From positions 5,459 to 69,458 of the IMG/VR virus record IMGVR_UViG_3300032252_000001: 64,000 nt of DNA; one strand, given 5' to 3'. Source of the DNA: a virus. A program made the position numbers and the translations under genes. Under the pieces are notes generated by a model. It had not been told where the DNA came from and did no database searches. It worked only from the letters and a program-made list of their open reading frames with translations. Each line of letters opens with the position of its first letter. Position 1 is the first letter of the stretch. Shown here one piece after another: positions 1 to 64,000 of the stretch.

Positions 1-35
1 CCATTACCTTGTCGCCTGTCTCTTTGCTCCACGGG

Positions 36-572
36 TCACCCATCACTGTCTCCCTGCTCTGTGGCTGCTACGATTCCACCTCCCTTGCATCGCGGACACA
101 TAATACCCTCAACCATGCCGCCACTTGATGCACTACAAACTGGTGTAAGCAAACCGATGTCTGCCTCAAGCACCTCGACTCTGGCTTGCAGGCGTTCGAT
201 AGTTTCCTGCTGTGTGATACCCACGTTTCGTAATGTCCTATTTTCAGCAGCCAGTTCCGCTATGCGCTTCTCCCCATCGGCTACTAGGTCTACCAGCTCT
301 CTCAGGTGCAGGATGGCAGGCTTCAGAGCCTTGGCGATCATGTGCCGTCCCATGTGTGCGCTGGCTCTGGTGATCAGGTTGCGCTTCTCCAGTGTGTCGT
401 AGTCACCGATGCTGTCTTCTATGGGTATCTTGAAGCCTTCAAGGGGTGTGAATACGTCTTCAGGGTAAGCATCACACCAGCCGATCAGTCTGTTCAGTTC
501 CTCATCGAAGTCGGTCTCGTCCTCGCTGAAGTCCATAATCTCTGCTGCAAGGTGCTTAGGGATTTGTATCAT
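36..572 (-). CDS. hypothetical protein with coiled coil and C-terminal CxxC...CxxC zinc-finger-like motif
   Basis: 178-aa ORF; ATGA overlap with upstream gene; PVCSA...MCPRCKGGG. Confidence 0.7.
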   Translation of the reverse strand: MIQIPKHLAAEIMDFSEDETDFDEELNRLIGWCDAYPEDVFTPLEGFKIPIEDSIGDYDTLEKRNLITRASAHMGRHMIAKALKPAILHLRELVDLVADGEKRIAELAAENRTLRNVGITQQETIERLQARVEVLEADIGLLTPVCSASSGGMVEGIMCPRCKGGGIVAATEQGDSDG

Positions 573-1126
573 GTGCCTATCTTCCTCTTCAGTCTCAGCT
601 GCATGGCAAAGCCAAGGCCCGGTACTGGGCTACCCAGCTTCCAGCCAATCCAGAACTCGCTGTACTTGCCGTCACCGTTAAGCCACACCCTGCGATAGCC
701 GCACTTCCAGTCCTTCCTGACATAGCGGTAGGCAGAGTCCTGACCTGTCAGTGCCAGTATGTTGCCTGCTTCCATTGGCACGTCTATAGACCAGTTAGTC
801 TCCAGCCTGTCCAAGTCTCTCCACGTATTCACGTCAGTAAATACAAAGCGGAAATTGTTGAATGGGTTGCGCACGGCAAACCACCAGAAGCGCGGCCAAT
901 AGCGGATGAACCACGGATGCTCTCGCTTCAGCCACCATTCCGGGCATCCTTCTTCATCGTTGCCCCACACCCACAGGAAATCAGGCCAGTGTTTACTGTG
1001 ATCTCCGGGCACCACGGTCATGTGCTGGGTCGCCAAGGCTATGGGCACCATGATCAGGCCAAGCAGAACCCCGGCGATCTTGATCAGCACCATGGGGATG
1101 AGCAGCAATATGGCGATGACGTTCAT
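569..1126 (-). CDS. phage membrane protein (WGNDEEG / WFAVRNP type)
   Basis: N-terminal hydrophobic helices, Trp-rich; start chosen at MNVIAILL, which overlaps the upstream stop (ATGA). Confidence 0.7.
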   Translation of the reverse strand: MNVIAILLLIPMVLIKIAGVLLGLIMVPIALATQHMTVVPGDHSKHWPDFLWVWGNDEEGCPEWWLKREHPWFIRYWPRFWWFAVRNPFNNFRFVFTDVNTWRDLDRLETNWSIDVPMEAGNILALTGQDSAYRYVRKDWKCGYRRVWLNGDGKYSEFWIGWKLGSPVPGLGFAMQLRLKRKIGT

Positions 1127-1305
1127 TCCTCGTTTACCGTGGTCACGTCGTACCAGTCCCACTTGCCATCCGTGTAGCTGTACTCCCAGCGTTGCAGGAT
1201 GCGCTTGACGCTCGGGTGGCCGGGGTCACTACGGTCATGGCGCTGTACGAAGCGCAGGTCGCCACCGCTCGCACCATAGTTGCCGTAGTCTGGATTACTT
1301 GCCAC
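1123..1305 (-). CDS. small hypothetical protein
   Basis: 60-aa ORF coupled to neighbours; LRFVQR...RILQRW. Confidence 0.55.
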   Translation of the reverse strand: MASNPDYGNYGASGGDLRFVQRHDRSDPGHPSVKRILQRWEYSYTDGKWDWYDVTTVNEE

Positions 1306-1429
1306 TTGGTGCTTCCTCTTCCATGATCTGCCACTGGAGCGCCCAGTAACTGTCCCCTAGTTTCTTCTTTGCACTGCGCTTGCCGCCAAGGGTCTTGATC
1401 AGCATTGCAACTGCTTCTGATAGTGCCAT
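1295..1429 (-). CDS. small hypothetical protein (44 aa, not in ORF track)
   Basis: Hand translation MALSEAVAMLIKTLGGKRSAKKKLGDSYWALQWQIMEEEAPSGK*; GGGAGA RBS upstream. Confidence 0.55.
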   Translation of the reverse strand: MALSEAVAMLIKTLGGKRSAKKKLGDSYWALQWQIMEEEAPSGK

Positions 1430-1442
1430 CGTTTTCTCCCGT

Positions 1443-1628
1443 TCATAGGTCCCATTCCATGTATGCGGCTACCGCTGCCTCGTCAGGGTCTGCGCCCTTG
1501 CTTCTGGCTGTGGCGTAGGTTGCGCACCATTCAACTTGTAAGCCAAACCTCTCGACTACTGGATCAGACAGCGCATCCCTGACTTTCGCCATGTCCTGCT
1601 CGTCAACGCCATAGCCGCCAGATGGCAT
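1443..1628 (-). CDS. small hypothetical protein
   Basis: 61-aa ORF packed in the operon. Confidence 0.55.
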   Translation of the reverse strand: MPSGGYGVDEQDMAKVRDALSDPVVERFGLQVEWCATYATARSKGADPDEAAVAAYMEWDL

Positions 1629-1631
1629 GTG

Positions 1632-1946
1632 TTACACGTCTTCGATTACAACGGCAAAGTCGCCACGGCCAACCGGTGCGCCAAGCACCTGACCTGTCGC
1701 GAACATCGGCGCTGAGCGTCGGCCATCCGTATCAATGTGAACCAGCTCGAACTCATAGGCTCCCACGGCAATGCCGTCCACGATGAACTGCGTCTCGGTC
1801 GGCGGGATGCCCACAGCCGGTGACCAGTTGTTGCCGCCATCGGCTGATGTTCTGATCTCACTGCCCAGCAGCTCGGTTGCTGCGTCGAACGGTGTGCCGC
1901 CATCACGTTCTACCGGTTGACTCCATGATGCTATCGCTCGTGCCAT
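1632..1946 (-). CDS. fibronectin type III-like beta-sandwich protein
   Basis: ASWSQP...YEFELVHIDTDGRRSAP pattern typical of FN3 folds. Confidence 0.6.
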   Translation of the reverse strand: MARAIASWSQPVERDGGTPFDAATELLGSEIRTSADGGNNWSPAVGIPPTETQFIVDGIAVGAYEFELVHIDTDGRRSAPMFATGQVLGAPVGRGDFAVVIEDV

Positions 1947-2036
1947 CGTCTATCTCCACTCTAAAGTTTCTGGCCACTGGTGGCCCTTTGTCATCGCAGA
2001 ACCAGCCGAATCGTCGGCATAGCCAGCGCCTTATTG

Positions 2037-2606
2037 CTACCCACATTCCGCTACCAGCATTACTGGTCTGGCTGTTGACCCATCTAGCCACGTGTAGCTG
2101 CCTTGCGGTACTCGGTAATACCCGTTCGCACTCTGCGTCACGTCACATTGGGTGTCAGCATCCATGGTAGCCATGGGGATCATCCACCAGCCGGTACTGA
2201 TCATGACCGGCTGATACGCGGTGCTTCCTGCCAGTGCCTTGAACTCTGTCACCGTCTTCACGACATTGGTGGTCGTGCGAGACTCTACTGGGTCCAAGTT
2301 CTCATCCAGCACGTAAGCGGTAGCGACGTAGGTGTACTCTCCCGGCAGCTTGCCGGTCAACGTCACAGAGGTGAGTGCAGGATCGCTGGTCTCAGCTACC
2401 AGCTCATAGACACGAATGCCCTTGAGGTCTGGTAGTGGACCAGCGTTGGTGCATTGCTCCTGCTCAACCGGGTTCGTCCAGCTAAGCGTTACCTCTCCCG
2501 CATGGACCAGCGACGCTCCCCATGCCAGCCACATCACCACGCAGAACGTCAGGGCTATGAACAGATAGCGTATCTTCCTGTTGAAGTTCTTCAACCCGTT
2601 CTCCAT
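2037..2606 (-). CDS. exported FN3/Ig-like protein with signal peptide
   Basis: Basic plus hydrophobic N-terminus ending VHA-G; VTLSWTNP...GEYTYVATAY; start uncertain (2606 or 2642). Confidence 0.6.
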   Translation of the reverse strand: MENGLKNFNRKIRYLFIALTFCVVMWLAWGASLVHAGEVTLSWTNPVEQEQCTNAGPLPDLKGIRVYELVAETSDPALTSVTLTGKLPGEYTYVATAYVLDENLDPVESRTTTNVVKTVTEFKALAGSTAYQPVMISTGWWMIPMATMDADTQCDVTQSANGYYRVPQGSYTWLDGSTARPVMLVAECG

Positions 2607-2868
2607 ATTTGCGCACCATTCGCTCGACCTCTTTGTTGTCACGAGCGATCATCACGCAGTCGTCACGCTTCAGTGCGTGTTGTTCCCATTCCTTCCCGCG
2701 TATCTTCATGTACGCAATCAGGCTGCGTCTGGCTGCGTCCCTCACTACCGTCTTACGGTGATGCTGGAGCTTCCATTTCTCCATCCCATGGAGCTTCTGC
2801 TCTTCCTTGCGAATCGTCCTCGCTTCGTCTGCGAGGTTCTTGATCTTGATTTTCAGTTCTACTGACAT
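2482..2868 (-). CDS. basic hypothetical phage protein
   Basis: MSVELKIKIKNLADEARTIRKEE; GGAGA RBS. Confidence 0.65.
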   Translation of the reverse strand: MSVELKIKIKNLADEARTIRKEEQKLHGMEKWKLQHHRKTVVRDAARRSLIAYMKIRGKEWEQHALKRDDCVMIARDNKEVERMVRKYGERVEELQQEDTLSVHSPDVLRGDVAGMGSVAGPCGRGNA

Positions 2869-2998
2869 GTGTTTCTCTCCAAAATAAATACGTATGAAGT
2901 GAGTGAACGATTGCCGGGTCAGGCAACCGCTCCACATGTCTACGGGGGTCCTCTACATTCACCAGAACCTGTTCATCGTCTGTCCTTTCCTTTGTTGT

Positions 2999-3076
2999 TG
3001 GAGTCGCTGCCCGGACTCGAACCGGGACCGCTGGGATTGAAAGCCCACCGCTCTACGCTATTTGAGCTACAGCGAC
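2999..3076 (-). tRNA. tRNA, most likely Glu(TTC), with atypical anticodon arm and encoded CCA
   Basis: GTCGCTG/CAGCGAC acceptor stem, GCTC/GAGC D stem, CCCGG-TTCGAGT-CCGGG T arm, 3' T-CCA; anticodon arm GTGGG-CTTTCAAT-CCCAG. Confidence 0.8.
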
Positions 3077-3083
3077 TTGTTGT

Positions 3084-3263
3084 TCACTTGTCTCGGCAGT
3101 GCTTGTTACGCTTCATTCCACCATGGCCAGCAGGACCACCCTTGTCCACGCCCTTGATGGTGCCCTTGTTCTTCGAGGCATAGAAGACGCGCTCACCGGC
3201 CTTGTCGCCGTACTCGCTTTTCATGGCCCCCATGATTTTCTTGCCCTTCTTTGTCATCGGCAT
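3084..3263 (-). CDS. small basic phage protein (59 aa, not in ORF track)
   Basis: MPMTKKGKKIMGAMKSEYGDKAGERVFYASKNKGTIKGV...; AGGAG RBS. Confidence 0.75.
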   Translation of the reverse strand: MPMTKKGKKIMGAMKSEYGDKAGERVFYASKNKGTIKGVDKGGPAGHGGMKRNKHCRDK

Positions 3264-3272
3264 AACATTCTC

Positions 3273-3572
3273 CTATTGAGCCAGAGCCTGCACCGCAGTA
3301 CGCAGGTCCTTGATGTCATCGCGGTTCAGGTTGGTTGTGGTCTCGATCCGAATCAGCGTGTTGTTGATTGCCACCAGTGCCTCGGCCTGTGACATGCCTG
3401 AGTCGGTCTCCATCTCTGCGGCGATGACCTCCTTGGCAATGGCCTCGATCTGATCACGGGCCAGCGCATCACTGCCCTGACTCCACACGCCAGTGGCCCA
3501 GCCAACCATTCCGGTGACCACCACTGCGATAAACGTCGAGACTGCGGTTGCAATCATCGCCCTCTTGTCCAT
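3273..3572 (-). CDS. single-TM membrane protein with coiled coil
   Basis: Hydrophobic N-terminal helix; coupled to upstream stop. Confidence 0.65.
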   Translation of the reverse strand: MDKRAMIATAVSTFIAVVVTGMVGWATGVWSQGSDALARDQIEAIAKEVIAAEMETDSGMSQAEALVAINNTLIRIETTTNLNRDDIKDLRTAVQALAQ

Positions 3573-4528
3573 TAGCTGCCCTCTTTGTCTTTGCTCAGTG
3601 CCTTGAGTGCGGCAGCTCGGCGTGCGGCATCAGCTTCCTCCTTCTCTTTTTGCTCGGCCCGGAGTCTGGCCGCTTCCCGCTTTAGTCGCTCAAGTTCTGC
3701 CTGCTTGTCTTCGTGATCAGCTTTGAGGGACTCAATCAGGGTCTGCTGTTGTGCGTATCGGTATTCTTGCTGCTCGGCAAGGTCTTCCAGCTCTTCCTTG
3801 GAGACCTGAGCCACCACCATCTCGTTGTACTCTTCCTGCGTAACATACACGCCATCTTGCTCCATGGGCGGCGGCGGTGCGGCAGCTGGTGCAAGGTGGG
3901 CAAGATCGATCTTCATGGGCCTGTCATCACCGAACTCGAAACCGAAGCTCGCACGTGCCGCTGTCTCACCACCTGAATGACCCATGGCGAACGTGAGGCC
4001 AGCATTGTTGTCTCTGTTGAACATGTACGCATAACCAAAGCCGATGGCTGTCTTGCCCTCGATTGTGGCCATGTTCAGGTGCAGGCGTGAGTTCTGGTAC
4101 TGCGGCAGGTGAGTCTCCATCGCTGCCTGTGCAGCCGCAGCCTCGCGCATGTCTTCGCGCCAATTACGGATGGTCTGGAACTCAGTGCGCGTCTCAGTGA
4201 TCCACTCAGTGGGAACTTCACCCGGCTCTCCCTGTGGACCTTGCGGACCCATAGGTCCCGGTGGCCCCTGTGGTCCCGGTGGTCCAGCTGGACCCGGTGG
4301 GCCTTCAGGTCCGGGTGGGCCAGCTGGTCCCGGTGGGCCTTCAGGTCCGGGTGGGCCAGCTGGTCCCGGTGGACCTTCATCACCCGGATAGGTGCAACCT
4401 ACCTCTTGGAATCTTGGGTGATTACAGTCTTCCCAGTCCGTTCCATAGGCCAGCTGAATACACGCCAGCCAAAACATCGCGACGAGAAGCAGCCCTACAG
4501 CAACCGTTCTTGCTTGCCTTCGTACCAC
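3572..4528 (-). CDS. collagen-repeat protein with YadA-like beta-anchor and C-terminal coiled coil
   Basis: Signal-peptide-like N-terminus (GTG 4528 after AAGGGG; ORF extends to 4612); (GPP/GPA/GPE)n; AAAAQAAM...TAIGFGYAY...ASFGFEF resembles trimeric autotransporter anchor. Confidence 0.7.
4220..4381 (-). repeat. collagen G-X-Y coding tandem repeats, including near-perfect 36-bp units
   Basis: GGTCCCGGTGGGCCTTCAGGTCCGGGTGGGCCAGCT repeated; encodes [12 protein letters not shown]. Confidence 0.9.
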
Positions 4529-4618
4529 AGCAATCCCCTTATTTTTTCTCGTGTCAAAAACCCCTGCCTCCACAGCTGGCGTAATGCTTTCTGCGCCGTG
4601 CTGTATGCGCACGAGTAC

Positions 4619-4924
4619 CTACTGCTCGCTCCCCGAATCGACAACTTTGTACCGGGAGTCAAGTCCTGCATAATCTGATCCGATCTCGCCATCTGTCCAG
4701 CCGCCTATATTCGACTGCGGCAACTCAACGTACTGATGAAAATCTTTGAGTGCCAGAGTCACGAAACGACGCTCTCCACTTTCCAGCTCAATCTTTATCC
4801 AAATCAGCTGAGAATTTGGCACCGCGCCTCTTGGAAACACCAACTCAGAGGATACCACCTGAGTAGGTAAAAAGCGTTCATTTTTACATACGTGATCCAA
4901 GTTTATTTCATAGCCGCGCTTCAT
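4619..4924 (-). CDS. hypothetical protein
   Basis: 101-aa ORF, ATGA overlap. Confidence 0.6.
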   Translation of the reverse strand: MKRGYEINLDHVCKNERFLPTQVVSSELVFPRGAVPNSQLIWIKIELESGERRFVTLALKDFHQYVELPQSNIGGWTDGEIGSDYAGLDSRYKVVDSGSEQ

Positions 4925-5178
4925 CGGTCTGGCACTACCAGCCCCGTTCCTTTCTCGCCCATGATCTCCTGAATCTCTGCTTCAGCAAACGTGCCACGCA
5001 ACATCGACAAGAACTTGAACACCGTGAACTGGGCCTCGCTCAGCTGCTCTATATCTTCGGGTAGTTCCTCGCCCTCATCGAGATTGAAGTCTGCGCCAAA
5101 CTCAAGACCAATTTCACCCTCTGGTGCTGGAATGTCTTTGACCATCAGGTAGCACACCCTGTCTTTGCTCTCGCTCAC
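4921..5178 (-). CDS. acidic hypothetical protein
   Basis: 85-aa ORF, GTGA overlap with terS. Confidence 0.6.
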   Translation of the reverse strand: MSESKDRVCYLMVKDIPAPEGEIGLEFGADFNLDEGEELPEDIEQLSEAQFTVFKFLSMLRGTFAEAEIQEIMGEKGTGLVVPDR

Positions 5179-5789
5179 TTCTTTACCTCTTTGTAGTTGC
5201 CTTCAATCGCAGCTGGCTTTGTCATGATTCCGACGAAAGACTTCTTCAGCTCTGCCAGCTGTTCTGGTGATGCGTTTTTGAATGGGTTGGTGTGCCCACT
5301 GACCAGTTTAAGTTTGTCGTCAAAGATACCGAAATGCCTTCCCATCTGTTGCAGTGCGTTGGCCTTGTCAGACAAGACGTAAGTATATTCCTGTCGCTCG
5401 AACTCAACCAGTTCGCCGTCAATTGTGTGCCTGTGATTTCTAAACGTCGTGTTCACCTTCTCGACCACGGCTCGTTGCTCTGGTGTCAACTCTTCAGGTG
5501 ACTTGTACATCCATGCGCCGGGAATCTGTGGGTCCGGCTTCAGAAAGCTCACCCGGTCCACAAAGGCGATCTTGGAGTACTCGTTGACAACATCGGTAGC
5601 CGACTTGTCTGCCACCTCGTTTAGTCTGGCCCGGATGCGCTTGATCTCCGCAACAATCTCTGGGTTCTCCAATAGCTTGTTGCTTTTTCCTTTGGCGTAT
5701 TTCGCTGTATAGCCAGCACTGAGACAGGCGGCATGTGCGGTCTCGCCCTTGGCATAGAAGCGGCAGAACTCTCGTTGTCTTGGGGTCAT
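5175..5789 (-). CDS. terS: terminase small subunit
   Basis: MTPRQREFCRFY...AACLSAGY...LLENPEI N-terminal HTH; DKANALQQMGRHFGIF C-terminal motif. Confidence 0.85.
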   Translation of the reverse strand: MTPRQREFCRFYAKGETAHAACLSAGYTAKYAKGKSNKLLENPEIVAEIKRIRARLNEVADKSATDVVNEYSKIAFVDRVSFLKPDPQIPGAWMYKSPEELTPEQRAVVEKVNTTFRNHRHTIDGELVEFERQEYTYVLSDKANALQQMGRHFGIFDDKLKLVSGHTNPFKNASPEQLAELKKSFVGIMTKPAAIEGNYKEVKK

Positions 5790-5825
5790 CTCAGAAGTCT
5801 ACCATTCACAGGGACAGATATGTAT

Positions 5826-5888
5826 TTACCACTCATTGATACTTTTTTCACAGTAGGTGTTGACTACTGATTCCATCGGAACTATAGT
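5826..5888 (+). promoter_or_regulatory. sigma70-like promoter with two 17-bp operator-like boxes
   Basis: TTGACT(5860)-17 bp-TATAGT(5883); boxes at 5826 and 5847. Confidence 0.7.
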
Positions 5889-5914
5889 AGGGCCATCGAA
5901 AAGAGGAAGAGGAA

Positions 5915-6235
5915 ATGAGGTTAATCGTACTTTACAACATGGAAAGAACCCGCTTTGGTCGCTGGTTCATGGAAGGATACCCGGCAAAGTTTCATGCCCT
6001 TCCTTTCGTCGGACTGATGACCTTCACCGGGCCAAAAGAAAGGCGCTGTGACTCTCTCGTCAAGCACGAGCTGATTCACTACTACCAAGCTCAGCGCGAA
6101 GGCTGGCTGATGTGGAACATCCACTACTACCGCGAACTCTGGACTGTCGGCTACATGAATGTCAGTTACGAGATCGAAGCCTACGCAAAGATGTACGAAC
6201 CGCTCACGGAGGGTGAGCGCAGCTTAATAGGATGA
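5915..6235 (+). CDS. small HExxH metallopeptidase-like protein (DUF4157-like)
   Basis: LVKHELIHYYQA...SYEIEAY. Confidence 0.65.
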   Translation: MRLIVLYNMERTRFGRWFMEGYPAKFHALPFVGLMTFTGPKERRCDSLVKHELIHYYQAQREGWLMWNIHYYRELWTVGYMNVSYEIEAYAKMYEPLTEGERSLIG

Positions 6236-7065
6236 GAACAATGTATAGCTACAGAGATGAAGAAAAGATTGAAGTTGGTGTAGAGGTTTACCTTTTCTAC
6301 CCCGGTGGTATGGGCAAACGTGGCCGGTATGAAGGGCCACTGAAGATCACCAAAACCACGAAGACGCAGTTCACCGCTGGTGGCGAGCGCTTCATAAAGA
6401 GTAACGGTCGCAAGGTTGGAAGCCCATACGGACGTTTCTCACCAAGTGTTCAGATCGCAACAGCAGAGGTGAAACGAGAGGTTACCGAGTTTCGTGCTGA
6501 GACCATGCGCCTGAAAGATGCCGCTCGACTGGAAGCCGATTCGGCAGAGAGACAGAGCCGCGAGAAGTACGGCGCGACAGCTATCACCAATGAAGCCATT
6601 CAGGATGCGTGCCTGAAACCGCTACGCTCCCTCGCTGAATGTGGTGAGAAAGAGATGAGCAGCCTGCTCGACGCTTTCAAAGACGTGAGCATCGAGAACG
6701 ATAACTTCTGGAGAGTAGAGGACGCTATCGAGCGCGAGAACCGCAACAACAGCTTCGCGTACGGCAAGGTAATTCGTGACCAAGCGATAACCCTGCACCA
6801 GAGCCTTGTTGACCTGATCCTTGAGTTCGAGGCTGGCACGCGCTACGAGGTTGATGGTGTTGAGATTAAAACGGCTGAAGAGCTGGTGAACAAGAAGCTC
6901 AGGCGCGTCCTGAGCGAACAGTATCGCAGGTTCTTTGGCTACACGTTCAGCAACAGCGACATCAGCACGGCTGACCAGAGGTTCATCACTACGCTGCGCG
7001 AGATACTGGGCGACAGCGAGTACGACGGCCAGCTGAAGCGCATCAAGACAGAAGAGGTGGCGTGA
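6232..7065 (+). CDS. hypothetical early protein
   Basis: 277-aa ORF; N-terminal beta-rich KITKTTKTQF motif, then helical region. Confidence 0.75.
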   Translation: MRTMYSYRDEEKIEVGVEVYLFYPGGMGKRGRYEGPLKITKTTKTQFTAGGERFIKSNGRKVGSPYGRFSPSVQIATAEVKREVTEFRAETMRLKDAARLEADSAERQSREKYGATAITNEAIQDACLKPLRSLAECGEKEMSSLLDAFKDVSIENDNFWRVEDAIERENRNNSFAYGKVIRDQAITLHQSLVDLILEFEAGTRYEVDGVEIKTAEELVNKKLRRVLSEQYRRFFGYTFSNSDISTADQRFITTLREILGDSEYDGQLKRIKTEEVA

Positions 7066-7295
7066 TGAGTCAACAAACGGAACTGGGGCTTTACACCGAC
7101 GCTGATACTGAAACTATCCGGTTTGAGCTGAATGGATGTAAGTACCAAATTAAACGCGACACGTCGCGTCAGCCCCTGATGCCGCAGTGGTACGTGCAGC
7201 GCATGTCCGATCTGCGAACAACTAAACGCTACTACTCGTGGCCAGACGGAGCGTTCTCCGCAGTGTTCTGGGGCCGGTGTGGCTGGGAAGACTAA
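7062..7295 (+). CDS. hypothetical protein
   Basis: 77-aa coupled ORF. Confidence 0.55.
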   Translation: MMSQQTELGLYTDADTETIRFELNGCKYQIKRDTSRQPLMPQWYVQRMSDLRTTKRYYSWPDGAFSAVFWGRCGWED

Positions 7296-7309
7296 ACGAG
7301 GAAACGATC

Positions 7310-7498
7310 ATGATGACAAAAGAGACGGTGCTGTCCGGGGCTAACCACCCCGGCACAGAGTTGGAGATTCTTGAAACTCCAGCTGGAGCCTTTTATCTCG
7401 GCTTCCGTGATGAGGACGGACTGCCATATTCGCGGGAGTCTGTTTACTTTGGTGACCGGGCTTCAGCGTTTCAGGTTTTAGAGTACATGAGGTCATGA
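7310..7498 (+). CDS. hypothetical protein
   Basis: GAGG RBS; AFYLG...GLPYSRESVYF motif. Confidence 0.65.
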   Translation: MMTKETVLSGANHPGTELEILETPAGAFYLGFRDEDGLPYSRESVYFGDRASAFQVLEYMRS

Positions 7499-7527
7499 AA
7501 ATCATGTTCACTAAAATCATGTTCACT
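7498..7527 (+). repeat. 15-bp tandem duplication
   Basis: AAATCATGTTCACTA twice. Confidence 0.8.
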
Positions 7528-7542
7528 AAAGAGGATTTAACC

Positions 7543-7755
7543 ATGAACAGCAAATATAAAATTGTACTGCTTCCTATCGAGGTTCCCGAGGGGCCGTACT
7601 GCTGGAAGGGCGACACGCCCTGCGAGTACTTCGATAACTACGGTGGCCATGGCCGCTGCACGATACCGGGAATGTATGTGCGTGAAGAATCGAAAGGGTC
7701 TTGGAACATTCTCAAAGACCCGAAATGTGCATCAGCAGAAGGAAAACAGTTATGA
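7543..7755 (+). CDS. small Cys-rich hypothetical protein
   Basis: GAGG RBS; four Cys (YC, PCEYF, RC, KC). Confidence 0.6.
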   Translation: MNSKYKIVLLPIEVPEGPYCWKGDTPCEYFDNYGGHGRCTIPGMYVREESKGSWNILKDPKCASAEGKQL

Positions 7756-8030
7756 GTCACAAAGAGAAAATCGCTGAGGGTCGTGACAACAGTCAGCGCT
7801 TGCATCGAACCATGACCAGTTATGGTCTGAGCAGGCGCTGGGTTGCCAAAGCGCTCAAGGTGCGTCTGTCAACGGTAACGCGATGGTTACAGCCAGAGAA
7901 CAGCCCTTCTTATCGAGCAATGTCTGACTCGTATTTGAAGCTGCTGGAGTATGCGATCAACGACCCCGAGAACGGTCAGCTGTACCGCAACCCACCCGAT
8001 CCAGAGGGGGAGCTACCACCACGACCTTAA
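7752..8030 (+). CDS. HTH DNA-binding protein
   Basis: LSRRWVAKALKVRLSTVTRWL XRE-like HTH. Confidence 0.7.
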   Translation: MSHKEKIAEGRDNSQRLHRTMTSYGLSRRWVAKALKVRLSTVTRWLQPENSPSYRAMSDSYLKLLEYAINDPENGQLYRNPPDPEGELPPRP

Positions 8031-8089
8031 CAGTAAGTGTGAATTTTTTATCATTAGGTGTTGACTTCCTTTGGAACATCACCGATACT
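8027..8089 (+). promoter_or_regulatory. sigma70-like promoter with two 17-bp operator-like boxes
   Basis: TTGACT(8061)-17 bp-GATACT(8084); boxes at 8027 and 8048. Confidence 0.7.
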
Positions 8090-8137
8090 TAACGAACTGA
8101 ACCGCTGGGCTGTCTGGCGGTAATTTGGAGAAAAACA

Positions 8138-9256
8138 ATGAAACGTGGAATGACACTCGAAAGCCTTCTCACCACCGTGGTCGAGCAACGCAAGACGAAG
8201 CGTGACTTCGTAGCCAATACCAAGGAATCCATTGCCATGGTTGACGCTGCCGACATGCCCAATCAGGTTGCTATAGTGCTGCGCAAGGAAGGTTCAGCTG
8301 AGTTGGAACGGTTCTCAATTACTGAGAACTGCCACCGTCAAATCGCTGGTCGGCTTCAGATTCCTTGGAAGTATTACGACCGACTGCTGGCCGATCACCG
8401 TGACTTGGTGATCTCTCAGGTCAACGCCCTGTTTGAGCGTGAACCCCAAACACGCTTGCTGCGCACTCTGGATGGCAAGGCTCGCGCCTTCCTGTCTGAC
8501 CGCTACAAGGTGCTGGACAACGATCAGGTTCTGGAGCAGGTTTTGCCGCCGATAGTCCATGGCGACATCCAGTCCCAGCTGCTGTCCTCGAACATCACTG
8601 AGAACAAGATGTTCATGAAGGTCTTGTTCACTGACGACTCGCTGGCACAAGAGATCGGTACAACTCGTAATGGCACCCCTGACATCGTACGTCCGGGTGC
8701 TATCGTTGAGAACTCCGAGACTGGCCTTGGATCAATGACGACGAAGGGTTTCTTCTACCGCGACTTTTGCCTTAACGGCTGCGTATTCGGTATGACGGAA
8801 ATCTTCAGCACGAAGCGCATTCACCTCGGTGGTAAGTTGGTTGCCAACGGTGAGTTCGAGGTTTTCTCGGACGAGACCAAGCGTAAGCAAAACGAGCTGA
8901 TCATCGCTGAGGTCACTGACACCATGACCGCGCTGACAAACCCTGAGAACGTCCAGAAGATGGGCGATGCCTTGCGAGCCACCAAAGAGGGCACACAGGT
9001 GAAGAACGCCTTCGCTGCCGTCGATCAGCTGGCCAAGGAAGTTCCGGTTCGTGACTCTGAGAAAGAGTCGATCATCGAGAACCTGTTGTCTGATGGCGAC
9101 ATGACTCGTTGGGGCATGTTGAACGCTGTCACCAAGGTTGCCAACACGGATGCCGTCGATTACGAACGCGCCTGCGAGTTGGAGAACATCGGTGGCCAGC
9201 TGCTGGACATGCAGATGAGCCAGTGGAACCGCATAGCCGTCGCAGAAGCGGCATAA
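8138..9256 (+). CDS. DUF932/DUF945-family phage protein
   Basis: RAFLSDRY..LDN, ENSETGLGS, FYRDFCLNG, TRWGMLNAVT motifs. Confidence 0.8.
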   Translation: MKRGMTLESLLTTVVEQRKTKRDFVANTKESIAMVDAADMPNQVAIVLRKEGSAELERFSITENCHRQIAGRLQIPWKYYDRLLADHRDLVISQVNALFEREPQTRLLRTLDGKARAFLSDRYKVLDNDQVLEQVLPPIVHGDIQSQLLSSNITENKMFMKVLFTDDSLAQEIGTTRNGTPDIVRPGAIVENSETGLGSMTTKGFFYRDFCLNGCVFGMTEIFSTKRIHLGGKLVANGEFEVFSDETKRKQNELIIAEVTDTMTALTNPENVQKMGDALRATKEGTQVKNAFAAVDQLAKEVPVRDSEKESIIENLLSDGDMTRWGMLNAVTKVANTDAVDYERACELENIGGQLLDMQMSQWNRIAVAEAA

Positions 9257-9341
9257 CCTAACGGGGTGCCTAGAGTTGGCTTAAATGAGGCTCTGTGACA
9301 AAGCTGCAACCTCAGCCCTTTTTTTTAACTGGAGAAAAACA

Positions 9342-9884
9342 ATGTCAAAAGACCCACATCAATACGCAGCAAAGCTACTTGATCGGCTCATAAACCTTGA
9401 TCAACAGGTCCATGGAGCCTTCTACGAGATGGGGCAGATTCTCTCTGCCATCGCTCACGGCAAGCTGCACGATATCCTTGGCTACGAATCGACAGGTCAT
9501 CTGATTGACGAAGAGCTGTCGTTCTCGAAGTCTCAGGGCTACCGATACCTGCATACCTTCAGGCACTTCAAGCGGCTCGGATATAACAAGACAGAGGCGC
9601 TGGACCTGATCAACGATTTCAGCTTCACGCACATGGCGAAGTATCTGCCCACCGCTGACCAGAAGGTTGGCAAACGGGCTATCAGCAACGCCATCGCGAA
9701 GCAGATCGAGCAGGGCAGGCAGATCAACTTCCAGCTGAAGCAGAAGGACCTTGAGCTGCTGAAGAGGGTTCTAATCTCTCTGGGTGCAGAAGACCGTGAA
9801 GGCAGGCTAATGAACAGCTCCGAGGCGCTAATGGCGCTTGCTCGGGAGTTCGACCGCAGGCCAAAACTGAAAGCTGTAAGCTGA
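9342..9884 (+). CDS. hypothetical protein, possibly DNA-binding
   Basis: GGAG RBS; helical, FSKSQGYRY HTH-like segment. Confidence 0.65.
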   Translation: MSKDPHQYAAKLLDRLINLDQQVHGAFYEMGQILSAIAHGKLHDILGYESTGHLIDEELSFSKSQGYRYLHTFRHFKRLGYNKTEALDLINDFSFTHMAKYLPTADQKVGKRAISNAIAKQIEQGRQINFQLKQKDLELLKRVLISLGAEDREGRLMNSSEALMALAREFDRRPKLKAVS

Positions 9885-9912
9885 AAAAAGGGGGGCAGCG
9901 TTTGCTGCCCCC
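9884..9912 (-). terminator. intrinsic terminator between convergent operons
   Basis: GGGGGCAGC-GTTT-GCTGCCCCC hairpin preceded by A6, giving a U tract on the minus strand. Confidence 0.75.
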
Positions 9913-9965
9913 TAATCAGTAGGTTTTGAAGAATAACAATGAATGGCATTGGCCAGACCCACTGA

Positions 9966-10337
9966 CTATCTCACAATCTCCACCCGGACACCATACTCTG
10001 CTTCAACCATGGCTCGCCTGAGCCGGGAAGCGTTAGTATCCATCCCCTTCACGTCCTCAACGTGCTTCTTGCCTCTATCATCAATGAACTCGAAGTCAGC
10101 CTTGTAGCTGGCCCTGCGACCGTTCGGATAGCGCTCAGATCGAATCAGGACATCCCTGCCACCACACTTCAGCCAGAACTTTGGCTGTAGTTTCAGGTCA
10201 CTGATCTTGCCGCCCTTCTCCAGCGCTTTCAGCTCGCAATAGCGTTCGTATTCTCTTATTGAGTCGAAGGTGTGTCCGTCGAACTTGACCTTTTTGTTGT
10301 AGTACTTGGCTGGCTTTTTCTGTGCTGCTCTTCCCAC
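9966..10337 (-). CDS. DUF1064-family protein (putative endonuclease)
   Basis: KYYNKKVKFDGHTFDS..E..Y...LKLQPKF...YKADF...VEDVKG; start uncertain. Confidence 0.85.
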   Translation of the reverse strand: MGRAAQKKPAKYYNKKVKFDGHTFDSIREYERYCELKALEKGGKISDLKLQPKFWLKCGGRDVLIRSERYPNGRRASYKADFEFIDDRGKKHVEDVKGMDTNASRLRRAMVEAEYGVRVEIVR

Positions 10338-10645
10338 CTCACTGCCTCCGCAAAAATGTTGTATGGCAGCTGGTTGTTCACCCAGATGAGGTGGTCCCAT
10401 TGCCTGCCGAAATCCTTTTCCCAGCTCTCAACCCCATACCCGGAATCGATGCCAGAGTTTCCAGTATGGTACACGGCATTGAGTGGTATCTGTAGGAACG
10501 GGTTCTGTTTCTGCCCTACACCTACGTGCCAGCCCATGTCTTTCATGGACCCACCGTGGCAATGGTGCAGCGTGACAAACGGGCTGCGCGAGACGGCACA
10601 CCGCAGCTGTCTCAAATACTTCTCGTGCTTACTAACCGACACCAT
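10256..10645 (-). CDS. Ref/DUF968-like HNH-type nuclease
   Basis: CAVS...LHHCHG...IPLNAVYHTG...VESWEKDFG. Confidence 0.7.
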   Translation of the reverse strand: MVSVSKHEKYLRQLRCAVSRSPFVTLHHCHGGSMKDMGWHVGVGQKQNPFLQIPLNAVYHTGNSGIDSGYGVESWEKDFGRQWDHLIWVNNQLPYNIFAEAVRWEEQHRKSQPSTTTKRSSSTDTPSTQ

Positions 10646-11075
10646 CCATCTTAACTCGCACGAACTCCCCAATCGGAATATGGTAGCACTGCTCGATGTC
10701 TTTTTTGTCGTTTCGGTCACGCCTTCCACCTTCAGCGACCCACCAGTTTGCGGTTGACCCCTCGTCCAGTTGTCGCCACCAGACTCCATCACCCTCCCAC
10801 CGAACGATAAGAAACACCGGCAACGGGTGCCAACGCTCTATCAGGCCATCTACCTTAGCTTTGCTAATCATGTAGGTTGTGTAATCGCTCCTGCTGCACG
10901 TCCTGCACTTGATCTCACCAATCGCCACACGCTCGCCACTGCGCCAGAACGATACATCTGGTGAGTAATCATCTATCTCCTTCACCTTCTTGTACGTGCA
11001 GTTCATATTCAAACAAAAGATTTTTGCCACACCGTCCTCATTAGTGCGGTCGCCTTTTGTCTCATACCTTGGCAT
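10632..11075 (-). CDS. PD-(D/E)XK nuclease-like protein
   Basis: SPDVSF...GEIKCR motif. Confidence 0.7.
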   Translation of the reverse strand: MPRYETKGDRTNEDGVAKIFCLNMNCTYKKVKEIDDYSPDVSFWRSGERVAIGEIKCRTCSRSDYTTYMISKAKVDGLIERWHPLPVFLIVRWEGDGVWWRQLDEGSTANWWVAEGGRRDRNDKKDIEQCYHIPIGEFVRVKMDGVG

Positions 11076-11740
11076 CAGTATTCACCCTGCCACATCAGGA
11101 ACGGTCGCCTGACCTCGTTGTGAAAGCGCTCTGCCAGCCTCTCATCTTTGTCCAGCTCAGACCGAGACTGGATGTCCAGATAACAATACAGCCACAGCCT
11201 TGCCGTGTCTTCGTCGTAGTCGCCGGGAGCCTGTGGGTTGATCTCCCCAAGGTAACACCAGAACCCCTCGTTCTTACACAGCATCGCGGCGGCGTAGCTG
11301 GGGCGCTCTGAGGGCCGCGTACTCTGCTTCTCGACCCGATCCCTCACCTTCTGATCAATAATCTCTTCGTCGTCGTCCAGCTCCACCAGAGAGATGATCA
11401 GAGGCTGTTTACGACCGATGCCATCGAACGGATGGCCCAGCAGGTCACCACATAGCCAGAACTTCGCTGTGTGGCCGTTGGTCTGGCTGTCATTCCACCC
11501 GGCCAGCATCACCTCGTCTTCGTACAGCAGGTGCATGAGCGCGTCCTTCGCGTACGTCTGGCACACCATCATAAAGCGTGTCCCGGCTCTGCCCTTACGG
11601 CGCTTCGTGAACGCATGGAACGGGTTGCGCCTGTCCTCTGCGTCCTTGTCCATGGGCAGCTTGAAGGTCACGGTGCTGCCGTTCTCGTCGTTCCAGTCTG
11701 CTCTGGCCATGGTGACCTTGCCTGTCCATGCAATGCTCAC
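11075..11740 (-). CDS. hypothetical phage protein
   Basis: 221-aa ORF; C-terminal IQSRSELD...F...RRPF motif. Confidence 0.7.
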   Translation of the reverse strand: MSIAWTGKVTMARADWNDENGSTVTFKLPMDKDAEDRRNPFHAFTKRRKGRAGTRFMMVCQTYAKDALMHLLYEDEVMLAGWNDSQTNGHTAKFWLCGDLLGHPFDGIGRKQPLIISLVELDDDEEIIDQKVRDRVEKQSTRPSERPSYAAAMLCKNEGFWCYLGEINPQAPGDYDEDTARLWLYCYLDIQSRSELDKDERLAERFHNEVRRPFLMWQGEY

Positions 11741-12003
11741 TGCTTCAGCTCCTTCAGTGCTTTCTTGTCGCTCTTTTTAATCCACAAGCGCACAATATCC
11801 TTCGCTATTCTGTAGTCCTTCATTTCGCGCACGTGATCGCCAAGCGAGCCTTCGTCTTCGTACATCCCTTCACCCATCCATGGGTCCCAGTCGTCACCAT
11901 CACGTCCATTACAGACAACCAGCAGAATTGCCAGACGGTCAGCCAGCATCCTGATCCTAGTGTCAGCTACCAGCTGCACTCTGTCCTGTGTTTCGTTTTT
12001 CAT
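11737..12003 (-). CDS. hypothetical protein
   Basis: ORF coupled to downstream gene; GGAG RBS. Confidence 0.55.
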   Translation of the reverse strand: MKNETQDRVQLVADTRIRMLADRLAILLVVCNGRDGDDWDPWMGEGMYEDEGSLGDHVREMKDYRIAKDIVRLWIKKSDKKALKELKQ

Positions 12004-13513
12004 TGTTAATCTTCTCCATTTTTTTTGCATACGCTATGTTGCGATGCCTGATGTATGCCTTCACCTCACCGTTCGGCTCCGAGGCTGGCATATCTTTATA
12101 GTAGTTCGGCCACACTTTGAATTTTGATTTGAATGTGTGCGCAACCCAACCTTCCTTCTTTCCGTTTAGCTCCGCGTATCCCTTCAGCATCGAGAACCAG
12201 TGCCGCTTCTCGTCCGTTGTCCAAACCTTCTTCTTTGCTGTTTTGCGTTTCTCTGCCCTGACCTCCATCAAGTCGCCTGAGCGAGACTCCACGTACTTGC
12301 CGTACTTCTCTGGGGTGTGCCCACAATGAGGACATACCAGTTGTCCGGTATAAACCGTCGCGCACTTCACGCATGTGATAGGCTTTCTTTCATCGAAGTC
12401 TTTTTGTCGGTCTGCTTTCGACGTGTGTAACGCCTTGCCCTCTTCGAGAACCCAGTCATGCTCATCTTGGATGAAGCCGTGTTCGTAGACGTTACCGCTA
12501 TGGTCGAGGATGAAGCAGTCTTTCTTGTTGTCGGCTACTCGCAGGGTACGGCCACCCATCTGGAGATACAGGCCAAGATTCTTCGTAGGCCGCGCCAGAA
12601 TATTACAGCTCAAACTCGGCTCATCGAAGCCCTCGGTAAAGACCGCATAATTGCAGACAACCTGTATATTGCCTACCTTCAGGTCGGCTATGATTTGCTT
12701 TCGATCTTCCAGCGACGTGTCTCCATCTACGTGCGCTGCTTTAGCCCCTGCCTTGGCGAACTCGTCGCGCAAGTGAATCGAATGTTTGACCCCAGAGGCA
12801 AATACTATAGTTGGCCTGTCATGAGCAAGCCGATGCCAGTGTTCAACGATACCACCGACCAATGAGCGCTTATCCATTGCGCGTTCGAGTTCCCTTGGGT
12901 CGTAGTCTCCACCCTTCACTTTCACGCCAGTCAGGTCGGTTATGTTTGGCGCAAACGTGACCGGCTCGCAGAGGTAGTCATGCTCGATCATCCAAGCAAT
13001 GCTCGGCCCCTTAACCATGTAATCGTACACGTGACCCAGACCTTTGCCGTCTCCACGGATGGGTGTAGCCGTCAATCCAATGACGACATCTTCACCGTAG
13101 TGGTTGATCAGAGTGATGTAAGTCGGTGCAAGACTGCGGTGAGCCTCATCAACGATAATTATGTCCGAGTTGGGAAGGGGCAGCTTTTCCGTTGTGATAC
13201 ATCTGGCACGGATAGTGTCGATACTGGCCACCTGACAATCCGCTGCGCCGTATGGGTATTCACCGGCCATAAGAATGCCGTGGTCAACACCGAAATTAAC
13301 CAGCTTGTCGGCACACTGGTAGATAAGCTCGCGGCGATGGGCGAGAAACATCGAACGACGCATCTTCTCCGCAGCAAGTTTTACGATCTGAGCTGCGATG
13401 ACTGTCTTGCCACCCCCGGTCGGAACCACCACGAGTATCTTGCGATACCCCATGCCGATGGCTGACCTCACCTGATTGATGATGTCCCACTGCCAGTCCC
13501 ATGGTGTGATCAT
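11963..13513 (-). CDS. superfamily 2 DEAH helicase (RadD/YejH-like) with C-terminal zinc ribbon
   Basis: PTGGGKT, DEAH, GLTATP, TEGFD, QMGGRTLR, CVKC...CPHC. Confidence 0.92.
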   Translation of the reverse strand: MITPWDWQWDIINQVRSAIGMGYRKILVVVPTGGGKTVIAAQIVKLAAEKMRRSMFLAHRRELIYQCADKLVNFGVDHGILMAGEYPYGAADCQVASIDTIRARCITTEKLPLPNSDIIIVDEAHRSLAPTYITLINHYGEDVVIGLTATPIRGDGKGLGHVYDYMVKGPSIAWMIEHDYLCEPVTFAPNITDLTGVKVKGGDYDPRELERAMDKRSLVGGIVEHWHRLAHDRPTIVFASGVKHSIHLRDEFAKAGAKAAHVDGDTSLEDRKQIIADLKVGNIQVVCNYAVFTEGFDEPSLSCNILARPTKNLGLYLQMGGRTLRVADNKKDCFILDHSGNVYEHGFIQDEHDWVLEEGKALHTSKADRQKDFDERKPITCVKCATVYTGQLVCPHCGHTPEKYGKYVESRSGDLMEVRAEKRKTAKKKVWTTDEKRHWFSMLKGYAELNGKKEGWVAHTFKSKFKVWPNYYKDMPASEPNGEVKAYIRHRNIAYAKKMEKINNEKRNTGQSAAGS

Positions 13514-13818
13514 TTCAGAAAGCCTTGTTCGCGCTGACGGCGAATCTTCTCTTGCATGTAGGCTTTCTTTCCGGCTGGTGTGCGCCGGTATTTATTCACG
13601 CTGCGCACGAAAGACCGGTATCCCTTCATCTCGACCAGACCCCTCTTGACCAGACGGCGAGCGGTGCCGCTGTGATGGCTCGCATCCCACGCACCGAAGT
13701 CCATTGGCTTTAGCCACTCAGTATCTGAGAGCTGCCATAGTACCTCGAACTGATTGTCTGTTAGTTGCTGCAAGCGTATCTCCCGCGCACGTGGCCTTCC
13801 CACCCCAGCGTGGCGCAA
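13510..13818 (-). CDS. winged-helix-like hypothetical protein (start uncertain)
   Basis: TARRLVKRGLVE...YRRTPAG winged-helix pattern. Confidence 0.55.
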   Translation of the reverse strand: MRHAGVGRPRAREIRLQQLTDNQFEVLWQLSDTEWLKPMDFGAWDASHHSGTARRLVKRGLVEMKGYRSFVRSVNKYRRTPAGKKAYMQEKIRRQREQGFLK

Positions 13819-14018
13819 AGCGACGACTTACGGTTTAGGTCTCCCACCTGTTCTCCCCACCGTATGGTCGTGGTCACCGGACGCGAGTTCAGGATGTGAG
13901 TTGCGGTCACGCCTGCATCCAACACCGACTGGTGGAGATGCTTGACTTGTTTAGACAGGGCAGTGTGGTAGGATTGCCTTGTCTGATGTTTCGCCGGTCA
14001 AGCATCAACATCAGATTT

Positions 14019-14058
14019 GAAGCCCCACTTGCGTCTCTGCGGTGGGGCTTCGTTATTT
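14019..14058. terminator. GC-rich hairpin, terminator-like
   Basis: GAAGCCCCAC...GTGGGGCTTC followed by GTTATTT. Confidence 0.6.
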
Positions 14059-14061
14059 ATA

Positions 14062-14319
14062 CTACTTGTCGAATATCTCTTCAACCGTCATTGGGTAATC
14101 ATTGCGCTTTGCGTACTCGACTATCTTCAGCGCAGCTGGCCCACGCGGCTTCGACTTCCCTTCGGTCTCCCAAACCCTGAGCGTGTCCACGTTCACACCC
14201 AATAGCTCAGCAAACTCGTGCCTGTCCATCCGTAACTCTTCACGAAAACGACGTATTGTGTTGGGGTGCGGTGGCTTTGCGTCTGGTCGTAAACTCGGGC
14301 CGTAGGGGTCTGCCATCAC
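14062..14319 (-). CDS. XRE-family HTH transcriptional regulator (Cro/CI-like)
   Basis: IRRFREELRMDRHEFAELLGVNVDTLRVWET. Confidence 0.85.
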   Translation of the reverse strand: MMADPYGPSLRPDAKPPHPNTIRRFREELRMDRHEFAELLGVNVDTLRVWETEGKSKPRGPAALKIVEYAKRNDYPMTVEEIFDK

Positions 14320-14341
14320 AGTTGCTCTCTCTTATTTCTGT

Positions 14342-14403
14342 TTATCGGTGAGGGATGAAACTTTACCACTGAGTGTTGACTTTTACCAGCTCTCAGGCAT
14401 ACT
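14342..14403 (+). promoter_or_regulatory. divergent control region with 17-bp boxes and a rightward promoter
   Basis: Boxes at 14342 (degenerate) and 14363; TTGACT(14376)-16 bp-CATACT. Confidence 0.6.
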
Positions 14404-14453
14404 ACTCTGACGAACCGTACTGGCTGTCAGTACGCAATAATCAGGAGAGAACT

Positions 14454-15401
14454 ATGGCACTCACGCCAGAGCAGCTTGAACAGCGACGATCAGGTATTGG
14501 TGGGTCAGATGCAGCCACCGTGCTGGGACTCAACCCATTCACCACGGCCTACGAGCTTTACCTTGACAAGATTGGTGAAGCGCCACCCGAAGACGAAGAT
14601 TTTTTGAAAGAGTCTCGCTACTGGGGCAGCGTTCTCGAAGAGCCAGTATGCAATCGTTACGCTGAAGAGTTCGACTACAAGATTCAGCGAGCCAACCAAC
14701 TCATCCGCTCCAAAGAACACCCATTCATGATAGCCAACATCGACCGAAAGGTCGTTGGCCTGAAGCAATTGCGCATAGGGTTTGAAGCTAAAACCGCAGC
14801 TCGTCCTGATGGCTGGGGCGAGTCAGGCAGCGCAGAAATACCACCGTATATCATGCTCCAGTGTCAGCACTATCTGGCTGTCACCGGCTACGACTTCTGG
14901 GACTTGGCGGTGTTGATTGGCAATAGGGATTTCCGTACTTACAGGATTGCCCCGATTCATGACATGATCGATGAGCTGGTCGCAGCTGAGCAAGAATTCT
15001 GGGACCGCGTTGAAAACCGTGTCGCTCCAGAACCTCAGTGGCAATCAGCAGCAACGACACGCCTGATAAAGAACCTCTACCCCGGCACCAACGGTCAGGT
15101 AGTAGAGCTACCTACTGTTGCGCAAACATATCAGGACGTACTGAAAGATGCTCAAGAACAAGCGAAACTATTCAACGGTGTTATCGACGGCTGCAAGAAC
15201 CGCATCGCTATGCTCATGGGAGAAGCCGCAGTCGGAATCCTCCCAGATGGATCGGCCTACACCCGCAAAGAACAAAAGCGTAAGGCTTTCGAGGTTCCAG
15301 AGACCACCTTCATTGCTACCAGACACACCACAAAGCTCCCAGTGGCTGCGACCAAAGCAATCGAAGAAGGGACCTTAATCAAGATCGAGAACAACTCGTG
15401 A
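14454..15401 (+). CDS. YqaJ-like viral recombinase exonuclease
   Basis: RRSGIGGSDAA..LG.NPF, HPFMIANIDR, FEAKTA, QCQHYLAVTG; AGGAG RBS. Confidence 0.92.
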   Translation: MALTPEQLEQRRSGIGGSDAATVLGLNPFTTAYELYLDKIGEAPPEDEDFLKESRYWGSVLEEPVCNRYAEEFDYKIQRANQLIRSKEHPFMIANIDRKVVGLKQLRIGFEAKTAARPDGWGESGSAEIPPYIMLQCQHYLAVTGYDFWDLAVLIGNRDFRTYRIAPIHDMIDELVAAEQEFWDRVENRVAPEPQWQSAATTRLIKNLYPGTNGQVVELPTVAQTYQDVLKDAQEQAKLFNGVIDGCKNRIAMLMGEAAVGILPDGSAYTRKEQKRKAFEVPETTFIATRHTTKLPVAATKAIEEGTLIKIENNS

Positions 15402-15694
15402 GCAGGTTCCCGGTAACGATTAACGACGACGGCACGGTGCAGTGGCACGGCGTTGATACCGGCAAGACCAAGGTGCTGGCTATGAGTTCAGACCCAAAGC
15501 TGATCGCCCTGCATATAGCTGGGCACAGCTTCTGGTCCGGGCGATGCCAGCATTACGCAAACGCGGAGATCGTGGTGCATAAGTATGAAGATGGGCCAAA
15601 CCCTCGCAAGATATTTTTAGTTGAGCTGTTCGGCGTAATGAGCTGGCCAGCACGAGGCGACAAGTGGACACCAAAGCATGGAGAAGAACTATGA
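15398..15694 (+). CDS. hypothetical protein
   Basis: 98-aa coupled ORF. Confidence 0.6.
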   Translation: MSRFPVTINDDGTVQWHGVDTGKTKVLAMSSDPKLIALHIAGHSFWSGRCQHYANAEIVVHKYEDGPNPRKIFLVELFGVMSWPARGDKWTPKHGEEL

Positions 15695-15822
15695 ATGCTA
15701 CACAAAGAATCGAAGACATCACCAAGCGTATCGCAGCAACCAGTGACCTGAAGAAACTGGAGCGCCTGTGCGGAGAACTCAAGGCCGCATGTCATCAGCT
15801 TGAAGGTGAGATAAAGAAATGA
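15691..15822 (+). CDS. small hypothetical protein (43 aa, not in ORF track)
   Basis: MNATQRIEDITKRIAATSDLKKLERLCGELKAACHQLEGEIKK*; ATGA overlaps on both sides. Confidence 0.6.
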   Translation: MNATQRIEDITKRIAATSDLKKLERLCGELKAACHQLEGEIKK

Positions 15823-16796
15823 CTACCAACAAAACATGTAAGGCGAAAGCCAGCGCAACCGGCAAGCAGTGCAAGCGCAAGCCCGTTAAAGAGGGCTACT
15901 GCAAACAGCACTATGAACAGCTGCATCCGCAGACTAAAGAGCAGACGATTGTTGAGGCGGCGGCTGAGGCGGCGGCTGATGATTCCACAGAGAACTATCC
16001 GCTCGACACGACCGAGGCCACCAGCGGTGGTGACGTGTATCAGGTTGACCTGACTGCACACTCACCGGAGTTCCAGAAGTTCGAGATCGCCAAGCGCATC
16101 GCACACACGCTGGCCAACTCAAACCTCGTACCCGATGCCTACCGTGGTCGAGCCAACGATTGTTTCGTAGCGATCAATATGGGTGCAGAGATCGGCCTTG
16201 AGCCGTTCTCAGCTATCCAGAGCATCGCTGTGATTGACGGAAAGCCCTGCCTGTATGGCGACGGTATGATTGGTGTTGTTCGCGCATCCCCCCTATGCGA
16301 ATGGATCAAAGAGACGCTCTCCGATGATGGTAAAACTGCAACGTGTGAGACCAAGCGCAAAGGCGAACCTCACACCGTGACGGCGACGTACTCTATGTCC
16401 GACGCGATGCAGGCAGGCATTGATTCCAAGTTCAACTGGAAGAAACACCCGAAGCGGATGCTACAGATGCGAGCGCGGTCGTACTGCTTACGTGACGCAT
16501 ATCCCGATCTGCTGAAGGGTCTGGGTGTCGTGGAAGAGATGGTGGACCACGAGGATACACCGCCACCAGTGAACAACTACGAGCTGCCTACGCCCCCACC
16601 ACAAGCGCTGCCAGAAGGCGGCAAGGAAGAGCAGGTCACGCTGGCCATGGTAGAACGTGCAATGCACCAGTCCGACTCTATGGAAGAACTGCTGAAGGCT
16701 GCTGAGATGGCTAAGCAGCTTGGCCAGATGGATCAGGGCACGGCTCGCATCACCTACTCGAAGATGCGCAAGGTACTGCTTGAGGATGCGTCATGA
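15819..16796 (+). CDS. RecT/Redbeta-like single-strand annealing protein with N-terminal C3H zinc finger
   Basis: LVPDAYRG, GAEIGLEP..AIQSIAVIDGKP, WKKHPKRMLQMRAR...RDAYPD.LKG; next to YqaJ. Confidence 0.8.
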   Translation: MTTNKTCKAKASATGKQCKRKPVKEGYCKQHYEQLHPQTKEQTIVEAAAEAAADDSTENYPLDTTEATSGGDVYQVDLTAHSPEFQKFEIAKRIAHTLANSNLVPDAYRGRANDCFVAINMGAEIGLEPFSAIQSIAVIDGKPCLYGDGMIGVVRASPLCEWIKETLSDDGKTATCETKRKGEPHTVTATYSMSDAMQAGIDSKFNWKKHPKRMLQMRARSYCLRDAYPDLLKGLGVVEEMVDHEDTPPPVNNYELPTPPPQALPEGGKEEQVTLAMVERAMHQSDSMEELLKAAEMAKQLGQMDQGTARITYSKMRKVLLEDAS

Positions 16797-17041
16797 CTGG
16801 GAACTTTGAAGTACTCACAGATGAGCAAATGAGAATCTTCAAATCATGCAGTGACGAAATCACTCGGCTGCGCAAGCTGGTACTCATGGGCAAGCGCGTT
16901 GTCGATGACTTCCTGCCAAACATTGGCAACTGCGCCCTGCAAAACTATGGCGAGCTGAATGAGTTCATGATCCTCGCTGGTCAGGAAGAGGAAAAGACAA
17001 CGGAGATTGGACATGAAGGTCCGACTAAAACGAAAGATTAA
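16793..17041 (+). CDS. hypothetical protein
   Basis: 82-aa coupled ORF. Confidence 0.55.
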   Translation: MTGNFEVLTDEQMRIFKSCSDEITRLRKLVLMGKRVVDDFLPNIGNCALQNYGELNEFMILAGQEEEKTTEIGHEGPTKTKD

Positions 17042-17174
17042 GTGCTTCTTTGGGCTTCATGCCCCGGACACGATCTACACGCAGGGCGACCACCTTGTGC
17101 AACGGTGCCTGTACTGCGACAAGATCGTGGTCCGGGTTGAAAATAAACAACGAAAGATTCGGAGAATCCAGTAA
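17013..17174 (+). CDS. small Cys/His protein (53 aa, not in ORF track)
   Basis: IKCFFGLH...RCLYCDK; TAATG coupling to ssb. Confidence 0.6.
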   Translation: MKVRLKRKIKCFFGLHAPDTIYTQGDHLVQRCLYCDKIVVRVENKQRKIRRIQ

Positions 17175-17590
17175 TGAGAGGCATCAACAAAGTTATTCTG
17201 ATTGGCAATCTGGGCCAAGACCCAGACATGAAATACATGCCAGACGGCACAGCGCTCTGCACGTTTTCTGTAGCGTGTAATGAGAGCTGGAAAGACAAAT
17301 CTACCGGGGAGATGAAAGAGCGAACCGAGTGGGTGAACGTCGATGTCTGGGGTAATAACGCTGAAGCCTGCGGCAAGTTTCTTAGCAAGGGCAAGTCATG
17401 CTATGTCGAAGGCAGCTTGCGCACGGACAAGTGGCAGGACAAAGAAGGCAACGACCGTTACACGACCAAGGTAAAAGCCAACACCGTCATGTTCCTTGGT
17501 GGCGGGAAAGGTCAGGGTCAAGAGCCAAACCAGCCGACACCCAAGAGGGACGAGCCTCAGCCAGACTTTGACGACGACATTCCATTCTAG
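17174..17590 (+). CDS. ssb: single-stranded DNA-binding protein
   Basis: INKVILIGNLGQDP...TEW...VEGSLRT; acidic tail DFDDDIPF. Confidence 0.96.
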   Translation: MRGINKVILIGNLGQDPDMKYMPDGTALCTFSVACNESWKDKSTGEMKERTEWVNVDVWGNNAEACGKFLSKGKSCYVEGSLRTDKWQDKEGNDRYTTKVKANTVMFLGGGKGQGQEPNQPTPKRDEPQPDFDDDIPF

Positions 17591-17593
17591 GGC

Positions 17594-17645
17594 ATCACAC
17601 CGGGTGATAATAAATTACCACTCAGTGTGAAAAGTGTGTTATAAT
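17594..17645 (+). promoter_or_regulatory. two 17-bp boxes and an extended -10 element
   Basis: Boxes at 17594 and 17615; TGnTATAAT ending at 17645. Confidence 0.65.
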
Positions 17646-17682
17646 GTCTTCATCCCAAAGGGATTTTTTCTTGGAGAAGACA

Positions 17683-17955
17683 ATGGAATTTCAGCTAAAA
17701 TCATACAAAACAGAGCATGGCATCAAGACCGTTTTGGTTGGAGAACCGGGACGTAAGCTGCTACCGATATTGATGATGGACAACGGGCTGGTGCTGAGGA
17801 AGGTGCCAAAGACAGAAGAGCGCTACTTGTCTGAAGTTGTCGAAGACAAGAAGCGCCGCAGCCTAATGCCAGTCCTTAATCAGTTTGCCTCATACGGCAA
17901 GCGCAATGGATCGAGCAAAGCCGCGAAACAATTCATCAGGCAGTGCCGGTCATAA
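17683..17955 (+). CDS. hypothetical basic protein
   Basis: GGAG RBS, 90-aa ORF. Confidence 0.65.
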   Translation: MEFQLKSYKTEHGIKTVLVGEPGRKLLPILMMDNGLVLRKVPKTEERYLSEVVEDKKRRSLMPVLNQFASYGKRNGSSKAAKQFIRQCRS

Positions 17956-17977
17956 CAATAGCCAACAAAGGTGCTGT

Positions 17978-18157
17978 ATGGCTGACTTCATTCACATGAG
18001 CAATATCATTCAGGGCGAAGTGATCCGCATCAGGGAGCGCCGCCCTCTTGACCAGCAATACGACGATCTGAGCGCTCTTGAGTCTTTCCTGAGAGATCAG
18101 GCACAAGCTGTACTGCTGGAAAAGATCAGGGTCAAAGACCTCACACGAGATACCTGA
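17978..18157 (+). CDS. small hypothetical protein
   Basis: MADFIHMSNII..., helical. Confidence 0.5.
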   Translation: MADFIHMSNIIQGEVIRIRERRPLDQQYDDLSALESFLRDQAQAVLLEKIRVKDLTRDT

Positions 18158-18216
18158 TCACTTGACACTGGTAAAACTTTCACACACAGTGTGAATATGA
18201 ACACGCGGTATGTGAA
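18158..18216 (+). promoter_or_regulatory. cluster of 17-bp boxes with TTGACA
   Basis: Palindrome TTCACAC-ACA-GTGTGAA at 18179; degenerate boxes at 18158 and 18200. Confidence 0.55.
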
Positions 18217-18344
18217 AACTTTAGCTGCAACTGAGAAGGTCGTGCATGTCGCGTACCGGTGCGGGTGTGTGTGTACGTTTCACGTGGAACGAAATCACAT
18301 GCCACGAACACAGTGCGCTACTCATGGGGATGGTCAAGCCAGCT

Positions 18345-18683
18345 TCACTGAGGAATATCAGCGTCGGCCTGTGGCTGCGTAAGTTCTTTTGACTTCGCCC
18401 TATCAGCGTTCGCAGTATCCAAGCTGTCGAACAGGGCGAAAACCAAGTCAAACACGTCATCCACGGTAAATTGATCTGGCAATGCGGGTGGGTATGGAAG
18501 GGGGTTTGTCAGTGTTTCAGGGAGAGGCTTAGTCACCTCAACCTGCTCAACTACCGTCTGTGTCTTCGTTATTACTCTCACCTCTGGACCGCTGCCGCAG
18601 CTGGTCAGCAGTATTAGGACAGAAACGGTGGACATCCAGAGCAGCAAGCTCAGCGCAGTCCTGATTATCAGCTTGTTCATCAT
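18345..18683 (-). CDS. o-spanin (Rz1-like lipoprotein)
   Basis: Lipobox LLTS-C, Pro-rich, overlaps the 3' end of the Rz-like gene. Confidence 0.75.
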   Translation of the reverse strand: MMNKLIIRTALSLLLWMSTVSVLILLTSCGSGPEVRVITKTQTVVEQVEVTKPLPETLTNPLPYPPALPDQFTVDDVFDLVFALFDSLDTANADRAKSKELTQPQADADIPQ

Positions 18684-18987
18684 CTCGTATTTCCCGTAGT
18701 CGGTCAGCCTCTGCACGTGCCCTCAGCAGCTCCTGCTCACGCTCAGTCAGGATTCTCTCACGCTCTGCGGCATCCGCTCGCCTTTCTTCTACCATCGTCG
18801 CTATGCGGCTCTCAAGAGCTGTGATGGTGTCTGCGTTGGAGCTATTGGCATCGACACACTCCAGCGTCTCAGATGCCTGCCTCTCCAGCTTAACCTCAAG
18901 CTCTCCGTTGCGCTCCAGCGCCCCCTTGAGCATCAGGCCCAGCACGGCGATGATTGCTGCACCGCCACCAAGGATATATGGATTCAT
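18547..18987 (-). CDS. i-spanin (Rz-like)
   Basis: N-terminal TM helix, long coiled coil, C-terminal Cys residues; in lysis cassette. Confidence 0.75.
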   Translation of the reverse strand: MNPYILGGGAAIIAVLGLMLKGALERNGELEVKLERQASETLECVDANSSNADTITALESRIATMVEERRADAAERERILTEREQELLRARAEADRLREIRDDEQADNQDCAELAALDVHRFCPNTADQLRQRSRGESNNEDTDGS

Positions 18988-19247
18988 TCGTCGTGTAACT
19001 CCAGCTGCTTTCTCAGTGCGGCCAGCTCGCGCTCAACCGCCGACAAACGACTGTCGATATTCGACAGCTTCAATCGATCTGCCTGACGAGTCTGGCGCAT
19101 AAAGCTGATCTCAGCTTTCAGCTCAGCAATAGCAACAGCCGTCTGCTGCGTAGTGCTGCCAACCCAGACCAATAATGCGGTCACAAGCAAGGCCAGCACA
19201 GTTTGCGTGTGGCGCTCCCATGTTACCTTGTCCCTACCATCTGTCAC
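18984..19247 (-). CDS. single-TM coiled-coil protein of the lysis cassette
   Basis: VLALLVTALLVWVG TM helix. Confidence 0.65.
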   Translation of the reverse strand: MTDGRDKVTWERHTQTVLALLVTALLVWVGSTTQQTAVAIAELKAEISFMRQTRQADRLKLSNIDSRLSAVERELAALRKQLELHDE

Positions 19248-19534
19248 TTACCACCGTCCTTGTCAGGCTGCCCCCAGTAGCTCTCGACCAGCTCTTTCAG
19301 AACCTTCGTTAATATACCAAGGATGATCGCCGGGAATCCTGCAATCGCCCCTGCTGCGACTGAGCCAACAATTGGGTCCTGCGGCAGCACATTCCAATCA
19401 AACGCAATGAACCACGTCACTACGAACTTCCACGCATAAATGAAGAACGTGAAATACGTCACCAGAACAATACGCGGCACCACGCGGTACGCATTGATCA
19501 TCTCCGCGTAGAAGCGACAGCGCTGCTCGTTCAT
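19244..19534 (-). CDS. putative holin
   Basis: 96 aa with two TM segments, directly after the endolysin. Confidence 0.6.
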   Translation of the reverse strand: MNEQRCRFYAEMINAYRVVPRIVLVTYFTFFIYAWKFVVTWFIAFDWNVLPQDPIVGSVAAGAIAGFPAIILGILTKVLKELVESYWGQPDKDGGK

Positions 19535-19968
19535 TGAAACGGCCCCTTGTACTCGAAGTGGGGCAGGTCATCGAAGTTCTGGTCATCGAGGATGATCTGG
19601 TCCTCATCCCAGTTACCGCCCCAGCGGATGTCGAAGCCAAGCGTGCGACCGATACCGATCACCAGCCCAGCCATGTAGATGAAACGCTTCGCGTCGTTCC
19701 AGTCAATCGGGTAAGGCGCTACGTCTACCGCAGTGGATAGCCAGTCTTCCATCTCGTTACCAGCACGATCATGCGGTGGGTTGTGCTTCGACTCACCCGG
19801 CCCGACCTTCGTCTTGCCCTGCCGTAGCAGCTCAGCCTGACGCTCCCATGAGCGGCGACCTTCGAGGATCGAGATATCGAACTCCTTGACCACGATCTCC
19901 ATGACCTTCACCAGCTCAGGACATACAGTGTCCAGCTGCGCTCGTGAGTCTGTTCCAAATGACGGCAT
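19531..19968 (-). CDS. endolysin, peptidase M15 (L-Ala-D-Glu peptidase) family
   Basis: EGRRS..RQ, SKHN...AVDVAP, IRWGGNW, DLPHFE. Confidence 0.92.
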   Translation of the reverse strand: MPSFGTDSRAQLDTVCPELVKVMEIVVKEFDISILEGRRSWERQAELLRQGKTKVGPGESKHNPPHDRAGNEMEDWLSTAVDVAPYPIDWNDAKRFIYMAGLVIGIGRTLGFDIRWGGNWDEDQIILDDQNFDDLPHFEYKGPFQ

Positions 19969-22900
19969 TAGGCTTGCTCCCTCGGTTTATAGTTTGCTGC
20001 CTTGGATAAACGATCCAGTTGAGCCGGTGACAGATTATTCACGCCAGCCAACAGCTCGCTCGTCTGCGGTGCCCTTACGCGCAGCTCTTCATTAGCCTCT
20101 GGCGATGTCGAGTTGTAGTTATCAATCAACGTATCGATATTGTTCGATTGAGGCTTGTCGTCTTTGTTCGCGGCTGGCCTGTTCTCATAGGCTTCCTTAA
20201 ATATCTCGTTCTTGTCCAGCTGCAACTCGTCAAGCTCTTTGCGCTTTTGCTTCCGATTCTTATCGGGGTCCATGCGAACTTCTCTAATCTCCTTGTTGAT
20301 GCCAGAGATTTCACGCTTGTAAGACTCAAGCTCTTTTGCACGATCAACGTAATCGCCGTAGTACTCTTCCAATTCATCAAACCGTGGATCATCTTCACCA
20401 CGTTTTGCCTTGTTCATCGAGCCAAGAATCTCAACAGCGGTATTCGCCTCGCGATAGAACTCTTCCTCGTAGCGGGTACGTCGCGGCCTGTCACCACGGT
20501 AGATGCGGCCCAGTACCGGAAGATCGGATAAATCCCAATCAGGCGCAACCGGATAGTCCATAAGGTGGCGCATACCAACGTCTGAGATATTCAAAAGCAT
20601 CCGTCCTATCGTTCCGGTGTAGCCGTTCCACGCATGTTCCAGCTGCTTCGGTGACTTGATGTCTCCGTACCACTTGGTATTAACGCCCTCGGGGAAGAGT
20701 GCAGACAGCGCCCGCATCGTTTCACTGGTGTAGACCGAATGACGATCTTCCGGCAGCATGTTCCGTTCATACGGAGACTCGATGCTGCGCTTGCGGAAGA
20801 AGTCGTAGTTCGCTGCGATCTCTATTGCAGGCTTTGCAATCTGAGGTATTGGGTTCATGTTGAATGTCTCCAACATCATGTGCCCAAGCCTGCGCATCAG
20901 GAACTTGCCAGCGTCTGTCTCATCGCTATAGATCGCTTCCATGATCCGCTCTGGCAGCGTATTGAAGATGGCACCCACCTCGAATCCCTTCGGCAAACGG
21001 AAGTGCTGATCGCCTATCCACCAGTGGAAGTATGCGTCTTTGTCCCAGTCTTCCAGCTCATCGTAACGCGGGTCGTCGCGGTAACGCAGCCACAGCGCTA
21101 TACCTGCGACACCAATCAACATACCCTTCGCAAAGAATGCTTTGGGGTTCTCCGCAGCACCTCGACCAAGCCTGTGCAGGCCCTGCAATCGAGCGCCCAT
21201 AAACGGTACTGTCTGAATCAACAGCTGGATTGCTGCCGAATCACCGCTCATCGAAAAGTCCATGATGTCTTTGGCTTCGTAAAGCGCTTCCAAGTCTGAC
21301 TTGCCAGCAGCCTTCGCTGCCTGATAAATAGCAATGCGGTTAGCGTTCTCTGTTGCAGACCCAAGCCGCTTCCATGCGTTGAGCATCTTGCGCGGCGTAT
21401 TCAAAAGCGTCTTCTGGAAACCCGCATCTTTCATCTTCGACTGGATGTACTTATGCGTTGACTTCGGGTCGCCCTGATTGATCAGGCCAGACTCAAATGC
21501 TGCGCCAGACGCAACCATTGCCTTGTACGTGTCACCCTCAGTAATTGCTTCCTTGAACCCTTTCACACCACTCACCATCGGGACGAAATGGTCTCGGCTC
21601 AGAACGTACGCTGACATGGAGTCACGAATGTAGTTCGCCAGCATGAAGCCGGGATCGAGGGTAATGGATGCCGTCAAGAAACGCTTGCTGAAGCGAGCTG
21701 GTTTCATTATGGGGTTTAGCCAAGCCCCGAAGGCTTCCATATTGACAGCAGCCAACGACCTAAATAGCAGCTCATCTTCTGTGCGGTAATACTCTTTCTT
21801 GCCGTCACGGAGTATCGAGATAACGCCAGCACCCACATCCGGCACCGCCGAGAACATGGTTTGCAAACCAAGCTGAACCTGTTCCTCAAGGTCGTCCAGA
21901 TTCATCTCGTTTCGAGCCAGCACCCTCCTGATGTCTTCCATATCGACAGGTGGCTGATTGATCTTCTCTTGCCGCATCAGGCCAGTCGGCACCAGCGTAT
22001 CAACCACATTCCTTGCGGCGTTGTTCTTTATCGACGCATCCATCAAGTTGGTAGCATTTATAAAAATGTTATGAACCAAGTCGCCAACATTCTGGGTGCC
22101 ACCCTTGAGGTGCTTAGCAGCAGGCGAGTTCTGGTTTGCAACACCGTTTGTTTTTGCGAGCGGCCCCACAAGACGGTCATCAGCGATACGATAAAACGGA
22201 ATGTAGTCGGCCTCTTCCCATAGCGGTCGTGTTTCTGGGTTGATAACGCCAGCTTCTTCTGCGAAGTCCAACATCTTTTTGTTGAAGTCAGCATAGTCTT
22301 CAGCAACCTGTTGGAACGATGGGAAGTCATCGCCAAACTTTATTAGCTCTTTAATATCAGCGGGAGTGAAGTTGCGCTCACGCCCAGCATTGATCAGCCG
22401 TTTGATGGCTGTGTTCACATTAACTGGAAGGCCGTTCGCAGGTTCACGTTCCTCTGCAATCTGTGCTTCGGTTTTTCGTAACGAGTCCTTGGCAAGCTGG
22501 TCCTCGAAAGCCTCTTCGGCCTGCATCTTCGAGAGGCCCTCGGACTTCATTCGGCTTTTAACCCATTCTTTTCTTGTGTTCCATGAGGCACCAACCAGAG
22601 ACTCTTCTGTCTCAGCAAACTGATCCACCTTGGTGGCATCAGCCAACAGGTTGAATAGACGCTCATTAGCATCAGCGCCCGGATAGTCACCAGCAGCACG
22701 ATCCAAGATCGCCTTGTCATTTGCCCCAAGTTTCTCGTAGCCCTCCATCAAAAGACGCTTTGCTCGAACACCGGCCATGTACCCGGCCCAGTAGTCAACA
22801 TGATCAGCAACAGGCTCAAGAATCTTCAGTAGACCACGGCCCTCATTAGTAACGACACCGTTACTCCACACCGGATGACCGTACTCAAACACCCCTTTCA

Positions 22901-25900
22901 TAATGGCATCGAGACCGGTGGTCAGCCGCATCAGCTTGTAGCCTTCGCTTGACGAGCCTGTCATATTCAGCGCATACAGAACTCCGTAGAATCTATCGAA
23001 GATGCTAATGTTCATGCTGGCTTTCCATGTTCTGCGCCAGTCATTGAACCTATCCAAGAGACTTGGCTCTTTCGCGCCGATCTTCGACAGTGCGCTCTTC
23101 AGCTGCTTGTTGCTATTGACCTGATACTTGACACCAAGGAAGGGGTTTTGTGGGCGAGAGTGGGCCTTGCGAATCTCGTCATTAAGCGTGATTTGCATTA
23201 CCTTGACACGGCCATCGGTATCGGTTGACTGCGCTTCGAGCCAAGATCGAAGGTGAGTCTCTGCTCTCTCGCGACTTGAAAACACCGTTGGTATGACAAC
23301 ACCGTTGTCTGAGTTCACAATGAACCCATAGTTTTCACCAGTGATCTCATCTATCTTGATGTTTGGGTATTGATCGGTAACGGTCGCTGGAACGGTGTAC
23401 GTTATCCTGCCACCACCGGCATACATGACATCAAGCTCTTTTGTCTTTGTGACCTTTGCCCAGCCCTCTTCTATTTTTAGGCCAAACCGTTTCAGGTAAC
23501 CATTCATTCGCGCCGGAAGCACCATGTCATAGTTGGCCCTGCCGCCCTCGTAGCTTGGGCGAGCAAAGGTGTGCTGGTAATGGCTTGGAGAGGCATGGTC
23601 ATATCTATACGCTGGGCTTCCTGCGTAATAGGTCTTGTTAAACTGGATTGGCCCACCAACGTCCTCTGCGGTAACGGTGCCGCTTGGCGTTGATTCACCC
23701 CCCAGCGTTTTATCACCGTCGTATATTTTTTGCCTGACCTTGTTTGCCTCTTCCTCACTGGCGGCTATCTCAAGGATATTCCCTTCCGTGTCATGAACCA
23801 GCCAGCTTTCAAGTAGCTGCTGCTGGTTGCCAGACCACTTGGTCTTGGAGATGAGTAGCGTTTTATTGCTTGCGGCCTGACCCGAGGTGCGCAGCTTGGT
23901 TGCTATAGCCTCAGCTACATCGCGGCCAACCTGTCGCGCCAAAGAGGGAGAAAAGTAACCCTCATTCTCATTCTCGATTACATCTGGCATGTTGCGATCA
24001 GGGTTGAGTGGCAGCAACCTGTCTTCAGTTATATCAATCCAAAGTGGGTCTTGAAACGTGTCGGCCTTCATAATTATGATGTCGCGCTTTTGGCCACGAA
24101 TACTTTTTTGAACCAGCTCAAACTTCGCTTCATTGGCTGAGTGAACAAAGTACGCAGAGTTTGATGCGGTACGTCCATACCCACCGCGAGAGCCTGACTC
24201 AGAACCCGGTGCCAAATGAATACGCGCATAACCGTTCCGAACGGCCTCTGTGATTGCCCACAGCATCTGTGCTGTGCGCCACTGCTCGTTTTTCTCTATC
24301 AGGTGCTGTTTCTGATAACCGCTTCGTTTATGTGAGTCAATGATGCGCAGGAAGGCGGCTTCCATGTCGTCAAACTCACCGGACTGCATGATCGCATCAA
24401 TGCCATCAAGCGCAGCATCGAACTTCTTGGAATCTTCGGCAACGCCTCTTTTCTTTCTTTCTTCCAGCTCGTCCAGCTCTTTTTGAATCTCCTTACTCGC
24501 ATCACGTGTAATTCCAAAGCTGCGATTATCTGGGAAGACCTCACCAGCGGCTGAGTCAACATCATAATGACTGCCATAGTAATCATAGAGGTAAGCACCA
24601 AAGCCGGTGGTCATCCTCGACCAGCTAAAAACATACAGAGCTTGTCCGTAGTCGCCAGTATCTTCATCAAGAACCTCGTACCAACGCCACCTTGAGCCAA
24701 GTTTTTCTTTCACTATTGCCATTGGGCGATAGTCATTCGGCAGACCATCGCTGCCGAAATTTATTGGAACCCTGAAAGTAAAGACTCCGGGTGATGAGTC
24801 ATTCCACGATTCGGCATAGCGCTCATACCACTGCGGTGTTGGTGTGTCTTCGCTACCACCTTCCTCTTCGTATGATCGCTTTTCAGCAGGCGTAGAGTTT
24901 GCCCATATATCAGCCCAGTCACGCTTCACATATTCTGCAAAGCTCTCAACCCCGTACTTCTCCATAACAGCCAGAGATTCCGCAACAGATAAGCCATTGG
25001 CTCGTTCATCATTCTTATGCTGGAACGGCTCATTCGGGTCGTCGGATACACGAAGATGCGCTGCCTGTATATTTAGTTCGTTACGCCAAACTGACATCCG
25101 GTCGCGCTCATAACTGAAGCGCTGACTAAGCTGCTCTCTTTTCTGGACAATCTTGTTTTCGACCTCCTGCAAGTTTGACTCAGTGGTCTTGGCCCTCATG
25201 AGCTTTTTCAGCTCTGGCAAGAAGTCAGCCTCGAACGCCTCCAGCATTTCATCTGTGCCATAACCCATAACCGACGCTTCGCCAGTGCCGCTTGCATACT
25301 CGACACGTGCCGAGAACTGCCTTGCCCATGGGTTAGCTGCAAAAAGTTTTATCTGATTCCAGATCATCGACGGTTCGATGGCTCGGCCCAAGCTATCAGT
25401 CAGGCGACTAGCTATATCATTGACATCAAGTCTAACTGTTTTTACTTTTTGCTTGGAGATTTCATCAAACCTCTCATTGACCCTTCTCTCGATCTCAAGA
25501 GGGTCAAGGCCAGCAAAGTTTTTCAGGAATGTTGAAAGGCTGCGCTTTGCCAAATCAGGCATGAACGGAATGCGATGACCGGGCATATTGTTTGAATCAG
25601 GACCGCCCAGCTCATTCGAGGTATGAAGTCGGTTCTTTGAAATCACACCATTTTGGTACGCATCATAAATGTTGTAGCCGCCAGTCCTGAGCTTTTCAAT
25701 ATTCTGTTTGAAATCCGTTCTGTTTGACCAGTTCAAAACCTGATCAGCGCGAGATCGGCCAGCCGTCAGAAGCCTGCCAAGAATATTATTCATTGCTCGA
25801 TTGTCATTCCACTCGAACATTCTGGCATCGCCAATGAACCCCATTTTCAGTGGAGATGCCTGAGCAACACGATCCCTCCTTAAGTCATCTTGGTCCTGCT

Positions 25901-28900
25901 GTGGCTGCTCATTATATGAGGCATAATTCAAAAGACCGTCGTCAAGCTCACCTCGCGCCACACCGAGAGCCGTCTCGAAATCATCAACAAAAGGGAACAC
26001 CGTATTGTCCCGGTCATACAGATCAGCAACAAACAGTTGCTTGGCAAGCTCTATGTCTTCATCTTTTAGAAACTCGCCCTTCTCTGGACCGAGAACATCA
26101 TCAAGAAATTCCTGAAACTCATCGTCGTCAATGCGATCCATGGCAAGCTGAAACTCATCAAGGAAAGCACGATCAAGCTCAGATAAATATTCGTTGAGGT
26201 AGCTATTAAACATAGCCTGCAAAGCCCTGCCATCCTCGCTGGCCTGCTTAGCGGCTTCTACCTCTTGTTCTCTGGAAGCGTATCTCTTTGCTCCCCGTTG
26301 TGCGTGATCAGCCTGAGACTCATGCCAATGTAATGCTCGCCCCTGCTTGTCTGGGTTTGGCGCGGTCGGTGCGTTCGTATCAGCATCGTAGTTTTCTGCA
26401 TATCTGACATGACCCCAGACACCAGCGTTTCCCTCATAACCAAAGGAATCGCTTTCGGCTCGATATCTGGCGTAATCAAAGTGATCAGTGGTGACCCCAT
26501 TGGCCGGTGTCTGCCAGAATACTGCGCCCCTGTAAGTGTGAGGGACATTGTAAAGCGGCATCAAAGATGGGTAATAATTTCTTGTCTCGTAATCGGTCTC
26601 TGCCGTGATCCACCTATCAAGGTTCTCGTCATAACCAATGTCTACACCTTGCTCGCGGTCTTTATCCATTTCAGCCCTGATCGCCCTAGCCTGAGCTACT
26701 GGAAGATCGGAGTAGTCATTAAATTGCCCCGGTGGCGGTGAGCCGTATAGTCTCTGGTAGTGAATCCCCCAGTCGAGCGGCACCCGTAATGGTGCGCTTA
26801 CTGAGACTTCATATACTGGCGTTTCAATGCGAGAGGCAAGCCAATCTTTTGGCAGCTGGACCTTCGTCACATCAATGGGCGCATTCTGGATATCGAGAAG
26901 TCTGTTGCGAGCCTTCTCACGTGTCGCCGGATCAGCAGATGCCAAATCTGATAGCGCCTTACCATAGGATTCGGTCAAGGGGTGATTCTCACCCAGTATC
27001 AAATTCAGCGTGGTAAGCACTGGGTTTTGCTGACTCAAAGCGTACCGACCCATGTGAGGAACAAAATCTCCGACATTCAGATTGTTGTTCTGCATCATAA
27101 GTTTTACATCAAGCTGCTCTTCGGTGTAGTTCAGCTCTGACATTGCCATTGTGTCGTTCGCTTCATTAAGCGACTTCATGAACTCGACAAGAGACGCGGC
27201 CTCTTTCTCGGTCATCTGTACACCGGGCTGCTTTAGTTCAGCTACGCGCTTCGCATTGATGCCAAGGCGCTCTGCAAGTCTCTCATCATTTGCTATGGCA
27301 GATGCCATGTCGCCAAAGCGACTTGGCCAGAGCCGTTCCATGAAGCCTGCCGCCTCCAGCTCCATTTCTGATATTGAACCACGAGAGGTTGCAGTTGGTA
27401 GCGCGGCCCTTGCCGCATCCAAAAAGCCTTGGATGCTCGCCACCTCTGGGAACACAGGAATGCGATCCTGATTAAATGCCTCTCCGTACTGGCGCTCACC
27501 AGCCTCGATCTTCGCTTTCTTGGAGCGAATCAGGTTCTCTTTTCTCTGCACCTCTTTCTTGGCTTGAGAGATAACAGACTGCACCTTGCCAGCAAGACCT
27601 CGCTCTTCTTCGCTCATGTTTCCAGTAGCGGCCTCGAACAGAGCCTTCGGGTTATTCTCTCGCTTGAACATACCCATGGCTTTTTTCAGATCGCCACCAG
27701 TAACGCCCTCAGCTTCAAGCCTTGCTTGTTCTTCAGCTTCAAGTCGCTTTGACTCATCCTTGAAATCACCGGGAGTCAGAGGTCTCCAGCCTTCAGGCAT
27801 TGCCTTACCAGTAACCTGCTCATAGGCTTCCGCTAAGGTCGGCACAGGCGGTGCAGGCTGAAGGTCTTCCTCAGTCAGACGCTCTTCTGCCTCACGCTCT
27901 CTGGTGCCGTTCAGCAAAACGTCATGGATAGGCTTTCTGAATATCTCCATGTCGCGCATGTACAGGTTGTGGTTCTGACCTTGGAAGTCTTTGAACTGCC
28001 ACTTCGAGTGACCTTTAACAATGGCATCATGAGATCGAGCAATAATATTCAGAAGGTCCTTATCATTCAGGAACCCTGACCGAGAGCGAATAACAACACC
28101 CGGCTTTCGTTGTTTGCCTTTCTTGTATTTACCTTTTCGGGTGCCTGATGTGCCAACGTAAACAAGACCCTTTTGGTCACCGTTTCCGTAAAGCTCTTTG
28201 CGAGCCTTGTCACGGTAATATTTCGATGGGGAGTTGTACATCCTTCTGCGAGCTGCACGTATCTGAGCGGCCCTGATCTTTCGATCAAACTTGCCCCAGC
28301 CCATTTGGATAAGCTGCTCTTTGAACCATGTGATAAAGCGACGAACAACACTTTGCTGTTCAAGCGTCATGCCCTTCATCTCTGGCTTGCTGAGCAGTTC
28401 CCCAGCGGTCCACGCCATGACCTCTTCACCAAGCAGGGCTTTGTTGGCCCGGTTCAGGTCCTCTCCCTTGTTGATGTCGGTGCGGTAGTTATATCCAAGC
28501 GACCGCAGCGCATCGACAACCTCTGGGAACGCATCAACCATTTCATGCGTCAACTTGATGTACGTCTCGTAGTCTTGTGTTAAACCACGAATACCAAAGT
28601 GCCCAACGGTCTCGTGCATTACCGTGTCTGCAACAACTGTCTGCACATGGTCCTTGGTTAGCTTCTCATCTTCAGCGGCCTCTTCGTTACCAAGATTGTC
28701 GTACCACTTATTCTCGCCACTGTGCTTGAATCGGCCCAGATAAAAATCTGGCATTGGCTTTTCAGTACGCTCTGGCGCAGCAGGCATCTCAAGCTCTTCG
28801 CGCCCCAACAGATTCTTTAACCATCTCTCGTTTTGCAGCAGTTCATACGCCTGACTAGCGGCCCTTTCCCATGACTCATCGGACATATTGTCAGGACGCA

Positions 28901-31900
28901 ACACCCCCTTGTAAGATGCCAAGTCGCCGCCCTCACGCAGCAGCCTCTTGACTGTTATCGAATCGTTAAGAGGTCCTTCCCCACGCTCCTGCGCTAAGGC
29001 AATCAAGCCTTCCGTACCGGTATTGGCAAACACCTCATAAAGATCAGCAAACACCTGCTCTTCGCTAACACCCTTCATCGGGACGTACGCAGCGCCAAGG
29101 GCTGAGGCCGCAGCTTTAATGAACTCCCTGCGGCTCATCTTTGGCATAGCCGCTTCTACGGCTGGTATTGTTTTCTTGTCTTCGGGTATCGTCAGCTTGA
29201 CTGCGCCAGTGGTTGTGTTGCCACCGTACTGCGCCGTCCTTTCACGAAGCGCTTCGACAATTGCGCCGATCTCCTTATCGCCATCCGCTACTTCAGTTCC
29301 AGTAAGCGACAACAGACCGGTCCTGCTGAAGACCAGCGTTGAGCCAGCCTCTGTCGTGGCTGTATAGCTGCCATCGCTTAGAGACTGGATTTGCCCAGTG
29401 ATACTGAACGCTTTGCCCTTGTTTTGGTGAGCGTATGCGCCACCGGGCCGGATTGTGATTTGAGCCTTCTTGGATTTTGGTGTGACCTTCTTTGGCTTAG
29501 CAGAAGGAATAACCTTGTTAGCCTCTGGATCAAATACCAACACGCTACCGTCTTTAAGTTCGACGGTAATTGAATTGATCTCGTCATCCTTCTTTGGCTT
29601 AGCTTTCGTTTCAGCCGTCTCTTGTGGCTTCTCCCAGCGTTTCTGCCGCTCTTGAATTAAGGCTGACTGGAAAAGACGAAGCTCTGTTTCCAGATTGTTT
29701 TGCTTCTCAAAGTTCAGCACCAGCTCTTTGTTGACCGGATGCTCTCTGTTCTCTCGCTTCTCAGGCTTCATCTTTTTGCGCTGTTTGAGAAGGGCCTCTT
29801 CGCGCCTGATGAGCTTGTTAAGTTTTTGTCTGGTTTTTATAGCCTGTGTTTCTAATCGCTTTTCGACCCCGCCCTTCGAGAACGAACCGTAAGGTCTGCG
29901 AGACTCCCACGGAGCAGGTTTCTTTGTGAACGCAGTAACCCGACCAGTCTGAATCTTTCCGTTTTCATCAATGACCTCGACCGTATCGCCTTCCCTGATG
30001 CGATACTTCAATGAGTTCCAGCTGACCGTTTTCATGCCGTACTTCAGGCCGCGCTTCGCCTCTGCAATAATTGCATCAGCAAACAAGAAAACACCGTGTG
30101 ACGGATCGTCCATTGAGAAAATGCCACGAACGTACTGCGCACCAAATGGCAGCGACAGCATTTCATCGAACTGATTTGGCGAAATTTGTTCGAGCTGCGT
30201 GTAGTCGTTTACCAATGTAATTGGTGGGTTGCCCTTGTTCGTTGACGGCAAAAACCCCTCGACCGTCTCTTCGACCCAGCCCATGTGTTCCTCGTCAACT
30301 TCAGGTTGTTTCCCGAACAGCTGACTCTGGTAATACATGTCACCAGAAAGGACATACTGATCCCAATCTTCCTCGACATACGTGCCGGTTGATTTATTTA
30401 GCTGGTCATCATTGAACTTGTCGAAGTCTTTACTCATCGCGAAAAGAGGCATCTGCGGTGAGTCTTCGGCCTGTGTAACCCGAAGCGACGGCGGGGTAGC
30501 GCCTGCAACACGAGAATCCGCACGTTCACCAGAGGTTATGCGACGATCTTTTTCTTCCTGAAGTGCTGCGTCAGCCGAATCAAAGTCAGCCCCATATCCA
30601 ACAGACACCTGAACCTTGACGCTTTTTCCGGCCTCTTCGATACGAGGCAGCTGATTGATTCTCGATACTGCCTTCTCAACAATTGACTGAAGTTTGTCTG
30701 CATCAGGGTGCGTGACAATGAACTCATCGCCACCATACCTGTAGGCTTCCGCACCGCCGCCCATTGAGTTGATCTCATTGGCAATCTGCCGAAGCATTTG
30801 TGTGCCAGCACTATGACTGAGGTTATCGTTGATCCACTTCAGAGCGTCTGCATCAAGGACCGCTACCGGCTTACCTTCGTTTTTATCTTGATTCCACTTG
30901 CGTTTGTTCCAGAGGTTGGTGTCTGGATCACGCATAACCTGCTCTTCAAACTCCTGCTCTGTCAGATGCTGATACGCCTCGCGTAACTTCTTATCTTCGC
31001 GGCGCTCACCACCTGAGTAGCCGGATTCAATCTTGTTCCTCATGTCCACAGCCTGAGCGGCAAGCTCTTCTCTTGCTCGAACTCCACGCTGCGTTAGCAT
31101 GAACGTATCGCCACGCTGGTTCCATGTGCCGTAGCCAGCCTTCGCTAGTTCCTCATACGCTGCCTCATCAAGAATCTCGCCCTTCTGCACAGCAGACATT
31201 TCATCAACTAAGCGCAGGTTCTCATCAATCAAACCAACTTCTCTTTCAACCTGCTTTCTTGCCTCTTCCCTCTCTGCCTGCGCTCTCTTCTCTTCAAGCA
31301 GCTGGCGCTTGGCGAGCTGTCTGCTCTTGCGCCGCTTGGCAATCATCGCAGCATCTTTCTTGTAGCCCTCTACTCTTTTGTCGTGTTCGAGCAGGGCTTC
31401 AGGGCTTGCTCCATTCTTTTCCATCAGGCTGCGAACTCGTTTGCGCACTGACAGGAAGGCGTTGGCTTCTTTCTCTTGAAGGCGCTCCAGCTCGATCATT
31501 GCTGTCACCTGATCCTGTGGTGAAGCGTCCTTTGCAAACTTGGTGTTCGGACCTTTCTTGTTCTGATACTTCCAGCGCTCATTAGCAGCATTAACCCACG
31601 GCTGTGAGTCACGAATGAGCGCGTCATATTCTTTGGCAACGCCAGCGCCCTTGTCGCTTTGTATACCACCAATTGCGCCGTACGGCCCTGACACGAACGC
31701 TGCTGCTGCCATCGCCTCAGCAACACCCTCGAACGGGCCAACCTCTGGATCAACCTTCATCACTTTGAGGTTGCTTGCGATCTGCTCGACGCTTTCCTGA
31801 CCCATCTCCTGAGCAATCTCGCCAATAGCATTCTTGCCCATACGCGCCAGTATGCTGTCCTTCGCTGCCTGACGAGCGCCAGACCGACCTACTGTCTGAC

Positions 31901-33200
31901 CATAGACCGCGCCCATTGGTGTGCCGAGTAGCGCACCAGATATGACCATAGCCATCTCAGCCGCTGAATTGGCATAGCTATAACCGATGAGCTGCTTGGC
32001 CTCTTCCGGCATCAAGCCAGCTGCTACAAAGTTCTGATAGTCCTCGTTCTGGTCCCACTTATCCTGCGTCATTTGGTCGCTTTCAAGACGGCTCTGCGTT
32101 TCATTGAAAACCGCATCACGAATAAGAACCATCTCAGTCGCACCACCGGCAGCTGCACCGCCGACTCGTGCGCCTACCTTCTGTAGCTTTTGAATCTCTT
32201 CCATGGTGGAGAGTGGTCCACCAAACTTCCGAACCGAGTAGCCAGCACCGACCTTACCGCCAATTCTTGAGGAAACAATCATTCCACCGATCATTGGTGC
32301 CTGCTCGATGGTGGCATTAAAGATACCCCTGATACCCTTAGTCTTATCATCAAACGGTGAGAACCACGTCAGCGGGTTCCACGTCGCCTCTGGGTCGAGG
32401 AACGGCAGCTCATCTTCTGCTCGCGCAGCGTCGCTGTATTCCTTACGAAGATCAGCCAGCGACTGGGCCATCTCGTTTGCGGCATCTTCAGCAGCTGCAT
32501 CATCTTCGTACATGATCGGGCGTACAACAGCTTCATAGATACCTTGCGTGTTTGGTATGAAGCCAGCACCGACTGGGGATACACCCTGTGATTTTAGCGA
32601 ACCGCCAATCAGCTCGTCGGCCATAGGGAATGCGGCCTGACCGGTTGGCTCGTTTTCATCGCCCTCTTGATAGCCCATCATTTCTCGGAGCTTCTTGCTC
32701 CAGACGGTTCGCGGGAGCCACTGCCCCTCTTCTTTGTACGTTCCGTAGAAGTCTTGCGCAGCACGGTCAAACTCGCGCCACTCCATCTTACCGACCTTCT
32801 TTCCAGCCAGAGACTCAATACCCGCTATGTCGGGTTCCGGCAGCTGAGCAACAACCTTGTCGAGCGTCATATCACGCAACGATTTTTCGGACTCGCTGCG
32901 AATAACAGGGCCTTGCACAAACTGACGACCACCAATCTTGGCAGCAGTCCACGCATCCCCTAATGCGCCCTTGTTCTGCTGAACAGCAGGCAGCGTTTTG
33001 CCCTGAGCCTCTGCCATGATCTCTTCAAAGGATCGAGTCTCTTGCCTGCGATCACTATGCGTCGTCTCAGCAATAGCTGGCACCTCATCTGGAAGATCAG
33101 GCTCAGGATCAATTTGCTGTTTGACAGCAGCCTCTTTGCCCTTCTGGGCAGCTTCGGCCTCTGCCATGATCTCTTCAAATGTGCGGGTCTTTTCTGCCAT
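19968..33200 (-). CDS. giant polyvalent internal-virion (ejection) protein with GGDEF, zincin-like HExxGH and C-terminal LPD38-like regions
   Basis: 4410 aa; follows ejection-type genes; DADALKWINDNLSHSAG...RYGGDEF; HETVGHFG; DWDKDAYFHWW...RLPKGFEVG. Confidence 0.85.
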   Translation of the reverse strand: MAEKTRTFEEIMAEAEAAQKGKEAAVKQQIDPEPDLPDEVPAIAETTHSDRRQETRSFEEIMAEAQGKTLPAVQQNKGALGDAWTAAKIGGRQFVQGPVIRSESEKSLRDMTLDKVVAQLPEPDIAGIESLAGKKVGKMEWREFDRAAQDFYGTYKEEGQWLPRTVWSKKLREMMGYQEGDENEPTGQAAFPMADELIGGSLKSQGVSPVGAGFIPNTQGIYEAVVRPIMYEDDAAAEDAANEMAQSLADLRKEYSDAARAEDELPFLDPEATWNPLTWFSPFDDKTKGIRGIFNATIEQAPMIGGMIVSSRIGGKVGAGYSVRKFGGPLSTMEEIQKLQKVGARVGGAAAGGATEMVLIRDAVFNETQSRLESDQMTQDKWDQNEDYQNFVAAGLMPEEAKQLIGYSYANSAAEMAMVISGALLGTPMGAVYGQTVGRSGARQAAKDSILARMGKNAIGEIAQEMGQESVEQIASNLKVMKVDPEVGPFEGVAEAMAAAAFVSGPYGAIGGIQSDKGAGVAKEYDALIRDSQPWVNAANERWKYQNKKGPNTKFAKDASPQDQVTAMIELERLQEKEANAFLSVRKRVRSLMEKNGASPEALLEHDKRVEGYKKDAAMIAKRRKSRQLAKRQLLEEKRAQAEREEARKQVEREVGLIDENLRLVDEMSAVQKGEILDEAAYEELAKAGYGTWNQRGDTFMLTQRGVRAREELAAQAVDMRNKIESGYSGGERREDKKLREAYQHLTEQEFEEQVMRDPDTNLWNKRKWNQDKNEGKPVAVLDADALKWINDNLSHSAGTQMLRQIANEINSMGGGAEAYRYGGDEFIVTHPDADKLQSIVEKAVSRINQLPRIEEAGKSVKVQVSVGYGADFDSADAALQEEKDRRITSGERADSRVAGATPPSLRVTQAEDSPQMPLFAMSKDFDKFNDDQLNKSTGTYVEEDWDQYVLSGDMYYQSQLFGKQPEVDEEHMGWVEETVEGFLPSTNKGNPPITLVNDYTQLEQISPNQFDEMLSLPFGAQYVRGIFSMDDPSHGVFLFADAIIAEAKRGLKYGMKTVSWNSLKYRIREGDTVEVIDENGKIQTGRVTAFTKKPAPWESRRPYGSFSKGGVEKRLETQAIKTRQKLNKLIRREEALLKQRKKMKPEKRENREHPVNKELVLNFEKQNNLETELRLFQSALIQERQKRWEKPQETAETKAKPKKDDEINSITVELKDGSVLVFDPEANKVIPSAKPKKVTPKSKKAQITIRPGGAYAHQNKGKAFSITGQIQSLSDGSYTATTEAGSTLVFSRTGLLSLTGTEVADGDKEIGAIVEALRERTAQYGGNTTTGAVKLTIPEDKKTIPAVEAAMPKMSRREFIKAAASALGAAYVPMKGVSEEQVFADLYEVFANTGTEGLIALAQERGEGPLNDSITVKRLLREGGDLASYKGVLRPDNMSDESWERAASQAYELLQNERWLKNLLGREELEMPAAPERTEKPMPDFYLGRFKHSGENKWYDNLGNEEAAEDEKLTKDHVQTVVADTVMHETVGHFGIRGLTQDYETYIKLTHEMVDAFPEVVDALRSLGYNYRTDINKGEDLNRANKALLGEEVMAWTAGELLSKPEMKGMTLEQQSVVRRFITWFKEQLIQMGWGKFDRKIRAAQIRAARRRMYNSPSKYYRDKARKELYGNGDQKGLVYVGTSGTRKGKYKKGKQRKPGVVIRSRSGFLNDKDLLNIIARSHDAIVKGHSKWQFKDFQGQNHNLYMRDMEIFRKPIHDVLLNGTREREAEERLTEEDLQPAPPVPTLAEAYEQVTGKAMPEGWRPLTPGDFKDESKRLEAEEQARLEAEGVTGGDLKKAMGMFKRENNPKALFEAATGNMSEEERGLAGKVQSVISQAKKEVQRKENLIRSKKAKIEAGERQYGEAFNQDRIPVFPEVASIQGFLDAARAALPTATSRGSISEMELEAAGFMERLWPSRFGDMASAIANDERLAERLGINAKRVAELKQPGVQMTEKEAASLVEFMKSLNEANDTMAMSELNYTEEQLDVKLMMQNNNLNVGDFVPHMGRYALSQQNPVLTTLNLILGENHPLTESYGKALSDLASADPATREKARNRLLDIQNAPIDVTKVQLPKDWLASRIETPVYEVSVSAPLRVPLDWGIHYQRLYGSPPPGQFNDYSDLPVAQARAIRAEMDKDREQGVDIGYDENLDRWITAETDYETRNYYPSLMPLYNVPHTYRGAVFWQTPANGVTTDHFDYARYRAESDSFGYEGNAGVWGHVRYAENYDADTNAPTAPNPDKQGRALHWHESQADHAQRGAKRYASREQEVEAAKQASEDGRALQAMFNSYLNEYLSELDRAFLDEFQLAMDRIDDDEFQEFLDDVLGPEKGEFLKDEDIELAKQLFVADLYDRDNTVFPFVDDFETALGVARGELDDGLLNYASYNEQPQQDQDDLRRDRVAQASPLKMGFIGDARMFEWNDNRAMNNILGRLLTAGRSRADQVLNWSNRTDFKQNIEKLRTGGYNIYDAYQNGVISKNRLHTSNELGGPDSNNMPGHRIPFMPDLAKRSLSTFLKNFAGLDPLEIERRVNERFDEISKQKVKTVRLDVNDIASRLTDSLGRAIEPSMIWNQIKLFAANPWARQFSARVEYASGTGEASVMGYGTDEMLEAFEADFLPELKKLMRAKTTESNLQEVENKIVQKREQLSQRFSYERDRMSVWRNELNIQAAHLRVSDDPNEPFQHKNDERANGLSVAESLAVMEKYGVESFAEYVKRDWADIWANSTPAEKRSYEEEGGSEDTPTPQWYERYAESWNDSSPGVFTFRVPINFGSDGLPNDYRPMAIVKEKLGSRWRWYEVLDEDTGDYGQALYVFSWSRMTTGFGAYLYDYYGSHYDVDSAAGEVFPDNRSFGITRDASKEIQKELDELEERKKRGVAEDSKKFDAALDGIDAIMQSGEFDDMEAAFLRIIDSHKRSGYQKQHLIEKNEQWRTAQMLWAITEAVRNGYARIHLAPGSESGSRGGYGRTASNSAYFVHSANEAKFELVQKSIRGQKRDIIIMKADTFQDPLWIDITEDRLLPLNPDRNMPDVIENENEGYFSPSLARQVGRDVAEAIATKLRTSGQAASNKTLLISKTKWSGNQQQLLESWLVHDTEGNILEIAASEEEANKVRQKIYDGDKTLGGESTPSGTVTAEDVGGPIQFNKTYYAGSPAYRYDHASPSHYQHTFARPSYEGGRANYDMVLPARMNGYLKRFGLKIEEGWAKVTKTKELDVMYAGGGRITYTVPATVTDQYPNIKIDEITGENYGFIVNSDNGVVIPTVFSSRERAETHLRSWLEAQSTDTDGRVKVMQITLNDEIRKAHSRPQNPFLGVKYQVNSNKQLKSALSKIGAKEPSLLDRFNDWRRTWKASMNISIFDRFYGVLYALNMTGSSSEGYKLMRLTTGLDAIMKGVFEYGHPVWSNGVVTNEGRGLLKILEPVADHVDYWAGYMAGVRAKRLLMEGYEKLGANDKAILDRAAGDYPGADANERLFNLLADATKVDQFAETEESLVGASWNTRKEWVKSRMKSEGLSKMQAEEAFEDQLAKDSLRKTEAQIAEEREPANGLPVNVNTAIKRLINAGRERNFTPADIKELIKFGDDFPSFQQVAEDYADFNKKMLDFAEEAGVINPETRPLWEEADYIPFYRIADDRLVGPLAKTNGVANQNSPAAKHLKGGTQNVGDLVHNIFINATNLMDASIKNNAARNVVDTLVPTGLMRQEKINQPPVDMEDIRRVLARNEMNLDDLEEQVQLGLQTMFSAVPDVGAGVISILRDGKKEYYRTEDELLFRSLAAVNMEAFGAWLNPIMKPARFSKRFLTASITLDPGFMLANYIRDSMSAYVLSRDHFVPMVSGVKGFKEAITEGDTYKAMVASGAAFESGLINQGDPKSTHKYIQSKMKDAGFQKTLLNTPRKMLNAWKRLGSATENANRIAIYQAAKAAGKSDLEALYEAKDIMDFSMSGDSAAIQLLIQTVPFMGARLQGLHRLGRGAAENPKAFFAKGMLIGVAGIALWLRYRDDPRYDELEDWDKDAYFHWWIGDQHFRLPKGFEVGAIFNTLPERIMEAIYSDETDAGKFLMRRLGHMMLETFNMNPIPQIAKPAIEIAANYDFFRKRSIESPYERNMLPEDRHSVYTSETMRALSALFPEGVNTKWYGDIKSPKQLEHAWNGYTGTIGRMLLNISDVGMRHLMDYPVAPDWDLSDLPVLGRIYRGDRPRRTRYEEEFYREANTAVEILGSMNKAKRGEDDPRFDELEEYYGDYVDRAKELESYKREISGINKEIREVRMDPDKNRKQKRKELDELQLDKNEIFKEAYENRPAANKDDKPQSNNIDTLIDNYNSTSPEANEELRVRAPQTSELLAGVNNLSPAQLDRLSKAANYKPREQA

Positions 33201-33206
33201 TAGATG

Positions 33207-34541
33207 TTACTCAGGGTTAGCGAAGAGGGCTGTATATTCATTCCATTCTTGTTCGGTTGGCTCCCTGCCAAGCTGCTCTTTAAGCTGCTCTCTTGTGTAC
33301 ATTGTTGGCCCAGAGTTAGCGCCACCACCTTGGCCACCGCCACTCAGCGCACCGGCACCTATATCGTCAGCACCAATACCAAGAACAGATAGAGACTCAT
33401 TGAAGAACTTCTCTCTAAGATTTGGAATGTCTGCTCTCCTGACTTCCCGCTTCGTATAGGTCTTACCACCAACGGTGATTGTTGCGTTTTCGTCACGCTC
33501 GAATGCCTGCCACGCAGAGAAGGCCATCTCTCTCGCACGTTGCGGGTCTTGCCCAAGAATAACGAATCGCTTGGCCTTTTCTGGTGAGTATCCCATAGCA
33601 ATCAGTTGATCAATGCGCCACTTATCCACAGGCGGTCTACCTGTCAATGCGGCTGGCTTCGCTGGAGTACCATCAGGATTCAAAACAGGTGTATCGTAAC
33701 TCTGCGTTTCAGGGTTCCACTTCATGATCCCTTGGTCAGTGCTAATCGTATCCGCACCTCGCTTACCAGCTGTCTCTGCTTTGGTGATTGATTCAAGGTC
33801 ACGTCGTGCGCCTTCCTCAGCCATCGTCTGCTGCTTCATCTTGCGCTCGTAATCCTGATCTTTACGCTGCTGAACTCCCTGCAAGGCACCCATGCCTGCT
33901 GCACCCAGCGCCCCCATGTCACCCATAGTCTCACCAGCCATCATGGCACGAAGACCAAAGTCCATAAGCACCATGCCCATGTCCTCTTTCGGAATGACGT
34001 TAAAGATGTTCTTCCAGCGATCCTTCAGCTTGGTGTGATACTTCTTGTCAATTACACCTTCTTTGTACAGCTGCTCAGCGCGAGCCAGCCGTTGATCTCG
34101 AAGCTGCTCCAACGCTTTCCGTGGGTCAGCACCCTGCGCTGCCAGCGCCTCATTGAGCTTCATCTTTTTATCGACAACACCCAGCTGCGCCAAGTCAGGG
34201 TCACCCTGCGGCAACGCACCACCAGCCGTACCGTTTGCCGTGTGCTTGATAGACTTTTCGATCTCTTCCTCGACGTTCTCTGGAATTTTGCTATCTGGCG
34301 TTCCCCTATCTTTCGTATAGTCAGGCATCTGACCACCAGCAGTCTGACCACCAGCAGTAGGCTCAGGGGCAACATTACCCCCACCAGCACCCTGTGCATC
34401 GCCAGCCGGTGCCGCAGGGGTTGTGCGAGCATTTATGGTTGGATCGACGCTGCCGGATGGTGATGGGGGTAAATTCTGCTCATCGTCTTTGTATTGCGCC
34501 AGCGCTCCACCGGCCCTGTTGATTGCGTCAAGTACGCTCAT
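33207..34541 (-). CDS. putative internal virion / DNA ejection protein
   Basis: Position; G/A-rich hydrophobic patch (LGAAGMGALQG) followed by coiled coil. Confidence 0.65.
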   Translation of the reverse strand: MSVLDAINRAGGALAQYKDDEQNLPPSPSGSVDPTINARTTPAAPAGDAQGAGGGNVAPEPTAGGQTAGGQMPDYTKDRGTPDSKIPENVEEEIEKSIKHTANGTAGGALPQGDPDLAQLGVVDKKMKLNEALAAQGADPRKALEQLRDQRLARAEQLYKEGVIDKKYHTKLKDRWKNIFNVIPKEDMGMVLMDFGLRAMMAGETMGDMGALGAAGMGALQGVQQRKDQDYERKMKQQTMAEEGARRDLESITKAETAGKRGADTISTDQGIMKWNPETQSYDTPVLNPDGTPAKPAALTGRPPVDKWRIDQLIAMGYSPEKAKRFVILGQDPQRAREMAFSAWQAFERDENATITVGGKTYTKREVRRADIPNLREKFFNESLSVLGIGADDIGAGALSGGGQGGGANSGPTMYTREQLKEQLGREPTEQEWNEYTALFANPE

Positions 34542-34553
34542 TTTGTTCTCCTG

Positions 34554-35531
34554 TTAGCCCCCGCCGGGGGTGCTGCCCTGCGTGAAGAAGTCCGGTACGC
34601 CACTAGCGAAGTTACCAACAGCGCTGCCACCCATCGCGCCACCAGCCCCACCAGCAGCTGCTTTAGCAACACCACCAACAGCCAACGATGTACCGCCAGT
34701 AAAGAACGCACCTACCATGGTTGCCGCAAGACCCAAAGCCTGAGCAACCTCACCGCCACTCTGTTTGCTGGTGGTTTCTTTAGACGTTTGGTAGGAACCT
34801 TTGGTGCCCTCAAGCGCAGCAATAAGACCGCTGAGGTTACGCATATCCCAATCACGCTCTTCAACAAACTGCTGGTAGTCGAAGTCACGCATAGCTTGCT
34901 GAATATTGCGGTCAGTTGCGCCAGTCGTCATCAAGGTAGCAATATCCAGCCTGCTGGCATTGCTGACTGTATCCCCGAGGCTTCTGAAGCGATCAGCCGC
35001 CTGCATGTCTCTGGCTCGCTCGTCACCCCAGATATTCACGGCACTTTCGTATGCCATGGCATACCCCTTGCCGTACAGGTCCTGAACTGACTGAAGGGTC
35101 TTCTCGCGATTCTCAGAGCGCATGAGAGCCGCCCTGCTGCCACCAAAGGCATCCATTGACGCTGACCTTGAGTCAAGCCGGTTCGCCTCTCGCTGGCCTT
35201 CCTCTCGTATCTCGCGAGCCGCTGGGTCTAAAGCACCCTTGATGTACGGGTTCATGTACTGCGACATGTCGGCATCAGCGAACTGCTGAGTGCCACGCTG
35301 GATCATTGCTTCAGACTGATTGAAGTACGGCTGGCCGATGCCCACATTATCGCGAGCCATCTCCATACCCATTCGCTCATTTTCGGAAAGGCCAGCAACA
35401 CGGTCACCCGTATAGGCTTCATATTTCTGACTGCCTATCTTTTGGCCAAGCCTGTTGGCCTGTTTAGCTGAATCTTGAATCCAGCTAGGCGGCTTGTACG
35501 TCTCCGTTGTCTTGCTTTTCTTGCTGCCCAT
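34554..35531 (-). CDS. putative DNA transfer / ejection protein
   Basis: MGSKKSKTT start, YMNPY, AFGGSRA motifs, C-terminal G/A-rich hydrophobic tail. Confidence 0.75.
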   Translation of the reverse strand: MGSKKSKTTETYKPPSWIQDSAKQANRLGQKIGSQKYEAYTGDRVAGLSENERMGMEMARDNVGIGQPYFNQSEAMIQRGTQQFADADMSQYMNPYIKGALDPAAREIREEGQREANRLDSRSASMDAFGGSRAALMRSENREKTLQSVQDLYGKGYAMAYESAVNIWGDERARDMQAADRFRSLGDTVSNASRLDIATLMTTGATDRNIQQAMRDFDYQQFVEERDWDMRNLSGLIAALEGTKGSYQTSKETTSKQSGGEVAQALGLAATMVGAFFTGGTSLAVGGVAKAAAGGAGGAMGGSAVGNFASGVPDFFTQGSTPGGG

Positions 35532-35991
35532 CCTGCTCACTCCTTCTGGTCCTGATAAAGTCACCACCAATGTAGTGGTAACCCTCCATCTGGAATAAAC
35601 GGTCTTTCAAGAAAACGTCTTTGTCACCAGCCGACACACCAGCAAGAATTGGTGCATCGTGTGAGTCAGCGAATGCGTGACATCCCTTGATAAGCGCATC
35701 GAATGCCCCACCCTTGCGGAATTTCTTCTGCACGAACAGCCATTCCAGATACATGAATTGCTCTGGCGACCACGGAAAATTGTAGTTGGTCAATGCTAGT
35801 GTTCCCACTATCCGACCGGACACATCAGCTACTATGACGTAGCCTTCTGTCAGGGTGCGGGTGACCCACTTCAAACCCATGTGCTGATCGACGGATGGGT
35901 AAACGCCTGATTCGTCGTGTGCTGCGGTGAGAAGCCGCACCAGATTCGACGTGTCCAAGGGCTTAGCCTGTCTGATCTTAATAGTCGTCAT
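35485..35991 (-). CDS. GNAT-family acetyltransferase
   Basis: IRQAK..D, LFVQKKFRKGGAFDALI acetyl-CoA motif A, FQMEGY. Confidence 0.85.
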   Translation of the reverse strand: MTTIKIRQAKPLDTSNLVRLLTAAHDESGVYPSVDQHMGLKWVTRTLTEGYVIVADVSGRIVGTLALTNYNFPWSPEQFMYLEWLFVQKKFRKGGAFDALIKGCHAFADSHDAPILAGVSAGDKDVFLKDRLFQMEGYHYIGGDFIRTRRSEQDGQQEKQDNGDVQAA

Positions 35992-35992
35992 T

Positions 35993-36118
35993 TTACCCCT
36001 TCTTTGTAAAATTTTGCCACAGATTGATAATCCAGACCCGCAGCCGGTCTTCGATTTCAGGTGGAGTCAGGGCAACAATTAGCCCTCCAGCCACCATTCC
36101 AAGCACAAAAGTCAGCAT
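35993..36118 (-). CDS. small membrane protein (41 aa, not in ORF track)
   Basis: MLTFVLGMVAGGLIVALTPP...; GGGGA RBS. Confidence 0.55.
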   Translation of the reverse strand: MLTFVLGMVAGGLIVALTPPEIEDRLRVWIINLWQNFTKKG

Positions 36119-36127
36119 GATCTTCCC

Positions 36128-36298
36128 CTATTTCCGATGCGTCTCGCCACCAGTGCCGCCACTACCACCGCCGCCACCGCTGCCTTTCGGCTTGCGATTG
36201 CTCTTGACGAATCGGCTGACGATAAAAATAACGAAGACAGCCACAGCGCCAACCGCGACCCACTCTCCAGTACCCATGTTTGCGATCATTTCACTCAT
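36128..36298 (-). CDS. small membrane protein with Gly-rich tail (56 aa, not in ORF track)
   Basis: WVAVGAVAVFVIFIV TM helix; AGGAG RBS. Confidence 0.6.
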   Translation of the reverse strand: MSEMIANMGTGEWVAVGAVAVFVIFIVSRFVKSNRKPKGSGGGGGSGGTGGETHRK

Positions 36299-36307
36299 AT
36301 TCTTCTC

Positions 36308-36811
36308 CTATGGTTCCCGCTCAGATTGCGCTCTGGACTCGCCAGAGAGCGTGAGGTGGTCCATGCGGATTGCTGGTGGACCACTCGTAATCAACGCCAT
36401 GCGCGTACCCGCATGAACCGGCTTCACGCCATGCCATGTGACAGCATCCATCAGGACGGTAAGCCCCGGCACTGGGTTAATGAACTCGTAAGGATCATCC
36501 TCGCTGGTCCCACCAATGCCGAACTCGCCACCTGAATCAGCTACCGACAGGTAGGTCACCGCTGTCGTTGCCTCAGGGTGCCAGTTGACGGACTCGACGT
36601 GCGCGTGCGGATAGCCTCGAACCCAGCCGTTAAGAACTGAACTTTCAGGCGTTATCACGCCAACCCAGTAACGGACCGCTCCACGGCAGTTCTCTGGCAT
36701 CAGCCCTCTGACCCATGAGCGATACGGCTCTGGTGGGGCTTCATCATTGCACCTGTTCACCGCCCATTTTGTGAGCTTGTGCAGGTCGCCTTCGTATGTG
36801 TATGTCTCCAT
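36308..36811 (-). CDS. 2OG-Fe(II) oxygenase superfamily protein
   Basis: PHAH, TYL...GGEF, WHGVKPV..GTRMAL. Confidence 0.8.
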   Translation of the reverse strand: METYTYEGDLHKLTKWAVNRCNDEAPPEPYRSWVRGLMPENCRGAVRYWVGVITPESSVLNGWVRGYPHAHVESVNWHPEATTAVTYLSVADSGGEFGIGGTSEDDPYEFINPVPGLTVLMDAVTWHGVKPVHAGTRMALITSGPPAIRMDHLTLSGESRAQSEREP

Positions 36812-37674
36812 CAGTACACCAGCACCCCATTTGCAAAGAACCTTGAGTTCTCAAACGTGTACACCGTGTCTGGGTATTCTATCTGCTCAATGCTTTCGAC
36901 CTTGACGAGAGCGCTGTTTATCGTCACAACCGGATCACCAATCTCAAGAACCTTAGCCATGCCAAGGTCTTTGTATTCGATAACAGGGCTGATAGCTGCG
37001 TAACCCTTACCTTCTACATAGATTGGGTGATCGTCAGACATCCTCAAAATGCGATCATCGGAGAACCGTACTTCATACATGGCGCGGCGCTCACGAGTAA
37101 GCACTTCTGTTACAGGCTCAATGCCATTCTCAACCCGAATTAGGTCACCTTCCATGATATTGCCAATAGCCATTTGCTTACCATCAGCCATTGTAATGAG
37201 CGTATCGGGCGTGAAACAGCAGAGAGGACAGGGACCGCCACCACCAGTGTACTCAGCGGTCCACGTGGCAGAGCTTGTGGTATCGAGTGTGTTGCCGCCC
37301 GACGCTGCGTCGTAGAACGTGAAGTAACTGTTGTTGGTTCTGAAGTCCAGCACGGTCGTCGCCGTGAAGTAGAAGTTCTGAATGGCATTAAGCTGATAGC
37401 GGGTGCCTGCGGTCTTACCTACGAAGGAGGTGCCAGAATTCAGGGTGTAAGCCACCCAGACCTCGGAAGAACTGCCTGAAGTAAGCCATGTGTTGACAGC
37501 TGATCCTACCCCACCACCAGCAGTGTATTCGTACTCTGCACCGTTGGTGTGGAACCGTATGCCAACGTAGACTGGGGATGTTCCTGCCGAGTTGTAGTCG
37601 CCGTTAGCAAGTGCCGACACTGTTGGACCCCCATCTTTGGCTGCTGACCCATGCGCGAATGCACTAACACTCAT
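36811..37674 (-). CDS. tail-tip/adhesin-like protein with C-terminal Hint domain
   Basis: CFTPDTLITMADG (block A), SDDHPIY (block B), VYTF...FFANGVLVY* terminus. Confidence 0.85.
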   Translation of the reverse strand: MSVSAFAHGSAAKDGGPTVSALANGDYNSAGTSPVYVGIRFHTNGAEYEYTAGGGVGSAVNTWLTSGSSSEVWVAYTLNSGTSFVGKTAGTRYQLNAIQNFYFTATTVLDFRTNNSYFTFYDAASGGNTLDTTSSATWTAEYTGGGGPCPLCCFTPDTLITMADGKQMAIGNIMEGDLIRVENGIEPVTEVLTRERRAMYEVRFSDDRILRMSDDHPIYVEGKGYAAISPVIEYKDLGMAKVLEIGDPVVTINSALVKVESIEQIEYPDTVYTFENSRFFANGVLVY

Positions 37675-40346
37675 GAGATACCACTTCCCCAGATATAGTA
37701 CACGGTCGAGCTTGAGCGCAGAATCGTTGCCACGCCTCCGGTTGTCAGCGTCCGATTAGTTGATGCCCCACCAACCAATGACCCAGTTCCACTCAACCAG
37801 TACAGGGTACGAGAGTTGGTTGAGGCATTGATCGTGATGGCATTCGACCCACCATTGATCACTGTGGAAACTGCGTCATCTTGAAACTGTGTTGTGACTG
37901 ACGGTAAGTACAAGATCAAGGCAGAGCTGCTTGTCTTTACAAGCGCAGAACCACAATGCTCATCGTTAAGAGTCTGGTTAGACGAGAAGGCTATAACCTT
38001 CAGATCGTTGAACCCGACATCCCGAATAGAGCCTTGGTTGTCGTACAGGTAGGCTCCTGACGTAACGCCTGCGGCTTCATGCTGCTGAGTCCCAAACTCA
38101 AGACCGTTGTTGTGATACAGGCCAACACCAGCATTCGCCGTAGCGAGTAGTGCAGTGTCTGCTCCAGCAGTAACACTCAGCTCAAGGTTGGTGTCGGCGC
38201 GAAGCTCGGTGGTCGAGTCAGGGTCAGCTGTTAGGATCGTGCGAACCGTGCCACCAGCATCCTCTGCTTCTATAGCAATGACTGCACCATGACTCAAGCT
38301 ACGCCAGTACGGTCCACCAGTATCCCAGCCAAAACGAGCAACTAATGATCCTACTGAGGACGTGTAAATGTCGAGATTGGTAGACGTGCCGCCGCCATCT
38401 ATGCGGATACCGCCAGTGATATCCTGAGCATTTGCCAAAATGCCAGTGTGCGTGTGTCCGGGGTTAGCACCACTGGTTACGTTTGCACCTGTGACAGTCG
38501 TAGCAGCCATCGTGCCAGTGACAGTAACGCCTGTTGTGGATGTTTGCAGTTTTGTGTTTACACCGTGAAGCCCAGCGTAGTTGAGTGCAACAGGCCCAAC
38601 TACGTTACTGACGTAGACCGCACCACGACTACCCAAAACTCCGTACCCACCAAAGTAGGCATCGTCTGTTCCCGGTGTGGTGTTGGGGCCAAGACCAGTA
38701 GCCTCGAAGTTGTCGGCAGTCATGTCCCCGGTGGCAGTGGCGTTACCAGTGACATCTATACCAGCAGAGAAATCTGTGTTGTATGGGAAAACGACACCCG
38801 TAATAGTATCGTTGCCAGCGTTTGTGTTGATAGTGAGCGCATGAGCGCCAGTGTTGTTCAGTCGCAGAGAGAACGCGCCACCATCCGCGCCCCACCACCA
38901 TACAGGTGTTCCAGTGACTCCAGTTTCCTCAAACTTCCAGAAAGGTGCCGCAGACGATATTTCAGCCTGAGTACCACCGAACGTCAATGCGCCAGTGCCT
39001 TCCAGTGCTGAAGTCCCTGTCCAGACAGCGATCTGATCGTTAGCCCCTGTGCCAGTTACTGTGCCAGTGTTCGATGTCAGCGTAGATACGTCTTTGCCAT
39101 CAACAAGCCCGGTGGTAACGATGTTCATCGCACCGAGTTGCAGGTTGGTGTACCCAGTGATGTCGATGTCAACTGCGCCAGTGCCAGTGATATTCAGGTC
39201 ATTTGCATCGTGGTCGATAGTAACGTAACTGGTGTCCAGCGAGTCTCTTATTCTTAGCGCCACACCATCACGAATATCAAATAACGAAGTTGTGCTATTA
39301 CCACTAAACTCGACAACGTGTGTGTTCGCCGCCGCACCACCACCAGATTCGGTATCCGTGTTCTCGATAGTGAAGCGCATTGTCGCGGCAGCTTCATCGT
39401 TCTGGTAATACATATCGTAAGCAGCATCGCCCACACCAAAACGGACTTCTTCATTTGTAACGCCAGTTCGACTGACTCGCAAAGGCGAAGCATTTGAGTT
39501 TGTGTCAATGTTGACTTGACCATCAAAACGCCAAGCACCAGTAATAGTCTCGGTTGCATTCTTCTTTACAGAGTTTGTATCAATGTCATCCAATGTAATG
39601 GTACGGGTGCTTACAACCCCGTTCGCATCAGTGACATGTCCCAGCGTGTCTGTTGTAACATTGATATCAATGTCAGACACAACAGTGGCACCGGTAAGAG
39701 GACCGGTATCTACAGTAAAATCGTCACCGGGATGAGAGGGGTGTGAGTAAGTGCCAGTGGGAGTTGTGTAAGTACCAGCCGCGTTGAGGAACGAGGTGGC
39801 TGATCCAGCAGCCGTTAGAGCAACGGCGTTGAAATCTGTAGCCGTTACGTTGTCAAAATCAGCATCAACCGTACCGGCGTTGATCGCCGTCAGGCCGGTG
39901 ATGTTCATATCGACCGTACCACCAAGACCAGCCAAGTTGATGTCAGTGTCATTGTGCAGCATTGAGAAGTAGGCCGTGCCACCAGAGCCGTATATCCGAA
40001 CGATGCCGCCAGTGGTGCCAGTGGCGTAGATCGTCTTAACGTCGAGTCTGCCCTCACCCATGTCGATGTTTCTGTCGTTGGTGTCGAGCGTGGTGCCATC
40101 AAATGTCAGGTTGGCAGAGCCTTCGATGCTGTCAGCCGTAGCCGCGCCTACCGCGATCTGGTTGTCGGTTATCGAACCGCCGATGGTGCCAGCGCCGATC
40201 TCAAAGACCGTACCACCGGAGTCTTTCGAGAAGAGCTTTCGATCAGCTGGGTTAGTGTTGATCGCAAGCTCGCCCTCTGACAGCTCGCCAGCGGCAGGGA
40301 CATTGCTCGCAGTGTTACTGCGCTTCAGTATGAACGTGTTGGCCAC
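37671..40346 (-). CDS. tail fibre protein
   Basis: N-terminal ILKRS...GELAINT module; T/G-rich beta repeats, HTH/HSH motifs. Confidence 0.8.
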   Translation of the reverse strand: MANTFILKRSNTASNVPAAGELSEGELAINTNPADRKLFSKDSGGTVFEIGAGTIGGSITDNQIAVGAATADSIEGSANLTFDGTTLDTNDRNIDMGEGRLDVKTIYATGTTGGIVRIYGSGGTAYFSMLHNDTDINLAGLGGTVDMNITGLTAINAGTVDADFDNVTATDFNAVALTAAGSATSFLNAAGTYTTPTGTYSHPSHPGDDFTVDTGPLTGATVVSDIDINVTTDTLGHVTDANGVVSTRTITLDDIDTNSVKKNATETITGAWRFDGQVNIDTNSNASPLRVSRTGVTNEEVRFGVGDAAYDMYYQNDEAAATMRFTIENTDTESGGGAAANTHVVEFSGNSTTSLFDIRDGVALRIRDSLDTSYVTIDHDANDLNITGTGAVDIDITGYTNLQLGAMNIVTTGLVDGKDVSTLTSNTGTVTGTGANDQIAVWTGTSALEGTGALTFGGTQAEISSAAPFWKFEETGVTGTPVWWWGADGGAFSLRLNNTGAHALTINTNAGNDTITGVVFPYNTDFSAGIDVTGNATATGDMTADNFEATGLGPNTTPGTDDAYFGGYGVLGSRGAVYVSNVVGPVALNYAGLHGVNTKLQTSTTGVTVTGTMAATTVTGANVTSGANPGHTHTGILANAQDITGGIRIDGGGTSTNLDIYTSSVGSLVARFGWDTGGPYWRSLSHGAVIAIEAEDAGGTVRTILTADPDSTTELRADTNLELSVTAGADTALLATANAGVGLYHNNGLEFGTQQHEAAGVTSGAYLYDNQGSIRDVGFNDLKVIAFSSNQTLNDEHCGSALVKTSSSALILYLPSVTTQFQDDAVSTVINGGSNAITINASTNSRTLYWLSGTGSLVGGASTNRTLTTGGVATILRSSSTVYYIWGSGIS

Positions 40347-40355
40347 AGGCTCTCC

Positions 40356-42368
40356 TTAGAACGTGCCACCATCGAAGGTCGTGTTGTGCAACTTCAGCGG
40401 AGTGACAATGCGCAGGTCGTCAGTCGCGTTGTCGGTCTCAGTCTGCGTTGCCAGCTCAGCATAACCTGCTGCGGACTCAGATGCTTGGCCAATGTTGTTC
40501 TGCACGATGGTCCACTGGCTGACGTTATTCAGTACACCGTCAGCTTCAGCGATCAGGACATCACCGACTTCCAGTACCGCTGAACCCGTGGTCCAGTTGT
40601 ACGTGCCTGCGACCGTGACCGTGTAGGTATCACCCTTTGCGGAAGTGATCGAGTCGAGATCAGGGTTACCTGCGCCTGCGCTCGCAGTCGGGTCGAAGCC
40701 ACCCTTGTAGACAAGACCACCAGTGACTGCCGCGTCAACATACGCCTTGACAGACTGCTGCGTAGGCACATGAATATCAGAGTCAGACGACAGGGTGTCT
40801 TCATCTAGTACCCAGTTCCAGCCAGTAAAGCCAGCCGGTGGCGTATCGTTTTCGCTGACGTATTCGGCTGTCGTATTGTCGAACAGGCCAACATTGAACG
40901 AACTGATTAGCGCCTTACTCGACGTGCCTGCGTCATCAAACGCCAGCCAGTCAGCGCCAGTCGCTGTGGTCACTCCCAGCTCATCAAGGGCCAGAGACAA
41001 CGTGATGTTGCCGCTGGAGCCAGCATCAGCACCATCGATACCCGTGCCGGTGGTGATCGTCTGGTTCGCTTCCCAGCCGAGGTTGTTATTCATCGTGCCG
41101 AGGTCGATCTCACTCGCGGCCTTGCGGCTCTCAGTGGTGCCGTCCTGCAAAATGAACTCGGTGCCAGCTGCAATCGCAGTGGTCTTGTCGGTGAGTTCGC
41201 TGAAGTCGAAGTCCAGCACAACAGCTGAGGATGTGCCGCTATTGACCAGACCAGTGCCAGCCGTGACCGAGGTCACTGTGCCAGCCGTACCCTGACTGAA
41301 CCACTGCACCTCTATCGACAGGCGATCAGCTGCTGTTGGAACAGTGCCAGCGAATAGCGGATTGACAGGCACAGTCCAGTAGCCGGTGTTATCGACTACC
41401 GTGTCATCCACCTGAGCAATCATGTAGTCGGCAGGATCATCGATGCTCTTGATGACAATGATGTCGTTGACGGCAAGGTTGCTGAGAATCCAAGCAAAGT
41501 CGTTGCCGTTCTCTTCCACGTCATCGATATACAGATTGGTAACACTGGCTGGAGTCGCATTGTTATAGCGAATCTCACCCGGACCCGGATCACCTGCTGT
41601 TATGGTTGAGTTGAATGCGAAGGTCGCAATCGTACCGAACAGGTCATTGTCGAAATGACGCAGCTCGATTTCGCTGGCTGCTTTGCGACTTTCAGTCGCG
41701 CCATCCTGAAGAATCAGCTCAGTAGTGCCGCTGATTGCTCCAGTCATGTCCGTCAGCTCAGAGAAGTCCAGCGCAATGTCTGGGTCCGCTGCCGTACCAT
41801 TGTTAATGATGCCAACGCCAGCCGTAAGACTGTCTACCTTTACCAAGTCATCATTGAAGATCGACAGGGCAATGGAGCTGGCGACCTGTTTCTTCGGCGC
41901 ATCATCAGTTGCGTCGTTGAAGACGAACTGGTCAGCAGCTACAGGTGCTACGTTGGTGAGTTCGACAGGAGCGAAGTCGATAGTAATGTTACCGGTCGAT
42001 CCGGCATCGGCACCGTCAATACCAAGACCGGTGGTAATGGTCTGGTTAGCTTCCCAGCCGCTATCGTTATTGAATATGCTCAGCGGCGTGGCGCTAAATA
42101 GCACGCGCTTGCCTTGGCTGTCAGAGACATCCTCAAAGACCATGTAGTCAGCGGTGACAGGAGTGGCACCTGCAAGGCCAGCAGTCGGTTCAGCCGGTGA
42201 ACCATTAAGGTTGCGAATGAGCTTGAATACGGTCGGACCAGTCGTGCCGACCCATAGCTCATTGAGACCACTGGGAGAGCCTACCTCCGAGTTAGCGAGT
42301 TCACCTTGCAAGAGCGAAGTCGGCTCATTTGTTGAAGCGGATCGTTTGATCCTGATTGTGTTCGCCAT
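40356..42368 (-). CDS. tail fibre protein with internal repeats
   Basis: IRIKRS...GELAN start; duplicated WEANQTITTG and DFSELTD segments; PTQQSVKAYVD, IVTPLKL; ends DGGTF. Confidence 0.8.
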   Translation of the reverse strand: MANTIRIKRSASTNEPTSLLQGELANSEVGSPSGLNELWVGTTGPTVFKLIRNLNGSPAEPTAGLAGATPVTADYMVFEDVSDSQGKRVLFSATPLSIFNNDSGWEANQTITTGLGIDGADAGSTGNITIDFAPVELTNVAPVAADQFVFNDATDDAPKKQVASSIALSIFNDDLVKVDSLTAGVGIINNGTAADPDIALDFSELTDMTGAISGTTELILQDGATESRKAASEIELRHFDNDLFGTIATFAFNSTITAGDPGPGEIRYNNATPASVTNLYIDDVEENGNDFAWILSNLAVNDIIVIKSIDDPADYMIAQVDDTVVDNTGYWTVPVNPLFAGTVPTAADRLSIEVQWFSQGTAGTVTSVTAGTGLVNSGTSSAVVLDFDFSELTDKTTAIAAGTEFILQDGTTESRKAASEIDLGTMNNNLGWEANQTITTGTGIDGADAGSSGNITLSLALDELGVTTATGADWLAFDDAGTSSKALISSFNVGLFDNTTAEYVSENDTPPAGFTGWNWVLDEDTLSSDSDIHVPTQQSVKAYVDAAVTGGLVYKGGFDPTASAGAGNPDLDSITSAKGDTYTVTVAGTYNWTTGSAVLEVGDVLIAEADGVLNNVSQWTIVQNNIGQASESAAGYAELATQTETDNATDDLRIVTPLKLHNTTFDGGTF

Positions 42369-42383
42369 AGTAGGTTCCTACCT

Positions 42384-44243
42384 CTAAAAATTTCCTGCGT
42401 CTGTAATCACGCTAACATTAAGTTTTTTCAGGTCACCAACCGAATCGTCATGAACAGCAAGATCATCAGCAGGGTCGCATTCTGTACCAATGTCTATTCG
42501 ATTTGTAATCGAGGTCACATCCATAGTCAAAGACTGCCCACCTGTTACCTCTCCAAGATGTGTTGTTGGATCAACACCATTGATGTCTACGTTGGTGCTA
42601 GTGACATTGAAGTCATTGGCAACAACATCAACGATAGTGCCGTCGATCTTGGTAGAGTAACCCGGATCGCCAACAATTAGGGCTTCGTACTCTGCCTCAT
42701 ACGCAGGGTTCGAGGCGTTCTTTGTGTACTCAGCAATAACCGGATAACCAGATGGCACGCTTTGCGTCGTGTAGTAGACGTAAATGCTATTGCCATCGCC
42801 TGAGATGTGCATCGCGTTCCACCATGAAGACAAACCGGTGTCACCCAAAACAGACCTGCTGCCACCTGTGTTCCATGTAATCGTTGACACATCAAATGCG
42901 GTGCCAAATGTGCCCATCCACAGAAGCGAATTCTGGGAGACAATAATTGTCAGACCGTCCTCAGAAATCTGAATATCATCGATATATCCAGCTGGTGCGT
43001 TCGGTGCTGCTGATACTCCGGTCAGCCACTGAAGGCTGTGGAACGCATACGTGGAAAGATCGTATGGAGTTGACAGCGTGTGCATGACGATAGCGTCGTC
43101 ACTACCGCTTCGCTCACTCGACGTGGCAAAGTACGTGCCATCTGCTGACATCCACCCAGACTTGTTCACGGCATTCGGATACCCAAGGTTAGCGCCGCTA
43201 ACAGACGATGTAGCGCCAGCCGGAGTGCCGTTGATGATATACGGAGACGGCGTAGCGTACATGTAAAAGGTTTGAGCAGTAGAGGCATAGGTAAAATACT
43301 TGTTGCCGCTATCTGCCCACTTGATGCAAGTCCATGGGTTAGTGATGGAGTGTGCTGTTCCATCCTGAGTGCCATTCTCAAAGTCGAATGGTGAGTCAAG
43401 AGTGAATGACTGTATTTCGTCAGTTCCGGTATAGCACCCGATGAAGTGCAAACCATCAGGGGAAACATCAAAGCGCTGCCAAAAAGCCGTGTTCGACTGA
43501 TGTATTCCAGTAGCTACCATGTTGGCGCGAGTCGCAACGATGGCGTTATAAGACCAATCGGTATTGATGTCAGCGCCCCAATCAGTAGCAATGCCTGTGC
43601 CGCCAGCGGCGACCGTCAGCATCTCTACCGGCGTGAACGATAAGTCATACCAGTTGATGCCTATATCGTTTCCAAGCTGTATGTGTGAGCTTGGAATCCA
43701 CTGGAAATCAGGTCCGGTCGGTCGCCACTCAGTACCGTTATTATTGAAAAGCAGGTCATGCTGAGTTTGCGCGGCAATATTCGTGTCAGTCAGATCGAAC
43801 AGCGTTGTGCTACCGCTACTGGGTGGATCGCCAGCTACCCAGCGTAGCGTTGCAGCATTCCATAGCAGTGATTGACCATCGGTCGGAAAAGCGTTGACAT
43901 CAGTGAGATCATTGAGATTGGATACGCCAGAGCCGCCACCTCCAATTACACTTACCTCAAATGCCGTGCCATTCCAGATAAGGCCATCACCAATAGCCGG
44001 TGTACCGGTAACGTCATCGAGGCCAAAAATGCTCGTATTGAGATCGGTTATTTCGCTCGATACATGGGTGTGACCTATCTGTGAATAGCGAAGGTCCAGC
44101 TCATTGGTGTCGTAGCTGTATAGGTCAAATTCAGCCTGCTCCAGAGCTTGGAAACGTAACTCCAGCGCAGAGACAAGCTGCCGCATCTCTGCGGCAGAAA
44201 ACATCTCTTGACGAAATGATGGGAATACAACCTTCTGGATCAT
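42384..44243 (-). CDS. tail fibre/spike protein with beta-propeller-like region
   Basis: LNDLTDV repeats, SPDG/SADG/SEDG blades, LSTPYDLST; ends DAGNF. Confidence 0.75.
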   Translation of the reverse strand: MIQKVVFPSFRQEMFSAAEMRQLVSALELRFQALEQAEFDLYSYDTNELDLRYSQIGHTHVSSEITDLNTSIFGLDDVTGTPAIGDGLIWNGTAFEVSVIGGGGSGVSNLNDLTDVNAFPTDGQSLLWNAATLRWVAGDPPSSGSTTLFDLTDTNIAAQTQHDLLFNNNGTEWRPTGPDFQWIPSSHIQLGNDIGINWYDLSFTPVEMLTVAAGGTGIATDWGADINTDWSYNAIVATRANMVATGIHQSNTAFWQRFDVSPDGLHFIGCYTGTDEIQSFTLDSPFDFENGTQDGTAHSITNPWTCIKWADSGNKYFTYASTAQTFYMYATPSPYIINGTPAGATSSVSGANLGYPNAVNKSGWMSADGTYFATSSERSGSDDAIVMHTLSTPYDLSTYAFHSLQWLTGVSAAPNAPAGYIDDIQISEDGLTIIVSQNSLLWMGTFGTAFDVSTITWNTGGSRSVLGDTGLSSWWNAMHISGDGNSIYVYYTTQSVPSGYPVIAEYTKNASNPAYEAEYEALIVGDPGYSTKIDGTIVDVVANDFNVTSTNVDINGVDPTTHLGEVTGGQSLTMDVTSITNRIDIGTECDPADDLAVHDDSVGDLKKLNVSVITDAGNF

Positions 44244-47200
44244 CCTCTTCTACCGTGCGCTCCAGCTCTTCCTCGCCATGTCCCAAAGCGCCACTTGTCA
44301 CCTGTGTCGTTTGATTCCACTCGAATCGCGACCTGTCTGGCGCGAATGCGTGTGCTGATCTTACGTGTGCCGTTGGCAACAGGATATGGACCCTTGACAG
44401 TCTGCGTGGTTGCTTGTGGGTACTTACGACCTTTTAGGTAAACATCTACATCACCCTCAAGCCTCAAAAAGTCCGGTATCAGCTGGTCAATGTGCATCAG
44501 CTCTTCACCAGCATTTGGTATCTCCATGTCGAACGATTCGACATACGATTGCATGGCGGCACCATCGTCATCAGCCCCAGTCTCATGCTGATAAAGGTAG
44601 CCATCCGTGCCTGCTGCGTAAGGCTTCTCAAGAAGCGGAGACCGATCAGCCCATGCTGTTCGAGTCAGGTTGCCAGTTGCCCACGAACCCTCTTCGTAGT
44701 TGTATAGCACGTAGCGATTAACCTCTACCGGGCTGATGTCAAAGTCGGCGGCAGTCAGCACACCGACCGGACCTGCCGCAAAGTTGTAAAAGCGATAAAG
44801 ATCGTTATTCACTCCCGGTGCTTGATGCAGCCCTGCCGTACCAGAAGCGAACTGGACTTGCTCGGTTGCGTCTAAATTGAACTGGAACGCCTGCACACCA
44901 TCCACGTAGGCAGTCAGCGTTGGCGCATCGTACTGCACCGTCAGTACATACTTCTGTCCCGTTACCATGGCAGAGCCGGTCAGGGTGGTGAAGTCCAGCG
45001 TGTTGCTACCCTGATTTGTTGGCGCTGCAACGCCAGCCGATGTTTTCTTCCAGATTTCCACTCGGTTGTCGTTATAGTTCAGCTCGAACATCAGTTGCTG
45101 ACAATCGTCTGCGTCCGTCTCGCCCGTGCCAGTCAGGTCTGTTCTCAGGAAACATAGCCCCGCCCTACCAACGCTTGGTGGGTTAGATGGGTTCACATCA
45201 ATCTCAACGGCATACTCACTCTCAGTGGGCGAGAGGATTGGCTCGTCGTTGATCAGGAAGTAGTCATGCTCGTAGTTGTTGTCGGCAGAGGCAACGCACT
45301 CGGTGAAGCCACCTGATTCAAAAGCGTACGTATACCCAATGTCGCCCGGACCACCACCTCCACCAGTCAGCTCGTATGGGTCATCGATGGTGACCGTGCT
45401 GGCAGTGCCATAGCGACCAGTGGTCGAATTAGTGATACGCACATGATCAACAGTAGCGTCCGTGCCAAACAGACCAGCAGAGCCGCCGAACCTTATTTCT
45501 CGCGTAACTCCGGTCGGGTCTTTGGCTGTCAGGCTGGTTGTCGTGTCGATCAAAGAAACTGTGCCAGCTTGAGGACCGAACCAGACACGCTCGACACCAT
45601 TGCCAGCGCCAGCTGTGTAGTCACCCTCAACGATGACAACGTAATTGACACCTTGAGTGAGCGTGACCACCGGAGTCAGGCCACCTGAATTGGTGAATCC
45701 AGCGCGAAGCCGGTACAGCCCACCTGAGTAATACACACCCATATTAAGCAACTGGAAGTCAGAGTCACCGACTTGCATGACGTACTTCGTGCCAAAGGTG
45801 TGCAGCGTATCCAGACGAAAGATGATCTCGTAGGTCAGGAAACGACCAGTGCCGTCCCAGTCAGGAACGTCAGCAAGTTGAATCGGGAACTCAATGTATT
45901 CAGTTGCTGCCGCTGATCCCAAGTCACCCGAAGAGGTATTCAAGATCGGAGATGTGGTGCTGATCTGAGTAGCGCCATTGAAGGTCGCCGCCGCTGCATA
46001 GCTGGACTCTTCCGTGTACGTGGTCGAGCCATTACTGCCCTCGAAGTCGGCTTGAAAAAGCACATCGTCATACAGGCTCACCGGCAAGGTGGATGAGTTG
46101 GCCAGTTCGTAGCCCGGTGGCAACCCCAGTGAAAAGTCGGTCTGCACCCATGCGTCAGTGTCGTAACTCGGATAGAACCACCACACCTCGTTGAACTCAC
46201 GGTTCAGGCCACCGTATACCTTATCGCGCTGCTGCGGGTTGAGGTTGCTGTAAACAAGGTTCCTGACATCGCACGGCAACACCTTGACGATACCGTCATA
46301 GATGTAAAAGTCAGACTCGGCCATGAATAGCACACGATGATCGATTGGCACTGCGGCATTGGGACCAAGGATCGATACATTCTCGCCCACAATGTTAAGG
46401 CCGAACACGTCAAATCCACCGACGAACGGAAGGGTGTGAACCGAAACGTCGGTGAAGATGACGGTCTCCAGTCGTGACCTTACGCCAGCGACTATCTTGG
46501 AGCCTGAATACAGGCGCAAGTCGCCTGCGGTGTTGGTGCTGGTTGGCACCCAATCGTTAAGGTCTTCAGTGGATGACCAGCGAATCAGCAACGGGTCTTC
46601 CGCATTATTGAAATAATCGTAGGCACCCAACGCAATGATATGTCGATCACGCTGCGAGACGATCATGTACTCGTTGATGGGTGGAGCATCACCACCGAGG
46701 GCAGTGGCGCGATTGGATGTGCCACCTGAACGATCCCACCAGTAAATAGCTCCACCGCGTGGGCAGGCTAGCAGGTCCTCTCCCCATGTATCCAGAGACC
46801 ACGTACGAATGCCAACAACAAAGTTGGACCCGGTTCGAGCGGTGCCGTATGCCTCTGCGCCGTACGGCCCGGAACCGTAGCCTGTCGCCGTTATGGCGCT
46901 GCCTTCGCCGGGACTGATCTGATATTCGGCCAGCACAGACAAGCCGCCACCACCACTGCCATCTGCATTTGCTGTCTGATCATCCACCAGTTGGTAGGTA
47001 TCGTTGGTCAGAACTGCCTGAACCTGATACTCACCATCAATGAGGATGCCGTTTATGGCGATAGCGCCCGAGAAGGTCACGTAGTCGCCGGTCTGCGCCC
47101 CATGGGCTACATCGGTGACTGTGACGATGTTGGACCCGTTTGTCGTGGCAAACGGCGCAGCGAGCGTTACAGTGCGTCTCAGTGGGGTGATATCAAAGAG

Positions 47201-47464
47201 TTCATTGTCTTGCCACAAGTACAGCTTGGTATCTGTGGCGACCGCCGACCACATCTTGCCATCCAGCGAGGTCCAGTCTCTCAAGCGACGAGCTGTACCC
47301 ACAAACTGTGGCTCGATCTTGACCCAACCACCGATCTTCTCGGCAAGCCCCTTGCGAAAGCGCACCTTATCCATGGTGTACCAGCGCCCTTGAGCGCCAC
47401 GCTCGGACTGCTCAGTGTACTGGCCAGCACCAATCGGAAGGTCGAATATCTGCTTTTGCGTCAT
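44240..47464 (-). CDS. tail nozzle / DNA stabilisation protein with inserted lectin-like domains
   Basis: DKVRFRKGLAEKIGGW, WSLDTWGEDL, LIRWSSTED, EVWWFYPS, TRIRARQV motifs. Confidence 0.8.
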   Translation of the reverse strand: MTQKQIFDLPIGAGQYTEQSERGAQGRWYTMDKVRFRKGLAEKIGGWVKIEPQFVGTARRLRDWTSLDGKMWSAVATDTKLYLWQDNELFDITPLRRTVTLAAPFATTNGSNIVTVTDVAHGAQTGDYVTFSGAIAINGILIDGEYQVQAVLTNDTYQLVDDQTANADGSGGGGLSVLAEYQISPGEGSAITATGYGSGPYGAEAYGTARTGSNFVVGIRTWSLDTWGEDLLACPRGGAIYWWDRSGGTSNRATALGGDAPPINEYMIVSQRDRHIIALGAYDYFNNAEDPLLIRWSSTEDLNDWVPTSTNTAGDLRLYSGSKIVAGVRSRLETVIFTDVSVHTLPFVGGFDVFGLNIVGENVSILGPNAAVPIDHRVLFMAESDFYIYDGIVKVLPCDVRNLVYSNLNPQQRDKVYGGLNREFNEVWWFYPSYDTDAWVQTDFSLGLPPGYELANSSTLPVSLYDDVLFQADFEGSNGSTTYTEESSYAAAATFNGATQISTTSPILNTSSGDLGSAAATEYIEFPIQLADVPDWDGTGRFLTYEIIFRLDTLHTFGTKYVMQVGDSDFQLLNMGVYYSGGLYRLRAGFTNSGGLTPVVTLTQGVNYVVIVEGDYTAGAGNGVERVWFGPQAGTVSLIDTTTSLTAKDPTGVTREIRFGGSAGLFGTDATVDHVRITNSTTGRYGTASTVTIDDPYELTGGGGGPGDIGYTYAFESGGFTECVASADNNYEHDYFLINDEPILSPTESEYAVEIDVNPSNPPSVGRAGLCFLRTDLTGTGETDADDCQQLMFELNYNDNRVEIWKKTSAGVAAPTNQGSNTLDFTTLTGSAMVTGQKYVLTVQYDAPTLTAYVDGVQAFQFNLDATEQVQFASGTAGLHQAPGVNNDLYRFYNFAAGPVGVLTAADFDISPVEVNRYVLYNYEEGSWATGNLTRTAWADRSPLLEKPYAAGTDGYLYQHETGADDDGAAMQSYVESFDMEIPNAGEELMHIDQLIPDFLRLEGDVDVYLKGRKYPQATTQTVKGPYPVANGTRKISTRIRARQVAIRVESNDTGDKWRFGTWRGRAGAHGRRG

Positions 47465-48681
47465 TACGACAAGTCCTCATGGCTGACCTTAGCGTAAAAC
47501 GATTGCATGACTTCATCCGAGGTGCTAGTGGTTCCAACTATGTCTGCACGTCGAATCTCGAATAGCGCAGCTTTCGTTTGGTTCAGCACGCTCCAGTACC
47601 ATTGCCTGAGCGTGCTGATGTCAACCCATGTTCCCGGCACAGCTGCCTGAGTTGCAAAAGACCCATCGACATCGCCAGACAGGCCGCGCACCCGCACTTC
47701 ATAATTTGACCCGGTGCCTTCACCATTGGTCAGGTAGTAAACAGTGCTTGGTGACGTTGACTTGGTTGAGTTGATTTCTAATGTTGCGCCGGTTGATTGA
47801 AATGATATACCGATATTCCCAGCGGTTGCTGAGCTACCATCAAACGAGAAGAAGTTTGGAAGAACTAGCTTAGGTCTATTGAACTCACCAAGGATTCTGC
47901 CAGCTGCACGCAGCGCTGTTTCGCTGGCCACTCCGCTAAGGGTCGCAGCAGACACGCCATTGTAAGCATCACCAGCGTCACCGCCATTGCCACCGTAGTA
48001 GAAATACGACCCAAGAGAGCCGAATGAAGCTATGTTGGATGAGCGGCCTGTCTTGCCGCCCAATCCCCATGTGCCACCACCACCACCAGCGCCGTCAACA
48101 ATAGAGGTGCCACCACCAGCACCACCAGCACCAGCCGTTGAGATTGTGCCAGCTGTGCCAGCTACAGGTGCAGGCACACCAAGATATGGACCAACAGTGC
48201 CGCCAGCGCCGCCATTGAAGCCCTGACCGCCGCCACCGCCGCCACCAGCGTCACCACCAGTGCCGGTATCGGTGTATGCGCCACCACCACCGCCGCCGCC
48301 GCCACCAAACAGGTAGCCGTCATCAACATTGATGCTGACAGGGTAGGTGCCGAAATTCTTGATCCCTGCGGAGCCAGATGAGCCACTCCCACCTGCCTCA
48401 CCAGTCGCGCCAAAGTCAGCGCCACCGATGCCGCCATTGCCGCCAACACCAAGGATTCGGCCACCGTTAATAGCGATGAAGGAAAAGGTTGAGCCGATAG
48501 CAAAGCTGTTACTGATAATGATCTCGCCAGCATTGGCGGCATCAACAGTCAAGACAACTGCTTTTACGCCAGCAGGCGAACCAAGGTAGGTGTAGAGATC
48601 ACCGATATAAGTGTCAGAGGTGATCGTCTCTACGATGTCGGCTCCAGAGCCGGAAATGAGCGGCGATGGGATTCTCCACAT
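47464..48681 (-). CDS. glycine-rich tail adhesin-like protein
   Basis: Multiple G6-G9 runs and GxGGxGG repeats reminiscent of polyglycine adhesins. Confidence 0.65.
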   Translation of the reverse strand: MWRIPSPLISGSGADIVETITSDTYIGDLYTYLGSPAGVKAVVLTVDAANAGEIIISNSFAIGSTFSFIAINGGRILGVGGNGGIGGADFGATGEAGGSGSSGSAGIKNFGTYPVSINVDDGYLFGGGGGGGGGAYTDTGTGGDAGGGGGGGQGFNGGAGGTVGPYLGVPAPVAGTAGTISTAGAGGAGGGTSIVDGAGGGGGTWGLGGKTGRSSNIASFGSLGSYFYYGGNGGDAGDAYNGVSAATLSGVASETALRAAGRILGEFNRPKLVLPNFFSFDGSSATAGNIGISFQSTGATLEINSTKSTSPSTVYYLTNGEGTGSNYEVRVRGLSGDVDGSFATQAAVPGTWVDISTLRQWYWSVLNQTKAALFEIRRADIVGTTSTSDEVMQSFYAKVSHEDLS

Positions 48682-49538
48682 TACACATCAGCCACGTTTT
48701 TTAGTTGCGAAACAACCCATCTTGACCCAGAGAACGGCGCTGCCAGACCGGTGACATACTCGAATGCGAGATAGTCAACCTGACCTGCTGTCGTTGAAAG
48801 CGTTGGTGCTGTGCCACCAGCAGCAGCAAACGTCGATGAGGCAAAGCCAATCGAGTGCGGACCGCCACCGCCCTGCTGAACAGCGAGCGTGAACTGCTGT
48901 CCATTGGTTGCATTGGTGGGAGCGGCAATCGTGAAGGTCTCAGTGGTCAACAAGTAGAACGCATTACCCAGCGCACAGTTGATCGTCAATGTGCCAGCGC
49001 TTGTCGTTGACGCTACTCGCTGCGTCACCTGACCTGCGGTGAACGTCTGCGCGAGTGCCTTCTGTGCAAAGTCCGCACCAGCAACACCAATCAGTTGCTC
49101 TGCGTTTGTTGCAAGCGTTGCGGTGCCAGCCGTTACTGCGGTTGCCGCAGACGCAGCCAGCACATTAGTGCCATCACAGAAGACCCACTGCGCTTCGCCA
49201 GTAGCAATCGTTGGCCCCGTTCCTGTTGCCGTCCTCACCTCGATACTGTCATCGGATGTGTTTGACACCAGATAGGCTTTCGAGCGAGTGGGTACAACAA
49301 CATCCGTGGGTGCTGCTGAAGTGCCGCCGATATTGAGGATCATGGCACGAGCCTCGGATGTCGATCCATCAAGGTCGGTCAATGTGTACGTAGCTTCACC
49401 AACCAGCGTCACAGACGTTGTTGCAGCAACAGCATCTTCGAGCAGCTGCAATGCGCTGTCATTGAGAATGTCGCCCCACAAGTTCGCGTTCGTGTTGAAC
49501 TCTTGAAGGGTCAGCCTGAGAAGTGGTGATGTTGCCAT
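48681..49538 (-). CDS. proximal tail fibre protein
   Basis: LRLTLQ...WGDILN N-terminus; C-terminal TLSTTAGQVDYLAF module. Confidence 0.7.
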   Translation of the reverse strand: MATSPLLRLTLQEFNTNANLWGDILNDSALQLLEDAVAATTSVTLVGEATYTLTDLDGSTSEARAMILNIGGTSAAPTDVVVPTRSKAYLVSNTSDDSIEVRTATGTGPTIATGEAQWVFCDGTNVLAASAATAVTAGTATLATNAEQLIGVAGADFAQKALAQTFTAGQVTQRVASTTSAGTLTINCALGNAFYLLTTETFTIAAPTNATNGQQFTLAVQQGGGGPHSIGFASSTFAAAGGTAPTLSTTAGQVDYLAFEYVTGLAAPFSGSRWVVSQLKNVADV

Positions 49539-49541
49539 GTC

Positions 49542-50216
49542 TTACCTCTGATTCGTTGGCACCGCTGGAACTTCCAACGGGGTTAGATTGTATCGTTCTT
49601 GCAGCAGAGTGTAGGTCTCCCTCTTCGCTAATGGCAAAGCCTCAACGTAGTCAGTTTTCCACAGCTCTACACGATCATCTGACTTCAAAAACTTCTCGCT
49701 TTCAGCAAGGCAGGCTTTGAACAAAATGTCATCCATGTGCAGAGACAACCAATTTGTAGTGTTGGTTACTGAATCCAGCGGCTCTAGCCTCGTGGTGCCA
49801 CGTGTATTGACCGTGTAAATCGCATCAGGGATTGGTGCAAGCGCCCAGTTGTCCTGATCAATCTCCGCATAGTACTTTGGTATGCCGGTCGCTCCCGGCT
49901 GCTGGTAGTCTCGAACGAAGTCTGTTGAGCGAAGCTCCAGCCAATACCGCTGTGTTCCTGTACCCGGATCAAAGTCAAACCACAGCGACTGGAATGACAC
50001 AACCTCTGTGTCTGCCACTGGCTTTGCCAGCAGCTCATTCGATGCAACCGTGGGCGTTGCGCCTTCACTGGTAAAGATCGACAAGTCGAGATCACGCCAA
50101 AGCCGCATCTGACCGAGGTCAATAATCTCTGCAATACTGCCTTGAAACTCGCCGTCATCATCCTCAAGCCATGCCTGAAGGTTCGCCTCCAATTCTGCGT
50201 ATGTTTTATTGCTCAT
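49542..50216 (-). CDS. head-tail adaptor-type protein
   Basis: TYAEL...GIPKYYA...APIPD...TNWLS...ACLAE motifs. Confidence 0.75.
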   Translation of the reverse strand: MSNKTYAELEANLQAWLEDDDGEFQGSIAEIIDLGQMRLWRDLDLSIFTSEGATPTVASNELLAKPVADTEVVSFQSLWFDFDPGTGTQRYWLELRSTDFVRDYQQPGATGIPKYYAEIDQDNWALAPIPDAIYTVNTRGTTRLEPLDSVTNTTNWLSLHMDDILFKACLAESEKFLKSDDRVELWKTDYVEALPLAKRETYTLLQERYNLTPLEVPAVPTNQR

Positions 50217-50710
50217 CAGTCAAATATCCAGACCTGTGCCCCAGCGTTGACCGTCCCTGTGAAGGGTGTCGTAATTGGGATCGTGAACGATGGCGAGTCA
50301 GCTGTGCTGCGGATACGCGAGACGAAGTGACCTGCTTGAAGATTAACTGCCACCCACTGACCGATGATGTACGTTTGAGCATCTACCAGCACAAACTGCG
50401 TGTCACCCTCACTTGGTATGACAGCAAGCGTGGTCTTGAAGTCACCGCTTGGCCCTGATGGAACTGGCAGCGGCTGCTCAGCCTCTCCATAGTCAGCCTC
50501 GATGCTGATCTCCGGGGCAGGACGGTACAGCGCAACAGGATCGGTAACCGTAACCGGTATCTCCTGCGGATGCTTCGGCTCCCACCAGTCTGGATGCACC
50601 AGCAGACCTTCAATGTGGCCGTCCTCAACCAGATCGCGATAACGCATTTTCTGCCCTGAACGCTGACACTCAGCAACCGCATGGCGACCCTTGGCGTATT
50701 GACTCGTCAT
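50216..50710 (-). CDS. conserved virion-module protein with C-terminal extension
   Basis: YAKGRHAVAECQRSG...WEPKHPQ motif. Confidence 0.7.
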   Translation of the reverse strand: MTSQYAKGRHAVAECQRSGQKMRYRDLVEDGHIEGLLVHPDWWEPKHPQEIPVTVTDPVALYRPAPEISIEADYGEAEQPLPVPSGPSGDFKTTLAVIPSEGDTQFVLVDAQTYIIGQWVAVNLQAGHFVSRIRSTADSPSFTIPITTPFTGTVNAGAQVWIFD

Positions 50711-51435
50711 CGGTATGACCTCGAACTGCCACGCCTGCGCCGCTGACCTGAGCCGGGAACAAGACGAACATCACCGCGCTCGCGCACCGCATTCTGAGCG
50801 TCACGGAACTTCAGCTGCGCCTTCTGGTACAGCGTTCCTTCCAACTCTGGTGGTGAGTATTTCTCAGCGATCCTGAACGCCAGCTCAGCAGCAAACGCAT
50901 CCTGCATGTAGTAGTGGATGTCAGCCGTATCTGATGACGTGTCCGAGTCCTCGAACTTGCGTACCGCACTGAAGATAATCTGATCAGTGCTGTTCTCAGG
51001 AATGGTCCAGAAGTTCAGCGTGATGCCGTCTCGACCTTTATCGATGAAGACGCGATCAGGTCGGCCTTCCACGCTCTTGTCTGGGATGTTGAGGTATTCG
51101 TCCCGGCTCATCATTACCACCGGGGTGTCTACGCCATCGCGGCGCAACACAACATCAATGATGTCGATAATGTTCACGCCACCGACATCGAGATCGAAGT
51201 CTACGCCAGCCACATAGGTGCCCTGCGACTGAACCAGTGGCATCGTGTCCGTACGAATACGGAAATCGTGATAGTCCTTAGTCGCCCAGTCTGCACAAAG
51301 GAAGCGCATGGAGCGACGCGCAGATAGAATATGCCGCGCCGTAATATGCGCGGGGTCTATCCTTGCACGCTCCATGGCCTCATCGACAAGCTCAGCGAGT
51401 TCGGGATTAAAGAGGTACGTCCCTGATGTCGTCAT
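50707..51435 (-). CDS. head-tail connector (tail tubular A-like)
   Basis: MTTSGTY.F, SARRS, SRDEYLNIPDK...GRP motifs. Confidence 0.75.
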   Translation of the reverse strand: MTTSGTYLFNPELAELVDEAMERARIDPAHITARHILSARRSMRFLCADWATKDYHDFRIRTDTMPLVQSQGTYVAGVDFDLDVGGVNIIDIIDVVLRRDGVDTPVVMMSRDEYLNIPDKSVEGRPDRVFIDKGRDGITLNFWTIPENSTDQIIFSAVRKFEDSDTSSDTADIHYYMQDAFAAELAFRIAEKYSPPELEGTLYQKAQLKFRDAQNAVRERGDVRLVPGSGQRRRRGSSRSYR

Positions 51436-51439
51436 GAGC

Positions 51440-51808
51440 TTATCCTTGCGTTATCGCATAGCGTACCGAACCAGTGCCTGCGGTGATGTTGATGCGGACA
51501 GCGAAGACCGGAGCATCAGTAAGAGCAGCTCTCGCGCTCACAGCCCCACTCGCAATCAAGTTTGTCCAAACGGCAGAAGCCGGATCAACGTATCTGCTGG
51601 AATCCCGAGGTTGACGTAAGTTCACTGCGGCCTGAGCAGCAGTGTCATACATTATATTCTCAAGGGTCGTGTCCACCGTAAAGGTGACCGTACCAACGGC
51701 AACAACCTGCACATCCGTGTCGCTTTGAAATGCTTCGACAGGAATATAAGTTGCGCCAACACCAGCGACCGTCTCACCAGTAAAGGGGCGTCTACGGGAA
51801 TGTCCCAT
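51440..51808 (-). CDS. putative virion protein
   Basis: beta-rich; PVFAVRINITAGTGSV. Confidence 0.65.
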   Translation of the reverse strand: MGHSRRRPFTGETVAGVGATYIPVEAFQSDTDVQVVAVGTVTFTVDTTLENIMYDTAAQAAVNLRQPRDSSRYVDPASAVWTNLIASGAVSARAALTDAPVFAVRINITAGTGSVRYAITQG

Positions 51809-51819
51809 GTCTCACCTCC

Positions 51820-52254
51820 TTAGCTGTTGATCTTGCCGTCATCAGCAATGATGTAACTGACCAGTATGGTCGCGTTCAACGTACCAGCTACCAAGCCCAC
51901 ACCAGCTTCGATCTCGGTGTCAGCGGTCAACGCTACGCCAAGGTCTGCGCCTGTCTGAATTTCGGCTGGGGATGCTACGCCAGTGACCAGTTCATTGACG
52001 AGGCCAGCAGCGGTCCCACCAGCGAGCTGAACGTCCACTGTGTCTGTAGCGCCGCCCGAAATAGCAGCTACTGTTACGCCAAGCGGGATCGCCCCTGCTG
52101 GCAAATAAACGCCAGTACCTGCCATGGTCTGAGAGACCAAGAAAGTTGCACTAACGTATGTTTTGAATGTGCCGGGTGTGCCCTTGCCATTGCCGGAAGG
52201 GTTTGCCATGCCGCGTTGCCGAATGTATCCGGCGAATGTTGATCTCTTGCCCAT
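51820..52254 (-). CDS. putative capsid-associated/decoration protein
   Basis: Follows capsid gene; STFAG N-terminus, LPAGA motif. Confidence 0.6.
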   Translation of the reverse strand: MGKRSTFAGYIRQRGMANPSGNGKGTPGTFKTYVSATFLVSQTMAGTGVYLPAGAIPLGVTVAAISGGATDTVDVQLAGGTAAGLVNELVTGVASPAEIQTGADLGVALTADTEIEAGVGLVAGTLNATILVSYIIADDGKINS

Positions 52255-52292
52255 CTGTCTGTCTCCAGTCTCTTGCGAGTCGTCAGGGTGTT

Positions 52293-52321
52293 AAAAGACG
52301 GTGGGGTCCGAAGACCCCACC
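52293..52321 (-). terminator. intrinsic terminator after major capsid gene
   Basis: GGTGGGGTC-TTCG-GACCCCACC then GTCTTTT. Confidence 0.85.
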
Positions 52322-52332
52322 TTCTCGTGCCG

Positions 52333-53247
52333 TTAGGCGTTGCCGCTTGAGCCGAATGCTCCACGATAGTCAGACCAGCCAAACGAGTAGCGTTCACGCG
52401 CCTTGTAGCGCATGTTGCCTGTCTCAAAGTCACCTTCGAGACCACGTTGGATGTTCTTCCTGATCATGTGCTTCAGACCGTCCTGCTGATCCGTGATGAT
52501 GTACCACGCATTGGCATCCGTGAGACGGTGGTTCTTATAGCAACCACCCGGAAGCATCCCCATCTGCTTCATAGCGTTTACGTCATTGTCAGCCGTGCCG
52601 GGACGGTACGGGCTGGTCAACAGACGTTCGGCCACGAACATCAGATCGGGTGGAACGATCAGCTTCTGCGCACGTACTGCAATCGGAATGCTGCGCTCAT
52701 CGACAAACTTGCTGATTGCGATGAAGGCTTCCTCAAGGGAAGTCTCCGACAAGTCAGCCTGCGTCGTGAACGTGTTCGACTGCGTACCACCGCCGAAGAG
52801 CGGATGAGCCGTGCTGAACAATGCAACTCCATCACCACCGGGGAAACCAGCGGAGAAGCCGTTATTCAGAACTGCTGCACCTTTAACTTCTTTGGTGTGC
52901 TGCATCGAGCGAGCCAGCGCCTTGGAGTACTTGCTGCCGATAGAGCCGTAGAGGTTGTCTTCCTCTGCCTCTTCCGTCAGTGAGAACGCCAGAGCAATCG
53001 TCTCGTGGACGTAACGCGAGACGAATGCCTCACCACCGCTGTCGTATGACACCGGAGCGCCCTCTGGCTTAACAGGCGCACCTGCCAGACCAGCGAGCAA
53101 TACGTCTTCCTCGTATGCTTTGCTTGAGCTTTCGACTGCGAAAATAGGTCTCCATTCCTGCTCGTAACGCTTGTACTCCATTCCGAATACAGTGTTGAGA
53201 CCTTCCTGTAGCTGCTTTCTAAAGCGAGCGCGATTCATGATAGCCAT
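52333..53247 (-). CDS. major capsid protein
   Basis: 304 aa; GLNTVFG.EY, HETIALAF, GDGVALFS.AHP, DFETGNMRYKARERYSFGWSD. Confidence 0.9.
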   Translation of the reverse strand: MAIMNRARFRKQLQEGLNTVFGMEYKRYEQEWRPIFAVESSSKAYEEDVLLAGLAGAPVKPEGAPVSYDSGGEAFVSRYVHETIALAFSLTEEAEEDNLYGSIGSKYSKALARSMQHTKEVKGAAVLNNGFSAGFPGGDGVALFSTAHPLFGGGTQSNTFTTQADLSETSLEEAFIAISKFVDERSIPIAVRAQKLIVPPDLMFVAERLLTSPYRPGTADNDVNAMKQMGMLPGGCYKNHRLTDANAWYIITDQQDGLKHMIRKNIQRGLEGDFETGNMRYKARERYSFGWSDYRGAFGSSGNA

Positions 53248-53260
53248 TATTTACGCTCCT

Positions 53261-53851
53261 TTAGCTGTTATCAGCGCGGTAAGGGGTTTCGGTCAGCTGT
53301 ACGAGAACCCGTGGGTTGTCGGTGCTGATGTCAGCCGTGTAAATGCCACCCGGTGCTTCAGCCAGACTCAGTACTTGCAACTGAGCAGGGCCAGCGCCAA
53401 CGGTCGCGTTCAGCTGCATACCGGAGACACCCGTGGCTGCGTTACCTGCGACAGAAACGTCGAGGTCAGCGAAGCCACCGATCTCAGTATTAGCTAGAGC
53501 GCCATTGACTTGGATGGAGAAAACGATGTCCGGGTCGGTGTACACAAACGCCTCGGCAGGCTGCGCTCCGCTTGTCACGGTGCCTCCTACCCACTGGTTC
53601 GACCATACAACATCACCGTTCGCTGCAACGTACTGGCACCCGGCGAAAACGCCAAGTAAACCGCCACCCGCAGCAGCAACGTCGATGTTGTTTCCATTTA
53701 CTCCCGGCGTGGCATGAAGAATTATGCCGTCGCCTTGGAAGATACTGGAAGCCTCACCAGAGTCGATTGTGTAGCCACCCGAATATCGCACGATGCCACC
53801 ACGAAGGTGACGTACGGGAAGTAACCCGTTAGGTGCGTCGAGATTTGCCAT
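53261..53851 (-). CDS. capsid accessory / minor capsid protein
   Basis: MANLDAPNGL.PV, IFQGD, GVFAGCQY, DPDIVF.IQ; upstream of capsid gene. Confidence 0.7.
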   Translation of the reverse strand: MANLDAPNGLLPVRHLRGGIVRYSGGYTIDSGEASSIFQGDGIILHATPGVNGNNIDVAAAGGGLLGVFAGCQYVAANGDVVWSNQWVGGTVTSGAQPAEAFVYTDPDIVFSIQVNGALANTEIGGFADLDVSVAGNAATGVSGMQLNATVGAGPAQLQVLSLAEAPGGIYTADISTDNPRVLVQLTETPYRADNS

Positions 53852-53862
53852 TGAACATTACC

Positions 53863-54420
53863 TCAATCATCGTCAGCTACCCCGGCAGGTTGAACCCGCT
53901 GTGAAGGGTAGGACACCGATGTTTTATGGTTCTTCACAATCGGATGTCCAGCTATCTGGGATGACTCAAGGTCATGGTCAACGGATGCCATTTGCATGGC
54001 AGTGGCTTGCTCAATTGCGGCCCTGCGCTTCTCAAGAATCTCGGAGTCAATCTCCATCAAGATGAGATCATCCACCACGATCATCCCATTTTCCTTATCC
54101 GCAAAGTTGGCATAAATTCGCCACTCTTCAGGCAGCGTTTCAGGTTGGCGTGGTCGCCACCCTTCCCGCCACGTACGGTTCAGGTTTTTGGGATCAGCCG
54201 CACCTCGAACTGACTGCCTTACCCAACGCTGGGTTTTACCCTCTCGCGCTGGTGGGGCTTCCAGACTACTCGGTCGTAACCAAGCAGCCGGGTTTTCGAC
54301 GTGGGTGGCATCGTACTCCGACATCTCGTCCACACGAGACTCGTGTCCATGGTCTACGCCATGGGAAGTAACAGCGGGTTTCGGTGCTACTTTTTTCTGG
54401 GTCGTTTTCTTGGCAGGCAT
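53863..54420 (-). CDS. conserved head-module protein
   Basis: W.RPS.LEAPP.REG...RWVR...REGW. Confidence 0.7.
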   Translation of the reverse strand: MPAKKTTQKKVAPKPAVTSHGVDHGHESRVDEMSEYDATHVENPAAWLRPSSLEAPPAREGKTQRWVRQSVRGAADPKNLNRTWREGWRPRQPETLPEEWRIYANFADKENGMIVVDDLILMEIDSEILEKRRAAIEQATAMQMASVDHDLESSQIAGHPIVKNHKTSVSYPSQRVQPAGVADDD

Positions 54421-55427
54421 TATCTTGCTCCCGTAGATTCACGTTTGCTGCGAGCGTACTCTTTCAGAACTTCTGGATCGTTCGGATTGAGACCAAATCG
54501 CCGCATGTTTGCAAAATCACTCTCGCCAAGTTCAACCTTGCTCTTGCGCGACCGCTGGCGACCTGTTTCGGCTCCATCAACAGCTGCGACTGGTGACCTC
54601 GTAGGTCTGCGTCGTTGCCGTGACGAACCTTTGTCGGCATCGTCAAACAGGTTCGGTTCCTTTTCCTTGATACGCGCATCGAGTTCTTCAAAGTACTCGG
54701 GCGTGTTCGGATCAAAGCCGTCCTGTATCACTTCACGGTCGATGCGATTGGCAAGGCGCGTCTGGCGTTCAAAGCCTCGCGCACCGTACCAATCAGAGCG
54801 TTCTTCCATCCATTTCTCAGCCAAAGACTGATCATTGGATTCGCCATCAACTTTACCACTGAATGGTTGAAGATTGCCACTCTCTGGTAAATTCTGAAGC
54901 TCTAGCTCAGACTGTATCTTCTCAGCCTTGAAATCGGTCAACTCGGCAGTCAGTTTTACCTGATCCTTCGTGTTGCCCATCTCAACCGCTTGTTCAAGCG
55001 CTTGCAGAGTGCTTTCAATCTTTGCTTCAGCTTGTTCGACGTTCCTCTCCAAAGCCTCCTTGCTCAGATTGGACTGCCTGTCAGCGAGCTGTTGAGCCTG
55101 CGCCTTCCAGTAGTCTGCCTCCTGCTTCGCAGCCTTCTCGCTACGAGTCGCACGTTGAATACGTGCGCGAACCTTTTTCGAGTAATCGTCATCCTCGCTG
55201 CCACTACTTGCGTCATCGTCGTCATCAGAACTGTCTGGGGCAGAGTCTGCGCCACGCAATCCTGAAAACTCGATGCCGTCGTCGTCTCCGTCATCATCGG
55301 TCACCACTTGATCAGCAGGAACACGATTGATGCCGTCGTCTTTCGTGGCAGCGTCCAAATCGACCGTTACGGGTTCATCTTCTGTCACTCCGTGCAGGTC
55401 CTCAAAAACAATATCATCGTTCGGCAT
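54420..55427 (-). CDS. putative scaffolding protein
   Basis: Acidic N-terminus, YSKKVRARI, coiled coil, W...W.G, DP...EY.EELD.R. Confidence 0.75.
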   Translation of the reverse strand: MPNDDIVFEDLHGVTEDEPVTVDLDAATKDDGINRVPADQVVTDDDGDDDGIEFSGLRGADSAPDSSDDDDDASSGSEDDDYSKKVRARIQRATRSEKAAKQEADYWKAQAQQLADRQSNLSKEALERNVEQAEAKIESTLQALEQAVEMGNTKDQVKLTAELTDFKAEKIQSELELQNLPESGNLQPFSGKVDGESNDQSLAEKWMEERSDWYGARGFERQTRLANRIDREVIQDGFDPNTPEYFEELDARIKEKEPNLFDDADKGSSRQRRRPTRSPVAAVDGAETGRQRSRKSKVELGESDFANMRRFGLNPNDPEVLKEYARSKRESTGAR

Positions 55428-55439
55428 TATTCTACCCCT

Positions 55440-55838
55440 TTACAAATATGATCGGAACTGTGCGGGATCACTGATCACACCCATGATGCCGTCGTCGTTC
55501 ATGATCAAGAACTTGCTTCCGTTCTTCATTTTGATGCTCTGCCCACCATAGGTGCCGAACATGACCCAATCGCCAACCTTCGGCTTTGGCTCGATCTTCG
55601 ACAGGTCTATGCCTGAGCGAGTAATCGCCTTGAAGCACTGGTCGCCCATGGCCACGATCTGACCGACGTAGGTCAGCAGCTCTTCGGACTCCAGCGCCTC
55701 ATCAGCAATAGCAATCTTTGATTCGCCGTATGTTGCCTTTGGCCGGTAAGGCCGGATCAACACACGCCAGCCAACCGGTTGCAGTGGCACCTCTGCCTCT
55801 ATCTCAACAGCTGGCTTTTCAAATGCAACTTCAGTCAT
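55440..55838 (-). CDS. groES: phage GroES-like co-chaperonin
   Basis: PVGWRVLIRP, GQIVAMG, KVGDWVMFG.YGG, IMNDD.IMGVI. Confidence 0.88.
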   Translation of the reverse strand: MTEVAFEKPAVEIEAEVPLQPVGWRVLIRPYRPKATYGESKIAIADEALESEELLTYVGQIVAMGDQCFKAITRSGIDLSKIEPKPKVGDWVMFGTYGGQSIKMKNGSKFLIMNDDGIMGVISDPAQFRSYL

Positions 55839-56080
55839 GAGTCACCGCCCGGTGGTGTCATCGGCGGCAGGTCCTGCTGTTCTTCTTGCTCTTCCAGTTG
55901 CCGCAGCATGTTGTCAGCAAGCTCGCCTGCTGCCTCCATACCGGAAATCCATCCGGTGATGCGCTTGTATTCTTCCATGTCCTTGACTTGGCCCTTACCC
56001 AGCTGAATTGCCTTGTTTGCTGTGCTTTGAACAATGAGACTACGGAACTCTTTCACGAACTGTCTAAATGTTAGTTGCAT
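55835..56080 (-). CDS. small conserved head-module protein
   Basis: G.V.DMEEYKRITG.I.G motif; upstream of GroES. Confidence 0.7.
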   Translation of the reverse strand: MQLTFRQFVKEFRSLIVQSTANKAIQLGKGQVKDMEEYKRITGWISGMEAAGELADNMLRQLEEQEEQQDLPPMTPPGGDS

Positions 56081-56249
56081 TTTTCACTTTCCTTTTGGCT
56101 ACGCCTGCTAGTTTATCGAGCAGTGCTTGGTATGACATGCCAGCCTCCGTTGCGGAACGGGCAAATTGGCGAGGGGATACACCACGAACTCCACGTTTAC
56201 GTAAGAATTCGCGAGCTGCGCGAACGTCTGCTGGTTTGACGTTATCCAC
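56064..56249 (-). CDS. small basic hypothetical protein
   Basis: GTG start right after the portal stop. Confidence 0.5.
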   Translation of the reverse strand: MDNVKPADVRAAREFLRKRGVRGVSPRQFARSATEAGMSYQALLDKLAGVAKRKVKNATNI

Positions 56250-56250
56250 T

Positions 56251-58686
56251 CTATTGCGCCTTTTTCGGTTTCGCTGATGCTGCTTTCCTCTCTCGTGCGG
56301 CTTTGGCCTTCGCAAGCATGTCTTCACGCTCTTGCTTGGCTTTCGCGGCTCGTGCTTCACGCTCTTCCTTTGCCTTGGCAAGATAATCTTCACGATCCTC
56401 TTTACTCAATGCTGCAAGGTCTTGACGGTTGATCTCGGCCAGTGCCTTCTCATCCAGACGGTCAAGCTCTCTTGCGTGTTCCTCATCTCTTCGGCGCTGC
56501 TCTGCCTCGAACGCCTCAGCCTCTGGGTCTATACTCTCACCCGGCTCCATGATCGAGAACTCAGGCACCATGGCTGCGGCCTGCGCGATCTGCATCTCCA
56601 TCTCTGGGTCCATCGGCTGCTCAGCGGTAAATGTTCCCGGTGGCGGCAGCTGATTGCCCAGTTGAGCGTTCATCTCGTTGAAGTACTTGAATGCAAAATG
56701 CTCGGCAAGGTGCGCCTGCATCAACGGTCCAATCTGCTCCAATGCCTCTGGTGCCAGACCGTTGATGAAGTTGATGTGTACTTGTATATGCGCCTCATGG
56801 TCCTGCTCGATGAAAGCGTTGGCGCTCTGAGCCTGCATCAGCCTCATGTTTTCAGTCACCGGGTCAAGGCGCTGCGGATTATTTATCTGCAATACGCCTT
56901 CCGGGTCCGGTATGCGGATAGCTCGCAGGAAGCGCTTCTCGACCTCCATCTGGTTGTAGAGCTGCGGTGCCTGCATGGCCCTCTCGACCAGAGCCTGCCC
57001 TTGAGCAATACGCTGCGTCGAGCTGAAGATGTTTGGATCACTGATGGGAATGACATCGACACGACCGTCATAGTCATTCCGCATTACCACGCCTTCAGCG
57101 TTCTCAACCTTGTATGGATACTGATCCGGCAGGAACTCATAGTTGAGTTCAGCACGGAGCTTAAACTCTTCCGCAGCAGCCATGTGCAATCGCCTATGGA
57201 TAGCCGAGAAAGGTTTGCTGCCCTGCTCTATTAGCGCAATGGTTGTCCCTACCGGACCAGTGTTCTTTGCCTCACCAGTCAACACCTCTGTTGACGACGA
57301 GAATGACTTGCCAGCGTCCTTCAGTACCTCGAACAGCTTGGCAACCGCCATGGACGGCTCTTTGAAGGGTGGCGTGTAAAAGGCACGTGCCAGCTCGTCA
57401 GCCGACATATTGACCTCTTTGTAAACACCGGGGTCAATGTGCCTGTCGCCCGGTTTCAGTTTCGCATCGTTGGAGACAAAGCCACCCTGCATGTTAGCGA
57501 ATGCAGCCGAGTCGAGCAGCGCCCTGATCGTTCCAGAGGTGGCCTCTGCCACGCTGCCGATCATGTGCAACAAGCCGAAGCCGTAGAAGCCAAGACCCGG
57601 CAGGTACTTATAGTGCGTGAACCACATACGCTTCAGGCACAGCTCATCGTCTTCCTTCCAGTTACGACGAATGGACAACACCTTGCGAGTGCTGCGCTCT
57701 ACCGTGACGATGTACGGCAGTGGCGTATCGCGCCCGTAACTCTTACTGTCGCCGTTATCCAGCTCCAGATCGCAGTGGCATTCGTACAGCGTGTAGATGT
57801 CGTCATCGGTGTGAGTGTCAGGTGTGCGTGAGTCAGCCCTATCCTCATGTTCACGCTCTCTATCTTCCATGCTGTCTGCCGAGTACGGCATCGACGGAAG
57901 TAGCTCCATTTCTTCGTAGAAGCCAGAGGCAAACAGTTTCTTCATCTCCGACTTGTTCTTGAACATGCGATGCGTATAGCGTGGTGACGATGCAAGGTCG
58001 GTGGCGATGTACGGCACAATGAAGTCTGTTGACTTGATGAAGCGTGACACCACCATCTCGTTGATGGGATCGAAGTAGGTCTTCTTGAATGCAGAGCCGC
58101 CCAGCGGAAGGTAGAACAGCATCGAATCCACGTTCCAGAAGTATGAGCTGTCCTGATCAAGAATCTGATAGTTCATGTGATTCTTGACGCGCTCTGCCTG
58201 ATCCTGCTTCTCCATAGTGAACTCGCCCACCACCTTGGTTTTTACTGGGCCTTCACTGGGGAATATTTCTTCGATTGCTCGTGACTGGAACTGCACCACG
58301 GCCTCACCAATCAACGGGAAGGTGACAGCCGATGCGCCCTCGAACGGAAGCTCTTCAAGTGGGATGTTGTTCAGGCCAAGCAGCTCCATGGCTTGATCCA
58401 TGCGTTGCTCCCAGTCCTTCCGTGCCTCAAGGTCAACGTCCACCCACTCGATGATGTCGTTGGCCAGCTTCGTCAGATCAGTGTTGTCTACGTCGTAAAC
58501 GATATTCGCTGCGTGTTCGTCGCTATCATCCTGTGACATGCGAGCTGCGCCGGGATTGAAGTCAACCACCGCATTATCGCCTCGACGCTGTACCGATACG
58601 CCATCTTCGGTGGTCGTATTGATAGACTGCTCGTCGTCCATTGGCATCTCTGAGATACGAGGTGCGTCATTAAAGTTTGCGGCCAT
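56251..58686 (-). CDS. portal protein
   Basis: 811 aa after terL; PFEGAS, FYLPLGGSAFKK.YFD, PGLGFYGFGL, PVGTTIALIE, DYDGRVDVIP.SDPN. Confidence 0.9.
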   Translation of the reverse strand: MAANFNDAPRISEMPMDDEQSINTTTEDGVSVQRRGDNAVVDFNPGAARMSQDDSDEHAANIVYDVDNTDLTKLANDIIEWVDVDLEARKDWEQRMDQAMELLGLNNIPLEELPFEGASAVTFPLIGEAVVQFQSRAIEEIFPSEGPVKTKVVGEFTMEKQDQAERVKNHMNYQILDQDSSYFWNVDSMLFYLPLGGSAFKKTYFDPINEMVVSRFIKSTDFIVPYIATDLASSPRYTHRMFKNKSEMKKLFASGFYEEMELLPSMPYSADSMEDREREHEDRADSRTPDTHTDDDIYTLYECHCDLELDNGDSKSYGRDTPLPYIVTVERSTRKVLSIRRNWKEDDELCLKRMWFTHYKYLPGLGFYGFGLLHMIGSVAEATSGTIRALLDSAAFANMQGGFVSNDAKLKPGDRHIDPGVYKEVNMSADELARAFYTPPFKEPSMAVAKLFEVLKDAGKSFSSSTEVLTGEAKNTGPVGTTIALIEQGSKPFSAIHRRLHMAAAEEFKLRAELNYEFLPDQYPYKVENAEGVVMRNDYDGRVDVIPISDPNIFSSTQRIAQGQALVERAMQAPQLYNQMEVEKRFLRAIRIPDPEGVLQINNPQRLDPVTENMRLMQAQSANAFIEQDHEAHIQVHINFINGLAPEALEQIGPLMQAHLAEHFAFKYFNEMNAQLGNQLPPPGTFTAEQPMDPEMEMQIAQAAAMVPEFSIMEPGESIDPEAEAFEAEQRRRDEEHARELDRLDEKALAEINRQDLAALSKEDREDYLAKAKEEREARAAKAKQEREDMLAKAKAARERKAASAKPKKAQ

Positions 58687-58689
58687 CTA

Positions 58690-60357
58690 TCAGGCTCCTG
58701 TTCTAATCCCGCCACCGTACATGCGGATCGGCGCGTTTGCATAGTTCATAAGGTTGTCGTTGTCGTCGTCTTCATCCAAGTACTCTGCACTCCAGCGCTT
58801 ACGTAACCAAAGCAGAGCCATGGTAACAGTATCCACCATGTCGTCATGGTCGTCGGCTGGATAGTTGCCGCACTGCTCAATCACCTCTTCGGCCCAGTTG
58901 CGCTTCACATAGAACACGCAACCACGCTCCAGCACCAATGAGGCAGCGTGTGCGCGAGCAAACTTTGAGTCGCTGACCTTGATGCGTGATACTGGCAGGT
59001 CTGAGCGCCTGAGTTCCTGTGCCAGCGAGTGCCCTGATGCCTTCTTCTCGATCAGTATCTTGTCAGGCTTCCACAGCTCTGCCGCCTGCTTGGCGTTCTC
59101 TCTCAGCTCTGGGAACTCCAGCCTGCGATTCATGCGCTCCAGCAGGATCATGCACAGTCGCTTCTGGCCCTTGTATCTAGCTGTCCATGGCAGCTTGGTG
59201 TTAAGCCGCTCTTCATACTCGAACACACCCCACGTAGTACGAGCGCTGAAGTCTGACTCTTCGTCCTCTTCAAAAGCCGTGTCGTAGCACTGCACCACGA
59301 AGTCGATCTGCGGCAGCTCTGGTTCAACCCACTCGCGCCAATGCTCGTTCTTCAGGATGTTGCCACCCTTCGCTGATGGGTTCTGCTGAATCTGCGCCTC
59401 GAAACCACGCTCGGTCAGCTCATAGGACAGCTTAGCCATCTCTTCTGGCCCAAACCTGTCCGGTGTCAGCAGCTCGTTTTCTTTCTTGCGTGGGTCAATA
59501 AAGATTACTTCATCTTTCTTCAGCGGCTCGACATGATCACCAAACGTGAAGATGCCGTCGTCACGTGCTGGAATGATGCGCTTGCTGTCTTTCTTTGCCT
59601 TGGTGATACAGCGGTTCTTCGGTATGAAGTACCCCGGCAGGTTGAGATGCACCCAGCCTCCCGATGCCAGCACATGACCCGGCAGGTCCTTGTGATGGCC
59701 ACGCTGTGCAATGATTACACGGCCCAGCTTCTTCGGATCGTTGCCACGAGTACTCATGACATCTCGCCACCAGTCGATCACGCCCATACGCACAGTGTCA
59801 GAGTTGATCTCTTTCATGTTGTGCGCGTCATCAACTACGATGCGGTCGCCACCCTCACCCGTTGCTGTACCACCTACCGATGTAGCCAGCCGGTAGCCGT
59901 TGTGATCATTGTCGAAGCGGCCCTTCTGATTCAGGTCAGAGCTGAGCTGGAAGCTGTCGCTGAAGTTTTGCTCATACCATGGGGATTGAATCAGGCGACG
60001 ACACTTCACCGAGTCGCGAAGAGTCAGGTTGCTTGCGTACGTTGCAAACAGCCACTGTGTTGATGGGTTCCACGTCCACTCCCATGCAGGCCACATCACT
60101 GCCACGATGGTGGACTTGGTGTGGCGAGGTGGGATGTTAATCACGAGGTCATCTATATCACCCAGTGATACATACGTGAGGTGTTCGCAGATAGCATCGA
60201 TGTGCCAGTCGCACTTGAACTCCTTGCCCGGTTCAACTGTCTGCCATGCACCACGAACGAACTCGCGCAGGTCACGCTTCATCTCTTCGGCCTGAATCTG
60301 CGTCCAGCCGTAGTGAAAGTCTTCAGGGCTTTCAAACTGTGGAAGCGCTATCGTCAT
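58690..60357 (-). CDS. terL: terminase large subunit
   Basis: Walker A NIPPRHTKS, Walker B IVVDD, QQNP, YDTAF, IEKKASG, HDDMVD nuclease motif. Confidence 0.93.
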   Translation of the reverse strand: MTIALPQFESPEDFHYGWTQIQAEEMKRDLREFVRGAWQTVEPGKEFKCDWHIDAICEHLTYVSLGDIDDLVINIPPRHTKSTIVAVMWPAWEWTWNPSTQWLFATYASNLTLRDSVKCRRLIQSPWYEQNFSDSFQLSSDLNQKGRFDNDHNGYRLATSVGGTATGEGGDRIVVDDAHNMKEINSDTVRMGVIDWWRDVMSTRGNDPKKLGRVIIAQRGHHKDLPGHVLASGGWVHLNLPGYFIPKNRCITKAKKDSKRIIPARDDGIFTFGDHVEPLKKDEVIFIDPRKKENELLTPDRFGPEEMAKLSYELTERGFEAQIQQNPSAKGGNILKNEHWREWVEPELPQIDFVVQCYDTAFEEDEESDFSARTTWGVFEYEERLNTKLPWTARYKGQKRLCMILLERMNRRLEFPELRENAKQAAELWKPDKILIEKKASGHSLAQELRRSDLPVSRIKVSDSKFARAHAASLVLERGCVFYVKRNWAEEVIEQCGNYPADDHDDMVDTVTMALLWLRKRWSAEYLDEDDDNDNLMNYANAPIRMYGGGIRTGA

Positions 60358-61811
60358 TACTTCAGCCCGAAGAATTTAGCGATGGTTAGCACCTTCGTTT
60401 GCATGAAGTTGCCGAATGTGCCAGCGGCGTTATGGTCGCTGGTTGCTGCGTCCCACACTGCTGTTGCTGTTGTTGCCGCGTTCACCAGCTGATTGACCAC
60501 GGTCGCCCCTATCGAGCTGTCCGTCAGGTTTCCAATACCCCTTACCACGATAGTCCCTGCTGTTACTGTCGAGTCGAGGATGACCTGTCCAGAGTTTAGG
60601 TCGATTGATACGTTGTCTGCGCCGGTCTTGTTTCTTAACTCCACGCCTCCTGAGTAGTTCCTCATCAACAGGTCGCGCCCTGAGCCACCGTAGTCGATTA
60701 TCGGTGTCGATGTCCCGGCTACTCCCGACCAGCAGTCCAAGATGTTTACGTCCGACGAGCCACCCAGAGTAATGGTTCCAGCTTCGATCAAGCATGACTG
60801 TATGGTTCCCTCCACAAATGATAGCGGCGGCTGGATAACGCAGTCCTTCACCACGCTGTCGCCATCGAGTACGCCAGTGAGTGTTGCTTCACGGAACTGC
60901 GACATGATGACATCAGCGCCAGTGTTGATGGTGATGGTGGTGATGTCCGGGTCCTGACCTACGATACGCAGGCCGCTCACATCATCTCCAGTATCCAGTG
61001 TGGCGCTGCCTATTACCTTGATCTCAACAAAACCCAACGCAGCAGCAATAGCCACAGCGTCAGGGAAGTTGTTGACCGGCTGAAGTGGTGTGCCGTTCGG
61101 ATAGTCCGTGCCGACATTACCTGATGCGGCCTCGTACCAGACTGCATTCTGATAGGTGCTGTACCTGATCTCTGTCAGCTCCTGAATAGTCGCGGAGCTG
61201 GACGTAGTGAGAATCACCTGCGTTCCCCATGTTGGCAGGATGGCAGGGATCGATATATCTACCTCGTCTACTGCCACGAGGTTGCCACCGGACGTGCGCA
61301 CCTGCGTGATGTTCCACAGGCTGTAGTCATCGGCCAGATCGAACTCGTTGTCCGTGCCGTTGACCAGTGTCTTGGTCTCCAGCGTGGTGGCATCGATAAC
61401 ACGCACCACGTCAGTGACGGAGCGATCCGTCCAGTTGATGATATATGAACCCGGCTGCACCCCGGCTGCGATGAAGTCAGCGCCGCTATCTGCGAAGGTA
61501 ATCCTGTTGAGAACACTAGGTGGCCCGGATGCTGTCGTCACCGTTCCAGTCGCGGCAGGCGTGAATCGAGCCTGAAACGCAAGTTGCAGATTCTGCTGCT
61601 CAACCGTGATAGCAACCAGCGTACCGCCACCGAGGTCTTCCTTGCCTGATGCTTGGATCAGTGAGGGGAAGCCCATGTTGACGAAATCGTCTTCCAGAAT
61701 TCGTAACGTATCCACATGGTCCTGCATTACGATCTCGGTCGATGGAGCAGCAATCTCCACGTACCGAGGATCGGTATCTTGAACCAGTGAGAAGTCGTTA
61801 CGTACTGCCAT
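60357..61811 (-). CDS. putative structural protein with beta-helix-like C-terminal half
   Basis: 484 aa, T/G/D/V-rich; GTPLQPVNN..DA motif, then repetitive beta segments. Confidence 0.6.
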   Translation of the reverse strand: MAVRNDFSLVQDTDPRYVEIAAPSTEIVMQDHVDTLRILEDDFVNMGFPSLIQASGKEDLGGGTLVAITVEQQNLQLAFQARFTPAATGTVTTASGPPSVLNRITFADSGADFIAAGVQPGSYIINWTDRSVTDVVRVIDATTLETKTLVNGTDNEFDLADDYSLWNITQVRTSGGNLVAVDEVDISIPAILPTWGTQVILTTSSSATIQELTEIRYSTYQNAVWYEAASGNVGTDYPNGTPLQPVNNFPDAVAIAAALGFVEIKVIGSATLDTGDDVSGLRIVGQDPDITTITINTGADVIMSQFREATLTGVLDGDSVVKDCVIQPPLSFVEGTIQSCLIEAGTITLGGSSDVNILDCWSGVAGTSTPIIDYGGSGRDLLMRNYSGGVELRNKTGADNVSIDLNSGQVILDSTVTAGTIVVRGIGNLTDSSIGATVVNQLVNAATTATAVWDAATSDHNAAGTFGNFMQTKVLTIAKFFGLK

Positions 61812-62368
61812 TAGCTACCTGCTGCCACAGCCCCCAATGCCGCCAGTTCCTTATCACGCTGCTTGCACAGGGCGACCGTCTCCGAGTGTTCCTTGATGGA
61901 CTCGTCTTCTTGAGCAATTACATCCTCGAAGCGCTCAATAGCCTCGTGGTCCTGCTCGACTTGCTGCTTCAGTGCCGTCTCGTCCCAGCGACCCCACTCA
62001 GTAAAGATTGCCTTGCGTTTCTCAGAGGCTTCGACATCGAAGTCATGAATCTCGCTCAGCATCTTGTCACGTACCCCGCAGCGCATAATCAGGCTCTCAT
62101 ACTCATGGATGCGAGCGCGGGTTTCCGAGATCATCTTGCGCATCCGGTTCTTGTTCTCTTCGCACTCGTTGATGCGAGACACCAGATAGTCGATACGCTG
62201 CGATGGATACTTCGCGTTGACCTCAGCAATCTGGTTCAGGCGCTCTGTTTCCTGCGCCAGAACCAGCTGCTCTTTCGCGTCGTTGTTAGTACCGAGGGGC
62301 AGCTCTTCGATCTTCTTGCCTTTCAGCCTGATCGAAGACACCCCTGTCTGCCCCACGTTACTTGTCAT
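61811..62368 (-). CDS. coiled-coil hypothetical protein
   Basis: 185 aa, E/K/R-rich helical. Confidence 0.7.
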   Translation of the reverse strand: MTSNVGQTGVSSIRLKGKKIEELPLGTNNDAKEQLVLAQETERLNQIAEVNAKYPSQRIDYLVSRINECEENKNRMRKMISETRARIHEYESLIMRCGVRDKMLSEIHDFDVEASEKRKAIFTEWGRWDETALKQQVEQDHEAIERFEDVIAQEDESIKEHSETVALCKQRDKELAALGAVAAGS

Positions 62369-62378
62369 TGCGGTCTCC

Positions 62379-64000
62379 TTAGACGGCGATGGTGTCGTCC
62401 TGCCTGACCACTGTCACGGTCACACCGGAATCACCAACTGTTGCGTTCTGAGTGAACGGTAGAATTACCTTGCCCTGACGAACATTAACTACCACACCGA
62501 ACGGCGATGCCGGGGTCTTGACGATGGTATTGGACGTACTCGTCGTCGTTGCCTCGGTATCGATGATCAGGTCATGGATGTTGTCGTTCGTGTCGTAGGC
62601 TTGGATCGTCTCGTTGATGGTGTAGGTATCTGCTGACACGAAACCACCTGCGCCGAACAGCAGCTGGATCACCAGCGAGTCTTCGTCGGTCACGCTCACC
62701 ACCTCGTAGGTGGACGTGCGAGCGGCGACGTAGATCAGCATTCCCGGCTCAACACCCTCGGTCACGAACGTAGAACCCGTGTCCTCAAGCGCTGTGTCGG
62801 ACGTGCCAGCTGTTGCCGTTCCCGGCGTGATCGGCGTTAGGGTGAACGTGCCACCTGCGCCAGTGGTTCGGCTGTCGTACTTGTAGTGATGCTCCTGCTG
62901 CTCATCCACTGCGATGACCCTGACCCACGCGGCATCAGCAACCTCACTGTCGATTGAGCCGCCGACCGTGATCGAGGTGGCCGATGCAGTTGTGGCCGTC
63001 ATGCCACCGAAGCGATCCTTGTTGATCACACCAGCGGTGCCGGTATCACGTGCCAAGTACACCCGGTCGAAGCCTGCGGTGTTGTCCACGAGGATGGTAA
63101 CCGTGTTCGGCGGCGTGCGCAGCGTACCGAGGTCATCCGTCAGCGTGTATGCCTGCGGTGCAGCATCGATGCCAGTGAACAGCACACCCGGTGCGCCGAA
63201 GATCGTCGTACCGGTGAACGTACCCAGTGGGCTGGCTTTCGGTGAGCTGATCGATAGCGAGGCACCACCAGCGCCACCCGTGTCGATGGTCGCCTGATCA
63301 GCGCCTTCATCATCTACCACGTCGCTGTCAACCAGCGACTCAAGCGAGGTCTGCTGGTCTGTGACCGTGATGTACGACTGCGCCACATCCTGACCCGTGC
63401 CAGTCTGGTTCGAGCCGATCAGTCTGGCTGTCCAGTTACCACCGACCGTCTGCGTCAGGTCGTCGCCTTCTGTCAGCGAGGCTGAATGCGACACCGTGTA
63501 GTACAGCGCCTCGATACCTCGATACGACTCACCGGGAATGTTGACACCAGCACCGAACAGGTCGGCCTCGTCAGCGCCGCGCCTCGTGACGTACTTGATG
63601 CGCTCATACACCTTGGCCGGTAGTACGTTGGTCTGTGCGTTGACCGTGATCGAGAAAGGCTCTGCCGTGCCGTCACCGTCGAAGTCAGACGTGGTGCTGC
63701 CCACTGCAATGGTGACCGTGCCGCCTTCGCCAGAGGTTGCGTCAGTCGGACCACCAGACACCGCTGTCTCGTTCGAGCTGAGCGTCAGCGTGCCTGTCTG
63801 GGCAATGTCTTCGATGACATCGTTGTCTGCGAATGCCACGAGGTTACCGGTGCGGTATCCCTCGATGGTGTAGTTCGGGCCTGTGCCACTGATTGCCGTG
63901 ATCACACCTTTCTGCGCGGGGTCTGCTACCAGCTGGAAAAGGTCGCCTACTGCTTGGGTCCATGCGCCTGTCTCAGCGTCCGTGGTCACCTGCAAGTAGC
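62379..64000 (-). CDS. large T/G/D-rich putative structural protein (5' end beyond window)
   Basis: Reading frame stays open to the window edge; beta-rich composition. Confidence 0.65.
   Translation of the reverse strand, partial: YLQVTTDAETGAWTQAVGDLFQLVADPAQKGVITAISGTGPNYTIEGYRTGNLVAFADNDVIEDIAQTGTLTLSSNETAVSGGPTDATSGEGGTVTIAVGSTTSDFDGDGTAEPFSITVNAQTNVLPAKVYERIKYVTRRGADEADLFGAGVNIPGESYRGIEALYYTVSHSASLTEGDDLTQTVGGNWTARLIGSNQTGTGQDVAQSYITVTDQQTSLESLVDSDVVDDEGADQATIDTGGAGGASLSISSPKASPLGTFTGTTIFGAPGVLFTGIDAAPQAYTLTDDLGTLRTPPNTVTILVDNTAGFDRVYLARDTGTAGVINKDRFGGMTATTASATSITVGGSIDSEVADAAWVRVIAVDEQQEHHYKYDSRTTGAGGTFTLTPITPGTATAGTSDTALEDTGSTFVTEGVEPGMLIYVAARTSTYEVVSVTDEDSLVIQLLFGAGGFVSADTYTINETIQAYDTNDNIHDLIIDTEATTTSTSNTIVKTPASPFGVVVNVRQGKVILPFTQNATVGDSGVTVTVVRQDDTIAV

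Follow-up and report, generated by a model that had tools for sequence, protein, structure and literature searches.

A candidate Hypr-type GGDEF cyclase in a giant LPD38-type polyvalent protein of an uncultured tailed phage

Does the giant protein encoded late in the genome of an uncultured tailed phage carry a working cyclic-dinucleotide synthase, which purine nucleotides would such an enzyme join, and does it enter the host with the phage DNA? The window, the whole stretch of 64,000 nucleotides analysed here, comes from a virus record of 69.5 kb that is 99% complete. A first-pass annotation of it had proposed that a Hypr-type GGDEF domain, free of product feedback, is injected in the giant protein and rewires host signalling. 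The reading we favour in its weak, joint form is that a virion protein of this phage holds an active cyclase of altered specificity; we put its probability at about 45%.

The giant gene and its surroundings

The gene and its neighbours are arranged as follows:

19531..19968 (-), endolysin gene, directly downstream of the giant gene (phrog_465, E 1.1e-32)
19968..33200 (-), giant polyvalent-type protein gene, P0001, a single open frame of 4410 aa
20511..21074 (-), LPD38 domain, aa 4043-4230, inside a conserved C-terminal module of aa about 3760-4340 (Pfam PF18857, E 1.2e-40; phrog_18222, E 1e-85)
21084..21143 (-), the sole strongly hydrophobic segment of P0001, aa 4020-4039, just before LPD38 (Kyte-Doolittle scan)
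34554..35570 (-), gene upstream of the giant gene with a 'DNA ejection protein' PHROG match (phrog_4287, E 3e-14)

The giant gene follows genes for terminase, portal, head, tail and ejection proteins and precedes the endolysin gene, which places it in the late structural block; the PHROG matches support the first-pass placing of the domain in a giant phage protein, whose gene lies amid those for virion and ejection proteins. With at least two unrelated domains, GGDEF and LPD38, in one chain of 4410 aa (Pfam), and with its gene among the virion genes of a portal-terminase phage, P0001 matches the polyvalent proteins of Iyer et al. 2017 in architecture and gene setting. The remainder of the chain gave no family matches in Pfam, TIGRFAM, PDB and PADLOC searches. 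The GGDEF domain is present once, and no known dimerisation domain was found beside it. A possible zincin peptidase was rejected: the string in P0001 is HETVGH (HExxxH), HExxH is absent, and no peptidase family matches. A megablast search for cultured phages related at the DNA level found none. For cyclic dinucleotides the phage encodes no recognisable reader or eraser of its own, riboswitch, PilZ and EAL having been sought: no EAL, PilZ, second GGDEF or PADLOC match was found in it, and only a tRNA passed the Rfam gathering scores, leaving no riboswitch in the phage DNA.

The C-terminal module is common to giant proteins of 61 phage records, including ones annotated as virion structural or DarB-like, and it aligns weakly with the DarB-like protein of BcepIL02 at 21.6% identity (E 8e-6) within the C-terminal module only. 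Burkholderia phage JC1 gp69, a DarB-like giant, was detected by mass spectrometry in CsCl-purified virions, the accessible text leaving the part of the protein unspecified; and Iyer 2017 predicts injection for polyvalent proteins of the P0001 type. From the position of the gene between ejection-protein and endolysin genes, the LPD38 tail module and the distant DarB-like relative in virions, we infer that P0001 is probably packaged and ejected.

An intact GGDEF domain with threonine at the base-reading position

The domain and its functional elements are these:

30516..30941 (-), GGDEF domain, about aa 754-895, in a minimal form with a short alpha1, no RxxD and a Pro-Pro tail (Pfam, TIGRFAM, AF2, Foldseek)
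30522..30551 (-), K884 to R893 in the last helix, counterparts of the canonical phosphate-binding K and R, followed by the G..PP tail of the clade
30720..30734 (-), GGDEF catalytic motif, aa 823-827, with G824, D825, E826 and F827 invariant in 33 rows
30750..30761 (-), G814-G-G-A817, positions -9 to -6 before GGDEF, where an RxxD inhibitory site would be
30801..30803 (-), Thr800, codon ACA, the base-specificity position by alignment (Asp in canonical cyclases)
30801..30854 (-), metal-, phosphate- and base-binding segment D783-A-D785-ALK788-WIN791-D792-NLSH796-SAG-T800, from alignment to solved cyclases
30900..30929 (-), D758-P-D-T-N-L-W-N-K766-R767, counterpart of the DxLTGLxNRR turn, aligned to DELTGLFNRR (4wxo) and DPLTGLPNRR (4urs)

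That the GGDEF domain is real and complete is confirmed. Pfam PF00990 matches aa 767-871 (E 3.2e-12, 46.9 bits against a cut-off of 23.8) and TIGR00254 aa 753-871 (47.7 bits against 37.4), and the AF2 model of aa 735-905 has a pLDDT of 94.3 and a pTM of 0.87; the domain first marked at 30541-30935 (aa 756-886) lies inside the limits now drawn at aa 754-895 (30516-30941). The PDB entries that Foldseek listed are GGDEF-domain proteins, nearly all diguanylate cyclases by name, the best ones included, with a best E of 4.8e-11 and TM (query) of 0.52-0.72. We consider the fold a minimal form because its last helix has no subsequent strand. The domain is better kept than the protein around it, mean identity to 11 close relatives being 59% against 40.5% for the whole protein. 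Co-folding two copies of aa 735-905 with two GTP and two Mg gave a score of 0.01, where the mark is 0.42, a result without bearing on pairing.

HMMER comparison with four solved cyclases (5euh, 4zve, 4wxo, 4urs) aligned DADALKWINDNLSHSAGT with D.D.FK.(I/F)ND..GH..GD, so that D783, K788, N791, D792 and H796 are retained and T800 stands in place of Asp; the first-pass reading of intact catalytic residues and motif, and of a Thr codon for the guanine-reading Asp, was correct. We take the PleD equivalents of these six positions to be D327, K332, N335, D336, H340 and D344. In an alignment of 33 rows D783, D785, N791, D792, G799 and K884 are invariant and R767 and R893 at least 90% conserved; position 766 is variable. 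Canonical diguanylate cyclases have Asp at the guanine Watson-Crick position, where P0001 has Thr800. The I-site is absent, as had been noted from the sequence GGGA at positions -9 to -6, and none of the 27 domain matches from proteins whose specificity residue is other than Asp has an RxxD either; this product-inhibition site is common in canonical diguanylate cyclases, not universal. The candidate cross-dimer residue in the motif N765-K766-R767 is either K766 or R767, presumably K766 by PleD numbering. Covariation of Lys766 with the Thr was considered and ruled out, because 18 Asp-type proteins likewise have Lys at 766. A pattern for the Bd0367 gene, taken from the mutagenesis primers of Lowry 2022, gave 0 matches in the genome contigs; the construct was possibly codon-optimised.

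Thirteen GGDEF-bearing relatives of P0001 (2526-4394 aa) were found, 10 of them with LPD38 too; all 13 close giant relatives are metagenomic in origin, and matches in cultured phages never exceed 36% identity. A GGDEF domain at about aa 750-870 together with a C-terminal LPD38 in one polypeptide is kept in relatives down to 45% domain identity, and the catalytic positions D783, N791, D792, GGDEF, K884 and R893 are kept in P0001 and in all 13 full-length clade members. The specificity position behaves differently. The first-pass annotation had suggested a survey of this residue across phage LPD38-GGDEF homologues, and relatives have D, T, S or N; a census using the best 150 of 35,759 hits counted, among 161 related proteins, 138 with D, 11 with T, 8 with N, and 2 each with S and H. 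In the standard genetic code one can pass among Asp, Asn, Thr and Ser by single-base steps. The position has changed at least five times (D/T/S/N) on a tree of 15 giants built from 1106 columns and four times on a domain-only tree, while the residues beside it, S-H-S-A/S-G, are fixed. The central motif residue is Asp (.GDEF) in 14 of 14 S/T domains surveyed, which does not discriminate within the clade because most Asp-type relatives carry.GDEF too. One related polyvalent protein, P0021, has two tandem GGDEF domains, with Asp and Asn as their specificity residues. Variation confined to the specificity site, with the catalytic residues fixed, argues for an active enzyme whose base specificity may be shifting.

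What the enzyme might make, and when

The earlier statement that Ser or Thr marks Hypr enzymes stands in print, in Hallberg 2019 and in Lowry 2022, where either residue at the specificity site confers ATP plus GTP specificity and occurs in 0.17% of all GGDEFs; as a sufficient mark of Hypr activity it fails, since in Hallberg 2019 a D-to-S mutant of the GGDEF-motif enzyme GSU3350 is still a pure diguanylate cyclase. In section 12 of the same source natural Ser/Thr enzymes have GGDE[F/Y] only, a 'Goldilocks' pairing, and of five canonical enzymes given the D-to-S change four lost activity, those four being GGEEF; S-to-D swaps in GacA and Bd0367 switched the product (Hallberg 2019; Lowry 2022, accessible parts). 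P0001 has both Hypr marks, Thr800 at the specificity position and the central Asp of GGDEF, a combination that fits the published signature, with cGAMP synthesis as a prediction. The second determinant in print, the cross-dimer residue (Lys or Arg in P0001), is less clear-cut: cGAMP-dominant Hypr members have a non-Arg residue there (Tyr, Ser, Ala, Gln or Met), some Hypr enzymes do carry Arg, and Arg at this position gives more c-di-GMP.

We propose that aa about 754-895 form a catalytically intact, product-uninhibited, minimal GGDEF nucleotidyl cyclase in a 4410-aa LPD38-type polyvalent protein that most likely is synthesised late, enters the virion by way of its conserved C-terminal module and passes into the cell together with the DNA. 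In the host two GGDEF domains would pair, and a 3',3'-cyclic dinucleotide would be formed from two NTPs. With Thr800 in place of the guanine-reading Asp, and GGDEF instead of GGEEF as the motif, the pocket may well take both ATP and GTP; in that case c-di-GMP, 3',3'-cGAMP and c-di-AMP would be made side by side, in a ratio that depends on the NTP pools, and second-messenger signalling of the host would be rewired. The domain is probably catalytically active; relaxed purine specificity, taken overall, we rate at slightly under an even chance. The suggestion that CBASS might be jammed in this way is doubtful, because 3',3'-cGAMP should turn cGAMP-dependent effectors on, not off.

Thr800 might instead be tolerated in an ordinary I-site-less diguanylate cyclase that makes essentially c-di-GMP only, raising host c-di-GMP and so lowering motility and pili, increasing matrix and possibly excluding superinfection. 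The unchanged product of the GSU3350 mutant (accessible text of Hallberg 2019), a cationic K766 or R767 at a position where Arg favours c-di-GMP, the Asp kept by 138 of 161 relatives, and the discussion of phage GGDEF proteins as c-di-GMP makers, with a hyper-biofilm of LK3 lysogens that is a correlation only, all speak for such an enzyme. An unchanging product is nevertheless hard to reconcile with a guanine-reading residue that alone keeps changing, four to five times in 15 sequences, between fixed S-H-S-A/S-G neighbours, and the S-to-D swaps in GacA and Bd0367 do switch product in the accessible reports; we think this alternative somewhat unlikely. Very improbable, in our view, is a GGDEF fold devoid of cyclase activity whose part in the giant protein is structural or is to bind nucleotides. 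Degenerate GGDEF domains are known in other roles (Rao et al., by its title), a partner domain for dimerisation is absent, and D-to-S mutants of canonical enzymes were mostly inactive; but every catalytic residue is kept across the clade, in a domain among the better conserved parts of the protein, and the four inactive mutants in the accessible part of Hallberg 2019 were GGEEF, as against the permissive GGDEF of P0001.

An active cyclase might also work at another time, late in the producing cell or in a lysogen rather than at entry, its GGDEF part being left unejected or cleaved off before packaging. With its gene in the late structural block, the enzyme would be in the cytoplasm ahead of packaging; some polyvalent proteins, such as P1 DdrB, are processed before packaging according to the accessible text of Iyer 2017, and stand-alone homologues such as YuA gp44 are encoded among non-structural genes. 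The retention of GGDEF and LPD38 in one polypeptide down to 45% domain identity argues against this, as do the N4 virion RNA polymerase, packaged unprocessed (Iyer 2017, same text), and the finding of gp69, in whatever part, in JC1 virions; such timing seems quite improbable.

If the giant protein does carry a feedback-free cyclase with a Hypr-type pocket, this would be the first virus to supply, rather than degrade or sponge, a CBASS-type or second-messenger dinucleotide. A broader extension, which we consider unlikely, is that phages of this lineage inject a dinucleotide synthase whose base-reading residue (D/N/T/S) serves as an evolutionary switch: the messenger delivered (c-di-GMP, cGAMP, c-di-AMP, others) would differ between related phages, as part of an arms race with dinucleotide sensing by the host, and tandem-GGDEF proteins such as P0021 would be built-in heterodimers for mixed dinucleotides. 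Otherwise similar domains that differ naturally in having D, N, T or S amount to a ready-made experiment on GGDEF base choice, and the domain construct is small (about 170 aa) and confidently folded in silico.

Comparison with known phage and bacterial proteins

The first-pass annotation had overrated novelty. Already in 2017 Iyer, Burroughs, Anand, de Souza and Aravind (PMC5512222) had predicted GGDEF domains in polyvalent proteins of phages and plasmids; they proposed that the invader uses cyclic-nucleotide signals and named the product as cyclic diguanylate or diadenylate. P0001 resembles their proteins in being a very large phage protein of several domains, an LPD among them, encoded with portal-terminase virion genes and with a GGDEF predicted to make cyclic nucleotides once injected. 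Their example, an Acetonema prophage protein, also has SNF2, methylase, peptidase and ART domains, none of which was detected in P0001 by Pfam, TIGRFAM and PDB searches. The accessible part of that account gives no specificity residue, Hypr-type variant or switching; the Hypr-like variant and the switching specificity site are what is new here.

Single-domain phage GGDEF proteins, YuA gp44 among them, have likewise been annotated before, and are discussed as c-di-GMP makers; LK3 lysogens form hyper-biofilm, as a correlation only, and the searchable literature yielded no enzyme assay of any phage GGDEF protein. The proteins of Pseudomonas phage YuA (gp44) and Bordetella phages LK3, CN2 and MW2 share with P0001 the minimal domain, an N-terminal helix pair, the absence of RxxD and a C-terminal G.R..RG..PP tail, at 30-36% identity. 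They differ in being single-domain proteins of 156 aa encoded among early or accessory genes, and YuA gp44 has SGDEF and the canonical Asp where P0001 has GGDEF and Thr.

In size and in its place at the end of the morphogenesis block P0001 is like the N4 virion RNA polymerase, P1 DarB and the DarB-like protein of Bcep22/JC1, and its C-terminal module is distantly common to the DarB-like proteins of BcepIL02, DC1 and Ralstonia GP4 (21-23% identity, in the tail module alone). The cargo is different: a nucleotide cyclase in P0001, a helicase, methylase, transglycosylase or RNA polymerase in the giants of N4, P1, Bcep22 and JC1.

Hypr GGDEFs have been characterised from Geobacter, Myxococcus and Bdellovibrio, and Cabther_A1065 and Ddes1475 are also cited as such. 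Like GacA (Geobacter) and Bd0367 (Bdellovibrio), P0001 has a hydroxyl residue for the guanine-reading Asp, with GGDEF and not GGEEF. Those two enzymes carry Ser, include a receiver domain, retain a functional RxxD I-site and use Tyr or Met as the cross-dimer residue, whereas P0001 has Thr, lacks the I-site, has Lys/Arg, is phage-borne and is not close kin. Its domain matches GacA (6d9m) with a phmmer E of 1.3e-3 and at Foldseek rank 37, and is as distant from that enzyme as from ordinary cyclases, or more so; any Hypr character would therefore be convergent.

Genomic setting and fold of the GGDEF domain

The virus record, of which the window covers 64 kb, is 69,458 bp long and rated 99% complete. 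Roseobacter phages CRP-901 and CRP-902 have the terminases most like its own (46.5% identity), and no DNA-level match to cultured phages was found. The virion genes lie in a minus-strand block, in this order:

58690-60357 (-), large terminase
56251-58686 (-), portal
52333-53247 (-), major head protein
between the major head protein and the ejection-protein match (-), tail protein genes
34554-35570 (-), PHROG match to 'DNA ejection protein'
19968-33200 (-), giant-protein gene, a single 4410-codon frame
19531-19968 (-), endolysin, directly after the giant-protein frame

The ejection and tail genes immediately upstream of the giant gene have among them one that is acetyltransferase-like (35485-35991, -; phrog_1249, E 5.8e-15). 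ARAGORN predicts a tRNA at 2999-3076 (-) whose four-base anticodon, 'ttca', has no amino acid assigned to it; Rfam confirms a tRNA here (3002-3076, 50.2 bits). It may decode a quadruplet or have a stop-related role, or its anticodon loop may simply be odd.

Pfam recognizes two domains in the giant protein, LPD38 (aa 4043-4230, E 1.2e-40) and GGDEF (aa 767-871, E 3.2e-12, 46.9 bits against a cut-off of 23.8), the latter match being widened by TIGR00254 to aa 753-871; searches with Pfam, NCBIfam, PADLOC and PDB sequences yielded no further families. Mean identity to relatives is 59% in the GGDEF domain as against 40.5% in the whole protein. The AlphaFold2 model of aa 735-905, built from a 33-row alignment, has a mean pLDDT of 94.3 and pTM of 0.87. 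Foldseek found 120 PDB matches to it at E <= 0.001 among 500 counted, including WspR (3bre) at 4.8e-11 and PleD (2v0n) at rank 39; every match listed is a GGDEF-domain protein, and nearly all bear the name diguanylate cyclase. In BFVD only nine viral models matched at E <= 0.001, the top one a segment of another giant viral protein (TM 0.84). The modelled domain is a pared-down GGDEF fold: alpha1 is short after the N-terminal turn, which reads D-P-D-T-N-L-W-N-K-R where the canonical form is D-x-L-T-G-L-x-N-R-R, and the last helix is followed not by a final strand but by a conserved G.R..RG..PP tail.

In HMMER alignments with four solved cyclases, D783, K788, N791, D792 and H796 are matched to conserved residues of the same kind, and Thr800 (codon ACA, 30801-30803) to the Asp of the G-D pair. 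GGDEF is encoded at 30720-30734, GGGA occupies the four-residue place of RxxD, and K884 and R893 supply the last helix's Lys and Arg. PleD residue numbers are taken here to apply to these equivalents, and on that numbering the cross-dimer position is presumably Lys766, with Arg767 as the other candidate. The sequence features given in the first-pass annotation, namely a GGDEF domain with catalytic equivalents intact, Thr at the guanine-reading position and RxxD absent, were right in every detail that could be tested, coordinates included.

Residues at the specificity position in relatives

A length-restricted search found 13 other giants (2526-4394 aa), all from metagenomes, that carry a related GGDEF domain, ten of them with LPD38 too. 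Of the 35,759 matches at E <= 1e-3 that HMMER obtained from 1.84 billion representatives, the best 150 were examined: many measure 1000-4400 aa, within the size range of polyvalent proteins, and others are stand-alone proteins of 155-260 aa resembling YuA gp44. Matches in the annotated phage collection number 91 records, every one below 36% identity; most are small proteins from Yuavirus phages of Pseudomonas and Vojvodinavirus phages of Bordetella, with 'diguanylate-cyclase GGDEF domain protein' as their annotation. Four polyvalent proteins (P0021, P0024, P0025, P0026) have two tandem GGDEF domains each: P0026 has Thr and SGDEF in both, and in P0021 one domain is Asp/GGDEF and the other Asn/GGDEI, so that the two might form a built-in heterodimer.

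The Thr800 position was surveyed by mapping each match onto the query, P0001, the giant protein itself. Asp is present in 138 of 161 proteins, Thr in 11, Asn in 8, Ser in 2 and His in 2, in a set biased towards kin of the Thr-bearing query and with two fragments (756 and 170 aa) among its Thr rows. Counted by domain (225), the tally is Asp 198, Thr 12, Asn 11, Ser 2 and His 2.

Residue at the specificity position in close-clade giants (P0001 and its GGDEF-bearing relatives)
Thr: P0001-5, P0007, P0008, P0010
Ser: P0018
Asn: P0019
Asp: P0006, P0009, P0017

Throughout the close-clade giants the flanking S-H-S-A/S-G and all catalytic residues are constant. On a maximum-likelihood tree built from residues 1-1150 (15 rows, 1106 columns) the specificity position must have changed state at least five times, and on a domain-only tree (160 columns) four times. 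The long tree joins P0017 to P0001-3 as their sister with 100/100 support; by its GGDEF domain, P0017 belongs with P0006 and P0009, and the domain data reject a grouping with P0001-3 (AU p 0.0065). This conflict points either to exchange of the GGDEF module between phages or to convergence of Asp-linked substitutions; judged from these sequences, the cyclase module may have been exchanged between related phages. The residue before GGDEF (aa 822, 30735-30737) is Arg in all three Asp-type members (P0006, P0009, P0017), the only Arg there among the 225 domains, and Tyr or Thr in 12 of 12 Thr, Ser or Asn members. A fixed catalytic set with a single mobile base-reading residue would be expected of an active enzyme under changing substrate choice, and not of a decaying domain.

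The giant protein as a proposed carrier

A C-terminal module of about aa 3760-4340 (20181-21923, -) includes LPD38 and the protein's only hydrophobic helix (aa 4020-4039), and is common to giant proteins of 61 phage records, carried by Aeromonas, Vibrio, Escherichia PTXU04, Pelagibacter and Bacillus phages and, at a greater distance, by the DarB-like proteins of BcepIL02, DC1 and Ralstonia phages. The module is one common tail bearing different cargos. Its names are inconsistent: virion structural protein, DNA methylase, DarB-like antirestriction protein, RelA/SpoT, portal and large polyvalent protein. Separately, aa ~1200-1500 (~28700-29600, -) are mostly gap in 11 relatives (59-79% gaps) and contain, mid-protein, a string like a twin-arginine signal, SRREFIKAAASALGAAYVP, with RREF at aa 1357 (P0002 has a similar NRREFLK); from its sequence, the stretch seems to be a fragment of some other gene that was inserted here.

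We propose that the C-terminal module would serve for packaging and anchoring, with the N-terminal two thirds as cargo, and that two GGDEF domains would have to pair, either once ejected or while still in the producing cell late in infection. JC1 gp69, a DarB-like protein of 4515 aa, is virion-associated by mass spectrometry (JC1 paper).

Predicted product and known systems

Hypr enzymes are described as having Ser in place of the canonical Asp (Hallberg 2019, eLife), Ser or Thr conferring ATP and GTP specificity in domains that make up 0.17% of GGDEFs (Lowry 2022). According to Hallberg (2019), natural Ser/Thr enzymes have GGDE[F/Y] only; S-to-D made GacA a diguanylate cyclase; and D-to-S abolished the activity of four GGEEF enzymes, whereas GSU3350, which has GGDEF, remained a pure diguanylate cyclase. 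Forty-four positions upstream lies the cross-dimer residue that tunes the product: 94% of cyclases have Arg here, GacA has Tyr, and Arg-bearing Hypr enzymes yield more c-di-GMP (Hallberg 2019); Bd0367 has Met (Lowry 2022).

Thr800 with GGDEF fits the published geometry for taking either purine, and lack of RxxD would leave the cyclase without product feedback. The output of the predicted enzyme would be mixed, with a substantial c-di-GMP share, rather than that of a dedicated cGAMP synthase. The first-pass interpretation, an uninhibited cyclase injected to rewire host signalling, is partly supported, namely as to Thr with GGDEF and the missing RxxD. cGAMP doubles as a CBASS signal (Lowry 2022), and the suggested jamming of immunity is unlikely for cGAMP-activated CBASS, because supplying the activator would be expected to switch it on. 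The cyclase reading is easy to test.

The general idea of an injected polyvalent protein with GGDEF is already in print: such domains, though not widespread, have been described in polyvalent proteins whose injection along with the DNA is predicted, and they may disturb host nucleotide signalling (Iyer 2017, PMC5512222). In the titles and abstracts listed for the literature on Hypr, polyvalent and phage GGDEF proteins and phage diguanylate cyclases, we found neither a phage-encoded Hypr-type GGDEF nor an assay of any phage GGDEF; as far as that literature reaches, the Thr, Ser and Asn variants, and the repeated switching between them, have not been published. Phages are known to carry few c-di-GMP elements, YuA being one of those that do (Romling 2023). 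YuA gp44, of 156 aa, has SGDEF and the canonical Asp, whereas P0001 has GGDEF and Thr800.
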